IMG/VR virus record: IMGVR_UViG_3300032315_001715
Coordinates: 62,001 to 126,000 of that record
Direction: 5' to 3' (one strand)
Length of the DNA: 64,000 nt
Shown here: one piece after another, positions 1 through 64,000 of the stretch
How the letters are laid out: the number at the start of each line of letters is the position of its first letter
How positions within the stretch are numbered: position 1 is the stretch's first letter
The notes under the pieces: generated by a model
What the model saw: the letters and a program-made list of their open reading frames with translations, nothing else
Database searches by the model: none
Told to the model about the DNA's origin: nothing
Position numbers and translations under genes: made by a program

Positions 1-40
1 CATAGCACCGCGGCCCTCCACCGTCAACCGATTTCCTCGG

Positions 41-463
41 TTAGATCCGCTGCCCGCGGAACCAGCAAACCCTGTGCCGCTGGTTCAGCACATACATGGC
101 TCCATGCAATACCAACTCCGGCGTGGTGGGAACCTCACCGGTCATGGTGTAGAACCACGGATCGTTGCGCGAGTCCTGCCCCTGTGCCAGCACCGACACG
201 CGCTGGTCCCTGACCGCACCGTTCCACGTTTCCGCCCACGGCACGCCCGATCGGTGCTGACCGCTGCTATCGCCTCGCAGGGACCCGTTGGTGATGGTCA
301 GCGTCAAGCCCTGTCGGCTCCATCCCGGATGGCGCAGGCCGGTGGTGGGATGCGGCAGGCTGGTGCCGCAGGCCATGGTTCCACGATAGACGCCGTCCCC
401 GGGCAGACCCCACGCTGGCCCAGCGATCAGCACCAACGCCGCGATCAGGCACAACCGCATCAT
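41..463 (-). CDS. hypothetical secreted protein
   Basis: 140-aa ORF with a signal-peptide-like N-terminus (MMRLCLIAALVLIAGPAWG). Confidence 0.6.
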   Translation of the reverse strand: MMRLCLIAALVLIAGPAWGLPGDGVYRGTMACGTSLPHPTTGLRHPGWSRQGLTLTITNGSLRGDSSGQHRSGVPWAETWNGAVRDQRVSVLAQGQDSRNDPWFYTMTGEVPTTPELVLHGAMYVLNQRHRVCWFRGQRI

Positions 464-661
464 CGCCGCAGATCCGGATCGATGATGTTCCAGGTGCCGT
501 CCATGATGCGTGTGACCAAGCTGGTGGCACCCAGCAGCAGCACCACGAAGCCCAGCAGGATCAGCGGCTCAGCGAGGATTTCCATCAGAGTGTCCATGGT
601 GTCGTCTCCCGGTTGCAGGGCCAACATAGCATGCCGGCCCTGCGGTGTCAACCAACATTCC

Positions 662-889
662 TCAGAAGATCTCGCTGCGGGCTTCCCGCTCACGCTCGCG
701 ATAGCTGCGATCGATCCTGCGCGCCCAGCGCACGCTTTCGATCTTGCCACGGATGCCGTCCCGCGTCAGCGCTGCCCGCAGCTCGTCGTCGGTGTAGCAC
801 TCGTCGATCACGCTGCAGGACCCAACACCCACCTTGTCGTCCCTGCGCACCGCGTTGATCCAGGCCGGCATGCCAGTGATCTTGTCCAT
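662..889 (-). CDS. hypothetical phage protein
   Basis: ORF with a GGAG RBS, directly downstream of a sigma70-like promoter. Confidence 0.6.
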   Translation of the reverse strand: MDKITGMPAWINAVRRDDKVGVGSCSVIDECYTDDELRAALTRDGIRGKIESVRWARRIDRSYREREREARSEIF

Positions 890-918
890 TGCAATCTAGC
901 TCCCTGTTCCGTGTGGTG

Positions 919-946
919 ATTATAGCACGGTGGAACAGGGTGTCAA
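919..946 (-). promoter_or_regulatory. sigma70-like early promoter (TTGACA-16-TATAAT); representative of a recurring TTGAC...TGCTA class
   Basis: Minus strand TTGACAccctgttccaccgtgcTATAAT; similar TTGAC..(CG)TGCTA motifs near 1-27, 1611-1636, 5632-5660, 11660-11686, 30519-30546 and 33858-33884. Confidence 0.7.
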
Positions 947-1068
947 CCATAAAATGTCCCGCGTGCAACGCCGCTGCAACCCCCTCGGCATCTCTCCGTG
1001 GTCACGCTAGCGGCCACCATGTTTGACCCCGGTGTAGCGGCGTTAAAACCCGCCTAGCACCGGGGATA

Positions 1069-1368
1069 TCAACCCCACCGCGTGATGTCTTCGAAACGAT
1101 CACTGCCCATGGTGAGATAGTCCATCTCGGTATAGCCCAAACGGTCCACACCCGCACCAATGCCCAGGTAGACACCATCTACATCAAAGGCACCGTAGCC
1201 GTAGCTGTCATAACCTTCGTCGTCATAGTTGCCAAAGTGCCGTTGCTCGTCGTAAACGTCTCGGGTGTGATCATATGGCACAGGAAGCTCACCACGGCAG
1301 TTGAACCTGTATTCATACTGGTTGTCTCGCGCATGCGGGCAGCGAGGTGAGTATTTGCCCTGTCCCAT
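1069..1368 (-). CDS. hypothetical protein with YD/GYD repeats
   Basis: Probable start MGQGKYSPRC; GNYDDEGYDSYGY..GVDRLGY repeats. Confidence 0.55.
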   Translation of the reverse strand: MGQGKYSPRCPHARDNQYEYRFNCRGELPVPYDHTRDVYDEQRHFGNYDDEGYDSYGYGAFDVDGVYLGIGAGVDRLGYTEMDYLTMGSDRFEDITRWG

Positions 1369-1986
1369 GATCCTAGGCCGCGCGGGCCACTTGCTCGACG
1401 AAGGGCCGCACCACCGACATCTCACGGCGGGTCAGCGGCGGCTCAAAGGGCTGGCCAATGTGCTGCACGCGGCTGGCCACGCGGGCCACCTCCACGCTGA
1501 GGCGATCGTTCTTGGTGTTGCTGGCGAACTTGGTCATGGCCGCGATCACCGCGTCCAGCTGGTTGTCAGGTGTCATACCGGGATCCTTGCTAGCTGTGTT
1601 GATCAACAGTCTAGCACGGCCTCACCGTGCCGTCAAGCGTTTTCCAGCCCCATGGCGGCTGATACCGCAGGAATCCTGCGCCTCGCCATCGCCACGTACC
1701 GTGCCCACATCGCCAGCAGGGTTTCCGCTGCCAGGGCCGCAGCGGCCGTCATCACGCCCAGCAAGGTCCAGGCCACCACCGCGGCACCTACCCAGAAAAT
1801 CACATCCATCATGGCCGTTGCCCCTCCCAGGGCTACCAAGCGAATCATCGTGTTCGCCGATGCCACAATGTAGCGGATGAATGTGTTGCAAATGCGTTAA
1901 CACAGTGCAGAACCAGTGTGGAACCAAAATATATTTTTGGTCGCGGAAAACCCCCGTGGCCACTGGTGCCGCCGGTGGTTTCGGTG

Positions 1987-2568
1987 TTAGTAGTTGCTGA
2001 GCTGGTCGTCGGCACGTTCAGCAGCGTCATCCTCGTGCTGATGGAACCATGTGGTGATTTCCTCACGCTCCTTCGGGGTCAGCTCGTCGCCGGGCTCAGG
2101 GCTTATGCCCTTGGGAAGGTCCAGCTCGATGGAGTTGATTTCAAACTCCCACTCGGGACCATGTCCTGGATCGGTGCGGTCGCCCGCAAATCCCGGTGAC
2201 ACCATGGTTGCGGTGTATTCTATCCACACGTCATACTCGGCCTCATCGGGCGTGCCCTTGTGGCGGGTCATCACCATGCCCATGCCGGCATCAACGCTGT
2301 CACCCCTGCGTGGTCCACCACGTCCGTAGGCTTCGGCAACGCCGCCGCGTCGGATGGTCAACAGCACCTCGTCCATGCTGTTGTGTGCTCCCTGCACCAG
2401 CCTCATGATCTCGCTGGTGTCCTTGCTGTTCAGCGCCTTGGCAAGATCGGCCTTGATTGCCTGTGCGGTGGCCGTCAGCTGGCCCTTGTCCTCGGCAACG
2501 GTTTCGCTTGCTTGGTGCTCGATGCTTTCGAGCAGGTTACGGTAGTATCCTGGATCCTTGGTTGCCAT
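1987..2568 (-). CDS. hypothetical late (putative virion-internal) protein
   Basis: TAAATA at 2596-2601, GGAG RBS, N-terminal YRNLLESIE motif. Confidence 0.6.
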   Translation of the reverse strand: MATKDPGYYRNLLESIEHQASETVAEDKGQLTATAQAIKADLAKALNSKDTSEIMRLVQGAHNSMDEVLLTIRRGGVAEAYGRGGPRRGDSVDAGMGMVMTRHKGTPDEAEYDVWIEYTATMVSPGFAGDRTDPGHGPEWEFEINSIELDLPKGISPEPGDELTPKEREEITTWFHQHEDDAAERADDQLSNY

Positions 2569-2906
2569 CTTTGTTCTCCTTGGCGGTGGTTAGCCTATTT
2601 AGCCGTGGAATGTGGTTTCGCCGCCGTATGGCAATCCTAGCGGGCGATGGTCACTTGTCGTCCTTGCCTTCCACATAGGTGCTGGCCATGATGGCCTTGA
2701 ATCGCGCGTTCTTGCTCTTCTGCTCATGGGTCGTCAAGTCTTCCGTCTCGATTTTCACATGCGGAAGCATTTCGATTTCGTTTGCCTCTCCGGCAAAGCG
2801 GCTTTTCTTCATGGTTCTCTGGTCCACAGGTAGTTGGGTTGGCGGTTGATGTAACATAGCAGCATCAACCATAACGATCAAGCTGCTAACCAACCATATG
2901 GTGCGA

Positions 2907-3827
2907 TTATCTACGCAGGGATTGCAGACGATTCATGGCCATCTGTGCCACATCCTCGTTCCTCTCTAGCGTGGCCTTGGCAAAGCGCGTTAGGTTATGG
3001 AAATAGGTGGTGACATCGGTGGTATAACGCTGGAACCCTTCGGGATTTCGCAGGGTGGCATCGATCTGATAGTTGCTGATATTCGGCATGGGATTCTCAG
3101 CAACAGCACGGGAGACAGCGTTCATCACCTCGGGTGAATTGCGGGTATAACTGGTCAAGCGCCCCTGATTGTCGTTGATGACGTCGGTAAAGCGCTGCCA
3201 CCGCTGCCGCCCACCGATCACACCGGTTTCGTCCTGCATGGCGATGCGTTCAAGATTGATGGCACCATTGGTGGAAGGAACTCGGGTGGCATTGAACTGC
3301 AAAACGTTCTGAATTGTGTTGGGGTTTGCTGCGGTCTGTGCGGCAGCAACATCTCCCCCGCTGCCGCCAGTGACCGTGTTTACCAGCTGATCAATGTTGC
3401 CAGACAGTGACTGATCCATCTGTGCTGCTGCGCTTTGTGCTGCTGCGGGATTGGACGCCAGTCCTATCAGCGTGCCTACCATGCCTACCAGCACCAATAT
3501 CAATGTGCGATTTGCTGCGGCGGCTTTGCCCATCTTGCCGATCTTGGTCAACACCGCACCGACCTTGGGATCCATCTTGCCCGAGGAATTGAACATGTCC
3601 ATGGCTCGGGTGGTAGCCTTGGACAACAGCGAGTATTGCACATCGTCGTATTTGTCCTTGACGGCCTTGGTGGTCTTGCGAATGCGATCAAGTATGGCAC
3701 CCTCGCTGAGTGCCGTGCTTTCCAGCAGCATGCTGGATTGGTTGATTTCCGTGCAGAAGATCACAAATGGATCCTCACAAACGCTAATACGGTTGATCAG
3801 CTGTCTCATGGAGTCTGAAGCGGACAT
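2907..3827 (-). CDS. hypothetical late protein with a hydrophobic segment
   Basis: 306 aa; TAAATA at 3858-3863; N-terminus SDSMRQLINRISVCE. Confidence 0.65.
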   Translation of the reverse strand: MSASDSMRQLINRISVCEDPFVIFCTEINQSSMLLESTALSEGAILDRIRKTTKAVKDKYDDVQYSLLSKATTRAMDMFNSSGKMDPKVGAVLTKIGKMGKAAAANRTLILVLVGMVGTLIGLASNPAAAQSAAAQMDQSLSGNIDQLVNTVTGGSGGDVAAAQTAANPNTIQNVLQFNATRVPSTNGAINLERIAMQDETGVIGGRQRWQRFTDVINDNQGRLTSYTRNSPEVMNAVSRAVAENPMPNISNYQIDATLRNPEGFQRYTTDVTTYFHNLTRFAKATLERNEDVAQMAMNRLQSLRR

Positions 3828-3918
3828 GTTACATGGTCTCCTGGATGTGGTATGGGATATTTAGCATGCCAGCCCATCTGATGGGATATTTATCGCTACC
3901 CCAGGTCAACCATCAAAG

Positions 3919-4245
3919 CTATGCAGCCCAGGTATAGTTGAGGGCGCGATCATGCATGACGAACTCCCAGTTCTCATCGTGGTACTCAGGCTTGGCGTCG
4001 GAATACCACACGCGGAGGTTTTCATGCGCATATCGACGGGTGTGTGCAAGATCCTCGGGCGTTCGCTTGAAATGCCTATTGATCACGCGGATGGCCGAAT
4101 GATAGGTGATGAAGTCCACCAACCATTCTCGGAACTCCTCTGCCGTGAGTTCATGCTCGGCCCGCTGGGCGATGTAGGGCACGCCTGCCATGAGGTGACA
4201 GTGGAAGTCATTGTCGTGCAGCGTGGCGATGATGAAGTTTGTCAT
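3919..4245 (-). CDS. hypothetical protein
   Basis: 108-aa ORF with RBS, co-oriented with its neighbours. Confidence 0.55.
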   Translation of the reverse strand: MTNFIIATLHDNDFHCHLMAGVPYIAQRAEHELTAEEFREWLVDFITYHSAIRVINRHFKRTPEDLAHTRRYAHENLRVWYSDAKPEYHDENWEFVMHDRALNYTWAA

Positions 4246-4514
4246 GTTTGCGATCCTTGTTGGTTATCCCCAGGTTAGCTGCCACGGCGGTGAGAGGCGT
4301 CATTGTTCCCTGATCGTCTTCGATCTCGGTTTGCGGGGCAGCTTGCCGTGCCGACCGTGCCAGATACCGGGACAGGTCCCGCCTCCCTGATCTCGCAGGG
4401 CGGCATCGGCCTCATCAAAGGTATCCACCGGCCATGTCACCCAGCCGCAGGTCCAGCAGATGCTCTCCTCGCCTTTGAACGGCAGGAAAACATGTCCGTG
4501 GCAGGCAACACCGC

Positions 4515-4790
4515 TCATTGCACCGGCACCAGATCATACACCACGATTTCAGCGGCACACCACTTGGCATGGTTATCAACCTGCCAGGGAAGATACCTCC
4601 GGGTCTCGCTGAGTTCCCGGCTGGTCTTGAGCTCGATGAGTTCCCGGCTGGTCTTGAGCTCGCTGCGCATCTTGCGCTCGGCGCTGAGACGATTGGTGAA
4701 GACGGGACTGTCATGCTCGTCCCGACACCAACCGCTGCGGCCCTTGTACCAGACGCGACCGCTGCGGATCCTGTATAGCTGCTGGTTCAT
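4515..4790 (-). CDS. hypothetical protein with an internal 9-aa tandem duplication (ELKTSREL)
   Basis: ATGA-coupled to neighbours; 27-bp-period direct repeat at 4610-4662. Confidence 0.5.
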   Translation of the reverse strand: MNQQLYRIRSGRVWYKGRSGWCRDEHDSPVFTNRLSAERKMRSELKTSRELIELKTSRELSETRRYLPWQVDNHAKWCAAEIVVYDLVPVQ

Positions 4791-5362
4791 CGCGGCTTCA
4801 CCACCAGGCTCCACCAGCTTTCCATGCCTGCACCGTCATGATCTGAAATGACCTGGAGATCCAGTCCTTGTGCGTCTGCCCAAGCGACCATTTCCCTGCA
4901 CCATTGCGCATGATCACCGTGATGTGCCTGGGCAATGCTGGTGTCATAGCGGCGAGCATCATTCAGCGTCCTGGGCAGTCGCATGGGCTTGAGCACCAAG
5001 CCCTCGTTGATTGAGCGCGCGATGCGGCTTTGCAGCTCTTGGATGGCCAAGAACACCTCTTGCCGGCGTCTCTCCGCCTTCTCTCGCAGTTCCCGGCTTG
5101 CGGCCGCATCGCGATCCAAGCGCAGTCTCTCCGCCTCCTGGATGTTCTCGCGCAGCAGCGCGCCCAGGGTCTTGTGGGCAGGTTCAACCGGATCAGGCAC
5201 AGCAAGGTCCAGCTCGCGATCCAACCAACGGCGGGCTTCGTTCATGGCCATGCTGATGCCTTGCTGATGCTCTCCACCGGCTCGGAGAGCCCGGATGCTG
5301 GCAACTTCCTTTTCATACAGTGCATGCACTTCGCTGCGGGTCATGCGGGGTTTATCGCTCAT
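4787..5362 (-). CDS. hypothetical coiled-coil protein
   Basis: 191-aa ORF translationally coupled to neighbours. Confidence 0.6.
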   Translation of the reverse strand: MSDKPRMTRSEVHALYEKEVASIRALRAGGEHQQGISMAMNEARRWLDRELDLAVPDPVEPAHKTLGALLRENIQEAERLRLDRDAAASRELREKAERRRQEVFLAIQELQSRIARSINEGLVLKPMRLPRTLNDARRYDTSIAQAHHGDHAQWCREMVAWADAQGLDLQVISDHDGAGMESWWSLVVKPR

Positions 5363-5586
5363 CGCTGCCGAATCCCAACCTCAACGCGATCGCTGACATA
5401 CCAGCAGGCAAAGCTGTTGGGATCTCGGCTGGAATAGCATTGGTATTGCAGATATGCACCCAGTCCCCAGAATCCAAGGATGCCAACAAACATCAGCACC
5501 CAGAGCACCATGAACATGCGGCCGAACAGATCCATGCGCCGGCGGCTTTTTTCAAAGCGATTTTCAAATTGGTTTCGATTAAGCAT
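5359..5586 (-). CDS. small membrane protein
   Basis: Single hydrophobic helix; promoter upstream at ~5632-5660. Confidence 0.55.
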   Translation of the reverse strand: MLNRNQFENRFEKSRRRMDLFGRMFMVLWVLMFVGILGFWGLGAYLQYQCYSSRDPNSFACWYVSDRVEVGIRQR

Positions 5587-5683
5587 GTGATGTCAATCCC
5601 AGCGTTGATCAGCCCCGCGGGCCGTTAACCGATTGTAGCAGAACAGCCCTAGGTGTCAAGCGATATTTGCCGAACCGCGCACA

Positions 5684-5953
5684 TCACGCCCATTTCATCA
5701 GGAATGCGATCTTGTGCTCTTGGCTGGGAAATTCAATGTAGCCGTCAATGCCAAATGTTGTCACTCCGCCAAAGCTGGCTATCTCCTCGTTGACACGCGC
5801 ATCGGCAATGGGCCTGGCCATGGAATCACCCTCCGTGTCATTGAGATCGTCCCAGGCCCGATCAAGCAGATTGGAATAAGCAGGATGGCATTCTCGGCCG
5901 CCGTTTTCCAGCCGACGATACAGCGGGAGCGTGTTATCGCACCCGCTGCTCAT
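5684..5953 (-). CDS. small protein of the F..D/E...F...W paralog family
   Basis: C-terminus IEFPSQEHKIAFLMKWA. Confidence 0.55.
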   Translation of the reverse strand: MSSGCDNTLPLYRRLENGGRECHPAYSNLLDRAWDDLNDTEGDSMARPIADARVNEEIASFGGVTTFGIDGYIEFPSQEHKIAFLMKWA

Positions 5954-5963
5954 CGGTCCACCA

Positions 5964-6554
5964 TTAGCGTCGTTGATTCTGGCGAAGCACGCCCAGCGGT
6001 AAGCTCACCGGATGTTGGCTGCATGCCTGCGGGTCTCCCTGTCCGGCCTCGGTGAGAAATGCTGTGTTGGCAGGCACCTGTCCCATGGGGCAGCGGCAGC
6101 TGGCCATGCCGTTGCCGAGATTCTCGCAGAGGAATGAAAAGCAATTGGATGCGTTGTAGCCCTGGTTGAGCTCGGCACCGCACATCTGCACCCTGGCCCT
6201 CATGTCCCGGGGGCGGTGTGAGAATCCCGATGCTTCCTGTGGGTAAAACACCCGCGGTGCGAACAAGCTCCACACCGTGCCTTCTCGGGGGATGTCGCAG
6301 GTACCTGTCATGTTGCCCGCCTGCGTGTCGGCCAGCGCGGTACCCGTCAGTATGGGGCAGCGGCATTCCACCTCGGGATAGCTCTCACCAGACGTGGTGG
6401 TGATGGTTCGACCCGTGGGGGTGCAGGTCGACGCGGCACACAATGCAAACTCCCCGTTGCAGGTGGTCAGGCCCTGGGTGCCGGGGCTTTGCGCTGCCGT
6501 GGGCGATGTCATCACCGCCGCGATGATGATAATGATGGCTATGATGTATTTCAT
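5964..6554 (-). CDS. Cys-rich secreted protein
   Basis: Start MKYIIAIII signal peptide; about 12 Cys; TAAATA upstream near 6588. Confidence 0.65.
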   Translation of the reverse strand: MKYIIAIIIIIAAVMTSPTAAQSPGTQGLTTCNGEFALCAASTCTPTGRTITTTSGESYPEVECRCPILTGTALADTQAGNMTGTCDIPREGTVWSLFAPRVFYPQEASGFSHRPRDMRARVQMCGAELNQGYNASNCFSFLCENLGNGMASCRCPMGQVPANTAFLTEAGQGDPQACSQHPVSLPLGVLRQNQRR

Positions 6555-6634
6555 GGTGTCTCCGATGTTAACTGGTATTATCCTGGTATTTATCGGCTTG
6601 ATACCAGCATCCCTGCGGATATCACCCGCAGGAA

Positions 6635-6967
6635 TCAATTGATCTTGGCATCGCATGCGCAGCGGGTATCATCCTTCTTGGTACTCTGTACCGAACCGGC
6701 ACCCAGCGCTGGGGTTCTCTGTCCGGCCAAGAATCCCAGCGCGGTTGATGCCAGGCTCAGCATGGCTGCCATCCATTCACCTGGTGGTGCTGCATCGGAA
6801 CTTCCCATCACCTTGATCGCCATCATGACGAAACCAATGCTGATGAATGACACCACGGTAACGGAGCACACCATGACCCCGGCATAATCCCTGAGCATGG
6901 TGGCACCCATGCGCGGGTCAACCTTACCGGAGATTTCAGCAGCAGGCTTGGCATCGTCAGTTGGCAT
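6635..6967 (-). CDS. two-TM membrane protein (holin-like)
   Basis: Two hydrophobic helices and a charged C-terminus. Confidence 0.45.
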   Translation of the reverse strand: MPTDDAKPAAEISGKVDPRMGATMLRDYAGVMVCSVTVVSFISIGFVMMAIKVMGSSDAAPPGEWMAAMLSLASTALGFLAGQRTPALGAGSVQSTKKDDTRCACDAKIN

Positions 6968-7448
6968 GGGTCACCTCGAATTCCAATCTGGGTGTGCGGG
7001 GATAATCTATCATCTGCTGGCCTTCGCGGCATTCGTACACCAACGTGCCGGTTAGCCTTGCTGTGCCTGCCGCCACCGAATCGCGGTTTGTCATGCGCAT
7101 GACCCAGCTGAAGGTTTCAACCTTGCCGTCGGACGACGTCCCTACCGTGCGATTGGCGCTGTTGACCACGGAATGGGCAAATCCATCCGCGTCTACAATG
7201 CCTGCATCAAAGCTTTTCAACGGGCAGTCGTTGCGCAGCTTGCGCCGGGCCACGGTGACCTGCCATGTGTGCGGTGCCGTGCCAGGCCGCACGGAAAATC
7301 CTGACTCATCCCAGATCAACACTGGTTTATCGCCGCGCAGGAATCTATCATATGCGGTGTGCGTGCCTAGTGCGATGGTTATCACCACGGCGACGAATTG
7401 CAGCTTGGGAAGATATTCCTTGAGAGCCCTGGTTATTGTTATTGCCAT
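6957..7448 (-). CDS. membrane-anchored periplasmic protein
   Basis: N-terminal TM helix followed by a beta-rich domain with 2 Cys. Confidence 0.55.
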   Translation of the reverse strand: MAITITRALKEYLPKLQFVAVVITIALGTHTAYDRFLRGDKPVLIWDESGFSVRPGTAPHTWQVTVARRKLRNDCPLKSFDAGIVDADGFAHSVVNSANRTVGTSSDGKVETFSWVMRMTNRDSVAAGTARLTGTLVYECREGQQMIDYPRTPRLEFEVTHAN

Positions 7449-7564
7449 TGGATCACCACCATCCTGCCAGCCATCCAAGTCCCACGGCTAGATTGAACAC
7501 GGTCCAGGATCCAAGACCAGCCAACACGAAGTTCTTCGCCGCAACAAGCATCATGCCAATGGAT

Positions 7565-7882
7565 TCAAGCATCGGGCTTGCCTTTCCACAGCATCTGGTG
7601 GAATGCATATACCCAGCTTAACAGGCTCAGGGTGCTGATGGCAAACACGGCCTGCACGTAGTTGTGGAGCTCCAGTGGAACACCGTATTGCATGGCATCA
7701 GACACGCCATGCAGCCCTGCTAGATTCACCGAGCTCATCAGCGCGAGGCTGGCAAATGCCCAGCGCCGCATGCCAGGTCCTAGATGCTTTTTTAGCGTGT
7801 TGCCCTGCATGAAGAAATGCGTGGTGACCAGCATCTCAACGACAAAGGCCAGGAGGAAAATCGCAGCTAATATCCATACCAT
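7565..7882 (-). CDS. three-TM membrane protein
   Basis: Hydrophobic helices; TAAATA upstream near 7912. Confidence 0.55.
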   Translation of the reverse strand: MVWILAAIFLLAFVVEMLVTTHFFMQGNTLKKHLGPGMRRWAFASLALMSSVNLAGLHGVSDAMQYGVPLELHNYVQAVFAISTLSLLSWVYAFHQMLWKGKPDA

Positions 7883-7976
7883 GGTTGTATCTCCAGTAAT
7901 GTATGGAGATATTTATTTTACGGCATTTGGATCATAAACCTGAGGTTAATGGCACGACTGGTTCGGTACCGCTTGA

Positions 7977-8411
7977 TTAGATCGGCAACATCTGGGCAAA
8001 TCCCTGCATCCACAACAGCAGCCGCTCACGCATGGTGAGAACACCAACGCCGCGCTGCTTGGCACGCTGCCTCTGGCGGCGCGCGCGGCGATTGACCACC
8101 GCAGCGTCCTCGATGCGTCGCTGGTCCTGCTCAAATCGCCGCGAGATCAGCTCAAACTCATGCATGTCGGTATGTCGGCGAACGCTGTTGCATCGATGGC
8201 ATGCGGCTGTGAGGTTCCATCGGTGGTTATCGCCTCCCTGGCACTGGGGTACCATGTGCTCGATGGTTGCGGTGTGCATGAATCCCACATCCATGGTTAT
8301 CTCCTGATTGCACCAATGGCATCGCCAGCCGTGGTCAGCGGCTATGGCTTGCCGCCAGCGACCGCGGTGCCGTGATGTGGTTATCTTAATGCACTCGTGG
8401 ATGTCGCACAT
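7977..8411 (-). CDS. HNH endonuclease
   Basis: CHWC..TIEHMVP..GGDN..NL..ACHRCN HNH/zinc motif. Confidence 0.85.
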   Translation of the reverse strand: MCDIHECIKITTSRHRGRWRQAIAADHGWRCHWCNQEITMDVGFMHTATIEHMVPQCQGGDNHRWNLTAACHRCNSVRRHTDMHEFELISRRFEQDQRRIEDAAVVNRRARRQRQRAKQRGVGVLTMRERLLLWMQGFAQMLPI

Positions 8412-8602
8412 CGTCGGATGCCCTTAGCGGCCGCGAAAAACGTTCAGGGAAATCGCAGCCCAGGGCGTCAACAGCATGCCAAACGCGGCGATCATGCGTG
8501 TCATTGGATCGGTGATGATGTCTAACATCTTTTGGTCTCCCGTTGGTATGTTGCACAGCTAACATAGCACGGTTGCAAACCAAAATCAAGGGATATTTTT
8601 TA

Positions 8603-8803
8603 TCATTTTCCTGCGCGCTTGCGGCCACGTCGCATGTTGGCCTGCCAGCGTGCTAGCTGGGCCTTGCGCCCAGATCCGCGGCCGATCTTATCCAACTGCC
8701 CTAGGCTGGCGTGTTTTGGTATGCCGTGCCGGCGGCTGTCACCCGGACGACCAGGCCCCTTGCCGTCCGCGAAGTTTTCCTTGATGAATTCCCAGGCCCG
8801 CAT
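8603..8803 (-). CDS. small basic late protein
   Basis: MRAWEFIKE N-terminus; TAAATA at 8809-8814; very Arg/Lys-rich. Confidence 0.65.
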   Translation of the reverse strand: MRAWEFIKENFADGKGPGRPGDSRRHGIPKHASLGQLDKIGRGSGRKAQLARWQANMRRGRKRAGK

Positions 8804-8818
8804 GGGATTATTTATCGA

Positions 8819-9076
8819 TCATGTCCACGTCATCTGGAACAAGATCGCATCCTCGTGGTTTTTAAAGGTAAACATTGCCCGTCCGGACTCGGTTACCATG
8901 GATTCATGCCCCCAGGTCCATGAATCCATGGTTAGATTATTGACGCACCAATCCACGTGATCATGTATGGCATCGGTGGTGATGTTCAGCTTAACAACAC
9001 TGGGATGGTGCTGCGGATTTTCGACCAGGATCTCAGCATCAGCATGGTGTCGCCTTATCAACTCAACCTTCATCAT
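8819..9076 (-). CDS. small protein of the F..EDA..F..TW paralog family
   Basis: C-terminus FTFKNHEDAILFQMTWT. Confidence 0.7.
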   Translation of the reverse strand: MMKVELIRRHHADAEILVENPQHHPSVVKLNITTDAIHDHVDWCVNNLTMDSWTWGHESMVTESGRAMFTFKNHEDAILFQMTWT

Positions 9077-9077
9077 G

Positions 9078-9284
9078 CTAACACCATGTCAGCTGGAACA
9101 GCATGGCGTCCTCGAGCCGACGGAATCTCACGTCGGCATGTCCGAATATTTCGGCGAAATCCCAGAACCAGTCATCGGGCATGGTGGGCTTCCAACTCCC
9201 ACCGAGTCCAATGTTGTCCAGCAGCCAATGGCAGATCTCTGAATGTTGGGGATAATAATCTCGATCCAATCTGATGATCTTCAT
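9078..9284 (-). CDS. small protein of the F..EDA..F..TW paralog family
   Basis: C-terminus RFRRLEDAMLFQLTWC. Confidence 0.7.
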   Translation of the reverse strand: MKIIRLDRDYYPQHSEICHWLLDNIGLGGSWKPTMPDDWFWDFAEIFGHADVRFRRLEDAMLFQLTWC

Positions 9285-9287
9285 TGG

Positions 9288-9728
9288 CTACACCAGGGTT
9301 TCCTGCGTTTCGGTGCGGATCTCGATCATCACGATGTCGATTGGATGGGTCAGGAGAGCCATCAGCTCGTCCCTGATCTCAATGCAACGATCCAATGCAT
9401 CATGATATGGCTGCACACGGTAACCACCATTGGGCGGCACCCGACGATTAAGGTCCAAGATGCTGTCCAACGATCTCCGTGCTTGATCAATGTTCTGCTC
9501 GGCCTCGACGATTTCTTCTTGCAGCCGTGCAGGAATCAGGCTTGCGATCTTTCGCATGGCCTTTTCGGACCTGGCAACGGAAACCGGATGGTCAATTACT
9601 TCGAGATATCTGATCTTATAGTCCGTGTTGCCATCGTAACCCCAGGCCCGTACACTGATGTATTTTCCCAGCACCTGGCTCTTGAATGCGTAGATCTTGG
9701 AGGTGTGTACTCCGGGTTTGCGTGCCAT
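9288..9728 (-). CDS. hypothetical protein
   Basis: 146-aa ORF in a co-oriented gene run. Confidence 0.55.
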   Translation of the reverse strand: MARKPGVHTSKIYAFKSQVLGKYISVRAWGYDGNTDYKIRYLEVIDHPVSVARSEKAMRKIASLIPARLQEEIVEAEQNIDQARRSLDSILDLNRRVPPNGGYRVQPYHDALDRCIEIRDELMALLTHPIDIVMIEIRTETQETLV

Positions 9729-9772
9729 GATTCAACGTTCCTAGATTGGTTAACAATGGTGGCATTTGATCA

Positions 9773-9810
9773 GCCGGGGCAGGAACATGCTCAGCGGTTC
9801 CTGCCCCGGT
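9773..9810. terminator. GC-rich hairpin (terminator-like)
   Basis: CCGGGGCAGGAAC...GTTCCTGCCCCGG inverted repeat. Confidence 0.5.
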
Positions 9811-9958
9811 CGTCGTTTTAGCCTTCCGGCTCAGCCAGCTGTCCTTGCAGGTGCCGGATTTTCATTCGGTAATCCCCCTGGGAGCGTTGACCTCGTATCC
9901 GTGTGACCTCAGTAGCTTGATCGCCGCATTGATTGTGTCGGACGGAATGCTATCTTCG

Positions 9959-10258
9959 TCAGTCATCATTGTTTCTCCTGAGTTCGCGCAACATCTTGGC
10001 AGATCTGCTGCCTCGGATCAACACTATGGTATCAAATGGCTTGCACTGGTCCAGCAGATTGGTGATCAGCACAAACACCCCAAGGGGCCATGTGACGGCC
10101 CGCACCAACACCATCCACAGATCAGCCAGGGTGATGTCGTCGCCCCTGGCCCATTCCATGTATGACATGATGCCACTGGTGATCACCCCGGCGGTGAGAT
10201 ACGCTACGAACCAAATCAAGAGATCCTCCATTGAGAGGGTTAAAGTGACCATCGTCAC
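9959..10258 (-). CDS. small membrane protein
   Basis: Two hydrophobic segments, W-P motif. Confidence 0.5.
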   Translation of the reverse strand: MTMVTLTLSMEDLLIWFVAYLTAGVITSGIMSYMEWARGDDITLADLWMVLVRAVTWPLGVFVLITNLLDQCKPFDTIVLIRGSRSAKMLRELRRNNDD

Positions 10259-10541
10259 TGTACCGATGTCGATGTTAGCGATATATTACGTTGAGCAGGG
10301 CAACGGCCATGCTAGCGTAAGTGATGCAAAGCACAACATCGGCGATTCGCCCTGGCATTTTCTGCCGTTCGAACACCAAGGTTCGCAACCGTGCAAACAG
10401 ATGTCCGGAGAATATGGCAACGCTGAACCACAGGGCAACCAGCTGCCAAAGGGTATATGATATTGTCATTGGTTCTCCTGGGAATTGATCATACCGTAGC
10501 TTACAGCACAAGTTGTAAATGATCAATCGATATTTTGAACG

Positions 10542-10823
10542 TTAGCGAGCATATCCGATGCCCTTGCCGGTTCTTACCGTGGGAGTGCCCAGGGTCATGC
10601 CACCGTCCAGGCTTAATTTCCACTTCCATAGTATCTTCATCAACTGATCGGTGGTGCCAGCTGCCATGATCTCATCTCGCATGTCAGCACGCTTCTTTGG
10701 CGAGGCTGTTTGTGAATGTAGCACGGCCAGGGCGGCAGTGCGAGCGTCTTGGATGTTTCGCAGACCTGCTACCGAGCCGATTTGATCTGCATTGATGGCT
10801 TCGATGATTTCTTTGATTCGCAT
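10542..10823 (-). CDS. hypothetical late protein (MRIKEIIE N-terminus)
   Basis: TAAATA at 10832-10837 immediately before the ATG. Confidence 0.65.
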   Translation of the reverse strand: MRIKEIIEAINADQIGSVAGLRNIQDARTAALAVLHSQTASPKKRADMRDEIMAAGTTDQLMKILWKWKLSLDGGMTLGTPTVRTGKGIGYAR

Positions 10824-11194
10824 GGTAAGCGTATTTACACAGGTAACGCCTAATATCATTCCATTGAAAATTCATCCGGAATAGCATCGGATTTGCTACT
10901 GGTGCAGATAGTCCGATTGTTGTTATAACCTGCTGATGATAAAGAAAATTTAAGCTAGATCGATCCTGTTTTAATTGGATCGCTAGTCATGCTAGCGATC
11001 CTCGTTCGGATCAGGTCTGAGCTCTTGAGCCATACTTCTGCCAAATGTGGATGGCTGTCGATCAGCTTTTCGGCCATCCGCATGGAATGCGCCAGCTTGG
11101 TATGATCATCCCAAAAAATGGGATTCGGCTCAATAGTGCTATCCTTGTGATTCTCGCCTGGGTTAAAAGAACGCCGCATTTTATGTCCTCGTAG

Positions 11195-11650
11195 TTAAAT
11201 CAGTTGGATGGCCCGGGTCTTGCCCATGCGAAAGACCCCCGGCTCAACCGGACGATCCCAGCCGTTTTTACGGGCCTGGCTAACGCTGGGAAACCAACCG
11301 AGATGCACCACGAGATGTGCCATGGTCTGTTGATTCCAGTCGTCAACCTTAATGGTTTCAATGGTAACATTTGGACCTGATTTTGAAAATCCTGTCCACC
11401 ATCCCTGCCGTCGGCCAAATTCCAATCCAGCTAGGTTCTTGCGACGAACGGCCACGGAAAACTCCTCGTCTGATGCACCGATCGGTAACGGCGTGCAAAG
11501 GGCCATGACCTCAATCTCGCCGTCACTCAGCTGGCCGAGCTGTGCTTCGGATGGGATCCACGTTTTTTGCACATGGAGCCATTCTGCTTGCCACCGATCC
11601 GTGGACCAGTTGCCAGCGTCTGATGAGAATATGTTTGGTAGCTGTTCCAT
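11195..11650 (-). CDS. hypothetical protein with a C-terminal S4-like RNA-binding motif
   Basis: LVVHLGWFPSVSQARKNGW resembles the S4 motif of TyrRS C-termini. Confidence 0.5.
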   Translation of the reverse strand: MEQLPNIFSSDAGNWSTDRWQAEWLHVQKTWIPSEAQLGQLSDGEIEVMALCTPLPIGASDEEFSVAVRRKNLAGLEFGRRQGWWTGFSKSGPNVTIETIKVDDWNQQTMAHLVVHLGWFPSVSQARKNGWDRPVEPGVFRMGKTRAIQLI

Positions 11651-11696
11651 GCAGCAAACTTAGCACGGAACAGCTACTCGGTCAACAGATATTTGT

Positions 11697-12491
11697 CTAG
11701 CCTGCGGAGGTGTGGAACGGATCGTTGATCACCAGGGTTTCTCCCCTGAGCATGATGTTTTGATCGTGCAGATCCCAGCCGGTGTCGATCCTGGACTTGA
11801 GTTTGGACAGGGACTTGATCACGGTTTTCCATCCAACCGGTACGCCGCCCAATGCGGCTTCGACCAGTTTCCAGTTCTTTGGAACTGACAAATCCCTGGG
11901 CGAGCGGATTTTGTTTTCCGAGATTACCGCAGCCGTTCGTCGATCGTTGGCTAGCGCACGCACTACCTCCATGCCGTCGGTGATGTATAGGGCGCTCATC
12001 GCGGCTAGATATGCCATCTCAGGTAGCCATTTTTCTATCATGGTGCCGTATGGTATCTGATCCAACCGTTCAACGATAACAAAGTGAAACCTATCCGTCG
12101 GGCTAAGACTTGCCGAACCGATGATGTTTTCGTCTAGGTTCTTTCGCAGCTTTCTCAACATGTTTGGTGGTACGAATCTAGGAAGATGCTGTGAGCCATT
12201 GCCGGAATATTTTTGGCAGAACCCGATGAATGCTTCATATGCCGGGTCCTGTTTCCATGCCTTGAGAACGAACCGATCGCCCGGGAGATCCAAGGCAACC
12301 GCATTAGCGCCTGTGCCCAACACATTGATACCGGGTACGACCTTTTTCAGCAGCCCTGCCCATATGTCCGGTTCATCGGCTGCCCAACTACCGGCTACCT
12401 TGGAAAATTCCCCTCTGATCGGCAGCATCTTCAATTCATTCAATGAGGCTGCGTTGATCAGCAGCCTCATTGAATCCGAGTGACTATCCAT
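11697..12491 (-). CDS. protein kinase-like protein, late-expressed
   Basis: LGTGANAVA glycine loop, VLK, ERL, DLHDQN catalytic loop, INDP; TAAATA at 12523-12528. Confidence 0.65.
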   Translation of the reverse strand: MDSHSDSMRLLINAASLNELKMLPIRGEFSKVAGSWAADEPDIWAGLLKKVVPGINVLGTGANAVALDLPGDRFVLKAWKQDPAYEAFIGFCQKYSGNGSQHLPRFVPPNMLRKLRKNLDENIIGSASLSPTDRFHFVIVERLDQIPYGTMIEKWLPEMAYLAAMSALYITDGMEVVRALANDRRTAAVISENKIRSPRDLSVPKNWKLVEAALGGVPVGWKTVIKSLSKLKSRIDTGWDLHDQNIMLRGETLVINDPFHTSAG

Positions 12492-12763
12492 TTGCAAGAA
12501 TCTCCATTTGCATGATTTCAGCTATTTACGGAGATCCCATCGGATGTGTTTGGTTAGTTTTTGGTGATCGTAACGTCCTTGAACACTCGGTTGCTTATGG
12601 CTTGCAATCCGCCCCCAAGCCGGACCGGGTCGTTGAGAACCGTCCATTCCATGATTCCGGTCTTGTGATCTCCGACCTTTGGAGGGAATTCACTGCTAAG
12701 ACCGGCATTTCACAAATCAGCTAGATTGCTGTCAATCAAGGATGAAAAATCGGTATCGACATG

Positions 12764-13216
12764 TCAGCTTGTGCCGTTGAGCTTTTCACACAGCTCGAGG
12801 TAAAACTGATGATAACGTGCCATCCTTGCGATGTCCTTTTCCGTGATGCCCTTGAGCCGACGCACATCGGTGTTGTGTCGAAGATCGGCTTGCTTGACCA
12901 TCATGGCATCACGGTTAGCGAACACTCGCATCTTGTATTCGTCCAGGGTTTCACCAGGCAGCTTGGTAAGTGTGGAGATACCCTTGATGATCCGTTCCGA
13001 GATACCAGCCTGCCTTAGGTCATGGTAGGTAACGTCGGTGTCCTCGATCACGTCGTGTCCAAGTGCGATGCATTGCAGCTCCTCGTCATTGCTCTTGAGA
13101 TAGTGCATGACCTTGAGGGGATGCAGGATGTACGGCTGCCCGCCCTTGTCGTATTGGCCAGCATGTGCGTTGGTGACCAGCACCAACATGCGTCCGAGCA
13201 TTTCACCCTTTTTCAT
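12764..13216 (-). CDS. HD-domain hydrolase (SpoT/Mesh1-like small alarmone hydrolase family)
   Basis: AHAGQYDKGGQPYILHPLKV, LGHDVIEDT, VKQADLRHN. Confidence 0.8.
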   Translation of the reverse strand: MKKGEMLGRMLVLVTNAHAGQYDKGGQPYILHPLKVMHYLKSNDEELQCIALGHDVIEDTDVTYHDLRQAGISERIIKGISTLTKLPGETLDEYKMRVFANRDAMMVKQADLRHNTDVRRLKGITEKDIARMARYHQFYLELCEKLNGTS

Positions 13217-13357
13217 CAACAGCTCCTCGGTTTGTATCATAAACAAGGTTAGCATTGATTACACCGGAGATCAATCAAATACCATGCTGATCATGCATCT
13301 CTTTCTTCGACAACATGTTACATCCAGATCATTGGTTCCAAACGGCTAAATATTAGC

Positions 13358-13885
13358 ATGCGCATAAATGAGCTTTTTGCCCCTGGGCAACAAAAACCGG
13401 ACGTATCTTGGAAATATGAATCAGGGAATCAGCTTGGCGGTGCAACGTATTCCGTTGATGTCGTTGGAAAGGATCGTAAGGTTCACGAATACATACTGAA
13501 CTTTGCTGCCTCGTATATCAAGGGAGTGTTTGAGGTATCTTTCGTGTTGCACACCGACGACGGATCCGTTAGCATGGAGATCACCAATACCGGCAAGGAG
13601 TTTGCCGTATTTTCTGGCATGGCCGAGGCTATCAGGGATTTCATACGCCGCAACGGACGATTGGTCAATGCCCTGTATTTCACAGCCAAGGAACCAAGCC
13701 GAGCAAGGGCGTACAAGCTCATGTCCAAGCGGATCGCCAGCGAGCTGGGCTGGGATGAAAATCCAAAGCTAGCTGAGATGCTCGGCGGGGACTGGCAAGC
13801 CGAAGGTGATCCAACACCATTCATGATCGTTAGACCTGGTACCGAAGATAGCATTGCCCGATCCATCATGGGAAATGATGACTGA
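13358..13885 (+). CDS. hypothetical late protein (MRINELF N-terminus)
   Basis: TAAATA at 13347-13352; 175-aa ORF. Confidence 0.65.
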   Translation: MRINELFAPGQQKPDVSWKYESGNQLGGATYSVDVVGKDRKVHEYILNFAASYIKGVFEVSFVLHTDDGSVSMEITNTGKEFAVFSGMAEAIRDFIRRNGRLVNALYFTAKEPSRARAYKLMSKRIASELGWDENPKLAEMLGGDWQAEGDPTPFMIVRPGTEDSIARSIMGNDD

Positions 13886-13887
13886 TA

Positions 13888-14130
13888 TCACCAACACCAA
13901 GTTAGCATGAACAGCGGCCATGCATCTGGGTCATCGAGATAAACAACAACGCTGTGTATTCCCTCTGTCTTAGCCCTCTTGGTTTTTCTAACTGATACGT
14001 AGTATCGACGGTTGGTTTTATCTACCAACCATTCCCGCAGTTTCTTGAGGTCATCCTTGGTCAGGTGCAAGGTGCGGGTATGCGGCCATTTGTGAGTTTC
14101 ATCCGTTCGATAATAAAATCCAGATCTCAT
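13888..14130 (-). CDS. small protein of the D..DA..F..TW paralog family
   Basis: C-terminus YLDDPDAWPLFMLTWCW. Confidence 0.6.
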   Translation of the reverse strand: MRSGFYYRTDETHKWPHTRTLHLTKDDLKKLREWLVDKTNRRYYVSVRKTKRAKTEGIHSVVVYLDDPDAWPLFMLTWCW

Positions 14131-14302
14131 CGAACATCAGCGTTGGCATCATAAAGCTGTTTGTGGCCAAGCGCGGTCATCCGTTCTACCAACAGTCCTG
14201 CTTCATTTTCGGATAAACCACGTGCGATAACATATTCACAGCCGTTGTCATCGGTCCGTATGACCTTAAACATTGTTGGGGTGTTGTTGTAGAGTTCCAT
14301 CC

Positions 14303-14929
14303 TTAATATGCCCCTCGGCGCTGCATTACCACCATCGGCGTGGCCATGATGATCTTGGTATCTTTCCAGTATGACGGGTGTGTGGCATATTCGACGTCAA
14401 GCATCACCCGTTGTTCGTAGCTGAGATTGCTTCGTCCACTGATCTGCCACGGTCCGGTAATACCTGGTTTAACCGAGCAATATGCCGCAGCACTATTTCC
14501 GTATCTTTCCTCAAGTTCTCGTTGTCCAACCGGACGCGGACCTATTAGGCTCATGTCGCCCTTGAAGACATTGATGAATTGTGGCAGCTCATCAAGGCTG
14601 GATTTTCGTAGGAATCCACCTATACTTGTGATGCGCGGATCGTTCCTGAGTTTTTGGGTCGATGCCCATTCTTCCTGTGCAAGATGGTTCTTTGCTAGAT
14701 GATCGGCCAGTACCTCATTGCCATTAACCACCATTGATCGAAATTTGAGGCATCCAAACTTGGCACCATTCTTACCGATCCGAACGTCGGCATACAATGC
14801 CGGGCCTCCATCCCTGCGAACCAAAAAGGCAATGACGCTCAGTATCGGAAGGAAGAACAGGATGGCTAATCCAGATCCTATGACATCCAGAATTCGTTTC
14901 ACGATCGGAAATGATCGATTAATGATCAT
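14303..14929 (-). CDS. priming phosphoglycosyl transferase (ExoY/WbaP/WcaJ family)
   Basis: KRILD, KFRSM, DPRIT..GGFLRKSSLDELPQF.NV.KGDMSLIGPRP, KPGITG.WQ. Confidence 0.92.
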   Translation of the reverse strand: MIINRSFPIVKRILDVIGSGLAILFFLPILSVIAFLVRRDGGPALYADVRIGKNGAKFGCLKFRSMVVNGNEVLADHLAKNHLAQEEWASTQKLRNDPRITSIGGFLRKSSLDELPQFINVFKGDMSLIGPRPVGQRELEERYGNSAAAYCSVKPGITGPWQISGRSNLSYEQRVMLDVEYATHPSYWKDTKIIMATPMVVMQRRGAY

Positions 14930-14959
14930 TGACCTCTCCGGGGATCCATGTTGTTGCGT

Positions 14960-15208
14960 TTAGCTATGTGTTAGCGCGTAGGCAAAGTAAGCATCAAGAT
15001 CGATTTTAATGCAATCACAGGGATATGAATACTGGGTATGCTCATATGAGTTTCTTGTCCAGTTTATTCGAACCTTTTTTGCGGTGATCTTGGTGATACG
15101 GCCGACCTCAAGACTTTGTCTCGATGGAGACCTACATGCCACGGCATCGCCGATACCCAACGGTCGACCCATCATGTCCTTGATATCAGCTGCAATGTTT
15201 GATGCCAT
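14960..15208 (-). CDS. small SH3-like hypothetical protein
   Basis: DMMGRPLGIGDAVA..GRITKITAKKVRI. Confidence 0.5.
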   Translation of the reverse strand: MASNIAADIKDMMGRPLGIGDAVACRSPSRQSLEVGRITKITAKKVRINWTRNSYEHTQYSYPCDCIKIDLDAYFAYALTHS

Positions 15209-15226
15209 GATTCTCTGTAGCCCCGA

Positions 15227-15544
15227 TTATTTGATGTGGGCTTGGTGCCGGGCGGTAAACTCCTGGAGTGATCGTTCCAGATCCGTTATCGCCGCACCGA
15301 CGGCATCGGTATTCGGTTGGGCAGGAGTTTGCTGGACCGGGGTCGACATGACCGAAACCATGATCAACACGGCAATGATAAATCCAACCACGGCTCCGAT
15401 CTTGCTGGTGAAAATCCATCGGATGAACAAAAAGATCGCAAACGGGATGGCTACGATTATCGCTGCGGCAGCCATGCTTTGCAGGACTGAGGGACCTTCG
15501 TTTGACAATAAAACCTCCATTTTATGGGCAAAAATGCCGCCCAT
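15227..15544 (-). CDS. membrane protein
   Basis: Two TM helices. Confidence 0.5.
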   Translation of the reverse strand: MGGIFAHKMEVLLSNEGPSVLQSMAAAAIIVAIPFAIFLFIRWIFTSKIGAVVGFIIAVLIMVSVMSTPVQQTPAQPNTDAVGAAITDLERSLQEFTARHQAHIK

Positions 15545-15775
15545 TTGATACTACTGCTAGAAGCTGTCTATGTCAATGGAATTTTGCTGGCGAGGTAGAC
15601 GATCATCTACCTCGCCAGCAAAGATATAACATTGCCAACACGCACGAGAAAGAGATTCCAAATATTACCCATTGTCCCTGTAATGCGTGGACGATGGACG
15701 ATAATATACCCACGGATAAAATCGTACCGTTCATGTAGATGTTCATCTCACTGGTTCCTCATGCAAATGTTGAGA

Positions 15776-16708
15776 TCAATCAAACAAGCTGCTCACGCTC
15801 TTTTCCGTGTGGATCCTGTCCATGGCATCTGCAATGAGCGGAGCAATGGTAAGCTGTCGGATGTTCCTTGCGGATTTAACATGATCCGTTGCCAGGATCG
15901 AATCGGTGATGGTTAGCATTTCGATCGGACTGGTAGCGATTCTATTGACCGCTTCTCCGCTGAGCACACCGTGCGTGACATAAACGCTAGCACTCGCAGC
16001 ACCATTTGACAACAGTGCCTTGGCAGCATTGATTAACGTTCCGCCGGAATCCACGATATCGTCGATCAATATGCAATCCTTACCTCGAACGTCGCCGATC
16101 ACATTCATCACTTCCGACACTCCGGCCTTTTCTCGGCGCTTGTCAATGATGGCAAGATCGGTATGCAGCCTGGTCGCGATGGCCCTTGCACGAACGACCC
16201 CACCAACATCAGGGCTAACGATCGTTAGATTTCGACCAGAATATCGATCCTTGATATCCTTGGCAAATAATGGTGCAGCATAGAGATTGTCCACCGGAAT
16301 GTCAAAGAAGCCCTGTATCTGTCCGGCGTGGAGATCCATCGTCAGCACTCGGTCAGCGCCTGCCTCGGTGATGAGATTGGCAACCAGTTTAGCACTGATT
16401 GGTGTGCGTGGACCGCTTTTGCGATCCTGCCGGGCATAACCAAAATACGGTAGCACGGCGGTGACACGCCGGCAACTTGCCCTTTTCAATGCATCCAGTG
16501 TCAACAAAAGTTCCATGAGATGGTCATTAGCTGGATACGATGTGCTTTGCATCACAAACACATCCTCGCCTCGGATGTTTTCGTGCAGCTCAACGAATAC
16601 CTCCATGTCCGCAAATCGTCGAACGGTGGCCTTTGCTAGGCCGGTTGATAAATGACTTGCGACGGATTCCGCCATCGGTCGATTGCTATTACAAGTTACG
16701 ATTTTCAT
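15776..16708 (-). CDS. prs: ribose-phosphate pyrophosphokinase
   Basis: Start [10 protein letters not shown]; [46 protein letters not shown]. Confidence 0.97.
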
Positions 16709-17115
16709 TCCGGTCTCCGTCAATACATCGGTGATAACAGCACTATAAGAGCGTAACAGCGGGTTGGTCAATTGTGTTTTTAACAGTGCATTCTGCGAGG
16801 GCACGCACAATGGCTAGCAATGCTGCCGCATCGGTGGAAAATGTCCCATTCAATTGTGGGGATTGTAGGAAGACGTGTATCATGGTTGGAGAATATCGCC
16901 GAACCACACCGTGTCCGGGATAACGACCGTTTCCCGGATTCCGATGATTCCATCTGGTTCTTTTTTCGTAGATCCGAGGCGAGTAGACATGCTGCTCGCA
17001 GCTTAATAATCTTGCAACTTCCGTATAGAAGTTTTTTTCCGCTTCTTGTTTTTCATTTAACATTTCAGCCTAAGTGTGCAGGGTCGTCCAGCACCTGTCA
17101 ACTGGCAGAATCGGA

Positions 17116-18680
<1,565 letters not shown>

Positions 18681-18684
<4 letters not shown>

Positions 18685-18938
18685 CAGCCGAGCTCCTTCA
18701 TGTCATTTGTAATTGATATCAGCATGCGCTGGTTGGTAATTGAATCCATCGAAAGATCTTTTCGAAATGATCTCAGCTCGCTGAGCTTTAATTTAGCACG
18801 TTCAATTTGGGATTTAATTCTAGGTTTCGATGACAACAATTCTTCTAGATCCTGTTGCTGTCGATTGATGATGGCATCAATGTGCGCCAGCACTGCGTTC
18901 TTGCTAACTTGCATTTGCATTCGTTCCTTGATCAACAC
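18681..18938 (-). CDS. hypothetical coiled-coil protein
   Basis: Stop overlaps the pyrG start (GTGA). Confidence 0.5.
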
Positions 18939-19057
18939 TGAATTCTAGCTAAAAAATCGTCGATCAGTCAACTAGCTAGCGCCGCTCCCTTCCATGCCCG
19001 CTAGACCCCCGAGGCCGTGCTCTTTGTTACTCCTCGTCCATCCAAGGCTATTTAGGC

Positions 19058-19189
19058 TCAGCCGAGAATTGACCAGGCGATCAGTCCGACACCGCCAAAT
19101 ATCATCAAGGACATCAACAAGGCATTGCGAAGGCCAATTAAAAAGCTTTGATCGTTGTCATTTTCGTCAGCATCGTAGATATTTTTCAT
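19058..19189 (-). CDS. 43-aa membrane peptide (absent from the ORF track)
   Basis: AAGGAA RBS then MKNIYDADENDNDQSFLIGLRNALLMSLMIFGGVGLIAWSILG*. Confidence 0.6.
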   Translation of the reverse strand: MKNIYDADENDNDQSFLIGLRNALLMSLMIFGGVGLIAWSILG

Positions 19190-19199
19190 AATGTTTCCT

Positions 19200-19690
19200 T
19201 TCGTTGCAAACAAACACGGGAGACCTTGCCATTGAAGTTCGGTGGCGAACCAATAGGATCAAACGGCTTGCCAAGCCTACCCTAAAGAGGAGATTATTTC
19301 ACTCCTGCGCTTTTTCCCGGTCTCGCCAGGGAAGAATGGTAAGACTGGATACTCATCTCTCTGTCGGCACGGTGTTCCTGGCCAATTTCATGGTACTATG
19401 CTTCTACCCAGTGGCTCTAGGCGTGTTGATCCAACATGGATTTTCCTATGTACGGCATCTTCCTTACCGCGCTGGGCATTTCCGTGTCTGGTAGTGAGAA
19501 CCCAGGTATCCATTCTTTCCCTGGAATGTAACGCCCGCAGTCTGTGTGGTGTGCGTAACCAGTTTTAGTAAGTTTAAGCCCAACTGTTAAGGTGGTCAGT
19601 CCCTACGCAGGGCTAATAAAATCAATGCAATATATCGAGATTAGTACATGTTACAGCTCCGGATGTTCTAAAGCATTAGCTTCCTTAGAA
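19200..19690 (-). ncRNA. candidate large structured ncRNA or 5' leader
   Basis: About 500 nt without a convincing ORF; promoter TTGACC-17-TATACA at ~19696-19724; long-range inverted repeat 19326-19352/19506-19524 plus many hairpins. Confidence 0.55.
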
Positions 19691-19737
19691 ACTATGTATA
19701 ACATGAATCATACCGTTGGTCAATGTGCGTATCTAGA

Positions 19738-20940
19738 TTAAACGATGTTATTTGGATTGAGATAGGATTCGTATATGGCATCCAGCTTTGATGGTATCGG
19801 TATCCCGGTTACCGATGAATACCACTTGGTGTGTGTTCTAAATTCTTCGAGTTTTTTCATATCTGCTGTACCAACTGATTGCACCGACGCTAGATTTTTA
19901 ATCCAGTGGCGATAAAATCGCCAATTTGGATGATCCGGTAAATGGTCCATCTTTGGTAAAAATTTAGCTATCGTTGGTCCGAGATTGGACACGGCTATCT
20001 TGTGTGGAGTTGTTGCTAGATTGCGTATGGGAGATATCTTACCATATCGTGGATTCGATATGGCAAATTCCATGATTTCCCCTTGCACAGGTAAATTGTA
20101 CAGGCTAGTGGTGATAGCAAAATCTGCCGCTATTCCTGCAGAAACCACGTCATCTAGATTCTTCTCAAACAACGTCCAATTCTTACCACCTCTGATGTAT
20201 TCTGCGTTTTCTCCGATAGCGTCGACGCTGATCTTCAATCGAACATCCCATCCTTTTGCCGACACGGCTAAAACGTTTTTTAGGAATTTTTGACCTATAT
20301 TATCGTGCGGCCACATTCCGTTGGTTATGATTGAGATCAAGGGTTTGCGTCGAAAGCCTAGATTCGGCACGTTTATCATGGATATGCTTTCCATAAATTT
20401 AATAAAAAATGGGTCAATGCTTGGTTCGCCGCCCATTATATTAATATTTGTCAGAGTGGAAGCATTGTCATAAACCAATTCGGCAATTCGTTCAATGACT
20501 TTTTCTTTAATGTCGTCAGACGCTTTTGTTATCTTGAACGGCATGTTGTTGGCCTTTAGTATTCCTTGCCATCGAGTGCTAGAATATGCACCACAGGTTG
20601 CACAAAATAGGTTGCAAAGATCACCGATCATTATGTCAATATATGTGAGACCGTTCAATGACGACAACGATGCCTGATCTATAGCACCGGCATTGGTGGT
20701 TCGAAAGCTAGCACCACCGAGTTCCTCATCTCTCCAACATGCGTTACAAGCGGACGGCTTTTTGCCTTCCATGAATTCGGTCTTTACCGATTGTAAGAAA
20801 TGATTTTGCTGATTATAACCGGATAGGAAATCCTCCTGCCAAGCTGTTTTGCAGCAAAAATACCACTGATTTCGATCTAGATTGATAACAACCCAAGTCC
20901 ATGGATATCGGCAGCTATGGTCCATTGATACATCCTTCAT
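19738..20940 (-). CDS. radical SAM protein with an N-terminal Cys-rich (Twitch-like) domain
   Basis: CNLFCATC motif, GGEP, SVDA; N-terminal C..PW..CC..CNAC. Confidence 0.85.
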   Translation of the reverse strand: MKDVSMDHSCRYPWTWVVINLDRNQWYFCCKTAWQEDFLSGYNQQNHFLQSVKTEFMEGKKPSACNACWRDEELGGASFRTTNAGAIDQASLSSLNGLTYIDIMIGDLCNLFCATCGAYSSTRWQGILKANNMPFKITKASDDIKEKVIERIAELVYDNASTLTNINIMGGEPSIDPFFIKFMESISMINVPNLGFRRKPLISIITNGMWPHDNIGQKFLKNVLAVSAKGWDVRLKISVDAIGENAEYIRGGKNWTLFEKNLDDVVSAGIAADFAITTSLYNLPVQGEIMEFAISNPRYGKISPIRNLATTPHKIAVSNLGPTIAKFLPKMDHLPDHPNWRFYRHWIKNLASVQSVGTADMKKLEEFRTHTKWYSSVTGIPIPSKLDAIYESYLNPNNIV

Positions 20941-20954
20941 GATGTTTTAAATTT

Positions 20955-21692
20955 TTAAAGTTTGATACCGCGCTTGCTTAGTTCAACCTGCAATGCTTGT
21001 ATCTTGTTGGAACTTTTTGCTATCGCTTGCCTGATGTCCCCAGCCACGCCAGCTGGTAGGCCACGCAACACATCACTGACGATTTTTTCAGCAGCGACAT
21101 TCTGCCCGGGAATCATGGATGCAGGCTTTGCTGTTAGCTGAGAAACCGGTTCTGACTTTGGTTCATCTTGATTTTTCTTGGAAGATTTCGATGGTCTAGC
21201 AGATTCAAGATCAGCTAGCCATGCTTGGAAGTCTCGTAGCTCTTCCTGCCATTTCTTGGCCTTGGTGACCAGATTGTCATTTCCGTGTGCTTGACCGATG
21301 CTGATGAGCATGGTCGGGAGGGTGCTGCTTAATCGAACGAAGCTACCCCGTCCGGTTATCATATCACGGAGAAAAGCCGCTAATGGCTGCCCAGATCGAC
21401 CAGCTTGCCGTGACAGATCGTATAGTTCACCTTGCAATCCAGGATTTGGTTTGCTGCTGCCTTTTTTTGGATTGGTTACCGGTGCCCATATCCGGTCCCA
21501 CCACATCCTGGTCTCGACGCTACTGGAAACGAATCCCCATCCCTTGAGACTATCGTGCCCTCCCATCCAGTTGCTGGCGCTGGCTTTAAGAGCGTCAAAC
21601 GTGTCGGTTACACCGTTGCCTATGTCAGCTGCAATCGATGACATGGTATTTTCGAGGCTAAATGCTTCTGAAATGATTTCGTTGATTTTCAT
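20955..21692 (-). CDS. hypothetical late protein (MKINEIISE N-terminus)
   Basis: TAAATA at 21698-21703. Confidence 0.65.
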   Translation of the reverse strand: MKINEIISEAFSLENTMSSIAADIGNGVTDTFDALKASASNWMGGHDSLKGWGFVSSSVETRMWWDRIWAPVTNPKKGSSKPNPGLQGELYDLSRQAGRSGQPLAAFLRDMITGRGSFVRLSSTLPTMLISIGQAHGNDNLVTKAKKWQEELRDFQAWLADLESARPSKSSKKNQDEPKSEPVSQLTAKPASMIPGQNVAAEKIVSDVLRGLPAGVAGDIRQAIAKSSNKIQALQVELSKRGIKL

Positions 21693-21809
21693 AAAGCTAT
21701 TTATTTTGCAGGGGTCACAAATACAGATCACGTTTAATCAGTGATTGGTACGATCGATGCGGGTTCGCAAGATTTATGATTACACATTACATGTGTAAAT
21801 AGCTATACA

Positions 21810-22697
21810 ATGAGAATTGCCATTTGTATTAGCGGTCAAATACGAACAGGGTGCTACGCTGCACCAAACATCAAACGATATCTAGGCGAATACTTACCAA
21901 ATTGTGACATATTTGTCCATGCATGGGATTTCAACATGCAGAAATCAAATCATGGGTTCACCATGCAGACTCCGAATGTAAAATTTATTCCGGAGATATT
22001 TTGTCATCTTGGAGACGATGCTGATCGGTTTAGGAACATCTGGAATCCTGTTAGCATGGTTGTTGAAAGCTACGACATGGCCGTCCGGCGCATGGAAATT
22101 GAGCGAGGGATACCAGCGTGTCTGCCAGAATGGTCAGTATATCGAACCAATGGCATCAGCGATAGATGGATACCGTTATATTATAGCTGGTACCAAAGCA
22201 TATTGCTGAAACGCGACCACGAACTGCTTAATGGATTTAAATACGACTTAGTTGTTAAGCTGCGGGCAGACATGGTATATCGTAGATCGAGGACATTGAC
22301 ACATGACATATTAACATGGAAAAATGATCGCTCGCGTTTCTATACCGATACTGAGGTCGTCGGAACCCGCATAGATGATGTCCTTTGGTACGCTAGCTCA
22401 GATATCATGGATCGCGCATCGTGCTTTTGGTTAAAAAAACTCGACAATCCGTCGAAAGAATTCAACCATTACGCATACATGATGGAACAGGGGATTCAGA
22501 TCGGACATACTGGCAATACATATGCACCATTACGGTATCATTGCATTGACCTAGGACTTGACCCCCTCACACAATGGGGACAGATCTATGCCGAGGACCT
22601 TAGATTATACAGCCATGGGTCCACTATGTGGAACGGACAGCCAGTAACAGTAGAAGAATGGATAAAACTAAATCAGGATTGGTTAAGTTCCGGCTAA
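21810..22697 (+). CDS. putative glycosyltransferase-like protein (SGQ.R family)
   Basis: MRIAICISGQIR, DIFVHAW, YDLVVKLRAD motifs. Confidence 0.6.
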   Translation: MRIAICISGQIRTGCYAAPNIKRYLGEYLPNCDIFVHAWDFNMQKSNHGFTMQTPNVKFIPEIFCHLGDDADRFRNIWNPVSMVVESYDMAVRRMEIERGIPACLPEWSVYRTNGISDRWIPLYYSWYQSILLKRDHELLNGFKYDLVVKLRADMVYRRSRTLTHDILTWKNDRSRFYTDTEVVGTRIDDVLWYASSDIMDRASCFWLKKLDNPSKEFNHYAYMMEQGIQIGHTGNTYAPLRYHCIDLGLDPLTQWGQIYAEDLRLYSHGSTMWNGQPVTVEEWIKLNQDWLSSG

Positions 22698-22756
22698 CTG
22701 CCCAAATAATAAATGTTGGCATTTACTCGTTTGTGATATATTAACCAACGCCTAGT

Positions 22757-23002
22757 TCAAGCTTTTTTGATCTTTTCTTCCCAGGTAAACGCAAACATCA
22801 TGGCGTCCTCCTTTCTCTTGAAACCCCATACCATGCCGCGTTGCTCCTGCCAGTCCAGCGTCCACCATTCGTCCATTGGACCAATTAGCAAGGTGCACCA
22901 ATCAGCAACCGATCCCCAGGTGTGATCGCCGCCCAGCATGGATTCCTCAGCAATGCTGATGGTAAATGGAAATCGGGTGCCAGGTTTTAGGACTAAGCCC
23001 AT
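22757..23002 (-). CDS. small protein of the F..EDA..F..TW paralog family
   Basis: WGFKRKEDAMMFAFTW. Confidence 0.65.
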   Translation of the reverse strand: MGLVLKPGTRFPFTISIAEESMLGGDHTWGSVADWCTLLIGPMDEWWTLDWQEQRGMVWGFKRKEDAMMFAFTWEEKIKKA

Positions 23003-23109
23003 GTTAGGTTGAAGAGAACAGCATCCTCTTCCCTCTCGAACACCCATGTGTTGAACTCGGGATCCGCACGGCTGGGAGGTCCGGCCAGGCTGTGCCTCCA
23101 TCGGTACAT
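22993..23109 (-). CDS. 38-aa minimal member of the F..EDA..F..TW family (absent from the ORF track)
   Basis: GAGG RBS then MYRWRHSLAGPPSRADPEFNTWVFEREEDAVLFNLTWA*. Confidence 0.6.
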   Translation of the reverse strand: MYRWRHSLAGPPSRADPEFNTWVFEREEDAVLFNLTWA

Positions 23110-23181
23110 GTGTGTATCCTCATTGTGAACCTGCGCCGCATGTTAACACGGCACAGGTTCTAGGTCAAGGCCTATTTTAGA

Positions 23182-23412
23182 TTAACCAGACCAACACATG
23201 CGCCAAAGGGTATATTGGCTTTGTTCCTGGAACGTGATTATGGTATCACTTGGTTCGGGTTTACAGATCGGACAGTTGCGATCGAACCATTCGTCGATCT
23301 TGATTCGATTGGAATCCCACCATTCACAATCTATGATTAGGACGAGATACGGACCCCTCGGACCCCAATTGTTGTAAGACGTCCATCGCTGTTTTTCGAT
23401 GCTTTCTCGCAC
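23182..23412 (-). CDS. small protein, divergent member of the ..F....W family
   Basis: IDEWFDRNC..ITFQEQSQYTLWRMCW. Confidence 0.5.
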   Translation of the reverse strand: MRESIEKQRWTSYNNWGPRGPYLVLIIDCEWWDSNRIKIDEWFDRNCPICKPEPSDTIITFQEQSQYTLWRMCWSG

Positions 23413-23486
23413 TGATCATTCCCCAAAGCCAGCTGGGTGTATATTTACACAGCGTTAATTTAAAGCGTAGGCCAGATCAACACCGA

Positions 23487-23795
23487 TCAGGATTCTTCGA
23501 TCTCACATCGCAACGGATACTTATTGGTCCTAGCTGCATGGATTGTTTCGTCACGCTTCTGCGATGCAATCTCTAGGCTGTATGTACCAGCAACACCGCG
23601 TCCATTTTCATGTATAAGCATGGTCAGCTGGCTTGCAGCATCAAAATTCTTGTGGAATATCGTCATCAATACCAAGACCACAAATTCAACCGTGGTCTTG
23701 TCATCATTGTACAAGACCACGTTGAACTTGCTCGGAGGACGCATAACCACCTTTATCGATGACTCAATGTCAGTTACCGTGTCAGTTTCAGCCAT
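23487..23795 (-). CDS. clpS: ATP-dependent Clp protease adaptor ClpS
   Basis: FNVVLYNDDKTTVEFVV, IHENGRGVAGTY, YPL. Confidence 0.95.
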   Translation of the reverse strand: MAETDTVTDIESSIKVVMRPPSKFNVVLYNDDKTTVEFVVLVLMTIFHKNFDAASQLTMLIHENGRGVAGTYSLEIASQKRDETIHAARTNKYPLRCEIEES

Positions 23796-23838
23796 GCGTT
23801 GCTCCTTTAGTCTATTCTAGCCGTACGAGATCGGCTTG

Positions 23839-24327
23839 TCAAGCCACCCGGTTGGTTTCAGATTCGATAACCGTGTTGATTGCCTCGTGATTTCCAATGG
23901 TGATCTTTCGAGGTTTCATGCTTTCCGGGATCTCCTGATCAAAATCAATGGTAAGGATACCGTTGGCTAGATTGCTGCCGGTTACCTTGATCATCGAGTT
24001 AAGATAGAAGATCCTGCGAAAGCTACGACCAGCGATGCCCTTGTGCAGATACTTACGGACATCTTCCTGATTGACCTTGCCTTCGATGGTCAGCACCCCG
24101 TCGTGCAAGGTGATGTCGAGGTCGTCGGCTGAGAATCCTGCCACAGCCATGCTCAGGCGGTAGCGGTCCTCATCAATGCTTTCGAGATCGTATGGCGGAT
24201 AACCGGTTGTTGCCGTATTGCGGACCTGGTCCAGCATGCGGAAAGTGGGTTCAAAACCCACGGCAAAACGGTTGAAGTCGCGGAACATTTCCGCAACGGT
24301 ATTGTCTAGTGTGGTTAGGCTTCGCAT
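23839..24327 (-). CDS. ibpA: small heat shock protein (IbpA/Hsp20)
   Basis: GYPPYD, MAVAGF, YLHKGIAGRSF, NGILTI, PESMKPRKI. Confidence 0.93.
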   Translation of the reverse strand: MRSLTTLDNTVAEMFRDFNRFAVGFEPTFRMLDQVRNTATTGYPPYDLESIDEDRYRLSMAVAGFSADDLDITLHDGVLTIEGKVNQEDVRKYLHKGIAGRSFRRIFYLNSMIKVTGSNLANGILTIDFDQEIPESMKPRKITIGNHEAINTVIESETNRVA

Positions 24328-24400
24328 GGTGTTTACCTCCTTGAAAAAAGCGAAGTAGATTTAGGACCCTAGATAGGCGTCCGGGTTAACCGAAGTTAAC
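24325..24400 (-). promoter_or_regulatory. ROSE-like RNA thermometer
   Basis: ctacTTCGCTtttttcaAGGAGgta: the UCGCU motif pairs with the SD; preceded by hairpin GGACGCCTA..TAGGGTCC. Confidence 0.6.
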
Positions 24401-24440
24401 AACCGTATTAAACGATCGTTAACCCCGATATGTCAAGACC

Positions 24441-24749
24441 TTAAATGTTGGTCGATTCAGTGATCACCGAGCGGTTCACAACCTTTTCAAACCGCTTCGG
24501 TTTCTTCTTCTTTGGCGTGTCCAGTTCCATGATCTGGGCATACTTCTTCTTCCAACGAAGCTTTGCTTCGGCAAGCTTCTGTCGGCGGACGATCGAAGGA
24601 GACGTGAAATGCTTGCGCTTCCGCAGTTCCTTGTTAACCCCTTCGCTGTTCATGCGACGCTTGAGCTGCGCAATCGCGCCCTCGATATTACCATTGAAGA
24701 CCTTTACGGTCATGCCCTTCTTCCTGAGCACGAAATCGTCGTTATCCAT
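24441..24749 (-). CDS. rpsU: ribosomal protein bS21
   Basis: VKVFNGNIEGAIAQLKRRMNSEGVNKELRKRKHFTSPSIVRR. Confidence 0.85.
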   Translation of the reverse strand: MDNDDFVLRKKGMTVKVFNGNIEGAIAQLKRRMNSEGVNKELRKRKHFTSPSIVRRQKLAEAKLRWKKKYAQIMELDTPKKKKPKRFEKVVNRSVITESTNI

Positions 24750-24810
24750 GTTATCCTTGTTCCCTGGATGATATGTGTATGTATTTTTTACTGATAGCTT
24801 GGTGGTAGTG

Positions 24811-25386
24811 TCAAGCTTTCTTTATTGATGGGGCTATTACGGCCATCAGCATACGACCGTTCATCTCCGGTGGTTTTTCGATCTTGCATGGACCGAGTCC
24901 ATCGATAAAGCTTTGCATGACCTCAAAACCCCGTTGGGTAAAGCTCAACTCTCGGCCACGGAATTTGATCACCACCTTGACCTTGTTGCTGTCTGCTAAA
25001 AATTCTTTGGCGTGGTTCTGCTTGACCTCAATGTCATGCTTGTCTGTTACCGGACGAAGCTGGATCTCCTTGATAACGGTGGCGTTTTCTCTGGATTTTT
25101 TTTCCTGCTCTTTTTTAGCACGCTTGAGATTATACACCCATTTGTTTAGATCCACCATGCGAACCACAGGAGGTTTAGCGTCGGCGGTGATCTCGATTAG
25201 ATCTAGCCCTTTGTCTCTAGCCGTCCATAGTGCCTGCCTGGTTGGCATGACTCCGAGCTGCGAACCATCTTCGTCAACCACACGGACCTCTTGGTATCGT
25301 ATGCGTTCATTGCTAACGATTGCGTCCTTGATCGGATCTTCCGTGCGGCGAGGACCTCGCCTATCTCTTTGATAAAATCCACTCAA
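24811..25386 (-). CDS. infC: translation initiation factor IF-3
   Basis: NERIRYQEVRVVD, GLDLIEI..AKPPVVR, KEIQLRP, KVKVVIKFRGRE. Confidence 0.95.
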   Translation of the reverse strand: MSGFYQRDRRGPRRTEDPIKDAIVSNERIRYQEVRVVDEDGSQLGVMPTRQALWTARDKGLDLIEITADAKPPVVRMVDLNKWVYNLKRAKKEQEKKSRENATVIKEIQLRPVTDKHDIEVKQNHAKEFLADSNKVKVVIKFRGRELSFTQRGFEVMQSFIDGLGPCKIEKPPEMNGRMLMAVIAPSIKKA

Positions 25387-26636
25387 GATGCAGTCCCCTG
25401 TTCTTGATCATAGACCTTTAATGGTTCGCTCATATTTTCAACAGTCTCCCTTGTTATGCAGATTTTTTTCACGTTTTGTTTGGAAAGATTGGGTAGTTCA
25501 AATTGTACACCCAACAGGATGTTTTCGACAATGCTTCTCAGCCCTCGAGCACCGGTCTTGCGAGACATGGCCATTGCTGCAATGGCCTTGAGACTATCTT
25601 GGCTAAATTCGAGCCCGATCTTATCAAGCTTAAACATCTTTTGGAATTGCTTGACGATGGCATTCTTCGGTTCGGTTAACACTCGTATCAATGCTGCCTC
25701 ATCGAGATCATCAAATGTAACTATGATCGGTAAACGACCGATCAACTCTGGTATGATACCAAACTTAACCAGGTCCTCGCTGCGCACATCCTTGATGAAC
25801 GCCGCGTTGCTCTGCCGGACGGTTGGATCCTTAACCGATGCACCAAATCCAATAGAGGTATTACCTTCACCTTGCCGCCTCTCGATGATGCGATCAAGAC
25901 CTTCAAATGCCCCACCGACAATGAATAGGATGTTTTTGGTATTAATGGTAACGAAATCACCGTTAGGGTTCTTTCGACCGCCCTGCGGAGGTATCTTTAC
26001 TTCGCACCCTTCGATCATCTTGAGCAATGCCTGCTGTACGCCTTCGCCACTGACATCGCGTGTTACCGAGGTGTTTTCACTCTTGCGTCCTTTTTTGTCG
26101 ATCTCGTCGATGTAAACGATGCCTCGTTGGGTTTTCTCGATGTCCATTTCTGCGGCATGAAATAGTTTTGCAATGGCATCCTCGACATCTAATCCAACGT
26201 ATCCACTTTCAGTCAGGCTAGTAGCATCGACTATGGCAAACGGTACGTCCATGATCTTGGCAATGTTTTGGATGGTATAGGTCTTGCCCGTACCAGATCC
26301 ACCTATGAACAACATGTTGCTTTTGTCGATTTCAACCCCGTCGATTACTGGATTATTGATCCGCTTGACATGGTTGTAAACAGAGACCGCAAGGGTTCTC
26401 TTGGCATGTTCCTGTCCGATGACGTATTCGTCCAATCGAGCTTTGATCTTGCTTGGTATGATATCCTTTTCTGGTATTGCTTTGGGTGCATCCTGCCGTA
26501 TGATTTCATGGCACAGCATGATGCATTCGTCACAGATGTAAACATCATTACCAGCGACTAACTTGCTAACTTGCTGCTGATTCTTGTCACAGAAACTGCA
26601 TTGGTGATAGACCTTAGTGGTCATGAGACCGATCAT
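25383..26636 (-). CDS. clpX: ATP-dependent Clp protease ATPase ClpX
   Basis: CSFC..ICDEC zinc domain, GGSGTGKT, IDEIDK, RDVSGEGVQQALLK, IGF loop, TGARGLR. Confidence 0.97.
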   Translation of the reverse strand: MIGLMTTKVYHQCSFCDKNQQQVSKLVAGNDVYICDECIMLCHEIIRQDAPKAIPEKDIIPSKIKARLDEYVIGQEHAKRTLAVSVYNHVKRINNPVIDGVEIDKSNMLFIGGSGTGKTYTIQNIAKIMDVPFAIVDATSLTESGYVGLDVEDAIAKLFHAAEMDIEKTQRGIVYIDEIDKKGRKSENTSVTRDVSGEGVQQALLKMIEGCEVKIPPQGGRKNPNGDFVTINTKNILFIVGGAFEGLDRIIERRQGEGNTSIGFGASVKDPTVRQSNAAFIKDVRSEDLVKFGIIPELIGRLPIIVTFDDLDEAALIRVLTEPKNAIVKQFQKMFKLDKIGLEFSQDSLKAIAAMAMSRKTGARGLRSIVENILLGVQFELPNLSKQNVKKICITRETVENMSEPLKVYDQEQGTAS

Positions 26637-26669
26637 TCCCTTCTGGTTGTGATATTATGATAGTGGTAT

Positions 26670-28025
26670 TTAAAGCCACGACGGTGTCGTATTAACCGAG
26701 GAAACCGGTGGTTGTACACGATCCGGTTGCCCATTCTGTGGAATTGATACCGTATCCGGTGAAGGCTCACCCTTGACCAGCTCTGGTTCGATCACATCGG
26801 GCTCGAGTGGATTTGGGATGGTTTCTGTTGGCACGGTGTTTGTTTCTCTGTTAGATTGTGTTTCTCTAGAGGCTTTTGTCAACCATTCGTCCATGCTAGC
26901 CTTAACGATGTTTCTGATTTCATCAGCATCAACACTGGCGGTGACCTCAGATCGGTTGGACATCCATTTACCAATCGATTCGTCGATCAGTCTTGCTATT
27001 TCAACGGGCGAGTACTGTGGCAGCAATGGTACCGGAACATCAATCGGCGCCCAGGCATTGCCATCCCACCATCTGATTGGTCGTCCGTCAACCATAACAA
27101 GATCTCCGAGATTGGGTTCTTTTGATGGTAATTCCTCGATCGGCTGCCAATTAGCACCGTCCCACCAACGATATGGTCGACCGTCAATTGAAACGATTTC
27201 TCCCACAATAGGTCCAATGGGGGATGGTGTTAATGGTAACATCGGTTGATACGGAACGCTCGTATCATCGCGGATTTCAAGTTCCTGCCGTCGCTCCTTG
27301 GAAAAGCTGATGTTAGCTGCGATCAACATGAGAACGGCCAGTGGATCGAACACCAAGACCAACACAACTATCATCCATCGTATGGCTTTTTCAAGGTCAA
27401 CCTGACCACTGGTAACGAAAAATTCAGCAATATACCTGATCGGACCGACCTCACTTTCCAGCACACTGATCTGCTGTCGAAGCTGTAATCGTTGCTGCGT
27501 GAGATCGGCTATTTTTTGCTGCTCAGAATCCAATCTCTGTCGGATTTGGTCTCGTTCGGTTGTCTGCCGTTGCCGTGCGGCCAGTGCCTGTGTGGCGCGA
27601 TTGTTTTCTAGCTGTATGTTGATGCTGCGGTTTAGCTGTTCTAGCTGGTCTCGATATCGGTCGACCACCTCATTTGCTGCCGATATCTGGGTGTTAAGTT
27701 GTTCGATTCTCAATTGAACGGCGGTATTATTGAGATTTTGATCAACGTGTGCCCGGCTGAGGAATCCAAATATTCCCAAGCTGGTAATTATCATCAATAT
27801 AATCACGGCAGTAACAAGGTATCCTTTTACCCAACCGGTCACGATATTCCATTTGTGATAGAGCCAGCTGGTTACGACCAGCTTGCTGACTTCTAATATC
27901 GACGCCATGAATACAACCGGCCAGAAAGCGCTGGAAAATATGGTTGCTAGGCCGACGATTGAGTAATATGCAGCCAAAGTGCTTAGTGATATGGCGCACA
28001 AAAACAGCAAAGTGCTGATCTTCAT
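26670..28025 (-). CDS. membrane/coiled-coil protein with two RWWDG repeats
   Basis: N-terminal TMs (AAYYSIVGL), coiled coil, EVGPIRYIA, VFDPLAV; repeated DGRP.RWWDG..W.PI. Confidence 0.7.
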   Translation of the reverse strand: MKISTLLFLCAISLSTLAAYYSIVGLATIFSSAFWPVVFMASILEVSKLVVTSWLYHKWNIVTGWVKGYLVTAVIILMIITSLGIFGFLSRAHVDQNLNNTAVQLRIEQLNTQISAANEVVDRYRDQLEQLNRSINIQLENNRATQALAARQRQTTERDQIRQRLDSEQQKIADLTQQRLQLRQQISVLESEVGPIRYIAEFFVTSGQVDLEKAIRWMIVVLVLVFDPLAVLMLIAANISFSKERRQELEIRDDTSVPYQPMLPLTPSPIGPIVGEIVSIDGRPYRWWDGANWQPIEELPSKEPNLGDLVMVDGRPIRWWDGNAWAPIDVPVPLLPQYSPVEIARLIDESIGKWMSNRSEVTASVDADEIRNIVKASMDEWLTKASRETQSNRETNTVPTETIPNPLEPDVIEPELVKGEPSPDTVSIPQNGQPDRVQPPVSSVNTTPSWL

Positions 28026-28489
28026 TAGATCACCTGCCGATATTCGCCCTGGCTGATCTCGGTAAAGCCCTGTTCACGGTCTAGGAACTTGTACGAGGCA
28101 CATTGGACCTTGAAATGTCTATTAATGTAGTCAAATACCTCTGACACTTCGAACGGAGCGCAGCTATAGAGATCAAACTGCATGACGCTGTGTTGAGGCT
28201 CGGGCATGTTCCATATATGCATAGCACAATGGCTGGTAGTGAGGATCACCGTGGATGTAATGCCCTCGTTGCCCGGTTCGCCGCACCATGCCGACACTGG
28301 GTCAAGCATGACCTTCATGCGAACATGTTCGACCATACCTCGCATGAATTCGTTTATCTGTTCGCAATCTTCTGGTCCTGGTGGTTCGGTGATATTGGCG
28401 ATCACCAGAAGATGCAAATGAGCACTGGGCTTCAACGATTGATTCCTTTTAAACTCCGGAGATCTGTACCACGGAGATGTTATTTTCAA
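28025..28489 (-). CDS. speD: pyruvoyl-dependent decarboxylase (AdoMetDC/SpeD family)
   Basis: HLHLL, ILTTSHCAMHIW, FDLYSC, FLDR. Confidence 0.8.
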   Translation of the reverse strand: MKITSPWYRSPEFKRNQSLKPSAHLHLLVIANITEPPGPEDCEQINEFMRGMVEHVRMKVMLDPVSAWCGEPGNEGITSTVILTTSHCAMHIWNMPEPQHSVMQFDLYSCAPFEVSEVFDYINRHFKVQCASYKFLDREQGFTEISQGEYRQVI

Positions 28490-29594
28490 CTATAGCAATA
28501 TTAGCAATGATGTCAATAGGTGCGGCGGTGATGCTTTCGATCCTTGCTGCATTTGGACGATCGGAATATGCACCGTAGTTTTGTATGGTTGGATCGAACA
28601 GCTTTCTATTGCTAGCTATCTCGCTAACCAATGCCCGCGCAACCTGTCTTTTGATGGCATCGGTACCAACGTACAGATTACCAGCATCCGGCTCAGTTGG
28701 CCTTGCATAGGTATAGACCGTGTCAGGGCGCTCATATCCAACCGTAAATGTCACCGTTGTTGTGGCAACATTGGAGATGTTTCCGGTGCGGACGATATTA
28801 CCTAGGAAATTTGGTGTGGCGTTTTCCTCTAATTCCGAGGTCATCTGTGTCCAGCGCATATTAGCACGTTCTCTGGCCTGGCTATTAGACAGGGTGGTTG
28901 GATAGCCCCCGTGGTTGCCTAGCGTGGTTCCCAGGTTTGACACGGCGTTACCGCTGTTGATGGTCCAGGGTTGTCCGTTGATGCTGGCTAGTTGCAAGTA
29001 TGGTCCAGCAACGTATGCGGCCACGCTGGTCTGTGGTGTGTATGCATTGAGCTGGCTTGCAGCGCTGGCAACAGCACCCGTTGTAAACACGATGTTTACG
29101 CCGTTGATGGCGATGTTTGAATCAGTTGTAACCGATGTAAATGCGGTACCAATTTCACTCGGAGCATATGAGTATGTTGCCGGTTGCAATCCTAGCTTGA
29201 TTAACAGTGCCGTACCATTGCCCTCAGCGATCCAAAACGCCTGCCCTTCCCTAGTTGGCGCATTTTTCAGCGTGACATAAGTACCAGCAACGCTTTGATC
29301 TGCCACCACTCCGGTGAACTTCGAAGCAAGATTGATCTTGCTGAGAATGCTAGCTAGGTTATCGGTTGAAAGAAATGCTATCGAATAACCGTTGATCACG
29401 ATGGTCTCGTCATCTGCCATGGGAGTTCCGGTCACGGGCGAAACGCCAGTCACGCTAACAAGTCGATTGGTTCCCCAGGATGTTACTGGATCAAGCCCAC
29501 CGTTTTGATTTCCGGTTAATCCGGAATAATCGGTTGGACTGTTAAGCGTCCAGGTTACTTGATAATAGGTTGGGTTAAGAGAATAGGTGGTCAT
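28449..29594 (-). CDS. putative virion structural protein
   Basis: T/S/G/N-rich beta protein with repeated I.ING..I.F units; TAAATA at 29622-29627. Confidence 0.65.
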   Translation of the reverse strand: MTTYSLNPTYYQVTWTLNSPTDYSGLTGNQNGGLDPVTSWGTNRLVSVTGVSPVTGTPMADDETIVINGYSIAFLSTDNLASILSKINLASKFTGVVADQSVAGTYVTLKNAPTREGQAFWIAEGNGTALLIKLGLQPATYSYAPSEIGTAFTSVTTDSNIAINGVNIVFTTGAVASAASQLNAYTPQTSVAAYVAGPYLQLASINGQPWTINSGNAVSNLGTTLGNHGGYPTTLSNSQARERANMRWTQMTSELEENATPNFLGNIVRTGNISNVATTTVTFTVGYERPDTVYTYARPTEPDAGNLYVGTDAIKRQVARALVSEIASNRKLFDPTIQNYGAYSDRPNAARIESITAAPIDIIANIAIVENNISVVQISGV

Positions 29595-29661
29595 ATGGTT
29601 TCCCCTGCATGCAATTTCGATTATTTATGCAATCGGGCACCATATGACCACAAACACCTCA

Positions 29662-30492
29662 TCATACCTCTAGGACTATTGGTGTCCAGTTGTCGTTTTC
29701 TCCACGATATCCCTTGGCGTTGCAAACATAAGTTGTCGGTCCAATGCTCGCCATATCGCGTTGGTGAGTGTGTCCATAGATCCAGTATCGGATCTTTGGA
29801 TCCACGATGCTTTCCATGCGAGTGTTGGCAAAGCTACCATGCAGCAGGGTCCAAACTCGATCATGCGGGCGTTGCCATAGGAAACGTCGATTTGGGATGT
29901 GGTGGGTGACCGCCACCACCGGACCTTCTATCATTGGTATTTGATCACGGATATATTCCCAATCACGCACCCCAGCATCAAATGGTTTGAGATGGTCAGG
30001 TTGTATCAGTCCACGCTGCCATGGGATCGTGCGATCATTTAATACTTCGTACCAAACTTTAATCTGATCCTCGGTGCTATAGGGATCACCCGCACGGTAG
30101 TCGTGCCATCCGGTAGCACCGACAAAGGTCACTCCGTCGATCACCACCTTGTTGCGATGGAGGAAGGTGATACCATTGGTATCACTCCACCTCTGGTAGT
30201 GGTCAAGCATCTCGGGCATGTCGTGTGGATACGGCCATTTCTCCTCAAACTCTCGATCATAAACGCGGGTTTGGTGGAAACCAAGATTGTAAAAATCATG
30301 GTTTCCTGCCACCCAAACGACGTTAGTGAATCGTTGCTTGGCTAGAATCAGCCATCGGCTGGCTTCTCTAACATCGTTGCTGATGTCTCCGGCTACTACC
30401 AATGTGTTTACATCAGGGTCCATGTTTTCCAGGCACTCCCAGTCCCAGCGATTCAAATCGACGTGAATGTCTGATACCAGTGCGAATTTCAT
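29662..30492 (-). CDS. calcineurin-like metallophosphoesterase
   Basis: SDIH, AGDI, AGNHD, THH, GHTH motifs. Confidence 0.92.
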   Translation of the reverse strand: MKFALVSDIHVDLNRWDWECLENMDPDVNTLVVAGDISNDVREASRWLILAKQRFTNVVWVAGNHDFYNLGFHQTRVYDREFEEKWPYPHDMPEMLDHYQRWSDTNGITFLHRNKVVIDGVTFVGATGWHDYRAGDPYSTEDQIKVWYEVLNDRTIPWQRGLIQPDHLKPFDAGVRDWEYIRDQIPMIEGPVVAVTHHIPNRRFLWQRPHDRVWTLLHGSFANTRMESIVDPKIRYWIYGHTHQRDMASIGPTTYVCNAKGYRGENDNWTPIVLEV

Positions 30493-30551
30493 TCTACATG
30501 CTCCCTATGCAGCTATAGAATAGCACACCGCCAACATCGGGTCAACTTGAT

Positions 30552-31103
30552 TTACATTCTCCAAAAAACATGGGAACCCAAACGAATCTTCCGGGCCCTT
30601 GGTGCCCATCCCGGAACCAATCCGTGATGATGGAAATATGTTGATCCATTTGCGGTATCTGGTAATCGTCCGAGATACACATCTAGTGCTATTTCCTGCA
30701 TCTTGATCCAAGCATCATCCTCTCGGCGCCAACGCGGGCCTCGAACTATGCCTGCCCAACTAAACTGATACTGGCGGCGACCACCTGCCCATCCGTATTG
30801 GAACACGTTGGTGCAGATGTTTGATGAAAAGGCTGGATTGCCCATTCGATTAATTGGTACCCAAGCCACAGCGATCTGCTCGGCTCGGACGCCCCCTCGG
30901 GCTTCAAAATATAGATTCCATGCCAAGCACTCGAGATCGCGCTGCGCAGGTTCCTCTAACACAAGTGCCTCTGGGATGGTCAGTGGCAGGTGGTGCCGCA
31001 GGCTTGGGACCGCTCGATAATCAGCTCGAACATCCACTGGTTGTGCCTGAGCGACTCCTGTCATTAATACCCATAACACCGTGACAAGATATCTGACTCG
31101 CAT
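30552..31103 (-). CDS. SleB-like cell wall hydrolase (Hydrolase_2)
   Basis: CLAWNLYFEARG, INR, QFSW, GSTYFH, LGSHVF. Confidence 0.9.
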   Translation of the reverse strand: MRVRYLVTVLWVLMTGVAQAQPVDVRADYRAVPSLRHHLPLTIPEALVLEEPAQRDLECLAWNLYFEARGGVRAEQIAVAWVPINRMGNPAFSSNICTNVFQYGWAGGRRQYQFSWAGIVRGPRWRREDDAWIKMQEIALDVYLGRLPDTANGSTYFHHHGLVPGWAPRARKIRLGSHVFWRM

Positions 31104-31352
31104 TATCCTATGCTCTCCTTTTCTTAGTTTTATAGGCTCAGGAACGTTTATGTCAACGTATATGATCTAAGCCATTGATCGATAAGAATCTTATCCATCA
31201 AGAACGCCGGTTTTCACCACGAATTGGCGCGATATGATATTTAGAACTGACTGCGGTTATATAACACACAACAGAACTTAGGGCAGGCGAATGTGTCACC
31301 TACCCTGATAGTAGACATAACTATATATACGCAAAAAGATCGAACAGCAACC

Positions 31353-31802
31353 TTAATCCAAATATAGGCCACTATTAGCTGGATGTTTCATGACCTCGAC
31401 GGTTCGCACGGATACCCGAGATTCTAGATCTCTCTCGCACAACCAGCCCCGCACGCGGTGCCATATCGTCTCGGCAAATCGCTCCATCCCGACACCTGAC
31501 ATGATTCTTAGGTCAATTACTCCGTAGGAGTGAAGGCGCTGAAAATCAGTTAATCTAGGGTCGTCCTCAGCAATACATGTCGTATGGCTAAATGTTTCCT
31601 TGAGCCACGAATCGATTTCTTCCATATCATCCAGATCCAATGCTCGACCCGTTTCATCGAGCATGGTCACCGCAAGCACTATCTTAACATGCAAAGAATA
31701 ACCGTGCAGAAATCTAGCCTTGGATTTTGCTTTCCAATTGCGCCAAGCACACGTAAGTCCTGCGTTATGATCGTAGGTTTTGGTGGTAATATATTTTCCC
31801 AT
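31353..31802 (-). CDS. 6-pyruvoyl-tetrahydropterin synthase / QueD-like protein
   Basis: CAWRNW..LHGYS, LDETGRALD, FSHT, GMERFAE. Confidence 0.75.
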   Translation of the reverse strand: MGKYITTKTYDHNAGLTCAWRNWKAKSKARFLHGYSLHVKIVLAVTMLDETGRALDLDDMEEIDSWLKETFSHTTCIAEDDPRLTDFQRLHSYGVIDLRIMSGVGMERFAETIWHRVRGWLCERDLESRVSVRTVEVMKHPANSGLYLD

Positions 31803-31874
31803 GTTGATCTCCCTTTGCGTTATTAAACCGATGTCTTGACCTATAATCAATATAGCAAGCATACTCGTCATACC

Positions 31875-32101
31875 ATGGATAAAAATTGAAAGATACGATT
31901 GAGCTCGGAGAAAAGCTCAGCAACAAGCTGATAGCCTGCGTCACTGAGCTAAATTTACTGTTGCAGGAGGCAAACAACATCGGTCTCCATGTGATTCTTC
32001 AGAAAGACGAAATTTATGTCAAAGACGTACCGCTGCCAAAGATTTCGATCAAGAAATCGACATATCGAATCGAATACATCGACGCTGTTAAACCCGATTG
32101 A
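31875..32101 (+). CDS. hypothetical protein
   Basis: Short ORF divergent from the queD-like gene; start uncertain. Confidence 0.4.
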
Positions 32102-32456
32102 TCAACAACTATGGAATGATTATGTGTCTGGGCAACTGCGATTACCGGATAACAGTCGGTCTTCGCCTCCGGTACAAAAGCCGATATACCTGAAAAAGAG
32201 CCTAGATCTGCATGGAATGACCGTACAGCAAGCCTACCATCGTACCGAGGAATTCATTGGATCGCATCATCGGCTTGGGACCAAACAGGTTGTTATAATC
32301 TGCGGCAAGGGTGGTAGGATAGCATACGAGCTACCGCTATGGTGCAACCGATTTGGACAGATATCCAAGATCATACCAATCGTCGACAGCCGAGGTGAAC
32401 ACGGGTCGTATCGAATCGTGTTGAAAGTTAAAAATATCCGAGATTTTCCTGCATAA
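32016..32456 (+). CDS. stand-alone Smr-domain protein
   Basis: DQQLW, SLDLHGMTVQQAY, VIICGKG, GEHGSY.IVLK; true start probably downstream of 32016. Confidence 0.8.
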   Translation: MSKTYRCQRFRSRNRHIESNTSTLLNPIDQQLWNDYVSGQLRLPDNSRSSPPVQKPIYLKKSLDLHGMTVQQAYHRTEEFIGSHHRLGTKQVVIICGKGGRIAYELPLWCNRFGQISKIIPIVDSRGEHGSYRIVLKVKNIRDFPA

Positions 32457-32545
32457 TACCAGGTATGCAGATTTTTCCCAATTCTATGTTGCAGTGCAGC
32501 ATAGAATTCTATAAATAGTATGTAAGAAGAATAGGGGAAGATGAA

Positions 32546-32701
32546 ATGTGTCGGATTAAACAATACATGCGCAAATGGTGGGAAAACTTTACCATGAGCG
32601 ATGACGAGCGCTATCTCAGCAACTCACGCGACGCTGCTGATTTCGAACGGCGTCTTTATACCCTGATTCATCGAAAAAATACAAACCTAACAGGAGCATG
32701 A
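32546..32701 (+). CDS. DUF3563-like small protein (absent from the ORF track)
   Basis: TATAAATA at 32510-32517; ERYLSNSRDAADFERR motif. Confidence 0.6.
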   Translation: MCRIKQYMRKWWENFTMSDDERYLSNSRDAADFERRLYTLIHRKNTNLTGA

Positions 32702-32898
32702 AAATGGAAACCAACTACAAGAGCCTCGCCGAAGCAATGATCAACTACACCGTCGATACCAACAAGCAGATGTACGAGTTTGGCACCAAGATGGTCAAGG
32801 AATACGCCGAATTCAACAAGAGCATGATGAAGTTTGTGCCCGGCATGGAAGCTTGGGAAAAGCTGATACCGGTTGTTAACAACAACAGCAAGAAGTAA
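32698..32898 (+). CDS. small helical protein (phasin-like)
   Basis: GGAG RBS, strong codon bias, followed by a terminator. Confidence 0.5.
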   Translation: MKMETNYKSLAEAMINYTVDTNKQMYEFGTKMVKEYAEFNKSMMKFVPGMEAWEKLIPVVNNNSKK

Positions 32899-32900
32899 GA

Positions 32901-32925
32901 AAAGGGAGCGTTAAGCTCCCTTTTT
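32901..32925. terminator. bidirectional intrinsic terminator
   Basis: AAAGGGAGC-GTTAA-GCTCCCTTTT between convergent genes. Confidence 0.75.
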
Positions 32926-33290
32926 CATGGTCGGTTTTGTTCTCGTTCCTGCTGTTCTTTTGCCCAGTTATATTCGTTAATTTCAGCCTGGGTTTCCTCT
33001 TTGGTTTGCCAGCGATTTTTCTCCCAGTTCCAGTGCCGCGAATCATAGATCTTCACATCGAACATGAACCCAAGCAGGGTGACATCGAGCTCGGGCCCCT
33101 GATGGTCCTGACCCCACCATCGCAGATCAATGTTGAGATCCAGGATATCCCGTGCCTCAGATCGGCTGAGCAGGATCTCGAAATTCTTGTTCTCGGAAAG
33201 CTTTACATTCTTCCAATAATAGTTTTTGTCGGTGAAATCCTCTTGAGGAGAGAACCACGGATTATCAATCTGAAATTTGAAAAAGATCAT
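32925..33290 (-). CDS. hypothetical protein
   Basis: 121 aa; DHQGP..IYDSRHWNW. Confidence 0.6.
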   Translation of the reverse strand: MIFFKFQIDNPWFSPQEDFTDKNYYWKNVKLSENKNFEILLSRSEARDILDLNIDLRWWGQDHQGPELDVTLLGFMFDVKIYDSRHWNWEKNRWQTKEETQAEINEYNWAKEQQEREQNRP

Positions 33291-33670
33291 CGCTCCATCT
33301 CCTTGAGATAGTTCCTATACTTTTCACCAAAAAATCTAGTGCCCTTGAGTGGCTTCATGGTAGGCTTGGCACACCTACCGCCCCAGTTGGGGCACAGACC
33401 TGCACCGGTGGGCATGGTGGGCCAACAACCTGTTTTTTGTGCTACCCTGTGCAATCGTAGGGTATTATTCAGATGCCTTTGGGCATGTGCCTTGGTGAGG
33501 AACGGACCTTCTGGAGCAAAGCCATAATCCCAACCCTCGGGGTCACCATTTGAATGCCACCACCAGCCCTCACGATGGAAGTTGCTGGTCAACGGGAAGT
33601 CCCGCAGACTTCCTCTAACTATCCTATACATCTTCTTCCTCTTCGCAATCCTCATTGCCATATTCGGCAT
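33287..33670 (-). CDS. hypothetical protein
   Basis: Coupled to neighbours. Confidence 0.5.
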   Translation of the reverse strand: MPNMAMRIAKRKKMYRIVRGSLRDFPLTSNFHREGWWWHSNGDPEGWDYGFAPEGPFLTKAHAQRHLNNTLRLHRVAQKTGCWPTMPTGAGLCPNWGGRCAKPTMKPLKGTRFFGEKYRNYLKEMER

Positions 33671-33884
33671 CTCGTGCAGCCATGACCTTGTTCATAGCTG
33701 CCATGAGCACACGGTATGGCTCGTATTCCTGGCTCTGGCTGCCTTCGTTGCTGCCTGGTATCCAGCTCTTGCGGGTGATCTCCATAAAGGTAATAGCCTG
33801 TGCATGATGATTCTCCAAAGAAAATGGGTGCTGACGTTTCCATCAGCACCCACGAAGTTATAGCACGTTTCTTATCGTTGTCAA

Positions 33885-35300
33885 TCAGGCCGTGACGGCC
33901 TGATAGCGCTCACCCATGATGGTCTCAAGCATGATGTCTCGCGGCGTGAAGTTCTCTGCCGCCAGGATGCTCTTCATGATGCTCGGGCTGAACCCGCTCA
34001 CCATTGCCGTGCCGCGCTGATCGAAGCGCACTGGGCTGTTGCCGGTGGCATCCGGGCGGGCATTGAGATTCCACCACACCAGCTTGGGCAGCTCGTATCC
34101 AGCCGCCTCGAACATGCGCTGGGCAAGATCAAACGCACCCAGGCTTGCACCGCCGGCCCAGGCCGCGTTGAACTCCATGTCGCTCAACACCAGGAGGTAC
34201 CGAGGCATCTGATCAGCCGGCACGCGATTCTGCACCGCCACCTGCAGGATGCTGCGGAACGCGCTCTCCAGGTTGGTGTCGTAACCAACGTTGCGACGCA
34301 CCTGGTTGATCTTGGCTAGCAGGTCTCCCTTGAGCACGTCAATGTGGCTGTCACGGGTGAACGTCAGCCACATGTCCTTGAACGCACCCTGCTGCTTGTC
34401 GGCAACATACAGACCGAGGCTGATTGCCACGTCCATGCAGGTAAGACCTGCACCCGCCTGTCCGCCAACCGGGCAGCTCATGCTACCGCTGACATCCACC
34501 ATCGGAAGGATGGCATCATCACCGAGATAGTTCGGCAGTGCCTCCCACTGCGCCAGTGCCACAGCACGGTCACCATGTGCAACTGCCTTGATGACGTCGT
34601 ACGGATAAAGCACACCGGCGTTGACCTTGCTTGTGCCGTCCTTGAGACCCTCCTTCCAAGCCGCGTAGCGGGTGGCATCGCGCTTGTTGAAGGCCTTCTG
34701 ATAGCGGTTGGCAGCCACGCTAGGAACGTGATCGTAGTTGATCTGATCCCAGGTCTTGGCGCACATCTGCGTCTCAACAACCTTGGTGAGGTCAACGACG
34801 AGTCGGCGGTACTGCTTGGGAGTGAAGTTCAGGTACTTGCGCAGCTCGTTGGCTACCTCGCCCTTGCGGGGCATCCACTTGGCAGCAAGACCGTTACCGC
34901 CACGCAGGGCGCGTGCGATCAGGTCATATGCCGCCATCTTGACCTGCGGCGTCTTGAACTCGAGGAGGTCGTCCCAGCGACCGTACTCGGGTACCAGCGC
35001 AAGATTGCGCATGAGGCTCTCCGGATGGCTGACCTCCAGGTTACGAACGATCTTGCGGAAGGTCTCACGCTCGCCAGCACCGCCGCGAACGTCGCGCGCC
35101 CAGAATAGGATCTTCATGGCCACAGCCGGCTCGGCCGCATATGCACGGGCAAATGCGCCGGTGAGATCCTTGCCGCGGCTGGAACCGATGGCGAAGAACA
35201 GATCCACGTTAGGGTCAAGGCTGCTTTGATTGGTTGCCATGCCGTTGGCAGTAAGGCTCGGCTGCATGGTATTCTGTAGTGCCTGTGCGAAAGTGACCAT
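33885..35300 (-). CDS. DUF2828-family Ro60/TROVE-like protein with a C-terminal vWA domain
   Basis: Start MVTFAQ after a GAGGAG RBS; TANG, DLFF, RDVRGGAGER, YGRWDDL, AAKWMPR, VPSVA, MIDAS DVSGSM, SDMEF, WNL, VSGFS. Confidence 0.85.
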   Translation of the reverse strand: MVTFAQALQNTMQPSLTANGMATNQSSLDPNVDLFFAIGSSRGKDLTGAFARAYAAEPAVAMKILFWARDVRGGAGERETFRKIVRNLEVSHPESLMRNLALVPEYGRWDDLLEFKTPQVKMAAYDLIARALRGGNGLAAKWMPRKGEVANELRKYLNFTPKQYRRLVVDLTKVVETQMCAKTWDQINYDHVPSVAANRYQKAFNKRDATRYAAWKEGLKDGTSKVNAGVLYPYDVIKAVAHGDRAVALAQWEALPNYLGDDAILPMVDVSGSMSCPVGGQAGAGLTCMDVAISLGLYVADKQQGAFKDMWLTFTRDSHIDVLKGDLLAKINQVRRNVGYDTNLESAFRSILQVAVQNRVPADQMPRYLLVLSDMEFNAAWAGGASLGAFDLAQRMFEAAGYELPKLVWWNLNARPDATGNSPVRFDQRGTAMVSGFSPSIMKSILAAENFTPRDIMLETIMGERYQAVTA

Positions 35301-35322
35301 TTCTATTCTCCTCATCTGTGTC

Positions 35323-35375
35323 AGGTTGAACTTGGTTTGTTTGATAAAAACAATTGGTGTTGCGGAACTCAACCT
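35323..35375 (-). ncRNA. Y-RNA-like element A (5' leader hairpin of the TROVE-like gene)
   Basis: AGGTTGAGTTCCGCAAC...AAGTTCAACCT closing stem with a variant CCGCAA motif. Confidence 0.6.
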
Positions 35376-35386
35376 ATAAAGTGTAC

Positions 35387-35470
35387 GGAATCGAATGGTG
35401 GGTTTGAACCATCCTCACAATGCCCCGCGAAGGGCGTCGCTTCAACCGAAGTAGTTGCTGAACCGATTCC
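35387..35470 (-). ncRNA. Y-RNA-like element B
   Basis: GGAATCGGTTCAGCAAC...TCGATTCC closing stem; internal T-loop-like TGGTTCAAACCCA. Confidence 0.65.
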
Positions 35471-35490
35471 TTGAACTCTTGATCTAATGC

Positions 35491-35622
35491 TGGATCAACT
35501 TTTGTGGATCGCTGCCTTTACCATTTGGCTATCCCCCTTCGGTTGGTAGGGGGAGTTGGACTTGAACCAACAGTGGCTTTCGCCGGCGATTTTACCTTCC
35601 AGTTTGTTGCTGAACTGATCCA
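35491..35622 (-). ncRNA. Y-RNA-like element C: circularly permuted tRNA (Tyr/Leu-like, long variable arm)
   Basis: TGGATCAGTTCAGCAA..GTAAA ATCGC, variable arm, GTTGG TTCAAGT CCAAC, TCCCCCT A CCA, linker ACCGA, AGGGGGA TA GCC AAATGGTAAA GGC A GCGAT..AGTTGATCCA; own promoter TTGACA-17-TAACAT at 35631-35659. Confidence 0.85.
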
Positions 35623-35725
35623 TTAAATCTATGTTATGCTAGTTTTTAGCTCTTGTCAACGACTAATTTGCGCTGTAATCAACTTTCTTATTTCTAATAA
35701 CTTGCATTTACATTATAATTCGACA

Positions 35726-35845
35726 GGATCACCTTTACGTTGCTCTACCTCTGAGCTACACCCCCATAGTAAATTGTGGCGGGGATGGCAAGGAATTGAA
35801 CCTGCGACCTACGGCTTGACATGCGTTTAATTGCTGAACTGATCC
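35726..35845 (-). ncRNA. Y-RNA-like element D: circularly permuted tRNA-Asp(GTC)-like
   Basis: GGATCAGTTCAGCAA..T GTC AA GCCGT AGGTC GCAGG TTCAATT CCTTGC CATCCCC G CCA, 11-nt linker, GGGGGTG TA GCTC AGAGGTA GAGC A ACG..TGATCC; promoter TTGACT-17-TAATAT at 35855-35883. Confidence 0.85.
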
Positions 35846-35961
35846 ATTAACGTAATATTAGTGCAAATATCTCATCTAGTCAATGCGTATTTTGGCTAAA
35901 TATTGTGTGCAGTTCGCGGGCCGGAATCCCCAACTGCTCTATAACCGATAGGAGTCACAGC

Positions 35962-36621
35962 ATGACTATGTACCATAGAATACCATCAGGTTTCTACATT
36001 TATGCGTATATTCGAAATCAAACATCTACACAAGGACAGAAAGGAACTCCCTATTATATCGGAAAGGGAAAAGGATATAGAGCATACGTGGATCATAAGA
36101 ATATTCCTGTTCCAAAAGACTTTGATTACATAGTCATTATGGAAGAGAACTTAACTGAATTAGGGGCACTTGCGTTAGAGCGTCGATACATACGGTGGTA
36201 CGGAAAAATAAGTGATGGCTCTGGCATACTTCGAAACATGAATGACGGAGGAACAGGAGGATCCCATAGCTTACAATCTCGCCAAAAGATTTCAGAGTCG
36301 GCCAAAAGTCGACCTACCATGCCACAACATGTTCGAGAAAAACTGAGCAAATCGTTAATAGGTCGTAAATTATCCGATGAACACCGGAGAAAGATAAAAG
36401 AAAGCGCCAGCCGCAAGCTTACGGGCCCCAGATCTTTAGAAATCCGTAAAAAAATACAAGATGCTGCGCTTCGCAGAGGTCCAGTGTCAGAAGACACAAA
36501 AAAGAAACAAAGCGATGCAAATAAGGGCCAATATTGGTGGACAAATGGGGTAAAAGATATACGGTCTCATATAAATCCGGGAAAGTGTTGGCGACGGGGG
36601 AGAACATTCTCTACCAACTGA
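35962..36621 (+). mobile_element. free-standing GIY-YIG-like homing endonuclease with NUMOD3 repeats
   Basis: [34 protein letters not shown]...R.KIS repeats; TAAATA at 35897-35902 and a leader hairpin. Confidence 0.85.
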
Positions 36622-36701
36622 GCTACCGTCCCATATCAGAGGAACGGATCGGATTCGAACCGATGACCTGTAGGTTGAATGTTAGTTGCTGAACTAATCC
36701 C
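36596..36701 (-). ncRNA. Y-RNA-like element E: circularly permuted tRNA, 3' end overlapped by the endonuclease gene
   Basis: GGGATTAGTTCAGCAAC..TTC AA CCTAC AGGTC ATCGG TTCGAAT CCGAT CCGTTCC T, short linker, GGGACGG TA GCTC AGTTGGTA GAG; promoter TTGACA-17-TATTAT at 36710-36738. Confidence 0.8.
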
Positions 36702-36766
36702 TTGCCTTGATAATACGATCGATCAGTGATCGTGTCAACGGAAAAGATCAAATGTCCTGCATAAAT

Positions 36767-37480
36767 ATGCGCATGTTCGATTTCATAAGATTGCTGGAGT
36801 TATCCGGAATAAAATTCCTCCTCGAGGATCTAACGCCTGGGCAGGCCCGTGGCATTTTCAAGCAATATGGTGCTAATGACGCTGATCTCTCGCCCGATAA
36901 AATCCGAGCAACCTGGATAAAATTGGTCAGACAGATGCATCCTGACAAGACCGGCGGTGATCACCAACCACTTGCCATGATAAATGCGGCGTATGATGTG
37001 CTCAAAGCTCCGGCATCTGCTACGGTGGCCAAGGATGATCGAGGATTTCCGGCCTGGCAAACGGATCAGCGATCAACAAGAAATGACATTGCAACTAATG
37101 ACTACACCGACGTGAATTTCTTCAAGAAGCGCATGTGGGAGCTCAGTGGTAAGAGCCAGGAGAAATGGACCATCTATGCGTTTGATGGCACGTTCTTCCG
37201 CGGCATGGTAACCGTGTTCGGCAGCTCGCGAATTTTCAGAGACATGGCAAAGGCCATGGTAATACATAATAGCCGCGGTGGTAATCCACATCAAACCAGA
37301 GCAGTGTTTGTGCAAGATGATACCGATCCGGATATAATACTGATATGGCTAGACGGCAATGAAATCAGCCCGCCGATACCTATGGAACATGAAAGTCGCA
37401 ATAGGAACCCAGCAAATGATCTCGGATTCACAAGTCGGTTGTCCAAAGTATTGAATCAGATATCGTCAGGTCGAGATTAA
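36767..37480 (+). CDS. J-domain (DnaJ-like) protein, late-expressed
   Basis: IRATWIKLVRQMHPDKTGG..MINAAYDVLK; TAAATA at 36762-36767. Confidence 0.8.
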   Translation: MRMFDFIRLLELSGIKFLLEDLTPGQARGIFKQYGANDADLSPDKIRATWIKLVRQMHPDKTGGDHQPLAMINAAYDVLKAPASATVAKDDRGFPAWQTDQRSTRNDIATNDYTDVNFFKKRMWELSGKSQEKWTIYAFDGTFFRGMVTVFGSSRIFRDMAKAMVIHNSRGGNPHQTRAVFVQDDTDPDIILIWLDGNEISPPIPMEHESRNRNPANDLGFTSRLSKVLNQISSGRD

Positions 37481-37485
37481 TGCAG

Positions 37486-37917
37486 TCAGTTCCAAGCGTT
37501 ACAACAGCCCTTGGCATCGACCTTTCCGCCTAGATCAAATGTATCCGGAATCTTGTCGTCAAGCATGACAAACAATCCACAGGATCCATTTTCAAACCAT
37601 CCGCAGTTTTCGCAGCGAACATTGGCTTCAACATAGCCAGATGCCTCGGGTGTGACAATATCCTGAATGGGCTGATCATCGTGTGGCACACCTTGCAGAT
37701 AAAGTCCGCAACTGCCATTGGCTTTGACCACGTCATCCTTACCGAATATACCACAGCGTTGTTTGCCGGGCATGAATAGCTGGCAGGTACTGCATTGTGC
37801 GAAATTCTCAGATTTTGCCGGGGTAGGTTCCATGTATAGGAACGCCCACCTTCCTATCTTACCTCCACGTTTGTAGGTAGATTTTTCTAGGAGGTTAATA
37901 AGTTTGCGCATGTCCAT
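37486..37917 (-). CDS. Cys-rich protein with two HiPIP-like repeats
   Basis: CSTCQLF..C..GSC and CENCGWF..C..GCCNAW; N-terminus MDMRKLINLLE; TAAATA at 37922-37927. Confidence 0.65.
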   Translation of the reverse strand: MDMRKLINLLEKSTYKRGGKIGRWAFLYMEPTPAKSENFAQCSTCQLFMPGKQRCGIFGKDDVVKANGSCGLYLQGVPHDDQPIQDIVTPEASGYVEANVRCENCGWFENGSCGLFVMLDDKIPDTFDLGGKVDAKGCCNAWN

Positions 37918-37930
37918 GAGCTATTTAACA

Positions 37931-37968
37931 GCAAAAGGGCATGCACCCATCGATGCATGCCCTTTTGC
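37931..37968 (-). terminator. intrinsic terminator ending the H-G-F RNA cluster
   Basis: GCAAAAGGGCATGCA...TGCATGCCCTTTTGC inverted repeat. Confidence 0.75.
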
Positions 37969-37977
37969 TTTTTTACA

Positions 37978-38217
37978 GGATGGTTTGTGGTTCGCTTTTT
38001 ATTTCTTTCTGGCAGATTATCTTATCCATATCGCCCAGAGCTGGATTCAAAGTCCAGTTACCGATATGGTCCCACCTTCTGCCCTAGCTTGATTTCTTCC
38101 AAGCAATATCTTGCCTCGTGCAAGACCGATCCTGGCTAAGCCCAGGCAGCCTCGATGACTAATGGACCTAGGATCCAGTCGTCGCCGTTGGGTCGAAGTA
38201 TGCTGCTGTACCCATCC
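37978..38217 (-). ncRNA. Y-RNA-like element F (240 nt, multi-hairpin)
   Basis: GGATGGGTACAGCAGC...AAACCATCC closing stem; several internal hairpins including CTGGA-CTTTGAA-TCCAG. Confidence 0.7.
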
Positions 38218-38233
38218 ATTGATAAATGCCCTC

Positions 38234-38324
38234 AGGAACGTTTTGCCCTTGTTTAGCCAGGCTGGGCTCCTGGTTTTGCTACAAACGTAGCTTCCTGATT
38301 TTAAGGTGTTGCTGCACCGTTCCT
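38234..38324 (-). ncRNA. Y-RNA-like element G
   Basis: AGGAACGGTGCAGCAAC...AAAACGTTCCT closing stem; internal hairpins GCTAC/GTAGC and CCAGG/CCTGG. Confidence 0.7.
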
Positions 38325-38356
38325 TATGGTATTCTCAAATTTCTAAACAACAAAGC

Positions 38357-38409
38357 GGGAAAGCTTTTGGTTTGCGTACAAAGCAATTTTTGTTTGCTGC
38401 ATGTTTCCC
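38357..38409 (-). ncRNA. Y-RNA-like element H
   Basis: GGGAAACATGCAGCAA...TTTCCC; promoter TTGACA-17-TACATT at 38418-38446. Confidence 0.65.
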
Positions 38410-38429
38410 TTGCACGTAATGTATGTGAT

Positions 38430-39275
38430 CTAGGTCACAGTGTCAATCGCTAATCCATGGGATTTTTGAACAAATCCAACTAGCTGATCAGCAAAGATGT
38501 CCACTGCCTCCTTGGTCGGATGGTTGGTCCTAGTCATCATGGACTTTTTGATCGTCGGTAACCAACCTGTAAATATTGGATGATCAGTTGTGCTCCATAC
38601 CGGTAACCAATGAGATTGGTCAATGGTTGAATAAATCATCCTTGGTAGATATGCACCATTTGGTCTTGGCATGGGATGCAAGCTATTCCAAAACACATAT
38701 TTCACACCGATTGAATCTAGAAAAAACTGCAAGGTCAGCACTGACCTCAGCAGTTGATTGGCCAACCATGTCGGAGTTGCACAGGTGACAAATGCCTTGC
38801 TAAACTCTCGGTGACGTTCATAAAATTCATGTAGATATTGCATGCGATCATTATCATACATCGAAGTTTGTTTGATAAGGTCGTTGATATTAAACGGATT
38901 GAAGGTCATCGCTGCGTGCGAATTCACTTCATCAAATATCATTATACGTGCTGGCTCGGTCCAGCCAATAAATGCCATCCATTCGGTTGGATCGCCACCC
39001 GAATCCATCATCGCCTTGAAAAATGCAATGGTATCATATGCTATTACGTCGTTGTTGTTGCCATTTCGGGCCTTGTTAACCACTTCCGTAGAACCCATTA
39101 ACGCATGTACGCGCCCTGATAGATTAACTTTCTGCAGATCGTGCCAGTAGTTGCTGCCCAGGATTCGACTTTCCTCGGTGAGCCTGGGATTCTTGTTGTA
39201 ATCCCAGGCTACATCAAGACCATGAACAAACGAACATCCGTTGAAAAATAATCGAGATGGCATTTGGTCGATCAT
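38430..39275 (-). CDS. SGNH-hydrolase-like protein
   Basis: FFNGCSFVHG, N.A..G, GWT...R, HPT motifs. Confidence 0.7.
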   Translation of the reverse strand: MIDQMPSRLFFNGCSFVHGLDVAWDYNKNPRLTEESRILGSNYWHDLQKVNLSGRVHALMGSTEVVNKARNGNNNDVIAYDTIAFFKAMMDSGGDPTEWMAFIGWTEPARIMIFDEVNSHAAMTFNPFNINDLIKQTSMYDNDRMQYLHEFYERHREFSKAFVTCATPTWLANQLLRSVLTLQFFLDSIGVKYVFWNSLHPMPRPNGAYLPRMIYSTIDQSHWLPVWSTTDHPIFTGWLPTIKKSMMTRTNHPTKEAVDIFADQLVGFVQKSHGLAIDTVT

Positions 39276-39919
39276 AGCACCGTTGACTTTTCATGTCCAA
39301 CACGTATTGTTGGATCTATCCAAATTTCGTGTCCATTCTCCTGGGCAGTCCAACAGAATCCAACGTCCTCGGCGCAAAAATCATGGAATCTTTCATTGCT
39401 GACCCATCTCGGCCGGAACCAAGGGTATTCCATTTGTTCGATGACACCGGCCTTGATGGCAACAAATCCAAATCCAGTATAACTAACTCTGAATGGCTGC
39501 GATCTAAATGCCATTTCGTTGCGATCCATGAACTTAAATACCCCGTGATCAGCAAGATGAGAGAAATCTAGATTTTCCACCACCGGATAATGTTGATTGT
39601 CGGACATGATATATGTGCCACCGGTGATGGGCTTGTCGCTGGAGATCAGCTTGAGAACATCATCTGGTGACCATACCATATCCGAATCGATCCATATCAT
39701 CTGATCGTAGGGTAGTTTCCCTTGCCACGGCAGTTGGGAACGTCCGGCGGTATTCTGGCCGCCTAATATTCGATTTCTAGCATAATACACCACCGGATCA
39801 TATCCCATGCTGTATGCGTAACTGATACCTCGAGCGCTCAATTCGGCAATGGTTGAATTCCACGAGTTGAAATAGTTGGAGCTAAATGTGCGCCCAGGAA
39901 GGCAGAATATTAATTTCAT
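39272..39919 (-). CDS. GT-A fold glycosyltransferase
   Basis: ARNRI, WIDSD, GFGFVAIK, EDVGFC, VGHEK. Confidence 0.85.
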   Translation of the reverse strand: MKLIFCLPGRTFSSNYFNSWNSTIAELSARGISYAYSMGYDPVVYYARNRILGGQNTAGRSQLPWQGKLPYDQMIWIDSDMVWSPDDVLKLISSDKPITGGTYIMSDNQHYPVVENLDFSHLADHGVFKFMDRNEMAFRSQPFRVSYTGFGFVAIKAGVIEQMEYPWFRPRWVSNERFHDFCAEDVGFCWTAQENGHEIWIDPTIRVGHEKSTVL

Positions 39920-40641
39920 ACCATTTTGCTCCTAACCAGATCATCCAATGCAGGTGCGGCCGTTTCGATTGAATCGTAAAAGACCTCATGAAACAAATCG
40001 CCGTCAATGCTGTTACACGGTTCAAGATTGTTGAGTATCTTGAAAGCAGGGCAGTTTGTCATCAATGCATTGATGTTGATCACCTGTCCGCTGGTACCGA
40101 TCATCACCACCACATCTCGGCTAGATAGCCGCTTGAACGCTCGATAGAGATCAGCATACCTCGGGGCAGAATCGTTGAAAAATACCACGCCGGGCTTTAC
40201 ACCCTTGGAACTATTGCACTTCGGGCATCTATCGTTGTCAACCGACCAAGGTTCATATCCAACATCCCAAACATGCCCGCATGCGATGCACTTCATGTCC
40301 TGTAGATATCCGTGTAAATGGATGATATCATCGCACCCGGCACGTTCAAGTAGATCATCGACGTTTTGTGTCAACATGATGGATCTATCGGTGAAATCCT
40401 TCTTCCAATTTGAAAGGAGCCTGTGCCCGATCGTGGGTACAACCGAAGCTAGACTGGACCGCAGGGTGTTGTAAAATCCATGCACAACCTCCCGATAATC
40501 TCGCCATGTTAATGCGTTGCAAACCACGTCGACGTCGTAGCCGTTCCAGAGACCGTTTTGATCTCGAAAAGTTGCTACGCCGCTCGGGGCGCTGAGACCT
40601 GCCCCTGATATCACCACCAATGTCGGTAATCTATCGTCCAT
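39916..40641 (-). CDS. cobB: Sir2/CobB-family NAD-dependent deacylase
   Basis: SGAGLSAPSGVATFRD, TQNVDDL, HLHG, CxxC..CxxC, IGTSG. Confidence 0.9.
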   Translation of the reverse strand: MDDRLPTLVVISGAGLSAPSGVATFRDQNGLWNGYDVDVVCNALTWRDYREVVHGFYNTLRSSLASVVPTIGHRLLSNWKKDFTDRSIMLTQNVDDLLERAGCDDIIHLHGYLQDMKCIACGHVWDVGYEPWSVDNDRCPKCNSSKGVKPGVVFFNDSAPRYADLYRAFKRLSSRDVVVMIGTSGQVININALMTNCPAFKILNNLEPCNSIDGDLFHEVFYDSIETAAPALDDLVRSKMV

Positions 40642-40642
40642 C

Positions 40643-41413
40643 TCATGTTTTCCTTCTATACTCTGCCGAGTGATACCATTCTTTAACTTCGTCTAGATTC
40701 TCTATCAATAGCGACGGATCAGCATGCTGGTCAACCGTTTCCACGCGATATGGTTTAGAAAATCCGGGATAGATCCCGGATACCAATTCGTCAAATTGAA
40801 TTCGGATACCAATACCTCGTGAAATCAAATCTTCTTGTATCAGAATGGTCGACTGCATGCGCCAATACACCTTATGCATGGTATTGTAGTCAACCACAAC
40901 GGGCTCACTATCGTGTTGACCATCCGGGTTAGCATTGCTTCTAACCACCAGATAGCTGACCAACTGATCCCATGGGTTGCGTTGTACACACAGCCATTTG
41001 CATCCTTGCAGATCAAGCATGATGGACGGAATCTGAAAGATGTTGTCTGGCCACACCGTAACTGCCCATCTGGTTTGTATGTTCGATAGCTGTCTCCAGC
41101 GACGCAGGCGATCTAGAATCTTAACAGTGTGCTTGTAATCCTCAAGCAACGGGCGTTCCCTTGTCTGATTGCGATAATAGATTATGTCAGCAGGCGTCAT
41201 CCTTGATATCTTGCCATTCTCAAGACTGCTGGTCCTCGTATCAAAAAATTCACCAAATGCGTGATACCCAAACGATGCTAATATTGATGCTAGAAGCTTG
41301 GTACCAGATCTAGGAGATCCAAATATCACCAGTTTCTTGTGATCAAGTATCGAGGATTGTGTAACAGCGGTTCCTGCTTTGTCGTGGGAATTTATGTTGG
41401 ATAATTTTACCAT
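40643..41413 (-). CDS. sulfotransferase-like P-loop protein
   Basis: GSPRSGTKLL PAPS loop, GEFF, RNPWDQLVSY. Confidence 0.7.
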   Translation of the reverse strand: MVKLSNINSHDKAGTAVTQSSILDHKKLVIFGSPRSGTKLLASILASFGYHAFGEFFDTRTSSLENGKISRMTPADIIYYRNQTRERPLLEDYKHTVKILDRLRRWRQLSNIQTRWAVTVWPDNIFQIPSIMLDLQGCKWLCVQRNPWDQLVSYLVVRSNANPDGQHDSEPVVVDYNTMHKVYWRMQSTILIQEDLISRGIGIRIQFDELVSGIYPGFSKPYRVETVDQHADPSLLIENLDEVKEWYHSAEYRRKT

Positions 41414-41497
41414 TTCGGCACCTAAGTATGTTTAGATTTAATCTATTTTCCTAAATTTGTTTTAGACTGTTCCGTATCTAGGCTTGAAGGTAACCAC

Positions 41498-41899
41498 CTA
41501 TTCGACCGTGTTCGAATTAATGATAACACCGTTGCTTGTCAACGGCACATATGGGCAATAGTATGCAGCGACATCAATTGTTGGTGTCCAAATCTTCTCA
41601 TCGAAGGTCAGAATATACGATACCTTATCTTCCTCGGTTTCTGTGTATGTGTACCACCTAGGTATCATGTAATTAACGTTTGGTAGTGGTTCTGGCTGCA
41701 CCACGACCCGTCCTAAACATCTAGTCTTCCATGCTGCAAATTCTGATGTTTCCTTTCCATTGGCATCAAACACACCCCGTCGTACCGACAGCTTGTGCCA
41801 TCCGTCAACTGATTCTAAACGAGGTATATGTTTCTCAGGTGTGGTGCTATCCACAGACACCGTCAGTTGTTGGGTTAATGCGCCGATGTTGCTCGCCAT
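41498..41899 (-). CDS. hypothetical protein ending in a major-capsid-like motif
   Basis: C-terminal DVAAYYCPYVPLTSNGVII. Confidence 0.55.
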   Translation of the reverse strand: MASNIGALTQQLTVSVDSTTPEKHIPRLESVDGWHKLSVRRGVFDANGKETSEFAAWKTRCLGRVVVQPEPLPNVNYMIPRWYTYTETEEDKVSYILTFDEKIWTPTIDVAAYYCPYVPLTSNGVIINSNTVE

Positions 41900-42600
41900 G
41901 GGAATCCCCCTGGGTACCGTTGGTGCATCACAGCATTACCCTGCAGAAAGAAACTGGCATTAACAGAGGTCGGATTACCATCCAATCTGTAACAAATGGT
42001 TGCATGGCCTGTGCAGCCAAAGTTCGGAACGTGGTGTGATATTGCTGCATAAAATCGTCGATCTCCTCCCCATCCACTGTACCAGGCAGACGCCATCATC
42101 ACAATGGTTTCGCGCCGTATGCAATATGTAGAGGTATCGACTAGATGATGCTGATCACTGAGATAGATTGGGAATCTACCTAGGCTTTCGCAGTCGTCAT
42201 CACAGATGTAGTTACCATCTGCATCGTATATTTTGCGCAGGCTATGACACCATGACCACCCATTGGTCTCACAGGCATTAATCATAATTGCGATGTGATC
42301 GGATTCAAACCAGTTATCCTGATCCAGAGCAACCCAGTAATCTTGCTCCATTAGGGCAGCGCTCATGAAATAAATCCGATGCCCGTACCATCCATTTGCT
42401 CCCACATTCCATGGTAGGACCATGTGCTTAACGGACGGAAACTCGTCAAGTATCAATTTAGTACGATCCAGGAATTCCGGACCGTCGATCACCACTAAAC
42501 ATGTGATGTTTTCGTGTGTTTGGTTGAGGACACTTGCGATAGCGGTTCTGAGAGTGGGAGACCCGGTTGTGGGAATCACCACCAGTGCTGACTTTACCAT
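41875..42600 (-). CDS. glycosyltransferase family 2
   Basis: VVIPT, SVLNQT, VVIDG, LDQDN, DRRF. Confidence 0.88.
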   Translation of the reverse strand: MVKSALVVIPTTGSPTLRTAIASVLNQTHENITCLVVIDGPEFLDRTKLILDEFPSVKHMVLPWNVGANGWYGHRIYFMSAALMEQDYWVALDQDNWFESDHIAIMINACETNGWSWCHSLRKIYDADGNYICDDDCESLGRFPIYLSDQHHLVDTSTYCIRRETIVMMASAWYSGWGGDRRFYAAISHHVPNFGCTGHATICYRLDGNPTSVNASFFLQGNAVMHQRYPGGFPWRATSAH

Positions 42601-42639
42601 CACTAATTATGCACAGAATCACCACTACAAGTCACGAAT

Positions 42640-43605
42640 CTATGCGGCCTTGCGCTGATTATTCCCAACATGGATGCGCTTGCCAATCTTGTTCATCGTG
42701 AATCCACGTAGACTAAGCTCATTGCGGCTGTCAAAGTCGGCATCGAGCAATCCGCGTGCAAACTGCTCAACATGGTTAACGCTGAATCCATACACCCCTT
42801 GCAGATCAAGAACACGCAGGATCATGTTCTTGATGCGCAGATATCCTAAATCGCGCACCTTGGTCCATTCTAAACAGCCATCTGTCATGGTTACTGATGA
42901 GATGTCCTGATCCGCTAGCATTGTTGTTAGCTCCCAAGCTTCGCTAAGATGCTGGATGCTGCGAATGGTGTTGATGTCGGCGATATCAAATCTTTCCTGG
43001 ATCACCGGCCAAATACGATTGCGGATGTAGTTACGGTCATATTTGTTATCAGAATTGGAAGGATCTTCAATCGCAACCACGCCATGTTCACCGGCCCACG
43101 CTTCAATTTGATCCCGTGTGACATTTAACATCGGGCGGAGAATCATCATTTTAGCATCGTACCAGCAAGGTGCGCTGGTATCCATGGCCTTGAGACCCTT
43201 AACGCCGCTGCCCCTGAACAGCTTGAGCAGGAAGCTTTCACACTGGTCGTTGGCGTGGTGTGCTAAAATCAGTGCATCGGCGCCACTTTCGCAAAACGCC
43301 CGATAACGGGCTTGCCGTGCAGCATATTCTAGATTGTTGCCGAGACCATCGAGGTTAACCTTCTTAACTTCACATGAGATCCGAAGGATCGTGCAGGTTG
43401 CCATGACATGATACGACCAATCCACACTATGTGGATGGATGCCATGATCAACATGCATCACGCGGATAGGTACCGGAAGAAGATCTCGATGTCGTGCCAG
43501 CCAGTGCAGGAGGACCATGCTGTCCATCCCACCGCTAACACCAACGAGGCAGTCTTTCTTACCGTCCAATAGCCGTGCGACGTCATCAACATTAATGATG
43601 TCCAT
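42640..43605 (-). CDS. tilS: tRNA(Ile)-lysidine synthase
   Basis: GVSGGMDS, HVDHG, AARQARY, AHHANDQCE, RPML, EDPSN..RNYIR. Confidence 0.92.
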   Translation of the reverse strand: MDIINVDDVARLLDGKKDCLVGVSGGMDSMVLLHWLARHRDLLPVPIRVMHVDHGIHPHSVDWSYHVMATCTILRISCEVKKVNLDGLGNNLEYAARQARYRAFCESGADALILAHHANDQCESFLLKLFRGSGVKGLKAMDTSAPCWYDAKMMILRPMLNVTRDQIEAWAGEHGVVAIEDPSNSDNKYDRNYIRNRIWPVIQERFDIADINTIRSIQHLSEAWELTTMLADQDISSVTMTDGCLEWTKVRDLGYLRIKNMILRVLDLQGVYGFSVNHVEQFARGLLDADFDSRNELSLRGFTMNKIGKRIHVGNNQRKAA

Positions 43606-43714
43606 TGGTACAAACGATCCTTTTAATTGTTAGACAGGGGGTGTGATTCCCAAGATATCCCGTTGCATTTGTTGCAGCTTACAGCATGCAGGATGATTGT
43701 CAACTCCAAAGAGC

Positions 43715-44173
43715 CTATGTGGATCCCTTTTGATCTTCCACGAACTTTTTTAGGATCTTGGCAGCCGAGTCATGATTGATCATCTGGGACACTCCCCAGT
43801 GTAATGGCTCTGGCAGGGAATCAATGTCACACCAAACATGTCCGGCGCTTTCCCAGTTCAACGTTGGCTGGAATTGCTTTTCAACCACACACGCATATGT
43901 ATAGAATCGAAATCTAGGAGCATGTGCATCGTTGGTATAAATCAACCGTAGTGGCCGATCACCGATGTCAAACCCTATTTCCTCAAACACCTCTCGCCGG
44001 GCAGCAACCGAAGGTCTCTCGCCAGGGTCAACCTTACCCCCTGGCAATGCCCATGTTAAGGGCATCGGTACGTATTCGCTGCGCTGTATCAGAAGAAACC
44101 GATCAGTCTCCATTGCTATGATAAGGCAGCCAGAGCCACTTTTATGCGGCTGTTGTAAATCTCTGGCTTTCAT
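43715..44173 (-). CDS. NUDIX hydrolase
   Basis: WALPGGKVDPGERPSVAARREVFEEIG Nudix box. Confidence 0.92.
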   Translation of the reverse strand: MKARDLQQPHKSGSGCLIIAMETDRFLLIQRSEYVPMPLTWALPGGKVDPGERPSVAARREVFEEIGFDIGDRPLRLIYTNDAHAPRFRFYTYACVVEKQFQPTLNWESAGHVWCDIDSLPEPLHWGVSQMINHDSAAKILKKFVEDQKGST

Positions 44174-44181
44174 TGTGATAT

Positions 44182-45540
44182 TTATCGATCAATGGCGGAT
44201 AGCTTTTTAAGGGCCACGACCTCTTGGCGATAAATCGATCGAAGTTTTGCCGGATCAGCCAGGATTTCTTGATAATCAGCAATGGTTTGGGTCAGTTCGG
44301 CGATCTTCTTAATGACCTCATCATACGCATCCTTGGCCCATCGATAGCTAGGCAGAGCCGCTATGCGATCTTTCTGTTCACCGTCAACGTCAATTTTTGC
44401 CGTAAATGCAATAATTTTTTCAATGATCTCAGTGCGATTAGCAGCCTTAGGAAGAAAACCAGGAAGTCCCTTATCGTAGCACGCCTTGAGGGCTAAATTC
44501 CAGTTTAGCAAGCGGCTAGCATCGTCGATCATCTTTTGATATCGAACGCCATAAAACCCCAAGCGCCATTCGACGAATTCCCTGATGAGAATTTCTGTAT
44601 TTTCATATTGCTTGATGTTGTTTCCATCCCAGTCTAATACCACCAGTCGTTCGGTTGTTTTGCTTTTTAGCTTGAGGAAGTCAATGGCCTTGCTTTCGGT
44701 CCAGCCGTTGATGGTACCTCGTTTGAACCTAACCTCAAATTTGATATCCTTGGTAGATCGATCGATGTAGGTTTGTATCAGCTCCTCGTCCTCCATCTTG
44801 TTTAACCGAGCCTTGAATTTTTCCGGACTGAGATCTGGCGGCAATTCGGTTACTATAACTGTCGACCCGTCGATGACGACCTTGCCGGTAAACTCATATG
44901 CATTGTCCCCCAATCCCCTGACCTGGGTTTGCAAGTATTCATAGCAAGGTAGCAATTCCGGCAGCTTCTTCTTACCGTCAATGGCTGCCAGGGTTGATTC
45001 GATCAAGCCGGACATGCTACGTGGGAGGATTTCCGTGCTCCATCCAACCGCAATTCCGCTCACACCGTTGAGCAATACCAATGGGATCAGTGGCAGGAAA
45101 TTCTTCGGCTCGAGGACCGATCCGTCGTAGTTTTCCTTCAACGGGATGATATCATAATCTTGGTAGATCAGGTTCTCTGTATGTGCGTTCTTCTTCACAT
45201 ATGTATATCGAGGTGCACCCCAATCGGTTGGACCAATTCGTGTACCAAATGCACCAATGCCACTAAGCAAAGGAATGTTGTTGCAATACGGAGCAGCCAT
45301 CATCGATATGGTGTCAGCTGCTGCGGCATCACCGTGAAGATAGATGTTTTCAGAAATCAACTTGCCGGCCAGTGATACCGTTTTGATCTTTTCGTTGATG
45401 GTCTTCATCACGAATAGAGCTTTACGCTGGGAATCCTTGAGACCGTCGCTTACGGAGGGAATTCCTCGGCTTTGGCAAACGTAGATCGAATAGTCTCGGC
45501 TAGTGTCCTTGATGAATGTTGTGGTGTCGGCGTAGGTCAT
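44182..45540 (-). CDS. type II DNA topoisomerase, GyrA/gp52-like subunit
   Basis: RGIPSVSDGLKDSQRK, YLHGD, APRYT catalytic Tyr, LLNGVSGIAVGW. Confidence 0.93.
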   Translation of the reverse strand: MTYADTTTFIKDTSRDYSIYVCQSRGIPSVSDGLKDSQRKALFVMKTINEKIKTVSLAGKLISENIYLHGDAAAADTISMMAAPYCNNIPLLSGIGAFGTRIGPTDWGAPRYTYVKKNAHTENLIYQDYDIIPLKENYDGSVLEPKNFLPLIPLVLLNGVSGIAVGWSTEILPRSMSGLIESTLAAIDGKKKLPELLPCYEYLQTQVRGLGDNAYEFTGKVVIDGSTVIVTELPPDLSPEKFKARLNKMEDEELIQTYIDRSTKDIKFEVRFKRGTINGWTESKAIDFLKLKSKTTERLVVLDWDGNNIKQYENTEILIREFVEWRLGFYGVRYQKMIDDASRLLNWNLALKACYDKGLPGFLPKAANRTEIIEKIIAFTAKIDVDGEQKDRIAALPSYRWAKDAYDEVIKKIAELTQTIADYQEILADPAKLRSIYRQEVVALKKLSAIDR

Positions 45541-45614
45541 TCTGTTCTCACATCTATGCGTTAACTATGTGTAATAGGCAAATAAATTGGTGTCAGCTAT
45601 CATGCGGTGGAATT

Positions 45615-45908
45615 TTAGGTCCATGTTAACTGAAATAGAGTTCGATCATCGATTCTTTCAAAGAACACCACCATATCTCCCTGAGGAGCAATCAGCTCAC
45701 CCCACCCGGATTGACCAGATGTCGGAGTTCGGGTCTTGTTCCATGCCCACACGGTACCATGGCAATGGCGTTCAACCCACTCTCGAATTTCGATCCGTAG
45801 ATCAGGGCGTTGGTCGAGAATTTCTGACCGTAAATCCACCCCGGTGGTATTGACCGGTACGTACCATTTTGCATGATCAGCGCTGTTGAGATATCGGAAT
45901 TTTTCCAT
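45615..45908 (-). CDS. small protein of the F...D...F..TW family, between the topoisomerase subunits
   Basis: IREWVERHC..VFFERIDDRTLFQLTWT. Confidence 0.65.
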   Translation of the reverse strand: MEKFRYLNSADHAKWYVPVNTTGVDLRSEILDQRPDLRIEIREWVERHCHGTVWAWNKTRTPTSGQSGWGELIAPQGDMVVFFERIDDRTLFQLTWT

Positions 45909-45909
45909 A

Positions 45910-47796
45910 TCAGTTCAGTGCCACCCATGCCTTGCGATCATCGGCCCTGGATCCGTTAAAGATTAAGTCCAACGCTTCGGCAAGCTTGCCGTCATCGGTT
46001 AGCGGTATCAATCGAGGGGTTGACAAGCTGTTTACCCAGTCGATTTCCTCAAGGCTACCAAGTCCCTTGGCCCTGGTTGGTTTTGGAGCACCCTTCCAGT
46101 TATCTGGATTGTAGGTATGATAATCATCTGCATACCAGTAGTGCCGCTTCTTACCTTTTTCTTGGATGATAAACGGAGTCTGGAAGGCATAAAAGAACGG
46201 TGTTAGATTAGCGTCAAACAGCTCTGGCCAATGCAGATAGAAGAAGTTTACCAGCAGTGCGGTGATGTTAGCACCGTCGGGATCTTGGTCAGCAGCAAGA
46301 TAGACCTTTCCATATCGCAGATCCTTTCTTTCAGCCTTTTGCCCAATGCCAACACCGATGGCTGTCATCATGTCAGCAATGATCTGATTGGCCATGACAT
46401 CCTTTGGACTTTCGCCGCGGACGTTGAGGATCTTTCCTCGCAGGGGTAGCGCACCGTGCACCTCGGGGTCACGCACGGCCGACACCATGGTCTTGGCCGA
46501 GTCGCCCTCGGTTATCAGCAACACACACTTGGTACGATCCTTGCCATTGGCGTCAAGAAGCTTGGGAACCTTGTTCCGCATCAGCTTGCGGTTTGCCTTG
46601 GCAATGTCAGCATCATCTCGCTTTTGTGTTCGTGCTGCGCAGCGTGCATAAATCGCATCGATCCATGGCTTGTTTTGCTTGATGATGATCTTGAATGTAT
46701 TTTCATCCTCAAGGCTGTTCTTGAGATATTTGTCAACCTCATCGTTGATCAACCTGGTCTTGCTTTGGCTATCAAAGTTTGGAGCATGCATGGTGGTGGT
46801 ATTGTAGATCAACAGTCCTTCGGCGATGTCGCTTCGATTCGGAGTTAATCCGCGCCGCTTGCTTTCACGTTCCAAGGCCTTGATCATGCCACCGTAAAAC
46901 AACCTCTTGAACGTATCGATATGCTGCCCGCCATTGAATGCCGGGATATCGTTGACCGTCGAATGTAGATATTCTCCTTCCTCGGCAAATCCTGGTAGAA
47001 GATAATAGGTGCTGTTGAACTTTTCTTCAGCAATGCCGATGATCACCACGTCCTTATTGGCAAACATGGTGCGGTCGATGCTCTTACCAACCACCACGCG
47101 GTCACCATTAAACGTGAACCTAACACGGGGATGGTTTGCTGCGACCTCAAATACCCTGGCCTTGACAAATGCCAGCGGGATCTTGGCCTTGGGAAACACG
47201 GATGAGCTCAGGGTAAAACGAACATTAGTACCGGTCTTGCCCGAGTTGCTGGTGATCTTCGGTTCGCTGATATCTAGCTCCGGAAGTATCTCCGTGCCTT
47301 CACGGAAGGTTTGCTGGAATCGCTTGGTATCCCTGACGATATCGATGGTGAATTCCTTGGAACAGCTAACCACCACCGAAGCACCAATACCGTTGGTGCC
47401 GCGAACTTCTTCACGGTCACCAAAGTTTCGACCAGCACGGGCCTGGGTTAGTGCCAGGGTCGCCTTGTGCATGTTTTCGTTTTCGTCCCAGTCGATGGGT
47501 ATCCCTCGACCGTTATCGGTTACGGAAAAGCTCAATGTCGTTGGATCATAGGTAACATCAATGTTGTTACCGTGTCCATGCCCAACAACCTCATCGAGGG
47601 CATTGTCGAACACCTCTCTAAAGGAGCAATACGCTGCAGGTGTCCACGACACTTCCTCGGCTATGAGTTTTGTGCCGTCCCAGTTGATCACGGTTTGGGT
47701 GTGTATGTTCCTAGAACCAAGATACATTTCTGTGCGAAGCCTGTGGTGAGCGTAATCGCTCAACTTGACTATCTCGTCAGCTTTCTTTTTAGACAT
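45910..47796 (-). CDS. type II DNA topoisomerase, GyrB/gp39+60-like subunit
   Basis: EVFDNALDE, DNGRGIP, GTNGIG, TEGDSA, PLRGKILN, DQDPDG, KGLGS. Confidence 0.95.
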   Translation of the reverse strand: MSKKKADEIVKLSDYAHHRLRTEMYLGSRNIHTQTVINWDGTKLIAEEVSWTPAAYCSFREVFDNALDEVVGHGHGNNIDVTYDPTTLSFSVTDNGRGIPIDWDENENMHKATLALTQARAGRNFGDREEVRGTNGIGASVVVSCSKEFTIDIVRDTKRFQQTFREGTEILPELDISEPKITSNSGKTGTNVRFTLSSSVFPKAKIPLAFVKARVFEVAANHPRVRFTFNGDRVVVGKSIDRTMFANKDVVIIGIAEEKFNSTYYLLPGFAEEGEYLHSTVNDIPAFNGGQHIDTFKRLFYGGMIKALERESKRRGLTPNRSDIAEGLLIYNTTTMHAPNFDSQSKTRLINDEVDKYLKNSLEDENTFKIIIKQNKPWIDAIYARCAARTQKRDDADIAKANRKLMRNKVPKLLDANGKDRTKCVLLITEGDSAKTMVSAVRDPEVHGALPLRGKILNVRGESPKDVMANQIIADMMTAIGVGIGQKAERKDLRYGKVYLAADQDPDGANITALLVNFFYLHWPELFDANLTPFFYAFQTPFIIQEKGKKRHYWYADDYHTYNPDNWKGAPKPTRAKGLGSLEEIDWVNSLSTPRLIPLTDDGKLAEALDLIFNGSRADDRKAWVALN

Positions 47797-48063
47797 GGTT
47801 ATCCCAGATGTTAAAATGCTAGTTGGTCTTAAGCATTGGTCTTAAGCATATGCAAACCTATGCTAGGTCTGTCAACCAATGCAAAAACAAAGAGGTAGGA
47901 ATTTTCATTCCTACCCCACTTGTGTTTTCCTGTTTTCGTCTAATCGTTGACATAATCCGTATCATACAAACAGCCTGGCCGATTCTAGCGCTGTTAAACG
48001 ATGATTGACCAGCTTTTTTGAATACCAGTCGCGTGCTTATTTCAATAATATTTACTTATCAAT

Positions 48064-48100
48064 TAGGATTGGCAAGCGATCCTTGCACTTGCCAATCCTA
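48064..48100 (-). terminator. intrinsic terminator
   Basis: TAGGATTGGCAAG...CTTGCCAATCCTA just after the YccA stop. Confidence 0.6.
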
Positions 48101-48106
48101 TTTAGC

Positions 48107-48820
48107 TTAATCTTTCTTGATCCCGATCAGCTGCATGAGATGCACGAAGATATTGATGAAATCAAGATAAAGGGTTAGTGCTCCAAAGATCGAGCTCTTG
48201 GTCGGCGAATCAAACCCGTACACCTCGCCTCGGCTGAAGTATTCCTCCTTGAGCTTTTGGGTGTCATACGCGGTCAACCCGGTGAAAATCACCACGGCTA
48301 GGATGGAGATGATGAATGTCATCATTGAGCTTGCTAGGAAGATGTTAACCATGCTGGCAATGAATATACCAATTGCTCCCATGATGAGAAATCCGCCCAT
48401 GGTGGTTAGATCCCTACCGGTGGTATATCCATAAAGGCTTGCCGCGGCAAATGTCCCCGCGGTTATGAAAAATACCTGGGCAATGCTTGCGGTGGTGTAT
48501 AATACGAATATCGTGCTCAAGCTCACGCCCATCGACGCCGAGAATGCCCAAAACAAAACGTTAGCAGCGGTGTTGCTAAGTCTATCCATTCCAAATGATA
48601 GAATCAAAACAAACACCAGCGGTAACAGTGCCAGCACGATCCAAGTCCAGCTGTGCATCAATGGCAACAGTGCCGTGCTGCCCCACCATGCAACGATGCC
48701 GGTAACGGCCAATGCACCGGTCATCCTGTTGTAGATACCAAGCATGTATTCCCTGAGCCCGGCATTGATTTCATTTGAAGAAAGTGCCGGGATCGCATCC
48801 GGCGGATAATGATGGTTCAA
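48107..48820 (-). CDS. Bax inhibitor-1/YccA family membrane protein
   Basis: Seven TMs; GLREYMLGIY, YGYTTGRDL, TAYDTQKLK, GALTLYLDFINIF. Confidence 0.92.
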   Translation of the reverse strand: MNHHYPPDAIPALSSNEINAGLREYMLGIYNRMTGALAVTGIVAWWGSTALLPLMHSWTWIVLALLPLVFVLILSFGMDRLSNTAANVLFWAFSASMGVSLSTIFVLYTTASIAQVFFITAGTFAAASLYGYTTGRDLTTMGGFLIMGAIGIFIASMVNIFLASSMMTFIISILAVVIFTGLTAYDTQKLKEEYFSRGEVYGFDSPTKSSIFGALTLYLDFINIFVHLMQLIGIKKD

Positions 48821-48896
48821 GTTTGTCCCTCCTTAAGGTGATCAATCGTTAAATATTACGACAAGATACGCTGGATCACAAGAGAGGACCAATACG

Positions 48897-49730
48897 TTGA
48901 GAATCATTGAATTGGCTAGAAACATCATCAAGGAATCATTTACCGACATCAGCGTTGTTAAACTTGGCATCGGTGCATTGGTAAATCAGGCAGATGCCGA
49001 TCTAGGTGATGAAGCCGCGGCCGCCATAGACGCATTTGTTGGGGTTCCCCACGATGCGATAAAAAAAGGATATACATTTGGAATCATGCATTCCAGACCG
49101 CTTGAAGACGCATATTCTTCCAATCCAAGTCCCCGAGGAATCAAAATGCGTCAGCAGTTGGATTCGGCATTTGCTCCTATAAAGTCGGCATTGAAGTCTA
49201 AGTTTGGCAATGTTATGACGTTGTATCGAGGCCAAGAGAGCATTGATAATGAGAAAACGGAAAGAACCACACTTAGCTGGACATCCGATCCCCGAATTGC
49301 TGCCACGTTCGCCGGTATCGAACCGTGGGAAATGAAGCTGAAGCCCATTACCGATGAACAAATACAATCCGCATTGGACACATATGCCAAAACAGGAGAG
49401 GTTAAATTCCTCAGGAACCGATACGTTCGCACGGACACTCCGACTGATGAGGAAGGAAAGGACGAATTCTATTACGACATATATGACAATCACGACGATC
49501 TACTAACCGACGGCGACGATCTTGAGAATGAATTCAAGGATCATCAGAGATACCATCAGGAATTGATAGATAAACGGGCTCGAAAACTTACAAAGGTGGT
49601 CAGGGCTGAAATACCAGTTGATGACATCATCTGGATAACCGATCGCGCGGGACAAAGCGAATTCATCCTGCACAATCGGCCTGGTGCTCGAGGTTACATT
49701 GATGCTAAAGGAAAGCTGATAAAAGGATAG
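48897..49730 (+). CDS. putative ADP-ribosyltransferase-fold protein, late-expressed
   Basis: TLYRG, LSWTSD..A..FA, QSEFI (R-S-E pattern); N-terminus MRIIELARNIIKES; TAAATA at 48850-48855. Confidence 0.55.
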   Translation: MRIIELARNIIKESFTDISVVKLGIGALVNQADADLGDEAAAAIDAFVGVPHDAIKKGYTFGIMHSRPLEDAYSSNPSPRGIKMRQQLDSAFAPIKSALKSKFGNVMTLYRGQESIDNEKTERTTLSWTSDPRIAATFAGIEPWEMKLKPITDEQIQSALDTYAKTGEVKFLRNRYVRTDTPTDEEGKDEFYYDIYDNHDDLLTDGDDLENEFKDHQRYHQELIDKRARKLTKVVRAEIPVDDIIWITDRAGQSEFILHNRPGARGYIDAKGKLIKG

Positions 49731-49739
49731 GGCGGGATT

Positions 49740-50005
49740 TCTCCCGCCCCTTCTGTTTCTAGGCCTTCCTTGTGGCCCAATGGAATTACGCTGCTAGCAG
49801 CTCATTCTCAAATGCTGCGTTATCATTTGCTGCATTTACAATTTTCTTGCGTTAAGGTAGCTTGCGCACCGCAACCGCACTATTGCTAGATTCCTTTTGC
49901 CCTTAATGCTGCCAATCGATCCCAAATCCGGCCCATAAATGGTGGACCGGAGGAGAATTGAACTCCTGTCTTGTTCAGCTTATTTGGCTACAGTCAAACA
50001 GTTAC
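49740..50005 (-). ncRNA. ssrA: two-piece (circularly permuted) tmRNA
   Basis: GAC AGGAG TTCAATT CTCCT CCGGTCC A CCA, TTTAT linker, GGGCCGG (G3-U70); tag ORF 49786-49833 AANDNAAFENELLAA*; terminator hairpin ~49729-49750; ends approximate. Confidence 0.93.
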
Positions 50006-50036
50006 ATCTTTATTTATGCGAAATTCTCCTCAGTTG

Positions 50037-50837
50037 TCAACCTCGTATTCTCCCCCTTTTTAATCCAAGATTAGATATTGTTGGGTCCAATTTTTTTAGG
50101 GAGTAATTTCTATGCCCGTCATTATACCAAGATCGTCCATACGCCGGTGATTTATGATTCTTTTTCAAATCTTTCCATTGATCCAATGAGATCCATCCGT
50201 TTGGTTCAGAACCAGGAATATACCTATGACAGGTGTTCAATATTGAAATGCTTGGGATCGGGCCTTGATGATTTTGATCGATAAAAAATTTGGTACCATG
50301 CATACCGTTCCGATTACCTGACATTGATTTTGATAACCTGGCAACACGCTCGGCTCTTTTTTCTGGAGATAACCCTTTCCATTTATTTGGATCAATCTGT
50401 CCATTTGTTATTCGAGCTTTCCATCCATGATTTTTAGCATTGGCCCAAGTTTCTTCGGTCCAATACTTGGTCCCTCCTACTTTAATTTCCCCAGATTGGC
50501 ATTTTTGTCGAAGTGCCTGTAGATTTTTGCGATGTTCGGGCAAATCGTGATTAATGTGATCCCAACCTCCAACACCCCCGCATTTAAGATTATAAGTATC
50601 TTTCCTTTTTACAAACGATTCTGTTACAATTTCAGCTTCTGCGGCAAAAGCGTCGTCAGATGATTCAAAAGTTTCTATGATTTCTTTTCTGAAGTTATGA
50701 ATTCCATATTTCTTTATTGCCCGAATTATTGCCGTACCCGAACCCATGTAATCATCGTCAAATGATTCAGATTTATGTACGCCGACATAGATTTTATGAT
50801 TGATAAGATTTGTGATGCGATATAGATAATACATCAA
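50037..50837 (-). mobile_element. Seg-like GIY-YIG homing endonuclease
   Basis: YYLYRITNLINHKIYVGVHK, YMGSG, KYGIHNF.KE, YNL..GG, WYNDG. Confidence 0.88.
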
Positions 50838-50887
50838 CTATTTATTCAAATAGCCGAGTACTGCCACTCGGTCCTACCTATATAATA

Positions 50888-51241
50888 TTAAAAATCGTCT
50901 CCGGCCCATCCGGACGTTTTATGTGGCCTCGGTCTCCGGCGTTTTGGTTTTAAGGGTTTGTTTGGATTCGGGCCCTTATATGATGCCAGGACGCTAGATG
51001 GAGGATTCTTGTATTTTGGTTCCGGACCTCTGGGTCTCGGTCCTATGGCATAGCATTCTTTTGGAGGTGTTTCTGGTGGTACATACGGACGCCATAACCG
51101 GGCGTCGACCTCCTCCAGTTGATTGAGCTTCTCTTGCTCAATCAACATTTGCTGATAATCATCAAGTTTCTTGGTACCAGAACGTCCTCTGCCCTTGAAA
51201 AACTTTCTTTTACCGCTGTGTCCGTCTACAATATATCCCAT
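50888..51241 (-). CDS. basic Pro-rich hypothetical protein
   Basis: 117-aa ORF with TAAATA just upstream. Confidence 0.5.
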   Translation of the reverse strand: MGYIVDGHSGKRKFFKGRGRSGTKKLDDYQQMLIEQEKLNQLEEVDARLWRPYVPPETPPKECYAIGPRPRGPEPKYKNPPSSVLASYKGPNPNKPLKPKRRRPRPHKTSGWAGDDF

Positions 51242-51298
51242 GCAGATATTTAACGGAATGTCATGATAATTATCAATAATCCGGAGGCATCAGAATGC

Positions 51299-52201
51299 TC
51301 ACGAAGACTTTGAAATGTTCATTGACAGATATTGCCATACAAACGTTGCAGCAGCTATCGCGGTGATTTGCGAGTGATCGTATGCCGGTGCCACCTCGAC
51401 ACAATCCATGCCAATCCAATTGATATCCTGTAACTCCTCGATGACCTCCATCAACCACATCGACGTTAGTCCGCCGATCTCTGGAGTACCAGTCCCAGGT
51501 GCATATGCAGGATCAAGGCAGTCAATGTCTAGGCTGAGATAGCACGGGCGATCGCCAACCTTTGCACGTATCAGTTCGGCCATGAATCTCGGTGAATGTC
51601 TCATGGCCTTTCGGGCAGTCACCGTGGTACCACCGCGGCATTCGAGGAATGCACGGGATATCTCATCAGCAGGACTGCGGATACCTATGCTGATGGTATG
51701 ATGCGGATCAATGAGGTTGTCCTCAATCGCACGGAACATCCATGTCCCATGCCCGGTGGGCATGCCAAAATGATCCTGCCAGGTATCACAATGTGCATCA
51801 AAATGCACAACGGCTATTTCTGCCGAGGTGTACGACCGTTCTAATGCTGCAAGTATTGGATGTGTTATGCCATGATGGCCGCCAAGGGTCACAACGTGCT
51901 TTCCGGCAAAGGTGCGCATGCTGCGCCGTATTTCGCTCATGGCATCGATATTATATCCGCTAGGGATGGCCATGTCCCCAACATCCCCGACATGATCGAT
52001 CAGGGATACCGGATACCGCTCGTTTACACCGTCGGTTAGCATCATGCTAGCATCACGGATGGAGTTTGGTCCCATCCGTGATCCACTGCGGAACGTGGTT
52101 GCGCAATCGACCGGGGCACCAATGACGACAAATTTCTGATCGGTATAGTTTTTTATGCCGCTGAAGTTGCGTGTGCTACTATATTGGAATGGTAGATGCA
52201 T
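51299..52201 (-). CDS. speB: agmatinase (ureohydrolase family)
   Basis: GSRMGP, LGGHH, HFDAHCD, SLDIDCLDP, PGTGTP, EVAP. Confidence 0.9.
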   Translation of the reverse strand: MHLPFQYSSTRNFSGIKNYTDQKFVVIGAPVDCATTFRSGSRMGPNSIRDASMMLTDGVNERYPVSLIDHVGDVGDMAIPSGYNIDAMSEIRRSMRTFAGKHVVTLGGHHGITHPILAALERSYTSAEIAVVHFDAHCDTWQDHFGMPTGHGTWMFRAIEDNLIDPHHTISIGIRSPADEISRAFLECRGGTTVTARKAMRHSPRFMAELIRAKVGDRPCYLSLDIDCLDPAYAPGTGTPEIGGLTSMWLMEVIEELQDINWIGMDCVEVAPAYDHSQITAIAAATFVWQYLSMNISKSS

Positions 52202-52202
52202 G

Positions 52203-52535
52203 TTAGGTAATTAGCCCGCCGCCGCCTGGTATCGTTAATCCGCTGGTCATCGAGGTATATCCCTTGATAGCATCCTGATTAGCCCTGACCATGCATACCA
52301 CGTGATCACGTGATACCGGATGTCTGGCATCTCGATCGCTGCCCAACATCCAGAACGGTACCATCTGTACGCCCGGCTGCTGTGTGCGAGGATCCTGCGA
52401 TAGTACCATCAGCAGAGGTTTCGCTATGGTTACGATCTTTTCGGTGATTTCAACGATCTTACCGATCACCTCATCCCCATTGGAGATCTTAAGACAAATG
52501 ATATCGTTAGCAACGAGTGGTTTTTCAAGTAGCAT
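52203..52535 (-). CDS. Sm-like fold phage protein
   Basis: IICLKISNGDEVIGKI..IAKP..MVPF..Y..MTSGL. Confidence 0.55.
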   Translation of the reverse strand: MLLEKPLVANDIICLKISNGDEVIGKIVEITEKIVTIAKPLLMVLSQDPRTQQPGVQMVPFWMLGSDRDARHPVSRDHVVCMVRANQDAIKGYTSMTSGLTIPGGGGLIT

Positions 52536-52599
52536 GGTAGCTCTCCGGTTTCTATTAAGCAATATGCTTGATAGATTTGGCGAGCGCAACCTGTGTAGG

Positions 52600-53490
52600 T
52601 TATCTCAGCTTGACCAATTGGCCCCAGTAAGATCGATTGTTTATCAAATCTATGGTACCAACCTTTCTTGATTCCGGCACCCGAGGAGGATTGGCATACG
52701 ATATGTGTACCCATCCTCCTCCTCCGGCATATTCCAACAACAGCTGATCAAATGGGACATTGTCACGACACCACAGTGCAGTTTCATGTAGGGCCGAAGG
52801 ACCGCCTTGTGTTCGTCGAAAATCACAAGCTTGGAATTTGCAATGTTGCGATGTTGGATTGTTTTGCACCGGCCTGATAGTGCTGTTTACGGCAAAATCA
52901 GGAAAATGATTTTTGATTCGATCAAGAACATTTACCGACAATAATCGTGCGTTAGCAATCAACTGCCACGGTGTGAGACCATTGCTACCCCGTTCACCAA
53001 TTTTCCACGGATCGGCAGACCAGTAGGTGTTTATACCGTTGCCCCTAGCATGGAACGGGAATTCGGTTAGCTGCTGGACCGTGAAATTTTGGCTGAGCTG
53101 GAAGGTTGGAGGTACCGGTCCGGTTCGATTTTCAATGCCGCCGGTATCGTTGCTGATTATCCGCCCAGACGTGGTTGGCGCTCCGCTAACAGGCGGCGCT
53201 TCTTCGGCTGGTACTCCGGTTGCTTGTGCTTGGGCAACCTGCTCCGGAGTAACAACACCTTGCTCGATCAGCCGTTGATTCAATGCTGCTTGTTGATTCG
53301 ACGCTTCTGCACCGCCCTGGAACTGTATGTCCTCTCCGCCGTTCATATAAACTGTTAGCTCGCCTTCGAAACTAGCAGGTATGCCCCGTTCCTTTGCTGG
53401 TTGCCAAAGCGCAACGGGTACTTGATTAACATAGGTATCAGGACTAAACCAAACGTCTTGTCCTATGTAGCTCGGTGGGTTTAACGGCAT
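52600..53490 (-). CDS. peptidase M15 domain protein (peptidoglycan hydrolase, possibly virion-associated)
   Basis: LSQNFT, NSTIR, SQH..QACD, FDQLLLE, WVHISY. Confidence 0.8.
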   Translation of the reverse strand: MPLNPPSYIGQDVWFSPDTYVNQVPVALWQPAKERGIPASFEGELTVYMNGGEDIQFQGGAEASNQQAALNQRLIEQGVVTPEQVAQAQATGVPAEEAPPVSGAPTTSGRIISNDTGGIENRTGPVPPTFQLSQNFTVQQLTEFPFHARGNGINTYWSADPWKIGERGSNGLTPWQLIANARLLSVNVLDRIKNHFPDFAVNSTIRPVQNNPTSQHCKFQACDFRRTQGGPSALHETALWCRDNVPFDQLLLEYAGGGGWVHISYANPPRVPESRKVGTIDLINNRSYWGQLVKLR

Positions 53491-53529
53491 TGAATTTATC
53501 CTTTCACAGGTATCAATTATTTAAGGCCG

Positions 53530-53793
53530 TTATTGACGATTGAAAAATGCAGCCAGTTCGGTATATCCACCAATGTAGTTACCTTCTAACCAAATCTGAG
53601 GAACCGTCTTGGCATTTGGAGCCTTTTCCAGCAGCATGGCCTTGGTTACATATTGTTGATTTTCAGTTAGGGCGCTTTCTCCAAATCCCGAACTGATGAT
53701 GTATTCTTGATAACTTATGCCTTTCTCGTTAAAAAGTTCTTTTGCCTTGACGCAATAAGAGCAGTTAATCTTGGTATAAATGTCGGCCTTCAT
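53530..53793 (-). CDS. glutaredoxin
   Basis: IYTKINCSYC, TVPQI, IGGY. Confidence 0.92.
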   Translation of the reverse strand: MKADIYTKINCSYCVKAKELFNEKGISYQEYIISSGFGESALTENQQYVTKAMLLEKAPNAKTVPQIWLEGNYIGGYTELAAFFNRQ

Positions 53794-53803
53794 TATTAAC
53801 CTT

Positions 53804-54508
53804 TCACAATTCTGAATGCTGTTTATGTACGAGCCTACCATCGACGGTTCGATCTATCCATACGCTATGGGGCGGAGGAGTTTTACCAGCATGTTGGTAA
53901 TGCCAAGCCCATCTAGAATGGTAGTTTACCGTTGCGGTAGGAACGTGGTGTTTCGCCATGTTGCTTTGGATCACGGATGCCCAAAATTGCCTGTCGCTCC
54001 ATAAGCGCATGGCTGATTCCGTGATCCAGTATGTTAACAAATGCAACGCCGGCTTGCCAATAAACATGCAATTGGTATCACAAAAATCTCGGCCATTGCT
54101 TTCGACATCATCAACATATAGGTGATCCCCCGATTCAGTGCAGATGTTTCGAGTTGCTGTTACGATTGCCGCACCGGTCGATCGCATCGTGTCAACCATG
54201 GTCGATACGTGATCAGTGCAAAATGTGTTATCAGCATCAAGGAACGCAACCGCATCGTATCCGCGGCTAAACGCCGAAATAGCACCAATTGCCCTTGGAG
54301 TTGCACCAGCATCAGCATGTTGTACTGGTAATATCATGTGTTCAATGTTGGCAAATATTTTAAGACAGGGGTGTGGTAATCCGTCAGCTATAAACATATG
54401 CGTAACATCGCCATAATCCTGAGATGCCACCGAATCGTGGCATCTCTTTAAGATTTCATATTTCTCATTGTGATAGGGTGTTACAACCGCTACACGAGTT
54501 GTGGTCAA
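53804..54508 (-). CDS. glycosyltransferase family 2
   Basis: VVTPY, SVASQ, ADG, GATPR, FLDADN. Confidence 0.85.
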   Translation of the reverse strand: MTTTRVAVVTPYHNEKYEILKRCHDSVASQDYGDVTHMFIADGLPHPCLKIFANIEHMILPVQHADAGATPRAIGAISAFSRGYDAVAFLDADNTFCTDHVSTMVDTMRSTGAAIVTATRNICTESGDHLYVDDVESNGRDFCDTNCMFIGKPALHLLTYWITESAMRLWSDRQFWASVIQSNMAKHHVPTATVNYHSRWAWHYQHAGKTPPPHSVWIDRTVDGRLVHKQHSEL

Positions 54509-54939
54509 AGGCTAAGCCCCTTGAAACTATTTTCGTCGACGTCCATCTTAGCATCACCGATCTTATAACTTGAGATCTCCTGGCGATAGTAATCTGGAAT
54601 TTGATTCTTCAAAATGCAGAACATGTTATAAGTTCTCCCATCCATGAAAGGGGTTATGTCTATTAACCTGTTTTCCCAGGTTTGAATTACGCTATGCAAG
54701 ATAGCTATATGACCATCACGGTTAATATCTCTCAGAAGGTAATATCCAATAATACGAGTGCCACCATACCAATTAGTATATTCGATGGTATTATTGTGGC
54801 AGTCCCACTCCTTACAAAATGGTTTTGATATGATTGGAACCATTCCAATCCAGCGAGCGTCAAGAGATTTTGCAAAATCAATAAGGTCTTTATCAAGCTC
54901 CGGTATGATGAACATTTTCTGATCTAATCTTCCATCCAA
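54505..54939 (-). CDS. hypothetical protein fused to a duplicated NrdB C-terminus
   Basis: CHNN..HSV..IDITP domain; ends ISSYKIGDAKMDVDENSFKGLSL, identical to NrdB. Confidence 0.7.
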   Translation of the reverse strand: MDGRLDQKMFIIPELDKDLIDFAKSLDARWIGMVPIISKPFCKEWDCHNNTIEYTNWYGGTRIIGYYLLRDINRDGHIAILHSVIQTWENRLIDITPFMDGRTYNMFCILKNQIPDYYRQEISSYKIGDAKMDVDENSFKGLSL

Positions 54940-55660
54940 CTGCAGGACCTGACCTCGGACGATATTCAGGATGATACAACATCTTATGCATGGTTGCTAG
55001 GGCAAGTCCAAGTGATCTGCAAAATTCATCTAGATTACCAATTGTAATATGGTCCATACCAGTTGGGTCTGTCAAAATCCATCTATAGCTTTTCTTATTG
55101 GCCGCACCTTTGTATTTTGAGTTTGCAGCACCGATCTTAGATTTCCTTTCATCCGGACATGACCCCAAAATTCTTCCCTTACCTTTGGCAGAAATTTTCT
55201 CTCTTGTTTCTTTGCTATGGATTTTGGGGCCATATCCTCCCCTAGATTTTTGTAGCATTGATCGAAAAGCACGCTGTTGGTCTGCCTTTTCTTTTGATCC
55301 ATATATTTCTTCGTAAGATTTGCCTTTGTGATTTGGCGGTCTTGAATCTTCGCAAATGTTAGTAAGTATTCCGCCTTTGTTGTAGCCCTTGCGTCCATAT
55401 TTTTTGATCAGAGAAGCTTCGAGCTCATATGCTATGTCTTCATCAATTATATTTTCTGCAACATAAATTATCTTGGGCTCAAGGCCTGCTGCTCTTATAG
55501 CAGTGATTTTGTTTTCTTTGTGCATGTTACGGGTTTCTGGTATTTCCCACAAATGAGTGATGGCTCTACGACCCGTTCCTTTGCCCACATAAAAAGGCTG
55601 ATCGTTTTTTCTTGGATCAGCCAAAATATAAACATAATAAGTTATCTCTGTCTCCTGCAC
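54893..55660 (-). mobile_element. GIY-YIG (LEM-3-like) homing endonuclease with NUMOD3 repeats
   Basis: YYVYILADPR..PFYVGKG.G.R, LE..LI.KYGR, LTN, HSKETREKIS. Confidence 0.85.
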
Positions 55661-55691
55661 TTTGATAAACCTATTTAGTGCAGGAGACAGA
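55647..55691. promoter_or_regulatory. 15-bp inverted repeat enclosing a late promoter and covering the endonuclease start codon
   Basis: TCTGTCTCCTGCACT/AGTGCAGGAGACAGA with TAAATA at the loop. Confidence 0.75.
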
Positions 55692-55700
55692 AATCATTGT

Positions 55701-56834
55701 TTATAAACTTAGGCCCTTGAAACTATTCTCGTCGACGTCCATCTTAGCGTCACCGATCTTATACGAGGAAATTTGGACTTGCTGAGGTGCCACCTGCACT
55801 TCCTTGCCGGAAATCCATTTGTTGGTCCACGGTAGTGGATTAGCCTTTCCCTTGTAGGGGCTATCGAGGCCAATGCTAGTCATGCGAGAATGTGCGATGT
55901 GTTCGACATAATCCTTGAGCAATGCTGCATTAAGACCAATCATCGATCCATCCTTGAACAGATAATCGGCCCAGGCCTTTTCTTGATCAATGGCAGAAAT
56001 AAACATCTTGGTAACCTCATCCCTGCACTCGATTTCGATTTCAACAAAATCAGGATCGTCCTTCGGCAACAGCTTTATCAATGTCTGCGTGCTGCCGAGG
56101 TGTAGATTCTCGTCACGGCAGATAAATTTGATGATCTTGGCATTGCCTTCCATCTTCTTCAATTCGGCAAATGCCCAAGAGCACGCAAAGCTAACGTAAA
56201 ATCGAATACCTTCAAGTGCATTAACTGAATTAAGACACAGCCACAATCTCTTCTTTAGTTCCCTGCGACGTATGTCGATGGTCTGGCCATTGACGCTGTG
56301 CGAACCTTCTCCTAGTAGATGATACCACTGGGTGTATTCGATCAAGCTGTCATAATACTTGGTGATATCCCTGGCGCAGTCGACGATCTGTTCAATATCG
56401 AGCATGGTATCAAATACCTTGCCGGGATCCGGATAGACGTTGCGGATGATGTGCGTGTAGCTCTTGGAGTGGATGGTCTCGGAAAATGCCCAGGTCTGTA
56501 TCCAGGTTTCTAGCTCTGGTAGTGAGCAAATGGACAGGAACGCGAGATTTGGCGCACGCCCTTGCACGCTGTCGAGGATTATCTGTCGCTTGAGGTTGGA
56601 CGTAAAGATGTGCTGTTCATGCGGACTCAGTGCGCGAAAATCCTTCTGGTCCTTGGTTACATCAACTTCCTGTGGTCTCCAGAAGAAACTTAGCTGGTTC
56701 TCGGTAAGACGATCAAACACGCGGTATTTGATGTTGTCATATCTAGCAACAGTTGTGGTGCCAGATTGGTCCAGGAATGCCCGGACCTTGGTGCTGTTGG
56801 CTCTGTTGCCGCTGTCTAGTGTATGGAATGTCAT
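55701..56834 (-). CDS. nrdB: ribonucleotide reductase class Ia beta subunit
   Basis: FFWRPQEVD, LDSVQGR, ETIHSKSY, LEGIRFYVSF, RDENLH. Confidence 0.97.
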   Translation of the reverse strand: MTFHTLDSGNRANSTKVRAFLDQSGTTTVARYDNIKYRVFDRLTENQLSFFWRPQEVDVTKDQKDFRALSPHEQHIFTSNLKRQIILDSVQGRAPNLAFLSICSLPELETWIQTWAFSETIHSKSYTHIIRNVYPDPGKVFDTMLDIEQIVDCARDITKYYDSLIEYTQWYHLLGEGSHSVNGQTIDIRRRELKKRLWLCLNSVNALEGIRFYVSFACSWAFAELKKMEGNAKIIKFICRDENLHLGSTQTLIKLLPKDDPDFVEIEIECRDEVTKMFISAIDQEKAWADYLFKDGSMIGLNAALLKDYVEHIAHSRMTSIGLDSPYKGKANPLPWTNKWISGKEVQVAPQQVQISSYKIGDAKMDVDENSFKGLSL

Positions 56835-56856
56835 AATGTGTCTCCTGAGCTCTATA

Positions 56857-57552
56857 TTATTGTCTATCTTCTTGTGAAGAGCAATACCTCAATCTACCTT
56901 TAACCCAGCCGTGTGGTTCTTGACCTGGATCAAAGTACCGGCATTCTTGACTATTGTTGTACCATTTCTTACCTAAGGCGGCTTTCGGTGGATTAGCTTT
57001 GACATTGGCAACCCACCCATAAGTTCTATTGTTGATATATGGTGTTGGATCGATGCCTTTGAGATAGAATTTGGTGTACAGATGTCGTGAGACTCCAGTT
57101 GCCTGTTGTAGTTCTTCATATCCTAGATAGGTGGCACTTTTATACTCCAGGGTTTTTGTCTTGATTTTGGACATCTGCGTCTTCCAATTTTCTGACTTAT
57201 TCCTACCCTTGTGAGCTTTGCTGATGCGCTCCTTTATATCATCAGTGGGCCTCCAAGACTTGTTATGCTCGCGAATGTGTTCGCCAAATTCACGTTTAAT
57301 CCAACCATATGATTTGTTGTTACGGTTAGCCATCATGTTGGCCGCATAGATCAACTTAGAATTGCCTGGATAGATCTTAACCAATAACAGATGAGCAATG
57401 TAGTGCTCTTCTGGTGTCAACCGTACAAGGTTAGAAGGATTATCTGACCCTCCAACACACTTAGGAATGATATGGTGTTTCTCAGCATAACCTTCAAATA
57501 CTCTATTGCGACCTTTGTTGATTAACTGCGAATAGATCCTACTATAGTTCAT
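56857..57552 (-). mobile_element. MobE-like HNH homing endonuclease between nrdA and nrdB
   Basis: EKHHIIPKCVGGSDNPSNLVRLTPEEHYIAHLLL; same position as T4 mobE. Confidence 0.88.
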
Positions 57553-57555
57553 AGA

Positions 57556-59874
57556 TTACAAAACACAGCTATCGCAAGTAGGATCTTCAACTTTCTCCGT
57601 TGACGAATCTTTATCTGCTTCCATCATTTTGGAAACATTGACCTCTCCTTGCCCATCGAATTGGTTCATATAATACCAAGTTTTGTGCCCCCACTTGTAT
57701 CCAAGGATCATGTGCTGTAACAGCTCGCTCATCGGAAGCTGTTGATTCTCATGATGTTCCGGGTTGTAGGATGTATTGATGCTGATGCTTTGGTCGATGT
57801 ATTTTTGCAATACCGCTGCTATCTTGAGATAGCCTTCTGGACTGGCTTGATCCCAGAGAAGATCATAGCGATTCTTGAGCCTACGGTACTCGGGAACGAC
57901 CTGCCGCAATACACCGTCCTTGCTTTGCTTCACGGAGATGTATGACCTTGGGGGTTCAATGCCATTGGTGGCATTGCTGAGCTGGCTAGAGCTTTCGCTA
58001 GGCATCAATGCCATCAGTGTCGCATTACGGATGCCGTGTTCCTTGGCCGCAGCACGGAGATTGTCCCATGGCATGCGCTCACGGTATGGTACCAGATCAT
58101 CAACTTCTTTCTTACGTGTGTCAATTGGCATGATTCCCAGGGAATACTTGGTATCATCAACTCCCTCGCACGCGCCCTTTTCGCGAGCCAAGTCAATTGA
58201 CGCCTTGATGAGATAGTAGCTCCATGCTTCCGCGTATTCGTCAACCGTTTCCAGCGCGGAATCGTCGCTATACTTGAGACCATTCTTTGCTAGCCAATAG
58301 GCAAAGTTAATAATACCAACGCCAAGTGGACGATACAAGTCAGTATGCTTTCTTGCTGCCAGTATTGGATAATCCTGATAACTCAACAGGGCATCAAGTC
58401 CTCGAACTGCCAAGGTACACGGCTTTTCAAAATCCTTGGGTTCTCGGATCTTACCCCAGTTAATTGCCGATAGGGTGCAAAGTGCTACCAATCCGTTGGG
58501 ATCATTAACGTCGTCCATTGGTTTGGTTGGCAAGGTGATTTCTGCACAGAGATTGCTCTGTCGGACTGGCGCAACGCTTTCAATGAATGAGCTATGCGTG
58601 TTAGCATGGTCAACATTCATGAGATAAATCCGACCAGTATTCTTGCGTTCCTGCATGAACATGGTGAAGAGGTCAGCAGCTTTTAAGGTCTTTTTACGAA
58701 TCTTGGTGTTGCGCTCGGCCGCTTCATAAAGTTCCCTGAAACGCTCCTGATCAGCAAAGAAGGCATCATACAATCCCGGTACGTCTCCGGGCGAGAACAG
58801 CGTGAGATTGCCACCGGTCAATAGCCGTTCGTATGCGAGCTTGTTGAATTGAACTCCATAATCCATGTGACGTGCGCGATTTTCCTCGGTACCCTTGTTG
58901 TTCTTTAAAACGATTAGATCCTCAAACTCCCAGTGCCAAAAGGGGAAATACACCGTAGCTGCGCCGCCTCGTATGCCCCCTTGATTGCAGCTCTTAACAG
59001 CACTTTGAAACAGCTTGATAAAAGGCACGATACCGGTATGATACGCATCGCCCCTGCGGATCGGGCTTCCTATGCCACGAATACGGCCGGCATTGATTCC
59101 AATGCCGGCCTTCTGGCTAACGTATTTCACAATGGCCGATGTGGTTGCATTGATGCTGTCTATGCTGTCGTCGCTTTCAATCAACACGCATGATGAAAAC
59201 TGTCGCTGCGGTGTTCTCACACCGGCCATTACCGGTGTCGGTAGGCTCACATCGTGATTGCTGATGGCATCATAGTAGTCCTTGATCCACTTCAAGCGCG
59301 TGGCAGTTGGATAAGATGCAAACAACGTGGCTGAAATCAGCATGTATGCGATCTGCGGCGTTTCAAACAGCTGACCGGTCACTCGATTCTTTACCAGATA
59401 CTTGCCTCGCCATTGCTCCATGGCAACATAGGTCAGCTCATAATCTCGATCATGGTCGATGTATGTTTCCATCACTCGCCATTCATCGTCACTGTATGAT
59501 TCCATTAGCTCGGAGTCATAGTATCCCTCACCAACTATCTTGACAACATGCTCCTTGAGCGATGACGGATTGATACCCCCATAAACTTCCTTGCGTATGT
59601 GATAGTTGATCAATCGACCAGCAACATACTGGTAGTTTGGGGTTTCCTCGGTGATAAGATCAGCTGCGGCCTTGATCAACGTTTCTTGGATGTCTCTGGT
59701 CTTCATACCAGTATAGAACTGTAGCTGCGATCGTATTTCAACCTCGCTGGCCGAAACTCCACTGATCCCCTCGGTGGCCCACATAACCTGACGATGGATT
59801 TTTTCAATGTTTAGCAGCTCCCGCCGTCCGTCCCGTTTAGTGACGTATATCTCTCCATGCTTGCTAGTAACCAT
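57556..59874 (-). CDS. nrdA: ribonucleotide reductase class Ia alpha subunit
   Basis: ATP cone VTKRDG, QFSSC, SNLCAEI, LMPSESSS, WYY, C-terminal CDSC. Confidence 0.98.
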   Translation of the reverse strand: MVTSKHGEIYVTKRDGRRELLNIEKIHRQVMWATEGISGVSASEVEIRSQLQFYTGMKTRDIQETLIKAAADLITEETPNYQYVAGRLINYHIRKEVYGGINPSSLKEHVVKIVGEGYYDSELMESYSDDEWRVMETYIDHDRDYELTYVAMEQWRGKYLVKNRVTGQLFETPQIAYMLISATLFASYPTATRLKWIKDYYDAISNHDVSLPTPVMAGVRTPQRQFSSCVLIESDDSIDSINATTSAIVKYVSQKAGIGINAGRIRGIGSPIRRGDAYHTGIVPFIKLFQSAVKSCNQGGIRGGAATVYFPFWHWEFEDLIVLKNNKGTEENRARHMDYGVQFNKLAYERLLTGGNLTLFSPGDVPGLYDAFFADQERFRELYEAAERNTKIRKKTLKAADLFTMFMQERKNTGRIYLMNVDHANTHSSFIESVAPVRQSNLCAEITLPTKPMDDVNDPNGLVALCTLSAINWGKIREPKDFEKPCTLAVRGLDALLSYQDYPILAARKHTDLYRPLGVGIINFAYWLAKNGLKYSDDSALETVDEYAEAWSYYLIKASIDLAREKGACEGVDDTKYSLGIMPIDTRKKEVDDLVPYRERMPWDNLRAAAKEHGIRNATLMALMPSESSSQLSNATNGIEPPRSYISVKQSKDGVLRQVVPEYRRLKNRYDLLWDQASPEGYLKIAAVLQKYIDQSISINTSYNPEHHENQQLPMSELLQHMILGYKWGHKTWYYMNQFDGQGEVNVSKMMEADKDSSTEKVEDPTCDSCVL

Positions 59875-60003
59875 GTATCGGAATCCTTTTGATGCTATCG
59901 GCGATGTAAATTTCTATCTGTCTAAAAGACTTAGAATTGTGTATTTAAGTTCTAGCTTCGACGCCTGTCGAATAATTTTATATCGTTTTTGGCGGCGTGT
60001 TGA

Positions 60004-60468
60004 TCATCTAACCTTCATATGATGTTTTCCATCATATGCGTATTGTTGCTGTATCCATACGTTTTTTAACGCTGCGATGCGTGTTACGGACCCATAGTCT
60101 AGGTTCAACATCCATTGGTTGTCAGCTAGCAGAACCAATTTTTGTATCCGTTGATCAACATCGTTGATCAAGGCTAGTGCAAGCCGAGTTGCGTTCCATC
60201 GTTGGTCTTCCGAAAGCAGCAATGTATAAAACATACCAATGGCCATGCTGCTGTCGTCGAACTCGCCGCCGTGCATCAACTGCCACGGATCGGGCCATTG
60301 ATCCGGTTGATCCCAATCTATCAGTCGTGTTGACAATGGAGCAAGGTCCCAAAATTTTAGAACCATTTCAAGCTGTTCTAGATCTGATCGATCGGCTGTT
60401 AGGGTGGCCCGCAGATTCTTCCATTCTGCGAGCGCTGCCTTCTTTCCATTAATAAATGGCGAATGCAT
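60004..60468 (-). CDS. hypothetical protein
   Basis: W..APL..WPDPWQL..G.F..GMFYTL; co-oriented with neighbours. Confidence 0.6.
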   Translation of the reverse strand: MHSPFINGKKAALAEWKNLRATLTADRSDLEQLEMVLKFWDLAPLSTRLIDWDQPDQWPDPWQLMHGGEFDDSSMAIGMFYTLLLSEDQRWNATRLALALINDVDQRIQKLVLLADNQWMLNLDYGSVTRIAALKNVWIQQQYAYDGKHHMKVR

Positions 60469-60480
60469 GATAACTCCGTG

Positions 60481-62037
60481 TTATGAAATTATGTTGATGT
60501 TTTTGAGCTGAACCGCACTGTTAAATTTTATCGGATTTGCTGCATTGAAAAGATTGAACATAAAACGGTTAGTCCCGCCTTTAATACTTCTCGAGTTAGT
60601 ATAATCATTATCAAGTCCAGTTGAATATATTACGGATTTGGACTGAGATAACAGCCATGATTTCAACTGTGCCGGAGTGGCATGCGGATTGATCTGCATG
60701 AACAGAGCGCCCAGTCCAGCTACCTGCGGACATGCCATGCTAGTACCACTGATGTTGGTTTGTTTAAATGATGGATTGAGATAGTAGGTCTGGCTACCTG
60801 ATCCCCACTTGTTGGTGTTGCTGGTAGAACTCATGATGTTGGAACCCGGCGCGTATATATCAACCCCGGGTCCGCTCTCACTGAAAACTGATTTGTACTC
60901 GGTGGTAGCATTAAAGACCGTTGAATCGATTGCACCCACGATCAATGCATCGGTGCTATATGGACTTGAACCTCGATTGTAATATCGTGTCCCAAATAAT
61001 GAACTGGTAAAGTAATTATCGTAGTCAAGACCGCCGGTCACGTCTATCTTTTGATAGTAGTTACCTGCTGCCACAACTACCACTATACCAGCTGATATCA
61101 TTTCCTGGATATCAACATCAACGGATCCGACCCGAGTACCATAATAACCGCCAGAACCTATCATGCCATAGTCGGTTCTCGGTAGTGTACCGGACCAGGG
61201 AGTACCTCGATATACACCGCCAGTGATGTTTGAAAATGAACTAACATAGCCCCAGCTCATGGTTACAATGGTCGGTCGTTTGCTACCGGTTATTGGATCA
61301 ATTGGTTTATTTTGATGCCATAGCTTGATCGTGTCAAAGCAATCGGTGACCGAAATACCAGTACCAGCGTCACCCGAGCCTTCAAGACCGTTGACTTTCA
61401 TTGAATATACGGCTGCTCCCTTGGCCCAGCCGTAGGTTTTGCCTGTTGCTATACCGGCACAATGGGTACCATGACCATCAAAGTCTCGATAAAAATTAGG
61501 GCTTTGTGTTCCAGACAATCCACTTGCTTGATACCAATCTATCTGTACGACCCGTGAAATACCGTTGCTGCTGGTAAATTCCGGATGATCGATCTGTAAA
61601 CCGCTATCCGATACCACCACATCAACGCCTGTACCGTCAAGCGTGTATCTGTATGGACCACTAACCAACGTTCCTGTTCCATATATGTTGGATTGCTCAA
61701 TGCACCTACGCAATCCCCAGTTTACAAACGAACCGCTGTCACTATTTGTTTTGGTAAAATTTGATTCTTGTAATATCTTAGGTTGTAACTGGATGTCAGA
61801 CCGTTGATCGGGCGGTATTTCCACGGAATACACACGAGCGTCTCGTCTGAGTTCATCGGCTTCTGCATCCGTTAAAGAATAATGACAACTGCGCAAGCTG
61901 CCTGGACGCTCGTTTACTATGTCCACGATTCGGTCTGGTATCGGTACAGTACCAAAGGTATTGCTTTCCATTTGATCCCAGAACCGATCATAGTCAATCC
62001 CAGCAACCAAGCTTACGATGTATTCCCGTTCAATCAT
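60481..62037 (-). CDS. subtilisin-like S8 serine protease (probably virion-associated)
   Basis: VSDSG, HGTHCAG, AAGN, DIYAPG, SGTSMACPQVAG; ATGA-coupled to the fiber gene. Confidence 0.92.
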   Translation of the reverse strand: MIEREYIVSLVAGIDYDRFWDQMESNTFGTVPIPDRIVDIVNERPGSLRSCHYSLTDAEADELRRDARVYSVEIPPDQRSDIQLQPKILQESNFTKTNSDSGSFVNWGLRRCIEQSNIYGTGTLVSGPYRYTLDGTGVDVVVSDSGLQIDHPEFTSSNGISRVVQIDWYQASGLSGTQSPNFYRDFDGHGTHCAGIATGKTYGWAKGAAVYSMKVNGLEGSGDAGTGISVTDCFDTIKLWHQNKPIDPITGSKRPTIVTMSWGYVSSFSNITGGVYRGTPWSGTLPRTDYGMIGSGGYYGTRVGSVDVDIQEMISAGIVVVVAAGNYYQKIDVTGGLDYDNYFTSSLFGTRYYNRGSSPYSTDALIVGAIDSTVFNATTEYKSVFSESGPGVDIYAPGSNIMSSTSNTNKWGSGSQTYYLNPSFKQTNISGTSMACPQVAGLGALFMQINPHATPAQLKSWLLSQSKSVIYSTGLDNDYTNSRSIKGGTNRFMFNLFNAANPIKFNSAVQLKNINIIS

Positions 62038-63728
62038 GCCGGAGTACCATCGTCTAGGTTTATCCATGCGCCATTTTGATAGCCCTGGAATCTATTTGCC
62101 GTGGTGTTATAGACCATGTCACCGTTGCTTGCCGTGATTAGATTTCTAGCGGTCGTGGTAAATGACGCCAGCCTAAACGGTGAGGATGTTACATCTACTC
62201 GATTTGCTGCTGTAAGCAACAGATTGGTTGCCGACACGATTTCCGGTGTGCCAGCCGATGTGGTTATAACATTACCACCAACATAGAGATTTCCTGCGAT
62301 ACCAACACCGCCTGCCACTTGCAGCGCACCGCTAGAGATGCTTGTTGACACCGTTGTGTTGCTGATGATTACTATGTTTGCGCCGTTAAATGTCCCGCTG
62401 CCAGCTGGTCCGGTTGGTCCAGTTGCACCGCCGCTACCCGCTCCGCCGGCTGGCCCAGTTGGTCCAGTTGCACCGCCGCTACCCGCTCCGCCGGCTGGCC
62501 CAGTTGGTCCAGTTGCACCCAGGCTTCCCGGTATGTTGATCACCTGCGGATCAAGCGTGATGTTGGTTGATCCAAGATCGATTACATTGAGAACCGTGTC
62601 AAAAACGTCGCCAATGCTGGAACACAGTGATGTGCCTAAATCCCACAATATCGGGCTGTCAGACAGCGAAACACCGCAGTTCTTAAACGAGTTACCTATC
62701 GATGTAATGCCCGGATTCGGGCTATACACCTGTATTCCTCCGGAATCAATCGTGTCAAACACCGACTGAGATACAGTTGTGTAAGAAGGACCGTCATACC
62801 CCGTGGCAAGATAATCCGATCCCACGCAGATACCGGAATATAATTCGTAAAACCAACACCTCGACATCCTGGTGTGTTCTACCGGATCGTCTGCATAGAT
62901 ACCATATGTGAAGTTGCCAAAGTCACAATCCACAAACTGTGAATCATAGGTAGGTGTTGCGTCGCCAATGCTTTGCAACCTCACCGCTGCATGCGCATCA
63001 GTTGTGAGATCGCCCGAAGAATACCCGCCGACAAATCGAATCGACTCAAGTCGAACTCCCTGGTATCTAACTAGATTACACGCATCGATCTTTAAACCGT
63101 CCGTGCTGAGTGTCATGTTTCCTAACAGGATCCGTGTTGGAAGCTGTGCGCTACCGAGGCCTATGTTAGCAGCGGTTTGACCGAGGCTGTCGGCGGTGAT
63201 AAACATTGATGATCCAGAAAAACCAGCATCTGCTACGATGATGGTTTTATCAATGCCGTCTCCTATCAACGTTACATATGGGTACAGTAATATTGGTTGT
63301 GAAATACGATAAATACCAGCCGGCATCCTAAGTAGAACGCGCAATCCGGCATTTGTTGGGGTTGTTGTGCCAGATCGTCCAAGCATCTCAGCAATAGCAG
63401 CATTGATAGCAATCGAATCGTCAGATTCTCCGTCGCCAGTAGCACCGAAATCTTTAACACTTGCTGCATCGTTGAGCTTTTGCCCAATCGACCGTATGGC
63501 GCTTGAATCCAAGGTCGTGTCAAAGGTACGGAACTTGGTTATGATTAGATCAGTGTTTGGACCGTGTTCTGTTAAAACCGCGGTATTTTGACCAAAGCCG
63601 GGTGCATTGCCAATGAAAAGTTCTCTGGTATCCAAGCACCAGCCGAACTCACCCTCGGCTAATGCCGGGGGCAAATCAGCCCTGAGACCTCGTCTCTGTT
63701 GCATTCTAGAGATTGATGTGATGGCCAT
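62034..63728 (-). CDS. tail fiber/spike with a pectate-lyase-3 beta-helix and collagen-like repeats
   Basis: RRG..LP.LAEGEFGW..DTRELFIG N-domain; SVKDFGATGDG..DD; GATGPTGPAG repeats; TAAATA at 63756-63761. Confidence 0.85.
   Translation of the reverse strand: MAITSISRMQQRRGLRADLPPALAEGEFGWCLDTRELFIGNAPGFGQNTAVLTEHGPNTDLIITKFRTFDTTLDSSAIRSIGQKLNDAASVKDFGATGDGESDDSIAINAAIAEMLGRSGTTTPTNAGLRVLLRMPAGIYRISQPILLYPYVTLIGDGIDKTIIVADAGFSGSSMFITADSLGQTAANIGLGSAQLPTRILLGNMTLSTDGLKIDACNLVRYQGVRLESIRFVGGYSSGDLTTDAHAAVRLQSIGDATPTYDSQFVDCDFGNFTYGIYADDPVEHTRMSRCWFYELYSGICVGSDYLATGYDGPSYTTVSQSVFDTIDSGGIQVYSPNPGITSIGNSFKNCGVSLSDSPILWDLGTSLCSSIGDVFDTVLNVIDLGSTNITLDPQVINIPGSLGATGPTGPAGGAGSGGATGPTGPAGGAGSGGATGPTGPAGSGTFNGANIVIISNTTVSTSISSGALQVAGGVGIAGNLYVGGNVITTSAGTPEIVSATNLLLTAANRVDVTSSPFRLASFTTTARNLITASNGDMVYNTTANRFQGYQNGAWINLDDGTPA
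62401..62520. repeat. 45-bp tandem repeat encoding GATGPTGPAGGAGSG
   Basis: About 2.6 copies visible. Confidence 0.8.
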
Positions 63729-63828
63729 TTGTTTACTTCCTGGACGCGTATGGTATATTTAGTTGAAAATCGTTTGTCGGTTGATCCTGTTCGAAAAGGT
63801 GCTATAATTTGCGCAAGGAGATAGCGAC

Positions 63829-64000
63829 ATGGTTGCCAATATCATCACGACAGCGTTGCTTGAGCTGCAAACGCTGTTCAACGCAAAGGGATTTGACATC
63901 CGCTTGGTTGGCGGCTGCGTTCGTGATCTCATAGCCGGCGTTGCTCCCAAGGACGTGGACCTTTGCACGGATGCAGATCCGGCAGAGCAGGTGCAGATCT
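63829..64000 (+). CDS. cca: CCA-adding tRNA nucleotidyltransferase / poly(A) polymerase family (5' part, runs off the window)
   Basis: MVANII..GFDIRLVGGCVRDLIAGVAPKDVDLCTDA; GGAG RBS and TATAAT upstream. Confidence 0.85.
   Translation, partial: MVANIITTALLELQTLFNAKGFDIRLVGGCVRDLIAGVAPKDVDLCTDADPAEQVQI

What the first reader, a model, noticed from the sequence alone, without database searches (positions are those of the whole stretch)
33885..38446. Ro60/TROVE-like (DUF2828) protein with an array of eight stem-closed CAGCAA RNAs: a candidate phage Y-RNA system
Seen: eight minus-strand elements (35323-35375, 35387-35470, 35491-35622, 35726-35845, 36596-36701, 37978-38217, 38234-38324, 38357-38409). 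Each starts with a GG-rich 5' strand followed by CAGCAA (CCGCAA in A, CAGCAG in F). In each, the 5' and 3' ends can pair into a closing stem (degraded in E) that leaves the motif unpaired. The stems differ in sequence but keep complementarity (GGATCA/TGATCC, GGAATCG/CGATTCC, AGGAACG/CGTTCCT, GGATGG/CCATCC, GGGAAA/TTTCCC, AGGTTGA/TCAACCT), and the interiors differ completely. Four elements begin 8-9 nt after TTGAC(A/T)-17-(-10) promoters. Known: Ro60/Rsr binds the end-paired stem of Y RNAs, and bacterial YrlA RNAs carry tRNA-like modules. Inference: the DUF2828 protein is a divergent Ro60 that binds a non-canonical CAGCAA stem and displays interchangeable RNA cargo modules.
Basis: partly seen in the sequence, partly recalled or inferred. 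Interest (0 to 1): 0.95.

Follow-up and report, generated by a model that had tools for sequence, protein, structure and literature searches.

The report
Phage Ro60-like protein with Y-RNA array
A giant phage encodes a distant structural relative of the Ro60 autoantigen next to eight small structured RNAs that share a "CAGCAA" signature and carry tRNA-like parts, and the same protein-RNA pairing recurs in well over a hundred phage loci, so it supplies the missing RNA partners for a widespread phage protein family already linked to escape from a bacterial defence.

Summary

- **RNAs.** All eight minus-strand elements exist at the stated coordinates. A covariance model trained on A, H and elements from other genomes recovers B, C, D and G with identical boundaries, plus the 5' part of E.
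- **Protein.** It matches Pfam DUF2828 and DUF7788, not TROVE. Its AlphaFold model matches only two solved structures over its full length, and both are Ro60 proteins. The MIDAS residues are invariant.
- **Association.** The RNA module is a GG...CC closing stem, then NWW-C(A/C/U)GCAA, with AA before the 3' strand. The model gave 154 matches in about 130 other DUF2828 loci plus the window, from phages of Proteobacteria, Firmicutes, Actinobacteria and Campylobacter. Every match lies on the gene's strand. All seven stem pairs covary.
- **Specificity.** A canonical TROVE-Ro phage locus has GNCGAA-type Y RNAs and no match to the model.
- **Cargo.** It is modular: YrlA-type permuted tRNA-like bodies (C, D, E), tRNA bodies with anticodon arms, and bare anticodon-stem-loop mimics.
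- **Element E.** It is split by a homing endonuclease.
- **Status.** The family is absent from Rfam 15. Protein binding and function are inferred, not shown. I class it as a new variant of the Ro60-Y RNA kind.

The parts
33885..35300 (-). Gene for the 471-aa DUF2828/DUF7788 protein, a remote structural homologue of Ro60 (HEAT-repeat domain plus vWA domain with a MIDAS site). ATG at 35300, RBS GAGGAG upstream.
   Evidence: Pfam DUF2828 1e-34 and DUF7788 3e-39. PHROG 850 'RNA-binding protein' 1.5e-144. AlphaFold2 pLDDT 82. Foldseek top hits are Ro60 9KOP and 2NVO. D269, S271, S273, T342 and D374 are invariant.
35323..35375 (-). Element A (53 nt). Stem AGGUUGA/UCAACCU, motif CCGCAA, small hairpin cargo. 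It lies in the 5' UTR and ends 10 nt before the RBS.
   Evidence: R1 50 bits (A is a training member). An element at this position, ending 15-25 nt before the start codon, is found in more than 20 loci.
35387..35470 (-). Element B (84 nt). Stem GGAAUCG/CGAUUCC, motif GUU-CAGCAA. Cargo is a UUCG hairpin plus a T-arm-like hairpin.
   Evidence: R1 20.7 bits, E 0.004, exact boundaries, not in the training set. Fold.
35491..35622 (-). Element C (132 nt). Stem (U)GGAUCA/UGAUCC(A). Cargo is a permuted tRNA-like body: variable-arm hairpin, T arm, 7-bp acceptor stem followed by ACCA and closed by a loop, then a D arm.
   Evidence: R1 20.9 bits, E 0.0036. T and D arms found by pattern. Fold z -2.7.
35726..35845 (-). 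Element D (120 nt). Stem GGAUCA/UGAUCC. YrlA-type tRNA-like cargo: T arm, 7-bp acceptor stem followed by GCCA, loop, D arm.
   Evidence: Rfam YrlA, model positions 23-87 only, 29 bits, E 0.0027. R1 19.6 bits.
36625..36701 (-). Element E, 5' part: stem strand GGGAUUA, GUU-CAGCAA, T arm, acceptor stem, D arm up to GGUAGAG. It is truncated by the endonuclease insertion.
   Evidence: Rfam YrlA 24.9 bits. The alignment to the intact L004:5518-5634 ends at 36625.
35923..35948 (-). Remnant of the 3' part of element E (end of the D arm plus a degenerate closing strand GAUUCC), left on the far side of the endonuclease cassette.
   Evidence: Local alignment to the 3' part of the L004 element.
37978..38217 (-). 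Element F (240 nt). Stem GGAUGG/CCAUCC, motif GUA-CAGCAG. The large multi-hairpin cargo includes an anticodon-arm-like hairpin CUGGA-CUUUGAA-UCCAG.
   Evidence: Fold z -2.7. Conserved in L004 with compensatory changes, for example CCAUAUCG/CGAUAUGG to CCACGUCG/CGAUGUGG. Not detected by R1.
38234..38324 (-). Element G (91 nt). Stem AGGAACG/CGUUCCU, motif GUG-CAGCAA, two-hairpin cargo.
   Evidence: R1 19.8 bits, E 0.0063, not in the training set. Conserved in L004 and L005.
38357..38409 (-). Element H (53 nt). Stem GGGAAA/UUUCCC, motif CAUG-CAGCAA. Cargo is a hairpin with a 7-nt loop UUUGUAC.
   Evidence: R1 42 bits (training member). The stem covaries in L004 (GGGGAG/CUUCCC) and L005 (GGGAAG/CUUCCC).
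38418..38446 (-). Sigma-70-type promoter TTGACA-17-TACATT that would start transcription at H, giving an H-G-F transcript.
36710..36738 (-). Promoter TTGACA-17-TATTAT in front of E.
35855..35883 (-). Promoter TTGACT-17-TAATAT in front of D.
35631..35659 (-). Promoter TTGACA-17-TAACAT in front of C, giving a C-B-A-mRNA transcript.
37930..37969 (.). 16-bp G+C-rich hairpin after F. It looks like a bidirectional terminator and is conserved in L004.
33824..33853 (-). Intrinsic terminator after the protein gene.
35962..36621 (+). Homing endonuclease gene (NUMOD3 motif; GIY-YIG-like N-terminus by eye) inserted in the D arm of E. It is an insertion, not part of the system.
   Evidence: Pfam NUMOD3. 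PHROG 314 'homing endonuclease'. Absent at this site in L004.

Best explanation
This is a phage-encoded Ro60-like ribonucleoprotein system that uses a new class of Y-like RNA.

Shown here:
- The 471-aa DUF2828/DUF7788 protein has the Ro60 architecture (alpha-helical repeat domain plus a vWA domain with a complete MIDAS site), although it does not match the TROVE sequence family.
- Eight small RNA genes lie upstream on the same strand.
- Each RNA has a 6-8-bp terminal stem that starts GG and ends CC. The 5' strand continues into a conserved G-poor single-stranded segment, NWW-C(A/C/U)GCAA. An invariant AA precedes the 3' strand.
- This module, with a covarying stem, recurs next to DUF2828 genes across phages of at least four bacterial phyla. 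It is absent from a TROVE-Ro locus.
- The interior cargo is freely exchanged. It can be a permuted tRNA-like body of the YrlA type (C, D, E), a T-arm-only RNA (B), an anticodon-arm-like hairpin (H, F), or other hairpins (A, G).

Inferred:
- The protein binds the stem-plus-CNGCAA module, as Ro60 binds the GGUCCGA or GNCGAA strand of Y RNAs.
- Four sigma-70-type promoters fire at the first base of H, E, D and C. The polycistronic transcripts H-G-F and C-B-A-mRNA are cut into units.
- The leader element A lets the protein bind its own mRNA, for feedback control or co-assembly.
- C and D have 7-bp acceptor stems followed by an encoded NCCA. They are probably cut by RNase P in the acceptor loop, as M. 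smegmatis YrlA is, which would give a two-piece tRNA-like RNA held on the protein.

Most speculative:
- The tRNA-like cargo couples the ring to proteins that recognise tRNA. These could be host exonucleases or processing enzymes, or host tRNA-targeting defence nucleases, so that the particle protects phage translation or RNA or counters a defence.
For: Protein:
- Pfam DUF2828 plus DUF7788.
- AlphaFold2 pLDDT 82, pTM 0.81.
- The only full-length PDB matches are the Ro60 structures 9KOP and 2NVO.
- The best PDB sequence hit is phiLo Ro60 at the MIDAS motif.
- MIDAS residues are invariant in 26 homologues.

RNA module:
- R1 gave 17 + 80 + 57 = 154 matches, all on the gene's strand. Most lie within 1-2 kb upstream or just downstream of the gene.
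- In the 64-kb window, matches occur only at 35.3-38.4 kb.
- In 76 distinct matches, all 7 stem pairs show changes on both sides and 99.2% of cells are paired, against 26-48% in the slid controls.
- Columns C12, G14, C15, A16 and A18 are invariant or nearly so.
- Non-training elements B, C, D and G are recovered with exact boundaries.

Reach:
- Listeria P100, Ralstonia RSP15, Campylobacter F368, Bacillus Tsamsa, a Staphylococcus phage, Enterococcus EfV12-phi1, Salmonella BPS17L1, E. coli Bas63 and Mycobacterium Faith1.

Specificity control:
- Mycobacterium phage McGee has a Ro protein that matches Pfam TROVE and vWA_Ro60. It has a YrlA-like RNA with a GCCGAAG-type motif and no R1 match at E<=10 in 22 kb.

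Cargo:
- Rfam YrlA matches the tRNA-like part of D and E only.
- T and D arms occur in permuted order in 20 or more elements from many loci.
- Un-permuted versions, a tRNA with the module in place of the anticodon arm, occur 9 times on the gene strand and never on the other strand.
- Anticodon-stem-loop-like hairpins occur in 32 of 233 candidates, against 9.0 +/- 2.9 in shuffles.

Other:
- Promoters.
- Precedent for RNase P cleavage and a CCA end in a Ro-bound YrlA: PMC4201824.
- Functional hint: Bas63 gp130, a 39%-identical homologue, counters the Ppl defence (PMC11482910).
- The Listeria phage homologue was detected in purified virions, and highly transcribed unannotated regions lie nearby (PMC12282133).
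- No other neighbouring gene is conserved with the module.
Against: - No experiment shows binding, and no expression data exist for this phage.
- The protein fails the TROVE sequence test. TM-scores to Ro60 are about 0.5, which is a moderate match.
- All loci were chosen because they contain a DUF2828 gene. Specificity therefore rests on position, strand, one TROVE control locus and the remainder of the window, not on a scan of all phage genomes.
- Only about half of the fetched loci give a model match. Many of the rest have truncated flanks, use the un-permuted topology, or carry variants such as CUGCAA.
- The alignment used for the pair counts was fitted to the model.
- Many members sit inside tRNA gene clusters, so part of the co-location could reflect a shared 'RNA gene' region.
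- The functional step (decoy or counter-defence) rests on one preprint phenotype in a different phage.
Confidence: 0.72

Rival explanations
1. The RNAs are real and structured but do not work through the DUF2828 protein. On this view the stem-plus-CNGCAA module is a processing or stability signal, or a binding site for a universally conserved host machine such as RNase P, the ribosome or an exonuclease. The RNAs would act alone as tRNA-like decoys or small RNAs. They would sit near the DUF2828 gene only because both belong to the phage's tRNA and RNA-metabolism region.
For: Many loci place the gene and the elements inside tRNA arrays. Elements are interleaved with tRNAs in the Felixounavirus phages. 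No binding data exist.
Against: The association also holds where no tRNA genes are nearby, as in this window and in Faith1. The leader element sits at a fixed 15-25 nt before the DUF2828 start codon in more than 20 loci. The motif is invariant across hosts from four phyla, while the only constant neighbour is the phage protein. The architecture parallels Ro-Y RNA exactly, with a different motif in the canonical TROVE locus.
Confidence: 0.13
2. The RNP exists, but its job is housekeeping for the phage rather than counter-defence. It would carry out Ro-type quality control and 3' trimming of the phage's own tRNA and tmRNA precursors. The Y-like RNAs would gate the ring or tether it to host exonucleases such as PNPase, as in the Deinococcus RYPER complex.
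For: Linkage to tRNA arrays, and in some phages to RNA ligase or RtcB and CCA-adding enzyme genes. Phage phiLo Ro60 forms a complex with its Yrl RNAs and host PNPase (PMC12135203). This phage carries its own tmRNA.
Against: The Bas63 gp130 deletion shows a defence-specific phenotype. The Listeria phage protein was detected in purified virions, which would suit a very early role but does not prove one. The two roles are not mutually exclusive.
Confidence: 0.3
3. The elements are cis-regulatory leaders and their duplicates. The protein, or another factor, would bind element A to control translation of the DUF2828 mRNA, and the other copies would be non-functional duplications or attenuators.
For: Element A lies in the 5' UTR, 10 nt from the RBS. 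That position is the most conserved one across loci.
Against: Four elements have their own strong promoters, and H-G-F ends at its own terminator 2.6 kb from the gene. In Faith1, Bas63, RSP15 and S13 the elements lie downstream of the gene. The cargo is conserved and tRNA-like. Leader control by A is compatible with the main explanation.
Confidence: 0.05
4. The elements are decayed or circularly permuted tRNA genes, or chance inverted repeats, with no common function.
For: C, D and E contain T arms, D arms and acceptor stems in permuted order. ARAGORN finds no tRNA in the window.
Against: A, G and H have no tRNA parts yet share the module. The anticodon arm is missing from C, D and E, so they cannot decode. 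The strand bias is 154 to 0, and the stem covaries across phyla.
Confidence: 0.02

Closest known systems
Bacterial Ro60 (Rsr) with YrlA/YrlB Y RNAs (Chen et al. 2014, PMC4201824; Rfam RF02553)
   Same: A ring-type HEAT plus vWA protein is encoded beside same-strand small RNAs. The RNA 5' and 3' ends pair, and a conserved motif sits on the 5' strand just inside the stem. There is a tRNA-like module with a T arm, a D arm and an acceptor-like stem closed by a loop. Several RNAs are made from one precursor. M. smegmatis YrlA has a 7-bp acceptor stem that RNase P cuts and that receives CCA, which matches the design of C and D.
   Different: The protein matches Pfam DUF2828 and DUF7788, not TROVE and vWA_Ro60, and shares 15-16% identity with solved Ro60 structures. 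The motif is C(A/C/U)GCAA with a 3' AA, not GNCGAAN0-1G. The RNAs do not reach the Rfam YrlA threshold, and only the tRNA-like core aligns. This locus has eight RNAs, against the two found in each of S. Typhimurium and M. smegmatis. The cargo also includes tRNA bodies that keep their anticodon arm, and bare anticodon-stem-loop mimics.
Thermus phage phiLo Ro60 with Yrl1 and Yrl2 (PMC12135203; PDB 9KOP, 9L5Y)
   Same: A phage-encoded Ro60 with Y-like RNAs directly upstream of the gene. It is the best structural match to the model of this protein (E 8e-10, TM 0.53).
   Different: phiLo Ro60 is a TROVE-family protein. Its RNAs carry the CGAA motif, there are two of them, and no tRNA-like cargo is described.
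Bas63 gp130 (Felixounavirus JohannRWettstein) and Listeria phage CKA15_055
   Same: Both are sequence homologues of this protein (39% and about 32% identity). Their authors noted a Ro60-like structure or HHpred match and guessed at Y-RNA partners. gp130 counters the Ppl defence. CKA15_055 was detected in purified virions.
   Different: Neither paper identified the RNAs. The Bas63 authors suggested that some annotated tRNAs might be the partners. The candidates found here are unannotated elements between the tRNA genes: L071 5212-5278, 5379-5436, 5834-5901 and 5921-6046.
Circularly permuted (two-piece) tmRNA
   Same: The gene order is T arm, acceptor 3' strand, NCCA, short spacer, acceptor 5' strand. 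The same phage carries such a tmRNA at 49786-49999, with an ACCA-UUUA-U-GGG junction that resembles the junctions in type-1 cargo of related loci.
   Different: The elements have no tag reading frame or pseudoknots. They carry the CNGCAA closing module instead.

Membership tests
Ro60 / TROVE protein family | Match to the Pfam TROVE domain (PF05731) and the Ro60 vWA domain (PF25045) | tested here: not met
   Pfam gives DUF2828 and DUF7788 only. The positive control, McGee gp233, gives TROVE 9e-50 and vWA_Ro60 4e-54.
Ro60 / TROVE protein family | Fold: alpha-helical HEAT-repeat domain followed by a vWA domain, superposable on solved Ro60 | tested here: met
   Foldseek against the PDB: 9KOP at E 8e-10 and TM 0.53, 2NVO at E 4e-7 and TM 0.49, both aligned over the full length. 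All other hits cover the vWA domain only. Ring closure itself was not inspected.
Ro60 / TROVE protein family | Complete MIDAS motif (DxSxS...T...D) in the vWA domain | tested here: met
   D269, S271, S273, T342 and D374 are invariant in 26 homologues. The profile aligns to the phiLo Ro60 MIDAS segment.
Ro60 / TROVE protein family | Binds Y RNA on the outer surface and misfolded RNA ends in the central hole | not testable with these tools
   Needs biochemistry or a structure.
Y RNA / YrlA (Rfam RF02553) | Reaches the Rfam gathering score | tested here: not met
   D scores 29 bits and E 24.9 bits against a threshold of 69, and only model positions 23-87 align. No YrlA match appeared at gathering in 14 homologous phage loci. 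The canonical McGee RNA also scores only 36 bits, so the threshold is strict for phage members.
Y RNA / YrlA (Rfam RF02553) | Encoded next to the Ro gene on the same strand | tested here: met
Y RNA / YrlA (Rfam RF02553) | 5' and 3' ends pair into a stem supported by covariation | tested here: met
   all 7 pairs show changes on both sides, and 99.2% of cells are paired.
Y RNA / YrlA (Rfam RF02553) | Conserved Ro-binding motif GGUCCGA / GNCGAAN0-1G on the 5' strand | tested here: not met
   C(A/C/U)GCAA occupies the same position. The one GGCGAAAG in C lies in an interior hairpin and is probably chance.
Y RNA / YrlA (Rfam RF02553) | tRNA-like module (T arm, acceptor-like stem-loop, D arm) | tested here: met
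   Met for C, D and E. Not present in A, G and H.
tRNA (including permuted tRNA genes) | Complete cloverleaf with an anticodon arm, recognised by a tRNA finder | tested here: not met
   ARAGORN finds no tRNA in the window. C, D and E lack an anticodon arm, and the closing module takes its place.

The most novel reading that the evidence does not exclude
The array is a library of tRNA-part mimics: anticodon arms, elbows and acceptor ends, some charged or CCA-tailed. They would be displayed on a Ro-like ring that may travel in the virion and be delivered with the DNA. The mimics would bait or jam host tRNA-targeting immune nucleases, or feed damaged-tRNA sensing and repair. Swapping cargo cassettes would then be how phages track host defences. 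The same protein family in giant viruses and eukaryotes could use unrecognised RNA partners of the same design.
Probability: 0.15. Interest if true: 0.92.

Novelty: new variant of a known kind. Interest (0 to 1): 0.8.

Why it matters
DUF2828 proteins occur in at least 704 sequenced phage genomes. These include Felixounavirus, KVP40-like, Listeria P100-like, Campylobacter and mycobacteriophage cluster L phages, and structural homologues occur in giant viruses.

One member already has a counter-defence phenotype. Two groups have guessed at Y-RNA partners without finding them. A precise sequence-and-structure signature for the cognate RNAs makes that question directly testable in laboratory systems such as Bas63 or Felix O1 relatives on E. 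coli K-12, or P100 on Listeria.

The signature also:
- extends the Ro60-Y RNA principle to a second protein family with a different RNA code;
- shows an unusually modular way of building RNAs, with one protein-binding handle grafted onto tRNA scaffolds in at least three circular permutations;
- corrects annotations, because 113-122-nt 'tRNA-Ser', 'tRNA-Val' and 'tRNA-OTHER' calls and small antisense ORFs in several phage records are actually these RNAs.

Tried and rejected
- **Loose scan.** A scan for CNGCAR plus any 6-bp closing stem within 300 nt hits all over the window on both strands, so it is useless as evidence. A stricter descriptor and the covariance model replaced it.
- **Rfam.** Rfam 15 at E<=10 gives nothing for the module.
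- **Sequence search of the PDB.** It gives only a marginal Ro60 hit. The fold comparison was needed.
- **Chen 2014 supplements.** The supplementary tables of Chen et al. 2014 are not held, so I could not check whether any DUF2828 phage was in their set.
- **Local CAGC hairpin.** A local hairpin presenting CAGC (AGUU/AACU), or a closed GNRA (GCAA) tetraloop, was considered and rejected. The flanking columns do not covary with the invariant A16 and A18.
- **Third conserved partner gene.** A tblastn search of nine neighbouring ORFs found none beyond close relatives.
- **CKA15 transcription.** I tried to map the 'highly transcribed regions' of Listeria phage CKA15 onto the three P100 elements. The paper text gives no coordinates, so the link stays suggestive only.
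- **Limits of R1.** The model cannot detect F (240 nt) or the un-permuted topology. Those cases rest on pattern scans and inspection.
- **Permuted tRNA genes.** This reading is rejected because there is no anticodon arm and A, G and H have no tRNA parts.

Full report
**What is in the window**

The window matches two IMG/VR viral contigs at 100% identity. One of them is 452.8 kb long, so this is a very large phage.

On the minus strand lies a 471-aa gene (33885-35300) with an RBS and an ATG at 35300. No ORF longer than about 60 aa covers them.

Three ORFs interrupt the array:
- a 143-aa Cys-rich ORF on the minus strand (37486-37917);
- a plus-strand ORF with a weak DnaJ hit (36707-37480);
- a plus-strand homing endonuclease.

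ARAGORN finds no tRNA in the 64 kb. It does find a circularly permuted tmRNA near 49.8 kb.

**Checking the observation**

- GTTCAGCAA occurs four times in the window, all on the minus strand within 1.3 kb.
- CAGCAA alone is over-represented across the whole window and carries no weight by itself.
- A permissive stem scan is non-specific.

The decisive within-window test is covariance model R1. It was built from A, H and 15 short elements from other genomes. Everything else scores 11 bits or less.

F escapes the model. It is, however, conserved together with H and G in a relative whose protein is 86% identical, with compensatory changes in H's stem and in an internal 8-bp helix of F.

Four sigma-70-type promoters end 8-10 nt before H, E, D and C. 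A strong hairpin follows F, and a terminator follows the protein gene. This predicts transcripts H-G-F, E, D and C-B-A-mRNA.

**Element E**

E aligns with an intact orthologous element (L004:5518-5634) from its first base to GGUAGAG in the D arm. There the similarity stops (36625).

The plus-strand endonuclease gene (35962-36621) follows. It has a NUMOD3 motif, matches a PHROG homing-endonuclease family, and has a GIY-YIG-like N-terminus by eye. On its far side there is a 26-nt remnant of the D arm and a degenerate closing strand (35948-35923).

L004 has no endonuclease at this position. E is therefore a split gene, not a diverged one.

**The protein**

- Pfam assigns DUF2828 (1e-34) and DUF7788 (3e-39), and not TROVE.
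- PHROG 850 calls the family 'RNA-binding protein'.
- An AlphaFold2 model from a 26-sequence alignment has pLDDT 82 and pTM 0.81.
- Against the PDB, the only two hits with E<=0.001 are Ro60 proteins aligned over the whole length: Thermus phage phiLo Ro60 (9KOP, E 8e-10, TM 0.53) and D. radiodurans Rsr (2NVO, E 4e-7, TM 0.49). All remaining hits are vWA domains.
- The profile's best PDB sequence hit, which is marginal, is also phiLo Ro60, at the DxSxS MIDAS segment.
- The MIDAS residues are invariant.

The protein is thus a remote structural homologue of Ro60 that fails the sequence-family test.

tblastn finds homologues in 704 phage records at 48% identity or less. These include Felixounavirus, KVP40-like, Aeh1-like, GAP32-like jumbo, Sinorhizobium phiM12-like, Campylobacter, Bacillus Tsamsa, Listeria P100-like, Staphylococcus, Enterococcus and Fusobacterium phages. 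They also include mycobacteriophage cluster L, where the protein is annotated 'Ro-like RNA binding protein'. Predicted structures from giant viruses also match.

**Is the RNA module tied to the protein?**

I fetched three sets of loci:
- 56 IMG/VR loci;
- 15 loci from annotated phages;
- 80 loci from genome and MAG contigs.

R1 gave 17, 80 and 57 matches in these sets (E<=1, <=1 and <=0.5). All 154 lie on the strand of the DUF2828 gene. Nearly all lie within 1-2 kb upstream or just downstream of it. In the 64-kb window, matches occur only in the array.

Members are clear by eye in phages with 31-39% protein identity. Examples:
- Faith1 has three elements just downstream of the gene.
- P100 has three tandem elements behind a strong TTGACA-17-TATCAT promoter, directly upstream of the gene.
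- Members are also seen in RSP15, Campylobacter F368, Tsamsa, a Staphylococcus phage, EfV12-phi1, BPS17L1 and Bas63.

In 76 distinct matches, every one of the seven stem pairs changes on both sides. 99.2% of cells are paired, against 26-48% when the partner is slid. That alignment was fitted to the model, which favours pairing.

The consensus is:
- (A/G/U)-G-G-W-U-N-N closing strand;
- K-U-W;
- C (76/77), A (65) or C (11), G (77/77), C (76), A (77/77), A (72/76);
- a G-poor run;
- on the 3' side, an invariant AA a few bases before the complementary strand.

CUGCAA variants also exist.

As a specificity control I took a canonical Ro locus, mycobacteriophage McGee gp233. It matches Pfam TROVE and vWA_Ro60. 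Upstream it has a YrlA-like RNA (Rfam 36 bits) and a second RNA, each with a GCCGAG or GGCCGAAGG motif right after the closing strand. It has no R1 match at E<=10 in 22 kb.

There are thus two protein families and two RNA codes with the same architecture. No other neighbouring gene travels with the module.

**Cargo**

Four arrangements of cargo recur.

*Type 1.* The order is handle 5' strand, CNGCAA, (variable arm), T arm, acceptor 3' strand, loop, acceptor 5' strand, D arm, AA, handle 3' strand.
- This is the YrlA layout. It describes C, D and E here, and elements in Faith1, S13, RSP15, Tsamsa, Bas63 and many IMG/VR loci.
- Rfam's YrlA model aligns only this core (positions 23-87) in D and E.
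- By my reading of the sequences printed, 8 of 14 such elements, including C and D, have N-CCA directly after the acceptor 3' strand.
- M. smegmatis YrlA, which also has a 7-bp acceptor stem, is cut there by RNase P and carries CCA in vivo while bound to Rsr (PMC4201824). The same fate is a reasonable prediction for C and D.

*Type 1, un-permuted.* This is an ordinary-order tRNA with free acceptor ends and an encoded CCA, whose anticodon arm is replaced by a hairpin version of the handle.
- It occurs in S13, Aeh1 and several Clostridia-associated contigs: 9 cases on the gene strand and none on the other strand.
- These are annotated as 113-122-nt 'tRNA-Ser', 'tRNA-OTHER' or 'tRNA-Val'. ARAGORN rejects them.

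*Type 2.* The handle replaces the acceptor stem of a tRNA body that keeps its D arm, anticodon arm and T arm (L021:888, L042:4248, L051:5626).

*Mini elements.* These are 50-65 nt long and have a single hairpin. It is often a 5-bp stem with a 7-nt CU-NNN-AA loop, like an anticodon arm. This occurs in 32 of 233 candidates, against 9.0 +/- 2.9 in shuffles.

In the window, H and F contain such hairpins, B has a T-arm-like hairpin, and A and G carry other hairpins.

**How it most likely works**

Shown:
- a Ro60-fold protein;
- a conserved, covarying RNA handle specific to its loci;
- modular tRNA-like cargo;
- dedicated promoters.

Inferred:
- The protein binds the handle.
- The polycistronic transcripts are cut into units.
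- The leader element may give feedback control or co-assembly. It ends 15-25 nt before the start codon in more than 20 loci.
- Type-1 RNAs are opened by RNase P.

The function is speculative. Four observations point to tRNA or RNA surveillance, or to counter-defence early in infection:
- the linkage to tRNA arrays, RNA ligase, RtcB and CCA-adding enzyme genes;
- the phiLo Ro60-Yrl-PNPase complex;
- the Ppl-counter phenotype of Bas63 gp130, which is a homologue;
- detection of the Listeria phage homologue in purified virions.

**Known or new?**

Ro60-Y RNA systems, YrlA tRNA mimicry and phage Ro60 with Y-like RNAs are all known (PMC4201824, PMC12135203). A jumbo-phage survey mentions ROT/TROVE proteins with a tRNA-like partner.

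For this protein family, two papers speculated about Y RNAs without identifying them. Searches for DUF2828, Ro-like, and Bas63 with Ro60 found nothing further. Rfam 15 has no matching family.

I therefore rate the finding as a new variant of a known kind. It is a second Ro-type protein family with its own RNA code, unusually large arrays, and handle-on-tRNA grafts in several circular permutations.

Noticed in passing
window 49786-49999 (-); ARAGORN 49695-50033: A circularly permuted (two-piece) tmRNA gene with tag peptide AANDNAAFENELLAA (Rfam tmRNA_permuted, 67.7 bits). Its ACCA-UUUA-U-GGG acceptor junction resembles the NCCA-UUUAY junctions inside type-1 cargo of related loci. This hints at shared processing.
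   Followed up: partly
window 35962-36621 (+), with remnant at 35948-35923: A free-standing homing endonuclease (NUMOD3 motif, GIY-YIG-like N-terminus) is inserted in the D arm of element E on the opposite strand. Its reading frame runs into the antisense of E.
   Followed up: yes
window 36707-37480 (+) and 37486-37917 (-): Two ORFs sit inside the RNA array. One is a 257-aa ORF with a sub-threshold DnaJ hit and no homologue in any fetched locus. The other is a 143-aa Cys-rich ORF (several CxxC motifs, weak HIPIP hit) that is conserved only in the closest relatives, L004-L007.
   Followed up: partly
window 29662-33670 and 39272-42603: The neighbours include a metallophosphoesterase, a cell-wall hydrolase, a QueD-like 6-pyruvoyl-tetrahydropterin synthase, an Smr-domain protein (plus strand), a Sir2-family protein, a sulfotransferase and a glycosyltransferase. 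No RNA ligase or RtcB lies next to the system here.
   Followed up: no
L001 6895-7015 and 7025-7137 (Cronobacter phage S13); L063 8151-8272 and near 8053 (Aeromonas phage Aeh1): Features annotated as 113-122-nt tRNA-Ser, tRNA-OTHER or tRNA-Val are tRNA-like RNAs in which a hairpin form of the CNGCAA handle replaces the anticodon arm. ARAGORN does not call them tRNAs.
   Followed up: partly
L071 5212-5278, 5379-5436, 5834-5901, 5921-6046 (Bas63, MZ501086.1, about 82072-82906): Four unannotated elements (AGACCN...NGGUCU closing stems) lie between the tRNA genes downstream of gp130. The small antisense 'hypothetical' ORF bas63_0137 overlaps two of them and is probably spurious.
   Followed up: partly
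L060 3611-3927 (Listeria phage P100): A strong TTGACA-17(TG)-TATCAT promoter is followed by three tandem elements (3662-3717, 3750-3805, 3820-3927) in the 620-bp gap between the last tRNA and the DUF2828 gene. This is plausibly among the highly transcribed unannotated regions reported for the related phage CKA15, but I could not map them.
   Followed up: partly
BFVD matches to the protein model: Close structural homologues occur in giant viruses of eukaryotes, namely Pithovirus LCPAC304 (TM 0.88), Cafeteria roenbergensis virus, a choanoflagellate mimivirid and Marseillevirus. Pfam DUF2828 also has eukaryotic members. Whether these have RNA partners is unknown.
   Followed up: no
Annotations of homologues: The homologue was detected by mass spectrometry in purified Listeria phage CKA15 particles. 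It is annotated 'structural protein' in Pectobacterium phage CBB and Erwinia phage pEa_SNUABM_12. The protein may be packaged in virions.
   Followed up: no
window about 35575-35582 (-), inside element C: The variable-arm hairpin of C reads GGCGAAAG. Letter for letter this fits the canonical YrlA motif GNCGAAN0-1G, but it is interior and forms a GNRA hairpin, so it is probably coincidence.
   Followed up: no

What the first reader, a model, noticed from the sequence alone, without database searches (positions are those of the whole stretch)
35491..36701. Three circularly permuted tRNAs opened at the anticodon loop, two with encoded CCA
Seen: elements C, D and E read anticodon-3' strand, variable region, T arm, acceptor-3' strand with discriminator (plus CCA in C and D), a short linker, acceptor-5' strand, D arm, anticodon-5' strand. 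Acceptor stems pair fully (AGGGGGA/TCCCCCT, GGGGGTG/CATCCCC, GGGACGG/CCGTTCC). D keeps T-GTC-AA and G73 (Asp-like). C keeps GTA-AA, A73 and a long variable arm (Tyr-like). The layout matches the phage's own two-piece tmRNA (CCA-TTTAT-G1). Inference: RNase P and 3' trimming could turn them into chargeable two-piece tRNA mimics lacking a closed anticodon loop. They could act as decoys or replacements against host anticodon nucleases, as a store of tRNA halves for repair, or as sponges for synthetases.
Basis: partly seen in the sequence, partly recalled or inferred. Interest (0 to 1): 0.9.

Follow-up and report, generated by a model that had tools for sequence, protein, structure and literature searches.

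The report
tRNA-mimic Y RNAs beside phage Ro
The three "permuted tRNAs" are real, but they belong to an array of at least eight small RNAs that share an end-to-end helix and a GUUCAGCAA motif and sit next to a phage gene for a Ro60-like ring protein. This looks like a phage version of the bacterial Ro/Y-RNA particle, whose RNAs imitate tRNAs, and the RNA family is common in phages and appears to be undescribed.

Summary
C (35621-35492) and D (35845-35726) are complete circularly permuted tRNA-like RNAs with 7-bp acceptor stems, A73/G73 and encoded CCA. E (36700-~36609) is a decayed copy whose 3' part was replaced by a homing-endonuclease cassette.

Each element starts with a 6-8 bp helix strand followed by GUUCAGCAA, and ends with the complementary strand. 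Two more such RNAs (B, A) follow, then a 471-aa ORF (35300-33885) whose predicted fold matches only Ro60 proteins over its full length. A second unit of three more RNAs lies at 38411-37978.

The same helix-plus-motif RNAs lie on the gene strand next to homologues of this protein in dozens of IMG/VR contigs and in Bas63, P100, Faith1, S13, Aeh1 and a Campylobacter phage. The helix shows compensatory changes. The inner modules vary: anticodon-arm mimics, T arms, or whole tRNA bodies in three topologies.

The best reading is YrlA-type tRNA-mimic Y RNAs of a phage Ro-like particle. C and D are probably opened by RNase P into two-piece, CCA-ended mimics, as is known for M. smegmatis YrlA. Neither Rfam 15 nor the literature I searched describes this family. 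It is a new variant of a known kind.

The parts
36710..36738 (-). Sigma-70-like promoter of element E (TTGACA, 17-nt spacer, TATTAT)
   Evidence: 11 of 12 matches. The predicted start is 2-3 nt before the helix. This is a consensus match only.
36609..36700 (-). Element E, a 3'-truncated permuted tRNA-like RNA. Helix 5' strand 36700-36695, motif GUUCAGCAA 36694-36686, T arm 36664-36648, acceptor 3' strand 36647-36641, 8-nt loop without CCA, acceptor 5' strand 36632-36626, D arm 36623-36609.
   Evidence: Rfam YrlA 24.9 bits. Alignment with L003 shows loss of the anticodon-5' strand, of the 3' helix strand and of G73-CCA.
35962..36621 (+). GIY-YIG/NUMOD3 homing-endonuclease ORF. Its last codons run into the D arm of E. 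The cassette, with its 5' UTR from about 35900, separates E from D.
   Evidence: Pfam NUMOD3. PHROG 314 homing endonuclease. The cassette is absent from the close relative L003. A similar cassette with the same 5' UTR is present in L004.
35855..35883 (-). Sigma-70-like promoter of element D (TTGACT, 17-nt spacer, TAATAT)
35726..35845 (-). Element D, an Asp-like permuted tRNA mimic. Helix GGAUCA 35845-35840 pairs with UGAUCC 35731-35726. Motif 35839-35831. Closed anticodon-like loop AUGUCAA (GUC at 35820-35818). T arm with a bulged U. Acceptor CAUCCCC / G73 (35780) / CCA 35779-35777, 11-nt linker, GGGGGUG, D arm, then ACG pairing back to CGU.
   Evidence: Rfam YrlA 29 bits, E = 0.001. Family model R1 25.6 bits, E = 0.001 over the whole window.
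35631..35659 (-). Sigma-70-like promoter of element C (TTGACA, 17-nt spacer, TAACAT)
35492..35621 (-). Element C, a Tyr-like class-II permuted tRNA mimic. Helix GGAUCA(GU) 35621-35616 pairs with (GU)UGAUCC ending at 35492. Motif 35615-35607. GUA-AA (35595-35591). AUCGC 35590-35586 pairs with GCGAU 35512-35508. Variable hairpin, T arm 35571-35555, UCCCCCU-A73-CCA (CCA 35546-35544), linker ACCGA, AGGGGGA 35538-35532, 3-bp D stem.
   Evidence: The MFE fold reproduces all arms. ARAGORN on the rotated sequence calls tRNA-Tyr(gta). Orthologues occur in L003 and in Cronobacter phage S13.
35387..35470 (-). Element B: the same helix (GGAAUCG/CGAUUCC) and motif, enclosing two hairpins and a T-arm-like hairpin.
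   Evidence: R1 23.6 bits, E = 0.003.
35324..35374 (-). Element A: a minimal member (GGUUGA/UCAACC, motif GUUCCGCAA, one inner hairpin) lying in the leader just before the RBS and ATG of the Ro-like ORF.
   Evidence: 44 bits, but this sequence was in the training set via L001. An element in this position is seen in 34 of 56 related loci.
33885..35300 (-). Ro60-like protein gene (471 aa): a helical-repeat ring domain (Pfam DUF2828) plus a vWA domain (DUF7788) with a conserved DxSxS.
   Evidence: Pfam. PHROG 850 'RNA-binding protein'. AF2 model with pLDDT 78. The Foldseek top three hits are all Ro60 proteins over their full length: 9KOP at 1e-10, 2NVO, 9NEN. Invariant D269/S271/S273.
37925..38446 (-). 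Second transcription unit of the same RNA family. Promoter 38446-38418. Elements F1 38411-38352, F2 38323-38235 and F3 38217-37978. Hairpin-U terminator at about 37962-37925.
   Evidence: (F1, E = 0.4). Helix, motif variant (AUGCAGCAA, GUGCAGCAA, GUACAGCAG) and 3' CCUG/CCCG all match the family pattern.
49786..49999 (-). Two-piece (permuted) tmRNA gene with ACCA-UUUAU-G1.

Best explanation
C, D and E are members of a family of Y-RNA-like small RNAs, closest to bacterial YrlA. They are the likely RNA partners of the Ro60-like protein encoded directly downstream on the same strand.

Each RNA has two modules.
- The constant module is a terminal 6-8 bp helix formed by the two ends of the transcript. 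It is flanked on the 5' strand by single-stranded GUUCAGCAA and on the 3' side by A-rich sequence and CCUGU. By analogy with the conserved helix of Y RNAs, this is the binding site for the Ro-like ring (inferred).
- The variable module imitates tRNA. In C, D and E it is a whole tRNA body joined to the constant helix at the anticodon stem or loop, so the gene order is circularly permuted and the acceptor stem is closed by a loop.

In C and D that loop reads N73-CCA-linker-G/A+1. RNase P and 3' exonucleases probably open it, giving a two-piece RNA with a mature CCA end, held together by the acceptor stem and the terminal helix (inferred from sequence statistics and from M. smegmatis YrlA).

The particle then presents tRNA look-alikes with Tyr-like and Asp-like identity sets to tRNA-recognising proteins. 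The most likely purpose is to tether or block them during infection. Which proteins, and to what effect, is not shown.

E is a decaying copy truncated by a homing-endonuclease cassette.
For: Protein:
- The ORF 24 nt downstream of the last RNA is a full-length structural match to Ro60 proteins and to nothing else, with a conserved MIDAS-type DxSxS.

Association between RNA and gene:
- In 56 IMG/VR loci fetched with the protein, the 9-mer GTTCAGCAA occurs at 38 unique sites on the gene strand and 2 on the other strand.
- 28 of the 38 sites have the exact reverse complement of the preceding hexamer 30-250 nt downstream, against about 2 expected. Fourteen different hexamers are used.
- A looser scan gives 198 hits on the gene strand and 43 on the other.
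- Going the other way, 120 viral contigs were fetched with the 15-mer alone. Of these, 60 have the closing strand and 20 of those hold the Ro-like gene within the short locus. Of the 60 without a closing strand, none does.

Helix covariation:
- 6 of 8 pairs have double changes. There are 71 compensatory cells against 21 in shuffles, and 92% of cells are paired against 22-58% when the partner is slid.

Architecture:
- The V-T-acceptor-D order and the weak YrlA matches agree with the YrlA layout (PMC4201824).

Processing:
- NCCA is enriched in the permuted members.

Expression:
- Promoters are placed 2-3 nt before each helix in the window and in L003.

Breadth:
- The same RNAs lie next to the gene in Bas63, S13, Aeh1, phiM12, P100, Faith1 and a Campylobacter phage.

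Mimics rather than decoders:
- Position 33 is G or A in several members, U55 is G in several, and D has a T-stem bulge.
Against: - There are no expression, binding or processing data. Everything rests on sequence, a predicted structure and genomic association.
- The protein has no detectable sequence similarity to Ro60. The structural match is moderate (TM 0.50-0.55).
- The YrlA covariance model is far below its threshold, and the YrlA 5' motif GNCGAAN0-1G is replaced by a different one.
- My family model R1 does not recover C or E.
- The helix test used sequences that I had picked for having a helix. One search is the unbiased version.
- Forty of the 60 contigs with a closed element show no Ro-like gene within the fetched stretch. 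This could reflect short loci or a looser linkage.
- The cloverleaf-like fold of D is 4-6 kcal/mol above its MFE.
Confidence: 0.65

Rival explanations
1. Decoy or competitive inhibitor. This concerns function and is compatible with the best explanation. The Ro-like particle would display tRNA bodies and bare anticodon-arm mimics with many different triplets, so that host tRNA-targeting defence nucleases or other tRNA-binding factors bind them instead of real tRNAs.
For: - The small relatives carry a 4-5 bp stem with a 7-nt C/U-U-NNN-A-A loop, with different triplets within one array.
- C and D keep coherent identity sets: GUA + A73 + a long variable arm, and GUC + G73. The Tyr-like set is conserved in L003 and in the distant phage S13.
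- Hughes et al. proposed that YrlA competitively inhibits an anticodon nuclease (PMC7790460).
- Bas63 gp130, a homologue 39% identical to the window protein, was reported to counter the ppl defence system (PMC11482910).
Against: No nuclease target is known. ppl is not known to act on tRNA. Coherent identity elements could simply be inherited from the tRNA genes these modules came from.
Confidence: 0.25
2. True permuted pre-tRNAs, or in S13 and Aeh1 intron-like-interrupted pre-tRNAs. The helix-plus-motif module would be cut out and the ends ligated, giving a circular intermediate. RNase P and 3' trimming would then release functional tRNA-Tyr and tRNA-Asp, as happens for the permuted tRNA genes of the red alga Cyanidioschyzon merolae.
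For: - After rotation, C is called tRNA-Tyr by ARAGORN.
- Joining D's ACG to GC gives a perfect 5-bp anticodon stem and a U33-GUC-A37 loop.
- Unpermuted relatives in S13 and Aeh1 score 41-57 bits with the Rfam tRNA model and carry the module exactly at the anticodon loop.
- RNA ligase genes sit next to the Ro-like gene in P100 and XbC2.
Against: - The same module closes RNAs with no tRNA body, with only a T arm, or with an acceptor-less core. Excision would yield nothing useful from these.
- Position 33 is G in C and in its S13 counterpart, and A in E-type members and Aeh1. U55 is G in several members. D has a bulged T stem.
- I saw no bulge-helix-bulge junction.
- No protein-dependent tRNA splicing is known in bacteria or phages.
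- No ligase was found near the array in this window.
Confidence: 0.05
3. Non-functional debris: fragments of tandem tRNA genes rearranged by homing endonucleases and recombination.
For: E is visibly truncated by the endonuclease cassette and has lost CCA. D and the cassette are absent from the close relative L003. Permutation is the expected product of a tandem tRNA duplication followed by loss of the outer halves.
Against: - The helix and motif are conserved with compensatory changes in phages whose Ro-like proteins are only 30-50% identical.
- Each element has its own promoter.
- NCCA is enriched.
- C has orthologues in L003 and S13.
Confidence: 0.05
4. Cis-acting leader, processing or autoregulatory elements of the Ro-like mRNA, rather than free-standing RNAs.
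For: Element A lies in the 5' leader, 24 nt before the start codon, and an element holds this position in 34 of 56 loci. No terminator separates C, B and A from the ORF.
Against: C, D and E have their own promoters. The second unit at 38411-37978 has its own promoter and terminator and no ORF. In Faith1, Bas63 and S13 the RNAs lie downstream of the gene or among tRNA genes.
Confidence: 0.05

Closest known systems
YrlA, the bacterial tRNA-like Y RNA (Rfam RF02553; Chen et al. 2014, PMC4201824)
   Same: - The 5' and 3' ends pair.
- A conserved motif sits on the 5' strand next to that stem.
- The inner domain runs variable arm, T arm, closed acceptor stem-loop, D arm.
- It is encoded within a few kb of, and on the same strand as, a Ro60-type gene, often with a second, smaller Y RNA.
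- The M. smegmatis member, with a 7-bp acceptor, is cut by RNase P and gets CCA in vivo, giving two pieces.
   Different: - The Rfam model scores 29 and 25 bits against a threshold of 69, and only over the T/acceptor/D core.
- The 5' motif is GUUCAGCAA (core CAGCAA), not GNCGAAN0-1G.
- CCA is encoded, not added.
- D keeps a closed anticodon loop, and C keeps an anticodon triplet with a matching discriminator.
- The partner protein is Pfam DUF2828/DUF7788, not TROVE.
- Arrays hold up to 7-8 RNAs with several module topologies.
Thermus phage phiLo Ro60 with Yrl1 and Yrl2 (PDB 9KOP, 9L5Y; PMC12135203)
   Same: It is a phage-encoded Ro60-type ring protein with Y-RNA-like genes immediately upstream. 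It is also the best structural match of the window protein (E = 1e-10, TM 0.55).
   Different: phiLo Ro60 is a recognisable TROVE protein. Its RNAs were picked by a CGAA motif and are not described as tRNA-like. There is no significant sequence similarity to the window protein, even with a profile.
Bas63 (Escherichia phage JohannRWettstein) gp130 (PhageMaP preprint, PMC11482910)
   Same: It is a homologue of the window protein, 39% identical over 96% of the length. The authors noted a Ro60-like fold, reported that it counters the ppl defence system, and guessed that nearby tRNA genes might be Y RNAs.
   Different: No RNA partner was identified there. Here the candidate partners are found between the annotated tRNAs (L177 5210-5283, 5377-5441, 5832-5902, 5922-6045). 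They are not the annotated tRNAs themselves.
Two-piece (circularly permuted) tmRNA
   Same: Permuted gene order, with the acceptor 3' strand, NCCA and a short AU-rich linker (UUUAU) directly before G+1. It is matured into two base-paired pieces. One copy is present in this window.
   Different: There is no tag reading frame, no pseudoknots and no tmRNA-type D-loop replacement. The Rfam tmRNA_permuted model gives only 14 bits on D. C and D have true D arms and anticodon-stem remnants.
Circularly permuted tRNA genes of Cyanidioschyzon merolae and some green algae
   Same: The 3' half lies upstream of the 5' half. The acceptor ends are joined by a short linker, and the leader and trailer pair with each other.
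   Different: Those mature into working tRNAs through a bulge-helix-bulge junction, the splicing endonuclease and a circular intermediate. Here the leader-trailer module is a sequence-conserved helix plus motif, shared with RNAs that have no tRNA body, and several invariant tRNA positions are lost.

Membership tests
YrlA (Rfam RF02553) | Score at or above the Rfam gathering threshold (69 bits) | tested here: not met
   D scores 29.0 bits and E 24.9 bits, covering model positions 23-87 only. C has no match. No YrlA hit at threshold in 13 related loci.
YrlA (Rfam RF02553) | GNCGAAN0-1G motif near the 5' end (the proposed Ro60 contact; PMC4201824) | tested here: not met
   The 5' region reads GGAUCA-GUUCAGCAA in C and D. 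The only GGCGAAAG in C is the loop of its variable arm, and it is not conserved in L003.
YrlA (Rfam RF02553) | tRNA-like domain in the order variable arm, T arm, acceptor stem-loop, D arm, enclosed by pairing of the 5' and 3' ends | tested here: met
   (C and D). E lacks the 3' closing strand.
YrlA (Rfam RF02553) | Encoded within about 4 kb of, and on the same strand as, a Ro60 orthologue | tested here: met
   C, D and E lie 190-1400 nt upstream of the Ro-like ORF on the same strand. Caveat: the protein is a structural homologue, not a sequence-level one.
YrlA (Rfam RF02553) | Bound by the Ro60 protein in vivo; tRNA-type modifications (TruB, DusA) | not testable with these tools
   Needs immunoprecipitation and modification mapping.
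Ro60 / TROVE proteins (for the ORF at 35300-33885) | Sequence match to Pfam TROVE or to solved Ro60 proteins | tested here: not met
   Pfam gives only DUF2828 and DUF7788. phmmer and a 25-sequence profile against PDB find nothing significant; 9KOP scores E = 0.26 on the vWA part only.
Ro60 / TROVE proteins (for the ORF at 35300-33885) | Fold: a helical-repeat ring followed by a vWA domain with a MIDAS motif | tested here: met
   Foldseek top three hits are 9KOP, 2NVO and 9NEN, aligned over 506-544 columns with TM 0.50-0.55. All later hits are vWA domains only. D269, S271 and S273 are invariant in 25 homologues. The model is of moderate confidence (pLDDT 78).
Functional circularly permuted tRNA genes (C. 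merolae type) | Bulge-helix-bulge junction formed by leader and trailer | tested here: not met
   Leader and trailer form a continuous 6-8 bp helix with a conserved single-stranded motif. I saw no pair of 3-nt bulges around a 4-bp helix. This was judged by inspection only.
Functional circularly permuted tRNA genes (C. merolae type) | The mature product keeps invariant tRNA positions (U33, U54-U55, a regular T stem) | tested here: not met
   C has G33, as does its S13 counterpart. E and L003-E have A33. D has a bulged T stem. Several relatives have UGCAA T loops.
Two-piece tmRNA | Rfam tmRNA_permuted threshold (47 bits) and a tag reading frame | tested here: not met
   14.4 bits on D. ARAGORN finds a tmRNA only at 49695-50033.

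The most novel reading that the evidence does not exclude
The helix-plus-GUUCAGCAA module is an excisable element, in effect a protein-dependent 'intron' or leader-trailer junction. The Ro-like ring would hold it while a nuclease and an RNA ligase cut it out. Phages would then store working tRNAs as permuted genes (window C and D) or interrupted genes (S13, Aeh1), and release them only during infection. This would be a tRNA splicing pathway not known in bacteria or their viruses.
Probability: 0.05. Interest if true: 0.95.

Novelty: new variant of a known kind. Interest (0 to 1): 0.72.

Why it matters
Ro60/Y-RNA particles are conserved from bacteria to humans, yet what the bacterial tRNA-like Y RNAs are for is still open.

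This finding points to a large, unannotated sister system in phages. The protein family is found in about 700 sequenced phage genomes, where it is labelled only 'RNA-binding protein' or DUF2828. Candidate RNA partners can now be named. They come in arrays and carry modular tRNA or anticodon-arm imitations with different triplets.

Several hosts are standard laboratory systems: Bas63 on E. coli K-12, Faith1 on M. smegmatis, and P100 on Listeria. One homologue has already been reported to counter a defence system. The question of what a tRNA-mimicking Y RNA does therefore becomes directly testable by deleting single RNAs or swapping modules.

It also corrects annotation. Over-long 'tRNAs' in S13 and Aeh1, and small ORFs in Bas63, overlap these RNAs.

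Tried and rejected
- blastn of the 1.5-kb array against 50,697 phage records found no match. The relatives are too diverged at the DNA level, so I went through the protein and the motif instead.
- ARAGORN on the native window finds only the tmRNA. On rotated sequences it of 9 elements, and not D.
- The family model R1, built from small members, recovers A, B and D in the window but not C or E, even with filters off. C is probably too long for the model, and E has no 3' strand. I did not build a second model for the long members.
- I first took the stretch at 35960-35900 for the missing 3' end of E. Comparison with L004 shows it is the 5' UTR of the endonuclease cassette.
- Sequence searches of the protein and of its profile against PDB gave nothing. 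Only the fold comparison links it to Ro60.
- I looked for RNA ligase or repair genes near the array in the window and found none among 30 ORFs scanned.
- Literature searches for DUF2828, Ro-like with phage and tRNA, permuted tRNA with phage, and Ro60 with anti-defence found no description of these RNAs. The 2020 Annual Review on bacterial Ro60 was not available.
- Not used: metagenome and genome contig scans, and the large protein homology searches. The viral contigs already gave enough relatives.
Full report
**What is there.** The elements lie on the minus strand.

C runs from 35621 to 35492. From 5' to 3' it reads:
- GGAUCA and GUUCAGCAA, then a short spacer ending in GUA-AA
- AUCGC, a GGC-GAAA-GCC variable hairpin, and a canonical T arm
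- UCCCCCU, A, CCA, a 5-nt linker, AGGGGGA and UA
- a 3-bp D arm, A and GCGAU
- an A-rich spacer and (GU)UGAUCC

RNAfold on its own recovers the terminal helix, the 5-bp anticodon stem, and the variable, T, acceptor and D arms. When the sequence is rotated so that it starts at the acceptor 5' strand, ARAGORN calls it tRNA-Tyr(gta) with a 40-nt insert.

D runs from 35845 to 35726. It has the same ends and motif, a 7-bp acceptor with G73-CCA and an 11-nt linker, and a normal D arm. Its T arm has one bulged U.

E starts at 36700 with GGAUUA-GUUCAGCAA. It has a T arm, a 7-bp acceptor closed by 8 nt without CCA, and a D arm.

Each of the three is preceded by a good sigma-70-type promoter, placed so that transcription would start 2-3 nt before the helix. 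ARAGORN and Rfam at threshold see only the two-piece tmRNA at 49999-49786. With relaxed thresholds, Rfam YrlA matches the T/acceptor/D core of D (29 bits, E = 0.001) and of E (24.9 bits). Both are far below the 69-bit threshold.

**Corrections to the observation.**
- In D the 7-nt loop AUGUCAA is not open. Two pairs (GC/GC) from the 5' segment close it, and these stack on three pairs (CGU with ACG) formed with the 3' segment. The discontinuity is therefore in the 5' strand of the anticodon stem. The same arrangement recurs in relatives L013, L022, L028, L038 and L041.
- In C the break is at the 5' edge of the loop.
- E is not intact. Compared with its orthologue in a phage whose Ro-like protein is 86% identical (L003:3519-3633), it is collinear from the promoter to GGUAGAG and then diverges. 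It lacks the anticodon-5' strand and the 3' helix strand, and G73-CCA has mutated.
- The diverging sequence belongs to a GIY-YIG/NUMOD3 homing-endonuclease cassette on the other strand (35962-36621). L003 has neither this cassette nor D. A related cassette with the same 5' UTR sits in L004.

GUUCAGCAA occurs exactly four times in the window, all on the minus strand within 1.25 kb. These are E, D, C and a fourth element, B (35470-35387). A fifth, A (35374-35324), has GUUCCGCAA. In every intact element the six bases before the motif are complementary to six bases near the 3' end.

A ends 24 nt before the start codon of a 471-aa ORF (35300-33885). Pfam labels this ORF DUF2828 plus DUF7788, and PHROGs labels it 'RNA-binding protein'. 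An AlphaFold2 model built on 25 homologues (pLDDT 78, pTM 0.74) was compared with PDB. The top three matches are the Ro60 of Thermus phage phiLo (9KOP, E = 1e-10, TM 0.55), D. radiodurans Rsr (2NVO) and human Ro60 (9NEN). All three are aligned over their full length. Every later hit is a vWA domain only. The DxSxS of the vWA metal site is invariant. Sequence methods do not see this relationship.

A second unit of the same RNAs lies at 38446-37925. It has a promoter, three elements with motif variants, and a terminator.

**Evidence that RNA and protein belong together.** The protein has homologues in 704 phage records and in 56 IMG/VR loci.
- In those loci GTTCAGCAA occurs at 38 distinct sites on the gene strand and 2 on the other strand.
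- 28 of the 38 have the exact reverse complement of the preceding hexamer 30-250 nt downstream, against about 2 expected. Fourteen different hexamers are used.
- A looser scan finds 198 elements on the gene strand against 43 on the other, in arrays of up to seven directly upstream of the gene. In 34 of 56 loci one element lies in the leader.
- In an alignment of 36 small members, 6 of 8 helix pairs show double changes. These sequences were chosen for having a helix, so one search is the fair test.
- From the RNA side, the 15-mer GGATCAGTTCAGCAA hits 120 viral contigs. Sixty have UGAUCC downstream, and 20 of those contain the Ro-like gene within the short stretch fetched. Of the 60 without the closing strand, none does.

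The family extends well beyond relatives of this phage:
- Bas63, four elements between its tRNA genes
- Cronobacter phage S13, Aeromonas phage Aeh1 and Sinorhizobium phage phiM12
- Listeria phage P100, mycobacteriophage Faith1 and a Campylobacter phage, where the motif reads UAACAGCAA

These are documented.

**The variable module.** The inner part is always a piece of tRNA.
- Small members carry a 4-5 bp stem with a 7-nt C/U-U-NNN-A-A loop. This is an anticodon-arm mimic, and different triplets occur within one array.
- Others carry a T arm, or a T arm plus acceptor.
- Some have the tRNA core without an acceptor stem. The Rfam tRNA model matches its positions 7-64, with the constant helix standing in place of the acceptor.
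- Some are permuted like C, D and E.
- In S13 and Aeh1 the same helix and motif form a closed hairpin inserted at the anticodon loop of an otherwise ordinary tRNA. These are annotated as 113-122-nt tRNAs.

The family is therefore a tRNA-like body fused to one constant module in several topologies.

Among permuted members, about 14 of 35 have NCCA immediately after the acceptor 3' strand, followed by an AU-rich linker that is often UUUAU, as in permuted tmRNA genes. The rest close the acceptor with 3-8 nt. C-type elements in the window, L003 and S13 share GUA-AA, a long variable arm, A73 and CCA. D has GUC with G73. Thr-like and Leu-like members have A73.

Several invariant tRNA positions are nevertheless lost. 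Position 33 is G in C and in its S13 counterpart, and A in E-type members. U55 is G in several members. D has a T-stem bulge.

**Interpretation.** The closest known thing is YrlA. It has terminal pairing, a 5' motif, a variable arm-T-acceptor-D domain, and a location next to the Ro60 gene on the same strand (PMC4201824). M. smegmatis YrlA has a 7-bp acceptor, is cut by RNase P and receives CCA in vivo. A phage Ro60 with two upstream Y-like RNAs has been characterised structurally (phiLo; PMC12135203).

What differs here is the motif, the protein family, the encoded CCA, the retained anticodon features, and the number and modularity of the RNAs.

I conclude that C and D are tRNA-mimic Y-like RNAs of a phage Ro-like particle, probably matured into two pieces.
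- Shown: the sequence features, their conservation and covariation, the linkage to the gene, and the Ro60-like fold of a predicted model.
- Inferred: transcription, protein binding, RNase P cleavage, and any downstream function.

A decoy or tether role towards tRNA-recognising proteins is the most attractive function. It was suggested for YrlA by Hughes et al.. It also fits the report that the Bas63 homologue counters the ppl defence. It remains untested.

The reading that these are pre-tRNAs matured by excision of the module is not excluded, but it does not explain the members without a tRNA body or the lost invariant positions.

**Novelty.** Rfam 15 has no family matching the elements, either in the window or in 13 related loci. 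Full-text searches found no description of RNA partners for DUF2828 or 'Ro-like' phage proteins, and none of permuted tRNA-like genes in bacteriophages. The PhageMaP preprint only speculates that neighbouring tRNAs might be Y RNAs. I therefore rate this as a new variant of a known kind (Ro60/Y RNA). It is of clear interest to RNA and phage biologists, and testable in laboratory phages.

Noticed in passing
window 37925-38446 (minus strand): A second promoter-to-terminator unit holds three more RNAs of the same family: F1 38411-38352, F2 38323-38235 and F3 38217-37978. F3 is 240 nt long and contains a CUGGA-CUUUGAA-UCCAG anticodon-arm mimic.
   Followed up: partly
window 35962-36621 (+) and 50037-50837 (-): Two GIY-YIG homing-endonuclease-like ORFs each sit against a structured-RNA gene. 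One truncates element E. The other is SegE-like and lies directly upstream of the tmRNA. This recalls the seg genes in the T4 tRNA cluster.
   Followed up: partly
L180 (Cronobacter phage S13) 4896-5016 and 5026-5138; L181 (Aeromonas phage Aeh1) 7151-7272: Features annotated as 113-122-nt tRNA-Ser, tRNA-OTHER and tRNA-Val are ordinary tRNA bodies with a hairpin plus UAUUCAGCA or UUUACCGCAA inserted at the anticodon loop. This is the unpermuted form of the same family, so the tRNA labels are probably wrong.
   Followed up: partly
L177 (Escherichia phage JohannRWettstein = Bas63) 5210-5283, 5377-5441, 5832-5902, 5922-6045: Family members lie between the annotated tRNA genes downstream of gp130. 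The small opposite-strand CDS bas63_0137 and bas63_0138 overlap or adjoin them and are probably spurious.
   Followed up: partly
L182 (Listeria phage P100) 5780-7063; L185 (Xanthomonas phage XbC2) 1294-2559: RNA ligase genes lie within 1-2 kb of the Ro-like gene: a 'tRNA splicing ligase' in P100 and an 'RNA ligase' in XbC2. This echoes the bacterial rsr-yrlBA-rtcBA repair operon. No ligase was found near the array in this window.
   Followed up: no
L013 2240-2566 and L015 156-443: In two related viral contigs a permuted tmRNA gene lies 1.5-3.8 kb upstream of the Ro-like gene. In the window it is 14 kb away. tmRNA, tRNAs and the Y-like RNAs tend to share one genome region.
   Followed up: no
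window 35324-35374 and the same position in 34 of 56 related loci: The smallest family member sits in the 5' leader, 10-25 nt before the start codon of the Ro-like gene. This suggests autoregulation by the protein binding its own leader.
   Followed up: no
window 42640-43605 (-), 31353-31871 (-), 39916-40641 (-), 36707-37480 (+): The phage, whose contig reaches 453 kb in IMG/VR (L002), also encodes a TilS-like tRNA lysidine synthetase, a QueD-like enzyme, a Sir2-family protein and a J-domain protein close to the RNA array. Other auxiliary genes are further away: CTP synthase, class Ia RNR, a type II topoisomerase, arginase and a BAX-inhibitor-like protein.
   Followed up: no
L184 (Campylobacter phage vB_Cj_QDYZ) 1910-2356: Three features annotated tRNA-Tyr on the strand opposite to the Ro-like gene lie just upstream of it. 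In the sequence the tRNAs appear to read on the gene strand, so the annotated strand or identity may be wrong.
   Followed up: no

What the first reader, a model, noticed from the sequence alone, without database searches (positions are those of the whole stretch)
37978..38409. Second Y-like RNA cluster (H-G-F) carries isolated anticodon-arm mimics
Seen: one promoter (38418-38446), three CAGCA-stem RNAs, then a strong terminator (37931-37968). F contains CTGGA-CTTTGAA-TCCAG (38041-38057), a 5-bp stem with a 7-nt loop having U33, TTG and A37, matching a tRNA-Gln(UUG) anticodon arm. H contains TTGC-TTTGTAC-GCAA (Thr UGU-like loop). G has CT-TAA-AA-TCAGG (Leu-like 3' anticodon strand) right after the motif. 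Inference: these RNAs present anticodon loops without tRNA bodies, complementing C/D/E, which are bodies with broken loops. They may bait anticodon nucleases or modification enzymes.
Basis: inference. Interest (0 to 1): 0.72.

Follow-up and report, generated by a model that had tools for sequence, protein, structure and literature searches.

The report
Phage Y-like RNAs displaying anticodon arms
Three small RNAs made from one promoter in a giant lake phage belong to a large, apparently undescribed family of phage RNAs that sit next to a Ro60-like protein gene and carry pieces of tRNA, often a bare anticodon hairpin, which suggests a new way for phages to interfere with proteins that recognise tRNA.

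Summary
On the minus strand, one promoter (38446-38418) precedes three RNA units: H (38410-38357), G (38324-38234) and F (38217-37978). A strong terminator follows (37968-37931).

Each unit has a 6-7 bp closing stem and a conserved 5'-side loop, GUNCAGCAA. A variable module, an A-rich 3' side and CCUGU complete it. CAGCA lies in that loop, not in a stem.

Five more units lie 0.6-3 kb downstream, and the last ends 18 nt before a 471-aa gene (Pfam DUF2828 + DUF7788). Its predicted fold matches Ro60/TROVE (Foldseek E 1.8e-9).

A covariance model built only from other phages finds H and G. In 76 related loci, all 203 hits lie on the strand of that gene. The family also occurs in Listeria phage A511, Mycobacterium phage Bromden and a Felix O1-like coliphage.

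About half of the small units carry only a hairpin with a 7-nt loop close to CU-NNN-AA. U33 plus R37 occur in 39 of 46 such loops against about 1 expected.

- **H:** an atypical member of this class (4-bp stem, U32, C38).
- **F:** embeds a 5-bp/7-nt UUG arm, and its one relative keeps U33, UUG and R37.

Binding to the protein and any decoy function remain inferred.

The parts
38418..38446 (-). Sigma-70-type promoter of the H-G-F transcript (TTGACA, 17 nt, TACATT). The predicted start falls at the first base of H's closing stem.
   Evidence: 10 of 12 consensus positions. The position is conserved in L004.
38357..38410 (-). Unit H. Closing stem 38409-38403 with 38364-38357 (one bulged C). Motif AUGCAGCAAAC at 38402-38392. 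The module is a single hairpin, UUGC-UUUGUAC-GCAA, at 38386-38372. The 3' side is A-rich.
   Evidence: Model R2, built without this phage, scores it 27.7 bits, E 1.4e-4. The R1 alignment places the hairpin on the family's anticodon-like hairpin. In L004 the closing stem changes compensatorily (A-U to G-C) and the loop becomes UUUUGAU.
38234..38324 (-). Unit G. Closing stem AGGAACG / CGUUCCU and motif GUGCAGCAAC. The module has two hairpins, GCUAC-GUUU-GUAGC and CCAGG-AGCCCAG-CCUGG. It has no anticodon-like loop.
   Evidence: R2 E 4e-3; own-genome search E 5e-3. The first hairpin covaries with L004 (GCUGACC..GGUCAGC). Folds.
37978..38217 (-). Unit F (240 nt). Closing stem GGAUGG (38217-38212) with CCAUCC (37983-37978). 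The motif is a variant, GUACAGCAGC (38211-38202). The module of about 220 nt holds at least five hairpins. The 3' end, CACAAA-CCAUCC-UGU, fits the family consensus.
   Evidence: Whole-cluster fold. Consensus fold with L004 gives 54 pairs, 5 of them compensatory. The models do not find F. Membership rests on architecture and position.
38026..38069 (-). F's anticodon-arm-like element. A 5-bp stem with the 7-nt loop CUUUGAA (38057-38041) sits inside the 8-bp helix CCAUAUCG / CGAUAUGG.
   Evidence: L004 has CUGGA-UUUUGGA-UCUAG inside CCACGUCG / CGAUGUGG, so U33, UUG and R37 are kept and the outer helix covaries.
37931..37968 (-). Intrinsic terminator closing the H-G-F transcript. The hairpin could work in both directions.
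   Evidence: A terminator hairpin is present at the same place in L004.
35319..36703 (-). Cluster 1: five further units of the same family. They lie at 36703-36575, 35848-35721, 35624-35487, 35472-35383 and 35377-35319. Three carry circularly permuted tRNA-like bodies. Two plus-strand ORFs interrupt the cluster.
   Evidence: R2 hits E 7e-8 to 0.5. Weak Rfam YrlA hit of 24.9 bits at 36608-36668. Three units have their own promoters.
33885..35300 (-). Gene for a 471-aa Ro60-like protein (Pfam DUF2828 + DUF7788, MIDAS motif DVSGSMS). It is the presumed protein partner of the units.
   Evidence: Pfam E 3e-39 and 1.5e-34. AlphaFold model pLDDT 82. The top 13 Foldseek PDB hits are all Ro60/TROVE, E 1.8e-9 to 3.7e-6, TM 0.39-0.59. 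PHROG 850 'RNA-binding protein'.

Best explanation
H, G and F are three members of a phage family of Y-RNA-like small RNAs. They are transcribed as one precursor from the promoter at 38446-38418 and end at the terminator at 37968-37931.

Each unit pairs its two ends in a short stem. Next to the stem it exposes a conserved stretch, GUNCAGCAA, facing an A-rich 3' strand. I infer that this stem-plus-loop is the binding site for the Ro60-like protein encoded 2.7 kb downstream, as the terminal stem of Y RNAs binds Ro60.

The rest of each unit is an exchangeable module built from tRNA parts. In H it is a bare hairpin aligned to the family's anticodon-like hairpin. In F an anticodon arm is held on a long helix within a larger fold. 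In cluster 1 the modules are permuted tRNA bodies. G's module is of unknown kind.

The most likely function is that the ribonucleoprotein presents these tRNA parts to proteins that recognise anticodon arms. The leading candidates are host tRNA-cleaving defence nucleases, which the particle would occupy or sequester.

Shown: the architecture, the family, its linkage to the gene, and the anticodon-like loops. Inferred: protein binding, processing into separate RNAs, and the decoy role.
For: Architecture and family.
- Eight units in the window share stem, motif and A-rich 3' side.
- The motif occurs 172 times on the gene strand and 33 times on the other strand in 80 related loci.
- Model R1 gives 203 hits at E <= 1e-3 in 76 loci, all on the gene strand.
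- The independent model R2 finds H, G and four cluster-1 units at E <= 0.01 (a fifth only at E 0.5), and only on the minus strand.
- Nothing else in the 453-kb genome matches.

Deep linkage to the gene. Units flank it in Listeria phage A511, Mycobacterium phage Bromden, coliphage REP11 and Cronobacter phage S13.

Protein. The predicted fold is Ro60-like over its whole length.

Anticodon likeness.
- 46 of 97 loops have 7 nt, and 39 of these have U33 and R37, against 0.95 expected from shuffles.
- The hairpin pairs are 81-89% formed with many double changes. The full structure, closing stem included, is 94% paired against 67% in shuffles, 0 of 500 reaching it.
- CUUUUAA stays invariant on three covarying stems.
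- F keeps U33-UUG-R37 in L004.

Context.
- The gene sits in or beside tRNA arrays: 984 tRNA genes in the loci, all on its strand.
- Frequent neighbours are kinase and phosphoesterase genes of the kinds used in RNA end healing.
- The genome has Rnl1- and Rnl2-like RNA ligases.
- UUU, UGU and GUU are the anticodons of the tRNAs cleaved by AriB (PMC12409363).
Against: - No expression or binding data exist. No RNA run holds the locus and the complex predictor does not handle RNA.
- The motif differs from the known Ro60-binding motifs GNCGAAN0-1G and GGUCCGA (PMC4201824), so binding is an analogy.
- H is atypical: a 4-bp stem, U32 and C38, no thermodynamic signal, and a loop that changes between two close relatives.
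- F has only one independent homologue and the models do not detect it.
- Hairpin stems are no closer to cognate phage tRNA stems than to non-cognate ones (5.76 versus 5.59 of 10, p = 0.28). Any mimicry is therefore generic at the loop.
- The A+U-rich composition favours U- and A-rich triplets.
- In the distant phages whose units I read by eye (A511, Bromden), the modules are hairpins whose loops are not clearly anticodon-like.
Confidence: 0.55

Rival explanations
1. The same ribonucleoprotein is an adaptor for repair or quality control rather than a decoy. The tRNA-like modules would tether tRNA-handling enzymes (ligase, kinase/phosphatase, modification enzymes or an exonuclease) to the Ro60-like ring. 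The ring would hold damaged tRNA ends, as Y RNA tethers PNPase to Ro60 in Deinococcus.
For: - Ro60-like fold.
- Precedents in the literature: Ro60-Y RNA-PNPase complexes, including one from a Thermus phage (PMC12135203), and YrlA tRNA mimicry (PMC4201824).
- Neighbours include an AAA_33 kinase, metallophosphoesterases and a DSP phosphatase.
- The genome has Rnl1- and Rnl2-like ligases.
- A TilS-like gene lies 4 kb away.
Against: - The ligase genes are 165 and 270 kb from the locus.
- The neighbourhood may reflect shared ancestry of related phages rather than function.
- A bare anticodon hairpin is a poor handle for enzymes that need the tRNA elbow or acceptor end.
Confidence: 0.25
2. The units are cis-acting elements rather than trans-acting RNAs. 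They would be leader or operator sites for autoregulation of the Ro60-like gene, or processing punctuation within tRNA precursors.
For: - One unit ends 18 nt before the start codon here (35377-35319) and in most related loci.
- In other phages the units are interleaved with tRNA genes.
Against: - H-G-F has its own promoter and terminator and no coding sequence.
- Three cluster-1 units have their own promoters.
- Loop conservation of the CU-NNN-AA kind is not needed for punctuation.
- Autoregulation by the last unit is compatible with the main explanation.
Confidence: 0.12
3. The anticodon likeness of H and F is incidental. They would be A+U-rich hairpins, or decayed remnants of tRNA genes, with no mimicry function.
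For: - H is not more stable than shuffled sequence.
- H's loop differs at 4 of 7 positions from its closest relative.
- The stems do not copy cognate tRNAs.
Against: - The excess of 7-nt loops with U33 and R37 is about 40-fold over shuffles.
- The hairpin stem covaries.
- UUU and UGU loops are invariant while their stems change.
- F keeps U33-UUG-R37 together with compensatory changes around it.
Confidence: 0.08

Closest known systems
Bacterial and phage Y RNAs of the YrlA type with Ro60/Rsr (Rfam RF02553; Chen et al. 2014, PMC4201824)
   Same: - Small RNAs are encoded beside, and on the strand of, a Ro60-fold protein gene.
- The ends pair in a stem with a conserved purine-rich stretch on the 5' strand.
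- The remainder mimics tRNA. Cluster-1 units have T arm, closed acceptor stem and D arm in the same permuted order.
   Different: - The protein is Pfam DUF2828/DUF7788. Neither Pfam TROVE nor a sequence search of the PDB recognises it.
- The motif is GUNCAGCAA, not GNCGAAN0-1G.
- The best Rfam YrlA score is 24.9 bits against a threshold of 69, and H, G and F get none.
- Many units carry only an anticodon-type hairpin, a part that YrlA lacks.
- There are up to eight units per phage.
Thermus phage phiLo Ro60 with Yrl1/Yrl2 (PMC12135203; PDB 9KOP, 9L5Y)
   Same: - A phage-encoded Ro60-fold protein with Y-like RNAs encoded upstream of its gene.
- It is among the best structural matches to the model here.
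   Different: - The phiLo RNAs have the CGAA motif and a stem-bulge-stem shape, with no tRNA parts reported.
- Sequence identity to the protein here is about 17%.
Deinococcus radiodurans Yrn1
   Same: According to PMC4201824 it can be drawn with a possible 'anticodon arm' of 5 bp, so a Y RNA carrying an anticodon-like hairpin has a precedent.
   Different: - Its loop has 6 nt, it is a single case, and it has the canonical Ro60-binding helix.
- The family here shows a 7-nt CU-NNN-AA loop across many phages.
Phage tRNA genes that escape anticodon nucleases (T5 tRNA-Lys, -Thr and -Asn against PARIS AriB; PMC12409363, PMC11464382)
   Same: - They involve the same tRNA identities: UUU, UGU and GUU.
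- They share the genomic setting of phage tRNA arrays.
- The supposed aim is the same, to blunt tRNA-targeting immunity.
   Different: - Those are complete, functional tRNAs that replace cleaved host tRNAs.
- H and F cannot be aminoacylated or decode. They could act only by binding.
Two-piece (circularly permuted) tmRNA
   Same: It is a permuted tRNA-like gene order, and one such tmRNA lies in the same window at 49695-50033.
   Different: It has no Ro-type stem or motif, and its function in trans-translation is known. This bears on cluster 1, not on H, G or F.

Membership tests
Y RNA / YrlA (RF02553) | Encoded within a few kb of a Ro60 orthologue, on the same strand | tested here: met
   H-G-F lies 2.7-3.1 kb upstream of a gene whose model matches Ro60 structures. 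The linkage and strand hold in 76 loci, 203 hits to 0.
Y RNA / YrlA (RF02553) | Ro60-binding motif GNCGAAN0-1G (bacteria) or GGUCCGA bulged helix (animals) near the 5' end | tested here: not met
   The units carry GUNCAGCAA at the equivalent place. The known motifs are taken from PMC4201824.
Y RNA / YrlA (RF02553) | Score at or above Rfam's gathering threshold (69 bits) | tested here: not met
   There is no hit for H, G or F. The best hit in the window is 24.9 bits, on a cluster-1 unit. Ten related loci gave only tRNA among the 150 matches listed; 23 lower-scoring ones were not shown.
Y RNA / YrlA (RF02553) | tRNA-like domain with T arm, D arm and closed acceptor stem | tested here: not met
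   H, G and F lack these parts. Cluster-1 units at 36703-36575, 35848-35721 and 35624-35487 have them.
Y RNA / YrlA (RF02553) | Physical association with the Ro60 protein | not testable with these tools
   The complex predictor gives no verdict for RNA, and no RNA data exist for this phage.
tRNA anticodon arm | 5-bp stem closing a 7-nt loop with U33 and a purine at 37 | tested here: met
   F has CUGGA-CUUUGAA-UCCAG, and L004 keeps it as UUUUGGA. H has a 7-nt loop with U33 and A37 but only a 4-bp stem. G has no such loop.
tRNA anticodon arm | Stem sequence resembling that of the cognate tRNA (specific mimicry) | tested here: not met
   Stem identity of the units to cognate phage tRNAs is 5.76 of 10, against 5.59 for non-cognate ones, p = 0.28. 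Host tRNAs are unknown.
tRNA anticodon arm | U-turn fold and anticodon-loop modifications in vivo | not testable with these tools
   This needs chemical probing and modification mapping.
Ro60 / TROVE protein | HEAT-repeat ring followed by a vWA domain with a MIDAS motif | tested here: met
   The model has pLDDT 82. The top 13 PDB matches are all Ro60/TROVE over the whole length, with TM 0.39-0.59. DVSGSMS is present, and D269, S271 and S273 are invariant in 29 homologues.
Ro60 / TROVE protein | Recognised by sequence (Pfam TROVE, or a PDB sequence search) | tested here: not met
   Pfam gives DUF2828 + DUF7788 only. phmmer finds nothing in the PDB. The profile reaches TROVE chains only at E 1.2.

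The most novel reading that the evidence does not exclude
Many tailed phages may carry a modular 'tRNA-part display' particle: a divergent Ro60-like protein loaded with a set of small RNAs. The shared stem and GUNCAGCAA loop would dock on the protein. The exchangeable modules (bare anticodon arms of defined identity such as UUU and UGU, T arms, whole permuted tRNAs) would each capture or neutralise a different tRNA-recognising host protein, in particular anticodon nucleases of the PARIS or PrrC kind. That would make it an RNA-based, multi-target counter-defence that works by mimicry rather than by replacing tRNAs.
Probability: 0.3. Interest if true: 0.9.

Novelty: new variant of a known kind. 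Interest (0 to 1): 0.8.

Why it matters
- The DUF2828 protein is found in 704 cultured phage records, among them Felix O1-like coliphages, Listeria phage A511, staphylococcal, campylobacter and mycobacterial phages. It is annotated only as 'RNA-binding protein'.
- The papers I could search name no RNA partner for it.
- Giving it a defined and easily recognised RNA family makes its function testable in model phages.
- If the anticodon hairpins act on tRNA-targeting immunity, this adds a new class of RNA-based phage counter-defence. It would also help explain what bacterial Y RNAs do with their tRNA mimicry, which is still unresolved.
- These units explain part of the unannotated spacers in phage tRNA arrays.

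Tried and rejected
- **Rfam.** At gathering and at permissive thresholds it gave no family for H, G or F. The window gave only a permuted tmRNA, and related loci gave tRNAs in the listed matches.
- **blastn against cultured phages.** The locus found nothing.
- **PDB by sequence.** Neither the single protein nor the profile recognised the protein. Only the fold comparison did.
- **F's conserved core.** An exact-pattern scan of viral contigs found only this phage lineage and L004. F's module therefore cannot be tested further by comparison.
- **Models on F.** R1 and R2 do not detect F.
- **Protein-RNA complex.** It counts neither for nor against binding.
- **Sequencing runs.** Only DNA metagenomes from lakes hold the locus, so there is no expression evidence.
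- **Specific tRNA copying.** The idea that the hairpins copy particular tRNAs, stems included, was rejected against the phages' own tRNAs.
- **Hypervariable triplets.** The result was mixed. Loop changes are only mildly enriched (9 of 38 differences, p = 0.03). They come from the units next to the gene, whereas UUU and UGU loops are invariant.
- **G's 'Leu-like strand'.** Rejected.
- **F's other hairpins.** I considered that they mimic rRNA targets of ribotoxins. I found no support beyond short chance-level resemblances and dropped the idea.
- **My first stem finder.** It picks up 6-7 bp stems by chance at long range, 122 unique control-strand units against 342. Only the short class (112 against 7) and the model results are used as evidence.

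Full report
**Setting.** The window is bases 62001-126000 of a 452,799-bp virus record from lake or freshwater metagenomes, judged complete by CheckV. Everything discussed here lies on the minus strand.

**What is at the coordinates.**
- A sigma-70-type promoter, TTGACA-17-TACATT, lies at 38446-38418. The predicted start falls on the first base of unit H.
- About 430 nt without a credible ORF follow.
- A 16-pair G+C-rich hairpin with a U run lies at 37969-37930.
- The next gene starts at 37917.

**Anatomy of the three units.** Folding of the whole transcript and of its pieces, together with the family consensus, shows one plan for each unit:
- a closing stem that joins the 5' and 3' ends;
- directly 3' of its 5' strand, a conserved unpaired stretch GUNCAGCAA(C);
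- a variable module;
- an A-rich 3' strand;
- the 3' strand of the stem, followed by (C)CUGU.

The units are as follows.
- **H (38410-38357).** The stem is GGGAAAC / G(C)UUUCCC, and the module is the single hairpin UUGC-UUUGUAC-GCAA.
- **G (38324-38234).** The stem is AGGAACG / CGUUCCU, and the module has two hairpins.
- **F (38217-37978, 240 nt).** The stem is GGAUGG / CCAUCC. The module of about 220 nt has at least five hairpins.

It is the core of a conserved loop.

**The locus.** Five more units with the same plan lie at 36703-35319.
- Three carry tRNA-like bodies in permuted order: T arm, acceptor 3' strand, short loop, acceptor 5' strand, D arm.
- This is the arrangement described for bacterial YrlA RNAs (PMC4201824). 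One of them gives a weak Rfam YrlA hit of 24.9 bits against a threshold of 69.
- The last unit (35377-35319) ends 18 nt before the start codon of a gene at 35300-33885.

The product of that gene has 471 residues. Pfam assigns DUF2828 + DUF7788, and it carries a MIDAS motif. An AlphaFold model built on 29 homologues has pLDDT 82. Its 13 best Foldseek matches in the PDB are all Ro60/TROVE proteins, with E from 1.8e-9 to 3.7e-6 and TM 0.39-0.59 over the whole length. They include Ro60 of Thermus phage phiLo, Deinococcus Rsr and frog Ro60. Sequence methods do not see this relationship. The label 'Y-like' is therefore justified by fold and by gene linkage.

**A large family.** I fetched 80 viral contigs encoding relatives of the protein, at 47-100% identity.
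- The motif GTNCAGCA[AG] occurs 172 times on the gene's strand and 33 times on the other. Most copies lie in the few hundred bases before the gene.
- Units of 50-70 nt with a 7-bp closing stem number 112 on the gene strand and 7 on the control strand.
- Covariance model R1, built from 90 small units, finds 203 matches at E <= 1e-3 in 76 loci searched on both strands. All 203 lie on the gene's strand.
- A second model, R2, was built only from those other phages. It excludes this phage and its closest relative. In the window it finds the unit before the gene (E 7e-8), H (27.7 bits, E 1.4e-4), 35624-35487 (E 1e-3), G (E 4e-3) and 35848-35721 (E 0.01). All are on the minus strand.
- In the whole genome the matches are confined to this locus.

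The protein occurs in 704 cultured phage records. R2 finds units on the gene's strand in several of them:
- directly upstream of gp57 of Listeria phage A511;
- directly downstream of gp54 of Mycobacterium phage Bromden;
- between tRNA genes of the Felix O1-like coliphage REP11;
- in Cronobacter phage S13.

None was found within 4 kb of the gene in Vibrio phage nt-1 or Sinorhizobium phage phiN3. Rfam has no family for these RNAs among the listed matches. The papers I could search name no RNA partner for DUF2828 proteins.

**Are the modules anticodon-like?** I folded the interiors of 95 distinct small units.
- 46 of 97 hairpin loops have exactly 7 nt, against about 6 per set of shuffled interiors.
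- 39 of the 46 have U at the second and a purine at the sixth position, against 0.95 expected.
- The composition is C32 36/46, U33 40/46, A37 41/46 and A38 42/46. This is also the consensus of the 508 distinct anticodon arms of real tRNAs in the same loci.
- The 5-bp stem of this hairpin played no part in selecting the units. It is 81-89% paired with frequent double changes; one pair reads AU 27, UA 21, CG 16, GC 7. With the closing stem, which was used in selection, the full structure is 94% paired against 67% in shuffles, and 0 of 500 shuffles reach it. Slid controls give 32-48% (the same picture on A4).
- The commonest loops are CUUGUAA (11) and CUUUUAA (7), followed by CUUGAAA, CUCAUAA, CUGUAAA and CUGUUAA.
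- CUUUUAA remains invariant on three different covarying stems, and CUUGUAA is invariant among relatives that differ elsewhere.
- In 99 larger units, 7-nt loops are again in excess, 84 against 22. Of these, 36 are T-loop-like, about 10 D-loop-like and 11 anticodon-like.

The modules are thus assembled from tRNA parts, and a bare anticodon-type hairpin is the commonest small module.

**How H, G and F fare.**
- **H.** It aligns to the hairpin class but is atypical. Its stem has 4 bp and it has U32 and C38. It is no more stable than shuffled sequence (z = +0.40).
- **H in the relative.** In L004 (84% protein identity) the stem is unchanged and the loop reads UUUUGAU. U33 and A37 are kept, but the triplet is not.
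- **F.** The arm is canonical, with 5 bp and loop CUUUGAA. In L004 it is CUGGA-UUUUGGA-UCUAG, which keeps U33, UUG and R37. The enclosing 8-bp helix changes compensatorily (CCAUAUCG/CGAUAUGG to CCACGUCG/CGAUGUGG).
- **F as a whole.** The consensus fold has 54 pairs with 5 compensatory changes. The rest of F has no T or D loop and no relatives outside these two lineages. The models miss F, so its membership rests on closing stem, motif variant, 3' consensus and position.
- **G.** It is a family member, but its module has no anticodon-like loop.

**Mechanism.**
- *Shown:* a conserved stem-plus-loop shared by all units; strict linkage and co-orientation with a Ro60-fold gene across phages of Proteobacteria, Firmicutes and Actinobacteria; modules made of tRNA parts.
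- *Inferred by analogy with Ro60 and Y RNAs (PMC4201824, PMC12135203):* the stem-plus-loop docks on the protein and the module is presented to other factors.

Several observations point to a role in the conflict over tRNAs.
- The gene sits in or at the edge of tRNA arrays. The loci hold 984 tRNA genes, all on its strand.
- Frequent neighbours are a P-loop kinase, metallophosphoesterases and a DSP phosphatase.
- This genome has Rnl1- and Rnl2-like RNA ligases and no RtcB.
- The best-conserved triplets, UUU and UGU, with GUU also present, are those of the tRNAs cleaved by the PARIS nuclease AriB (PMC12409363).

I therefore favour a decoy or sequestering role against anticodon-arm-binding proteins. 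A repair or quality-control adaptor is the main rival.

Against a close, tRNA-specific mimicry: the hairpin stems are no more similar to cognate than to non-cognate phage tRNA stems. A+U-rich composition also favours such triplets. No expression or binding evidence could be obtained.

**Verdict.** Its structural half holds for H and F and gains strong support from the family. Its functional half remains a hypothesis.

The wider result is a widespread RNA family, undescribed in the sources I could search, partnered with a divergent Ro60-like protein. It is a new variant of the Ro60-Y RNA kind.

Noticed in passing
window 49695-50033 (-): Circularly permuted (two-piece) tmRNA gene with tag peptide AANDNAAFENELLAA. 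Rfam tmRNA_permuted scores it 67.7 bits.
   Followed up: no
window 35905-36621 (+): ORF with a NUMOD3 motif and, by eye, a GIY-YIG-like N-terminus, so probably a homing endonuclease. It is inserted within RNA cluster 1. Its 3' end overlaps the D-arm side of the unit at 36703-36575.
   Followed up: partly
window 36770-37480 (+): J-domain (DnaJ-like, HPD motif) ORF on the opposite strand, lying between the two RNA clusters.
   Followed up: no
window 35848-35721 and 35624-35487 (-): Two permuted tRNA-like units encode GCCA and ACCA directly after the acceptor 3' strand, before the loop that leads into the acceptor 5' strand. Cleavage there would leave a two-piece tRNA-like RNA with a CCA end.
   Followed up: no
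window 35319-35377 (-): One unit of the family ends 18 nt before the start codon of the Ro60-like gene, with the ribosome-binding site in between. The same arrangement occurs in most related loci and suggests feedback control of the gene by its own product.
   Followed up: partly
window 42640-43605 (-): A 321-aa PP-loop ATPase (PF01171, E 2.6e-53). This family includes the tRNA anticodon-modifying enzyme TilS.
   Followed up: no
window 29662-32456: Metallophosphoesterase (29662-30492, -), cell-wall hydrolase (30552-31103, -), QueD-like PTPS (31353-31871, -) and an Smr-domain ORF (32016-32456, +), all downstream of the Ro60-like gene.
   Followed up: no
window 39916-41413 (-): SIR2-family ORF (39916-40641) and sulfotransferase-like ORF (40643-41413), upstream of the H-G-F promoter.
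   Followed up: no
genome G000:C1 321051-321206 and 378822-414497 (outside the window): 43 tRNA genes, mostly in one region far from this locus. Two tRNAs have anticodon CUA, which hints at reassignment or suppression of TAG. ARAGORN called no tRNA-Thr.
   Followed up: no
window 1-10000: G+C content is 0.55-0.61 in the first 10 kb, against about 0.47 in the rest of the window.
   Followed up: no
L005:5784 versus L007:5783; L033:5970 versus L048:1135: In near-identical units that lie directly before the gene, all differences fall in the 7-nt loop (for example CGUCCAA versus CUGCUAA). UUU and UGU loops elsewhere are invariant while their stems change.
   Followed up: partly
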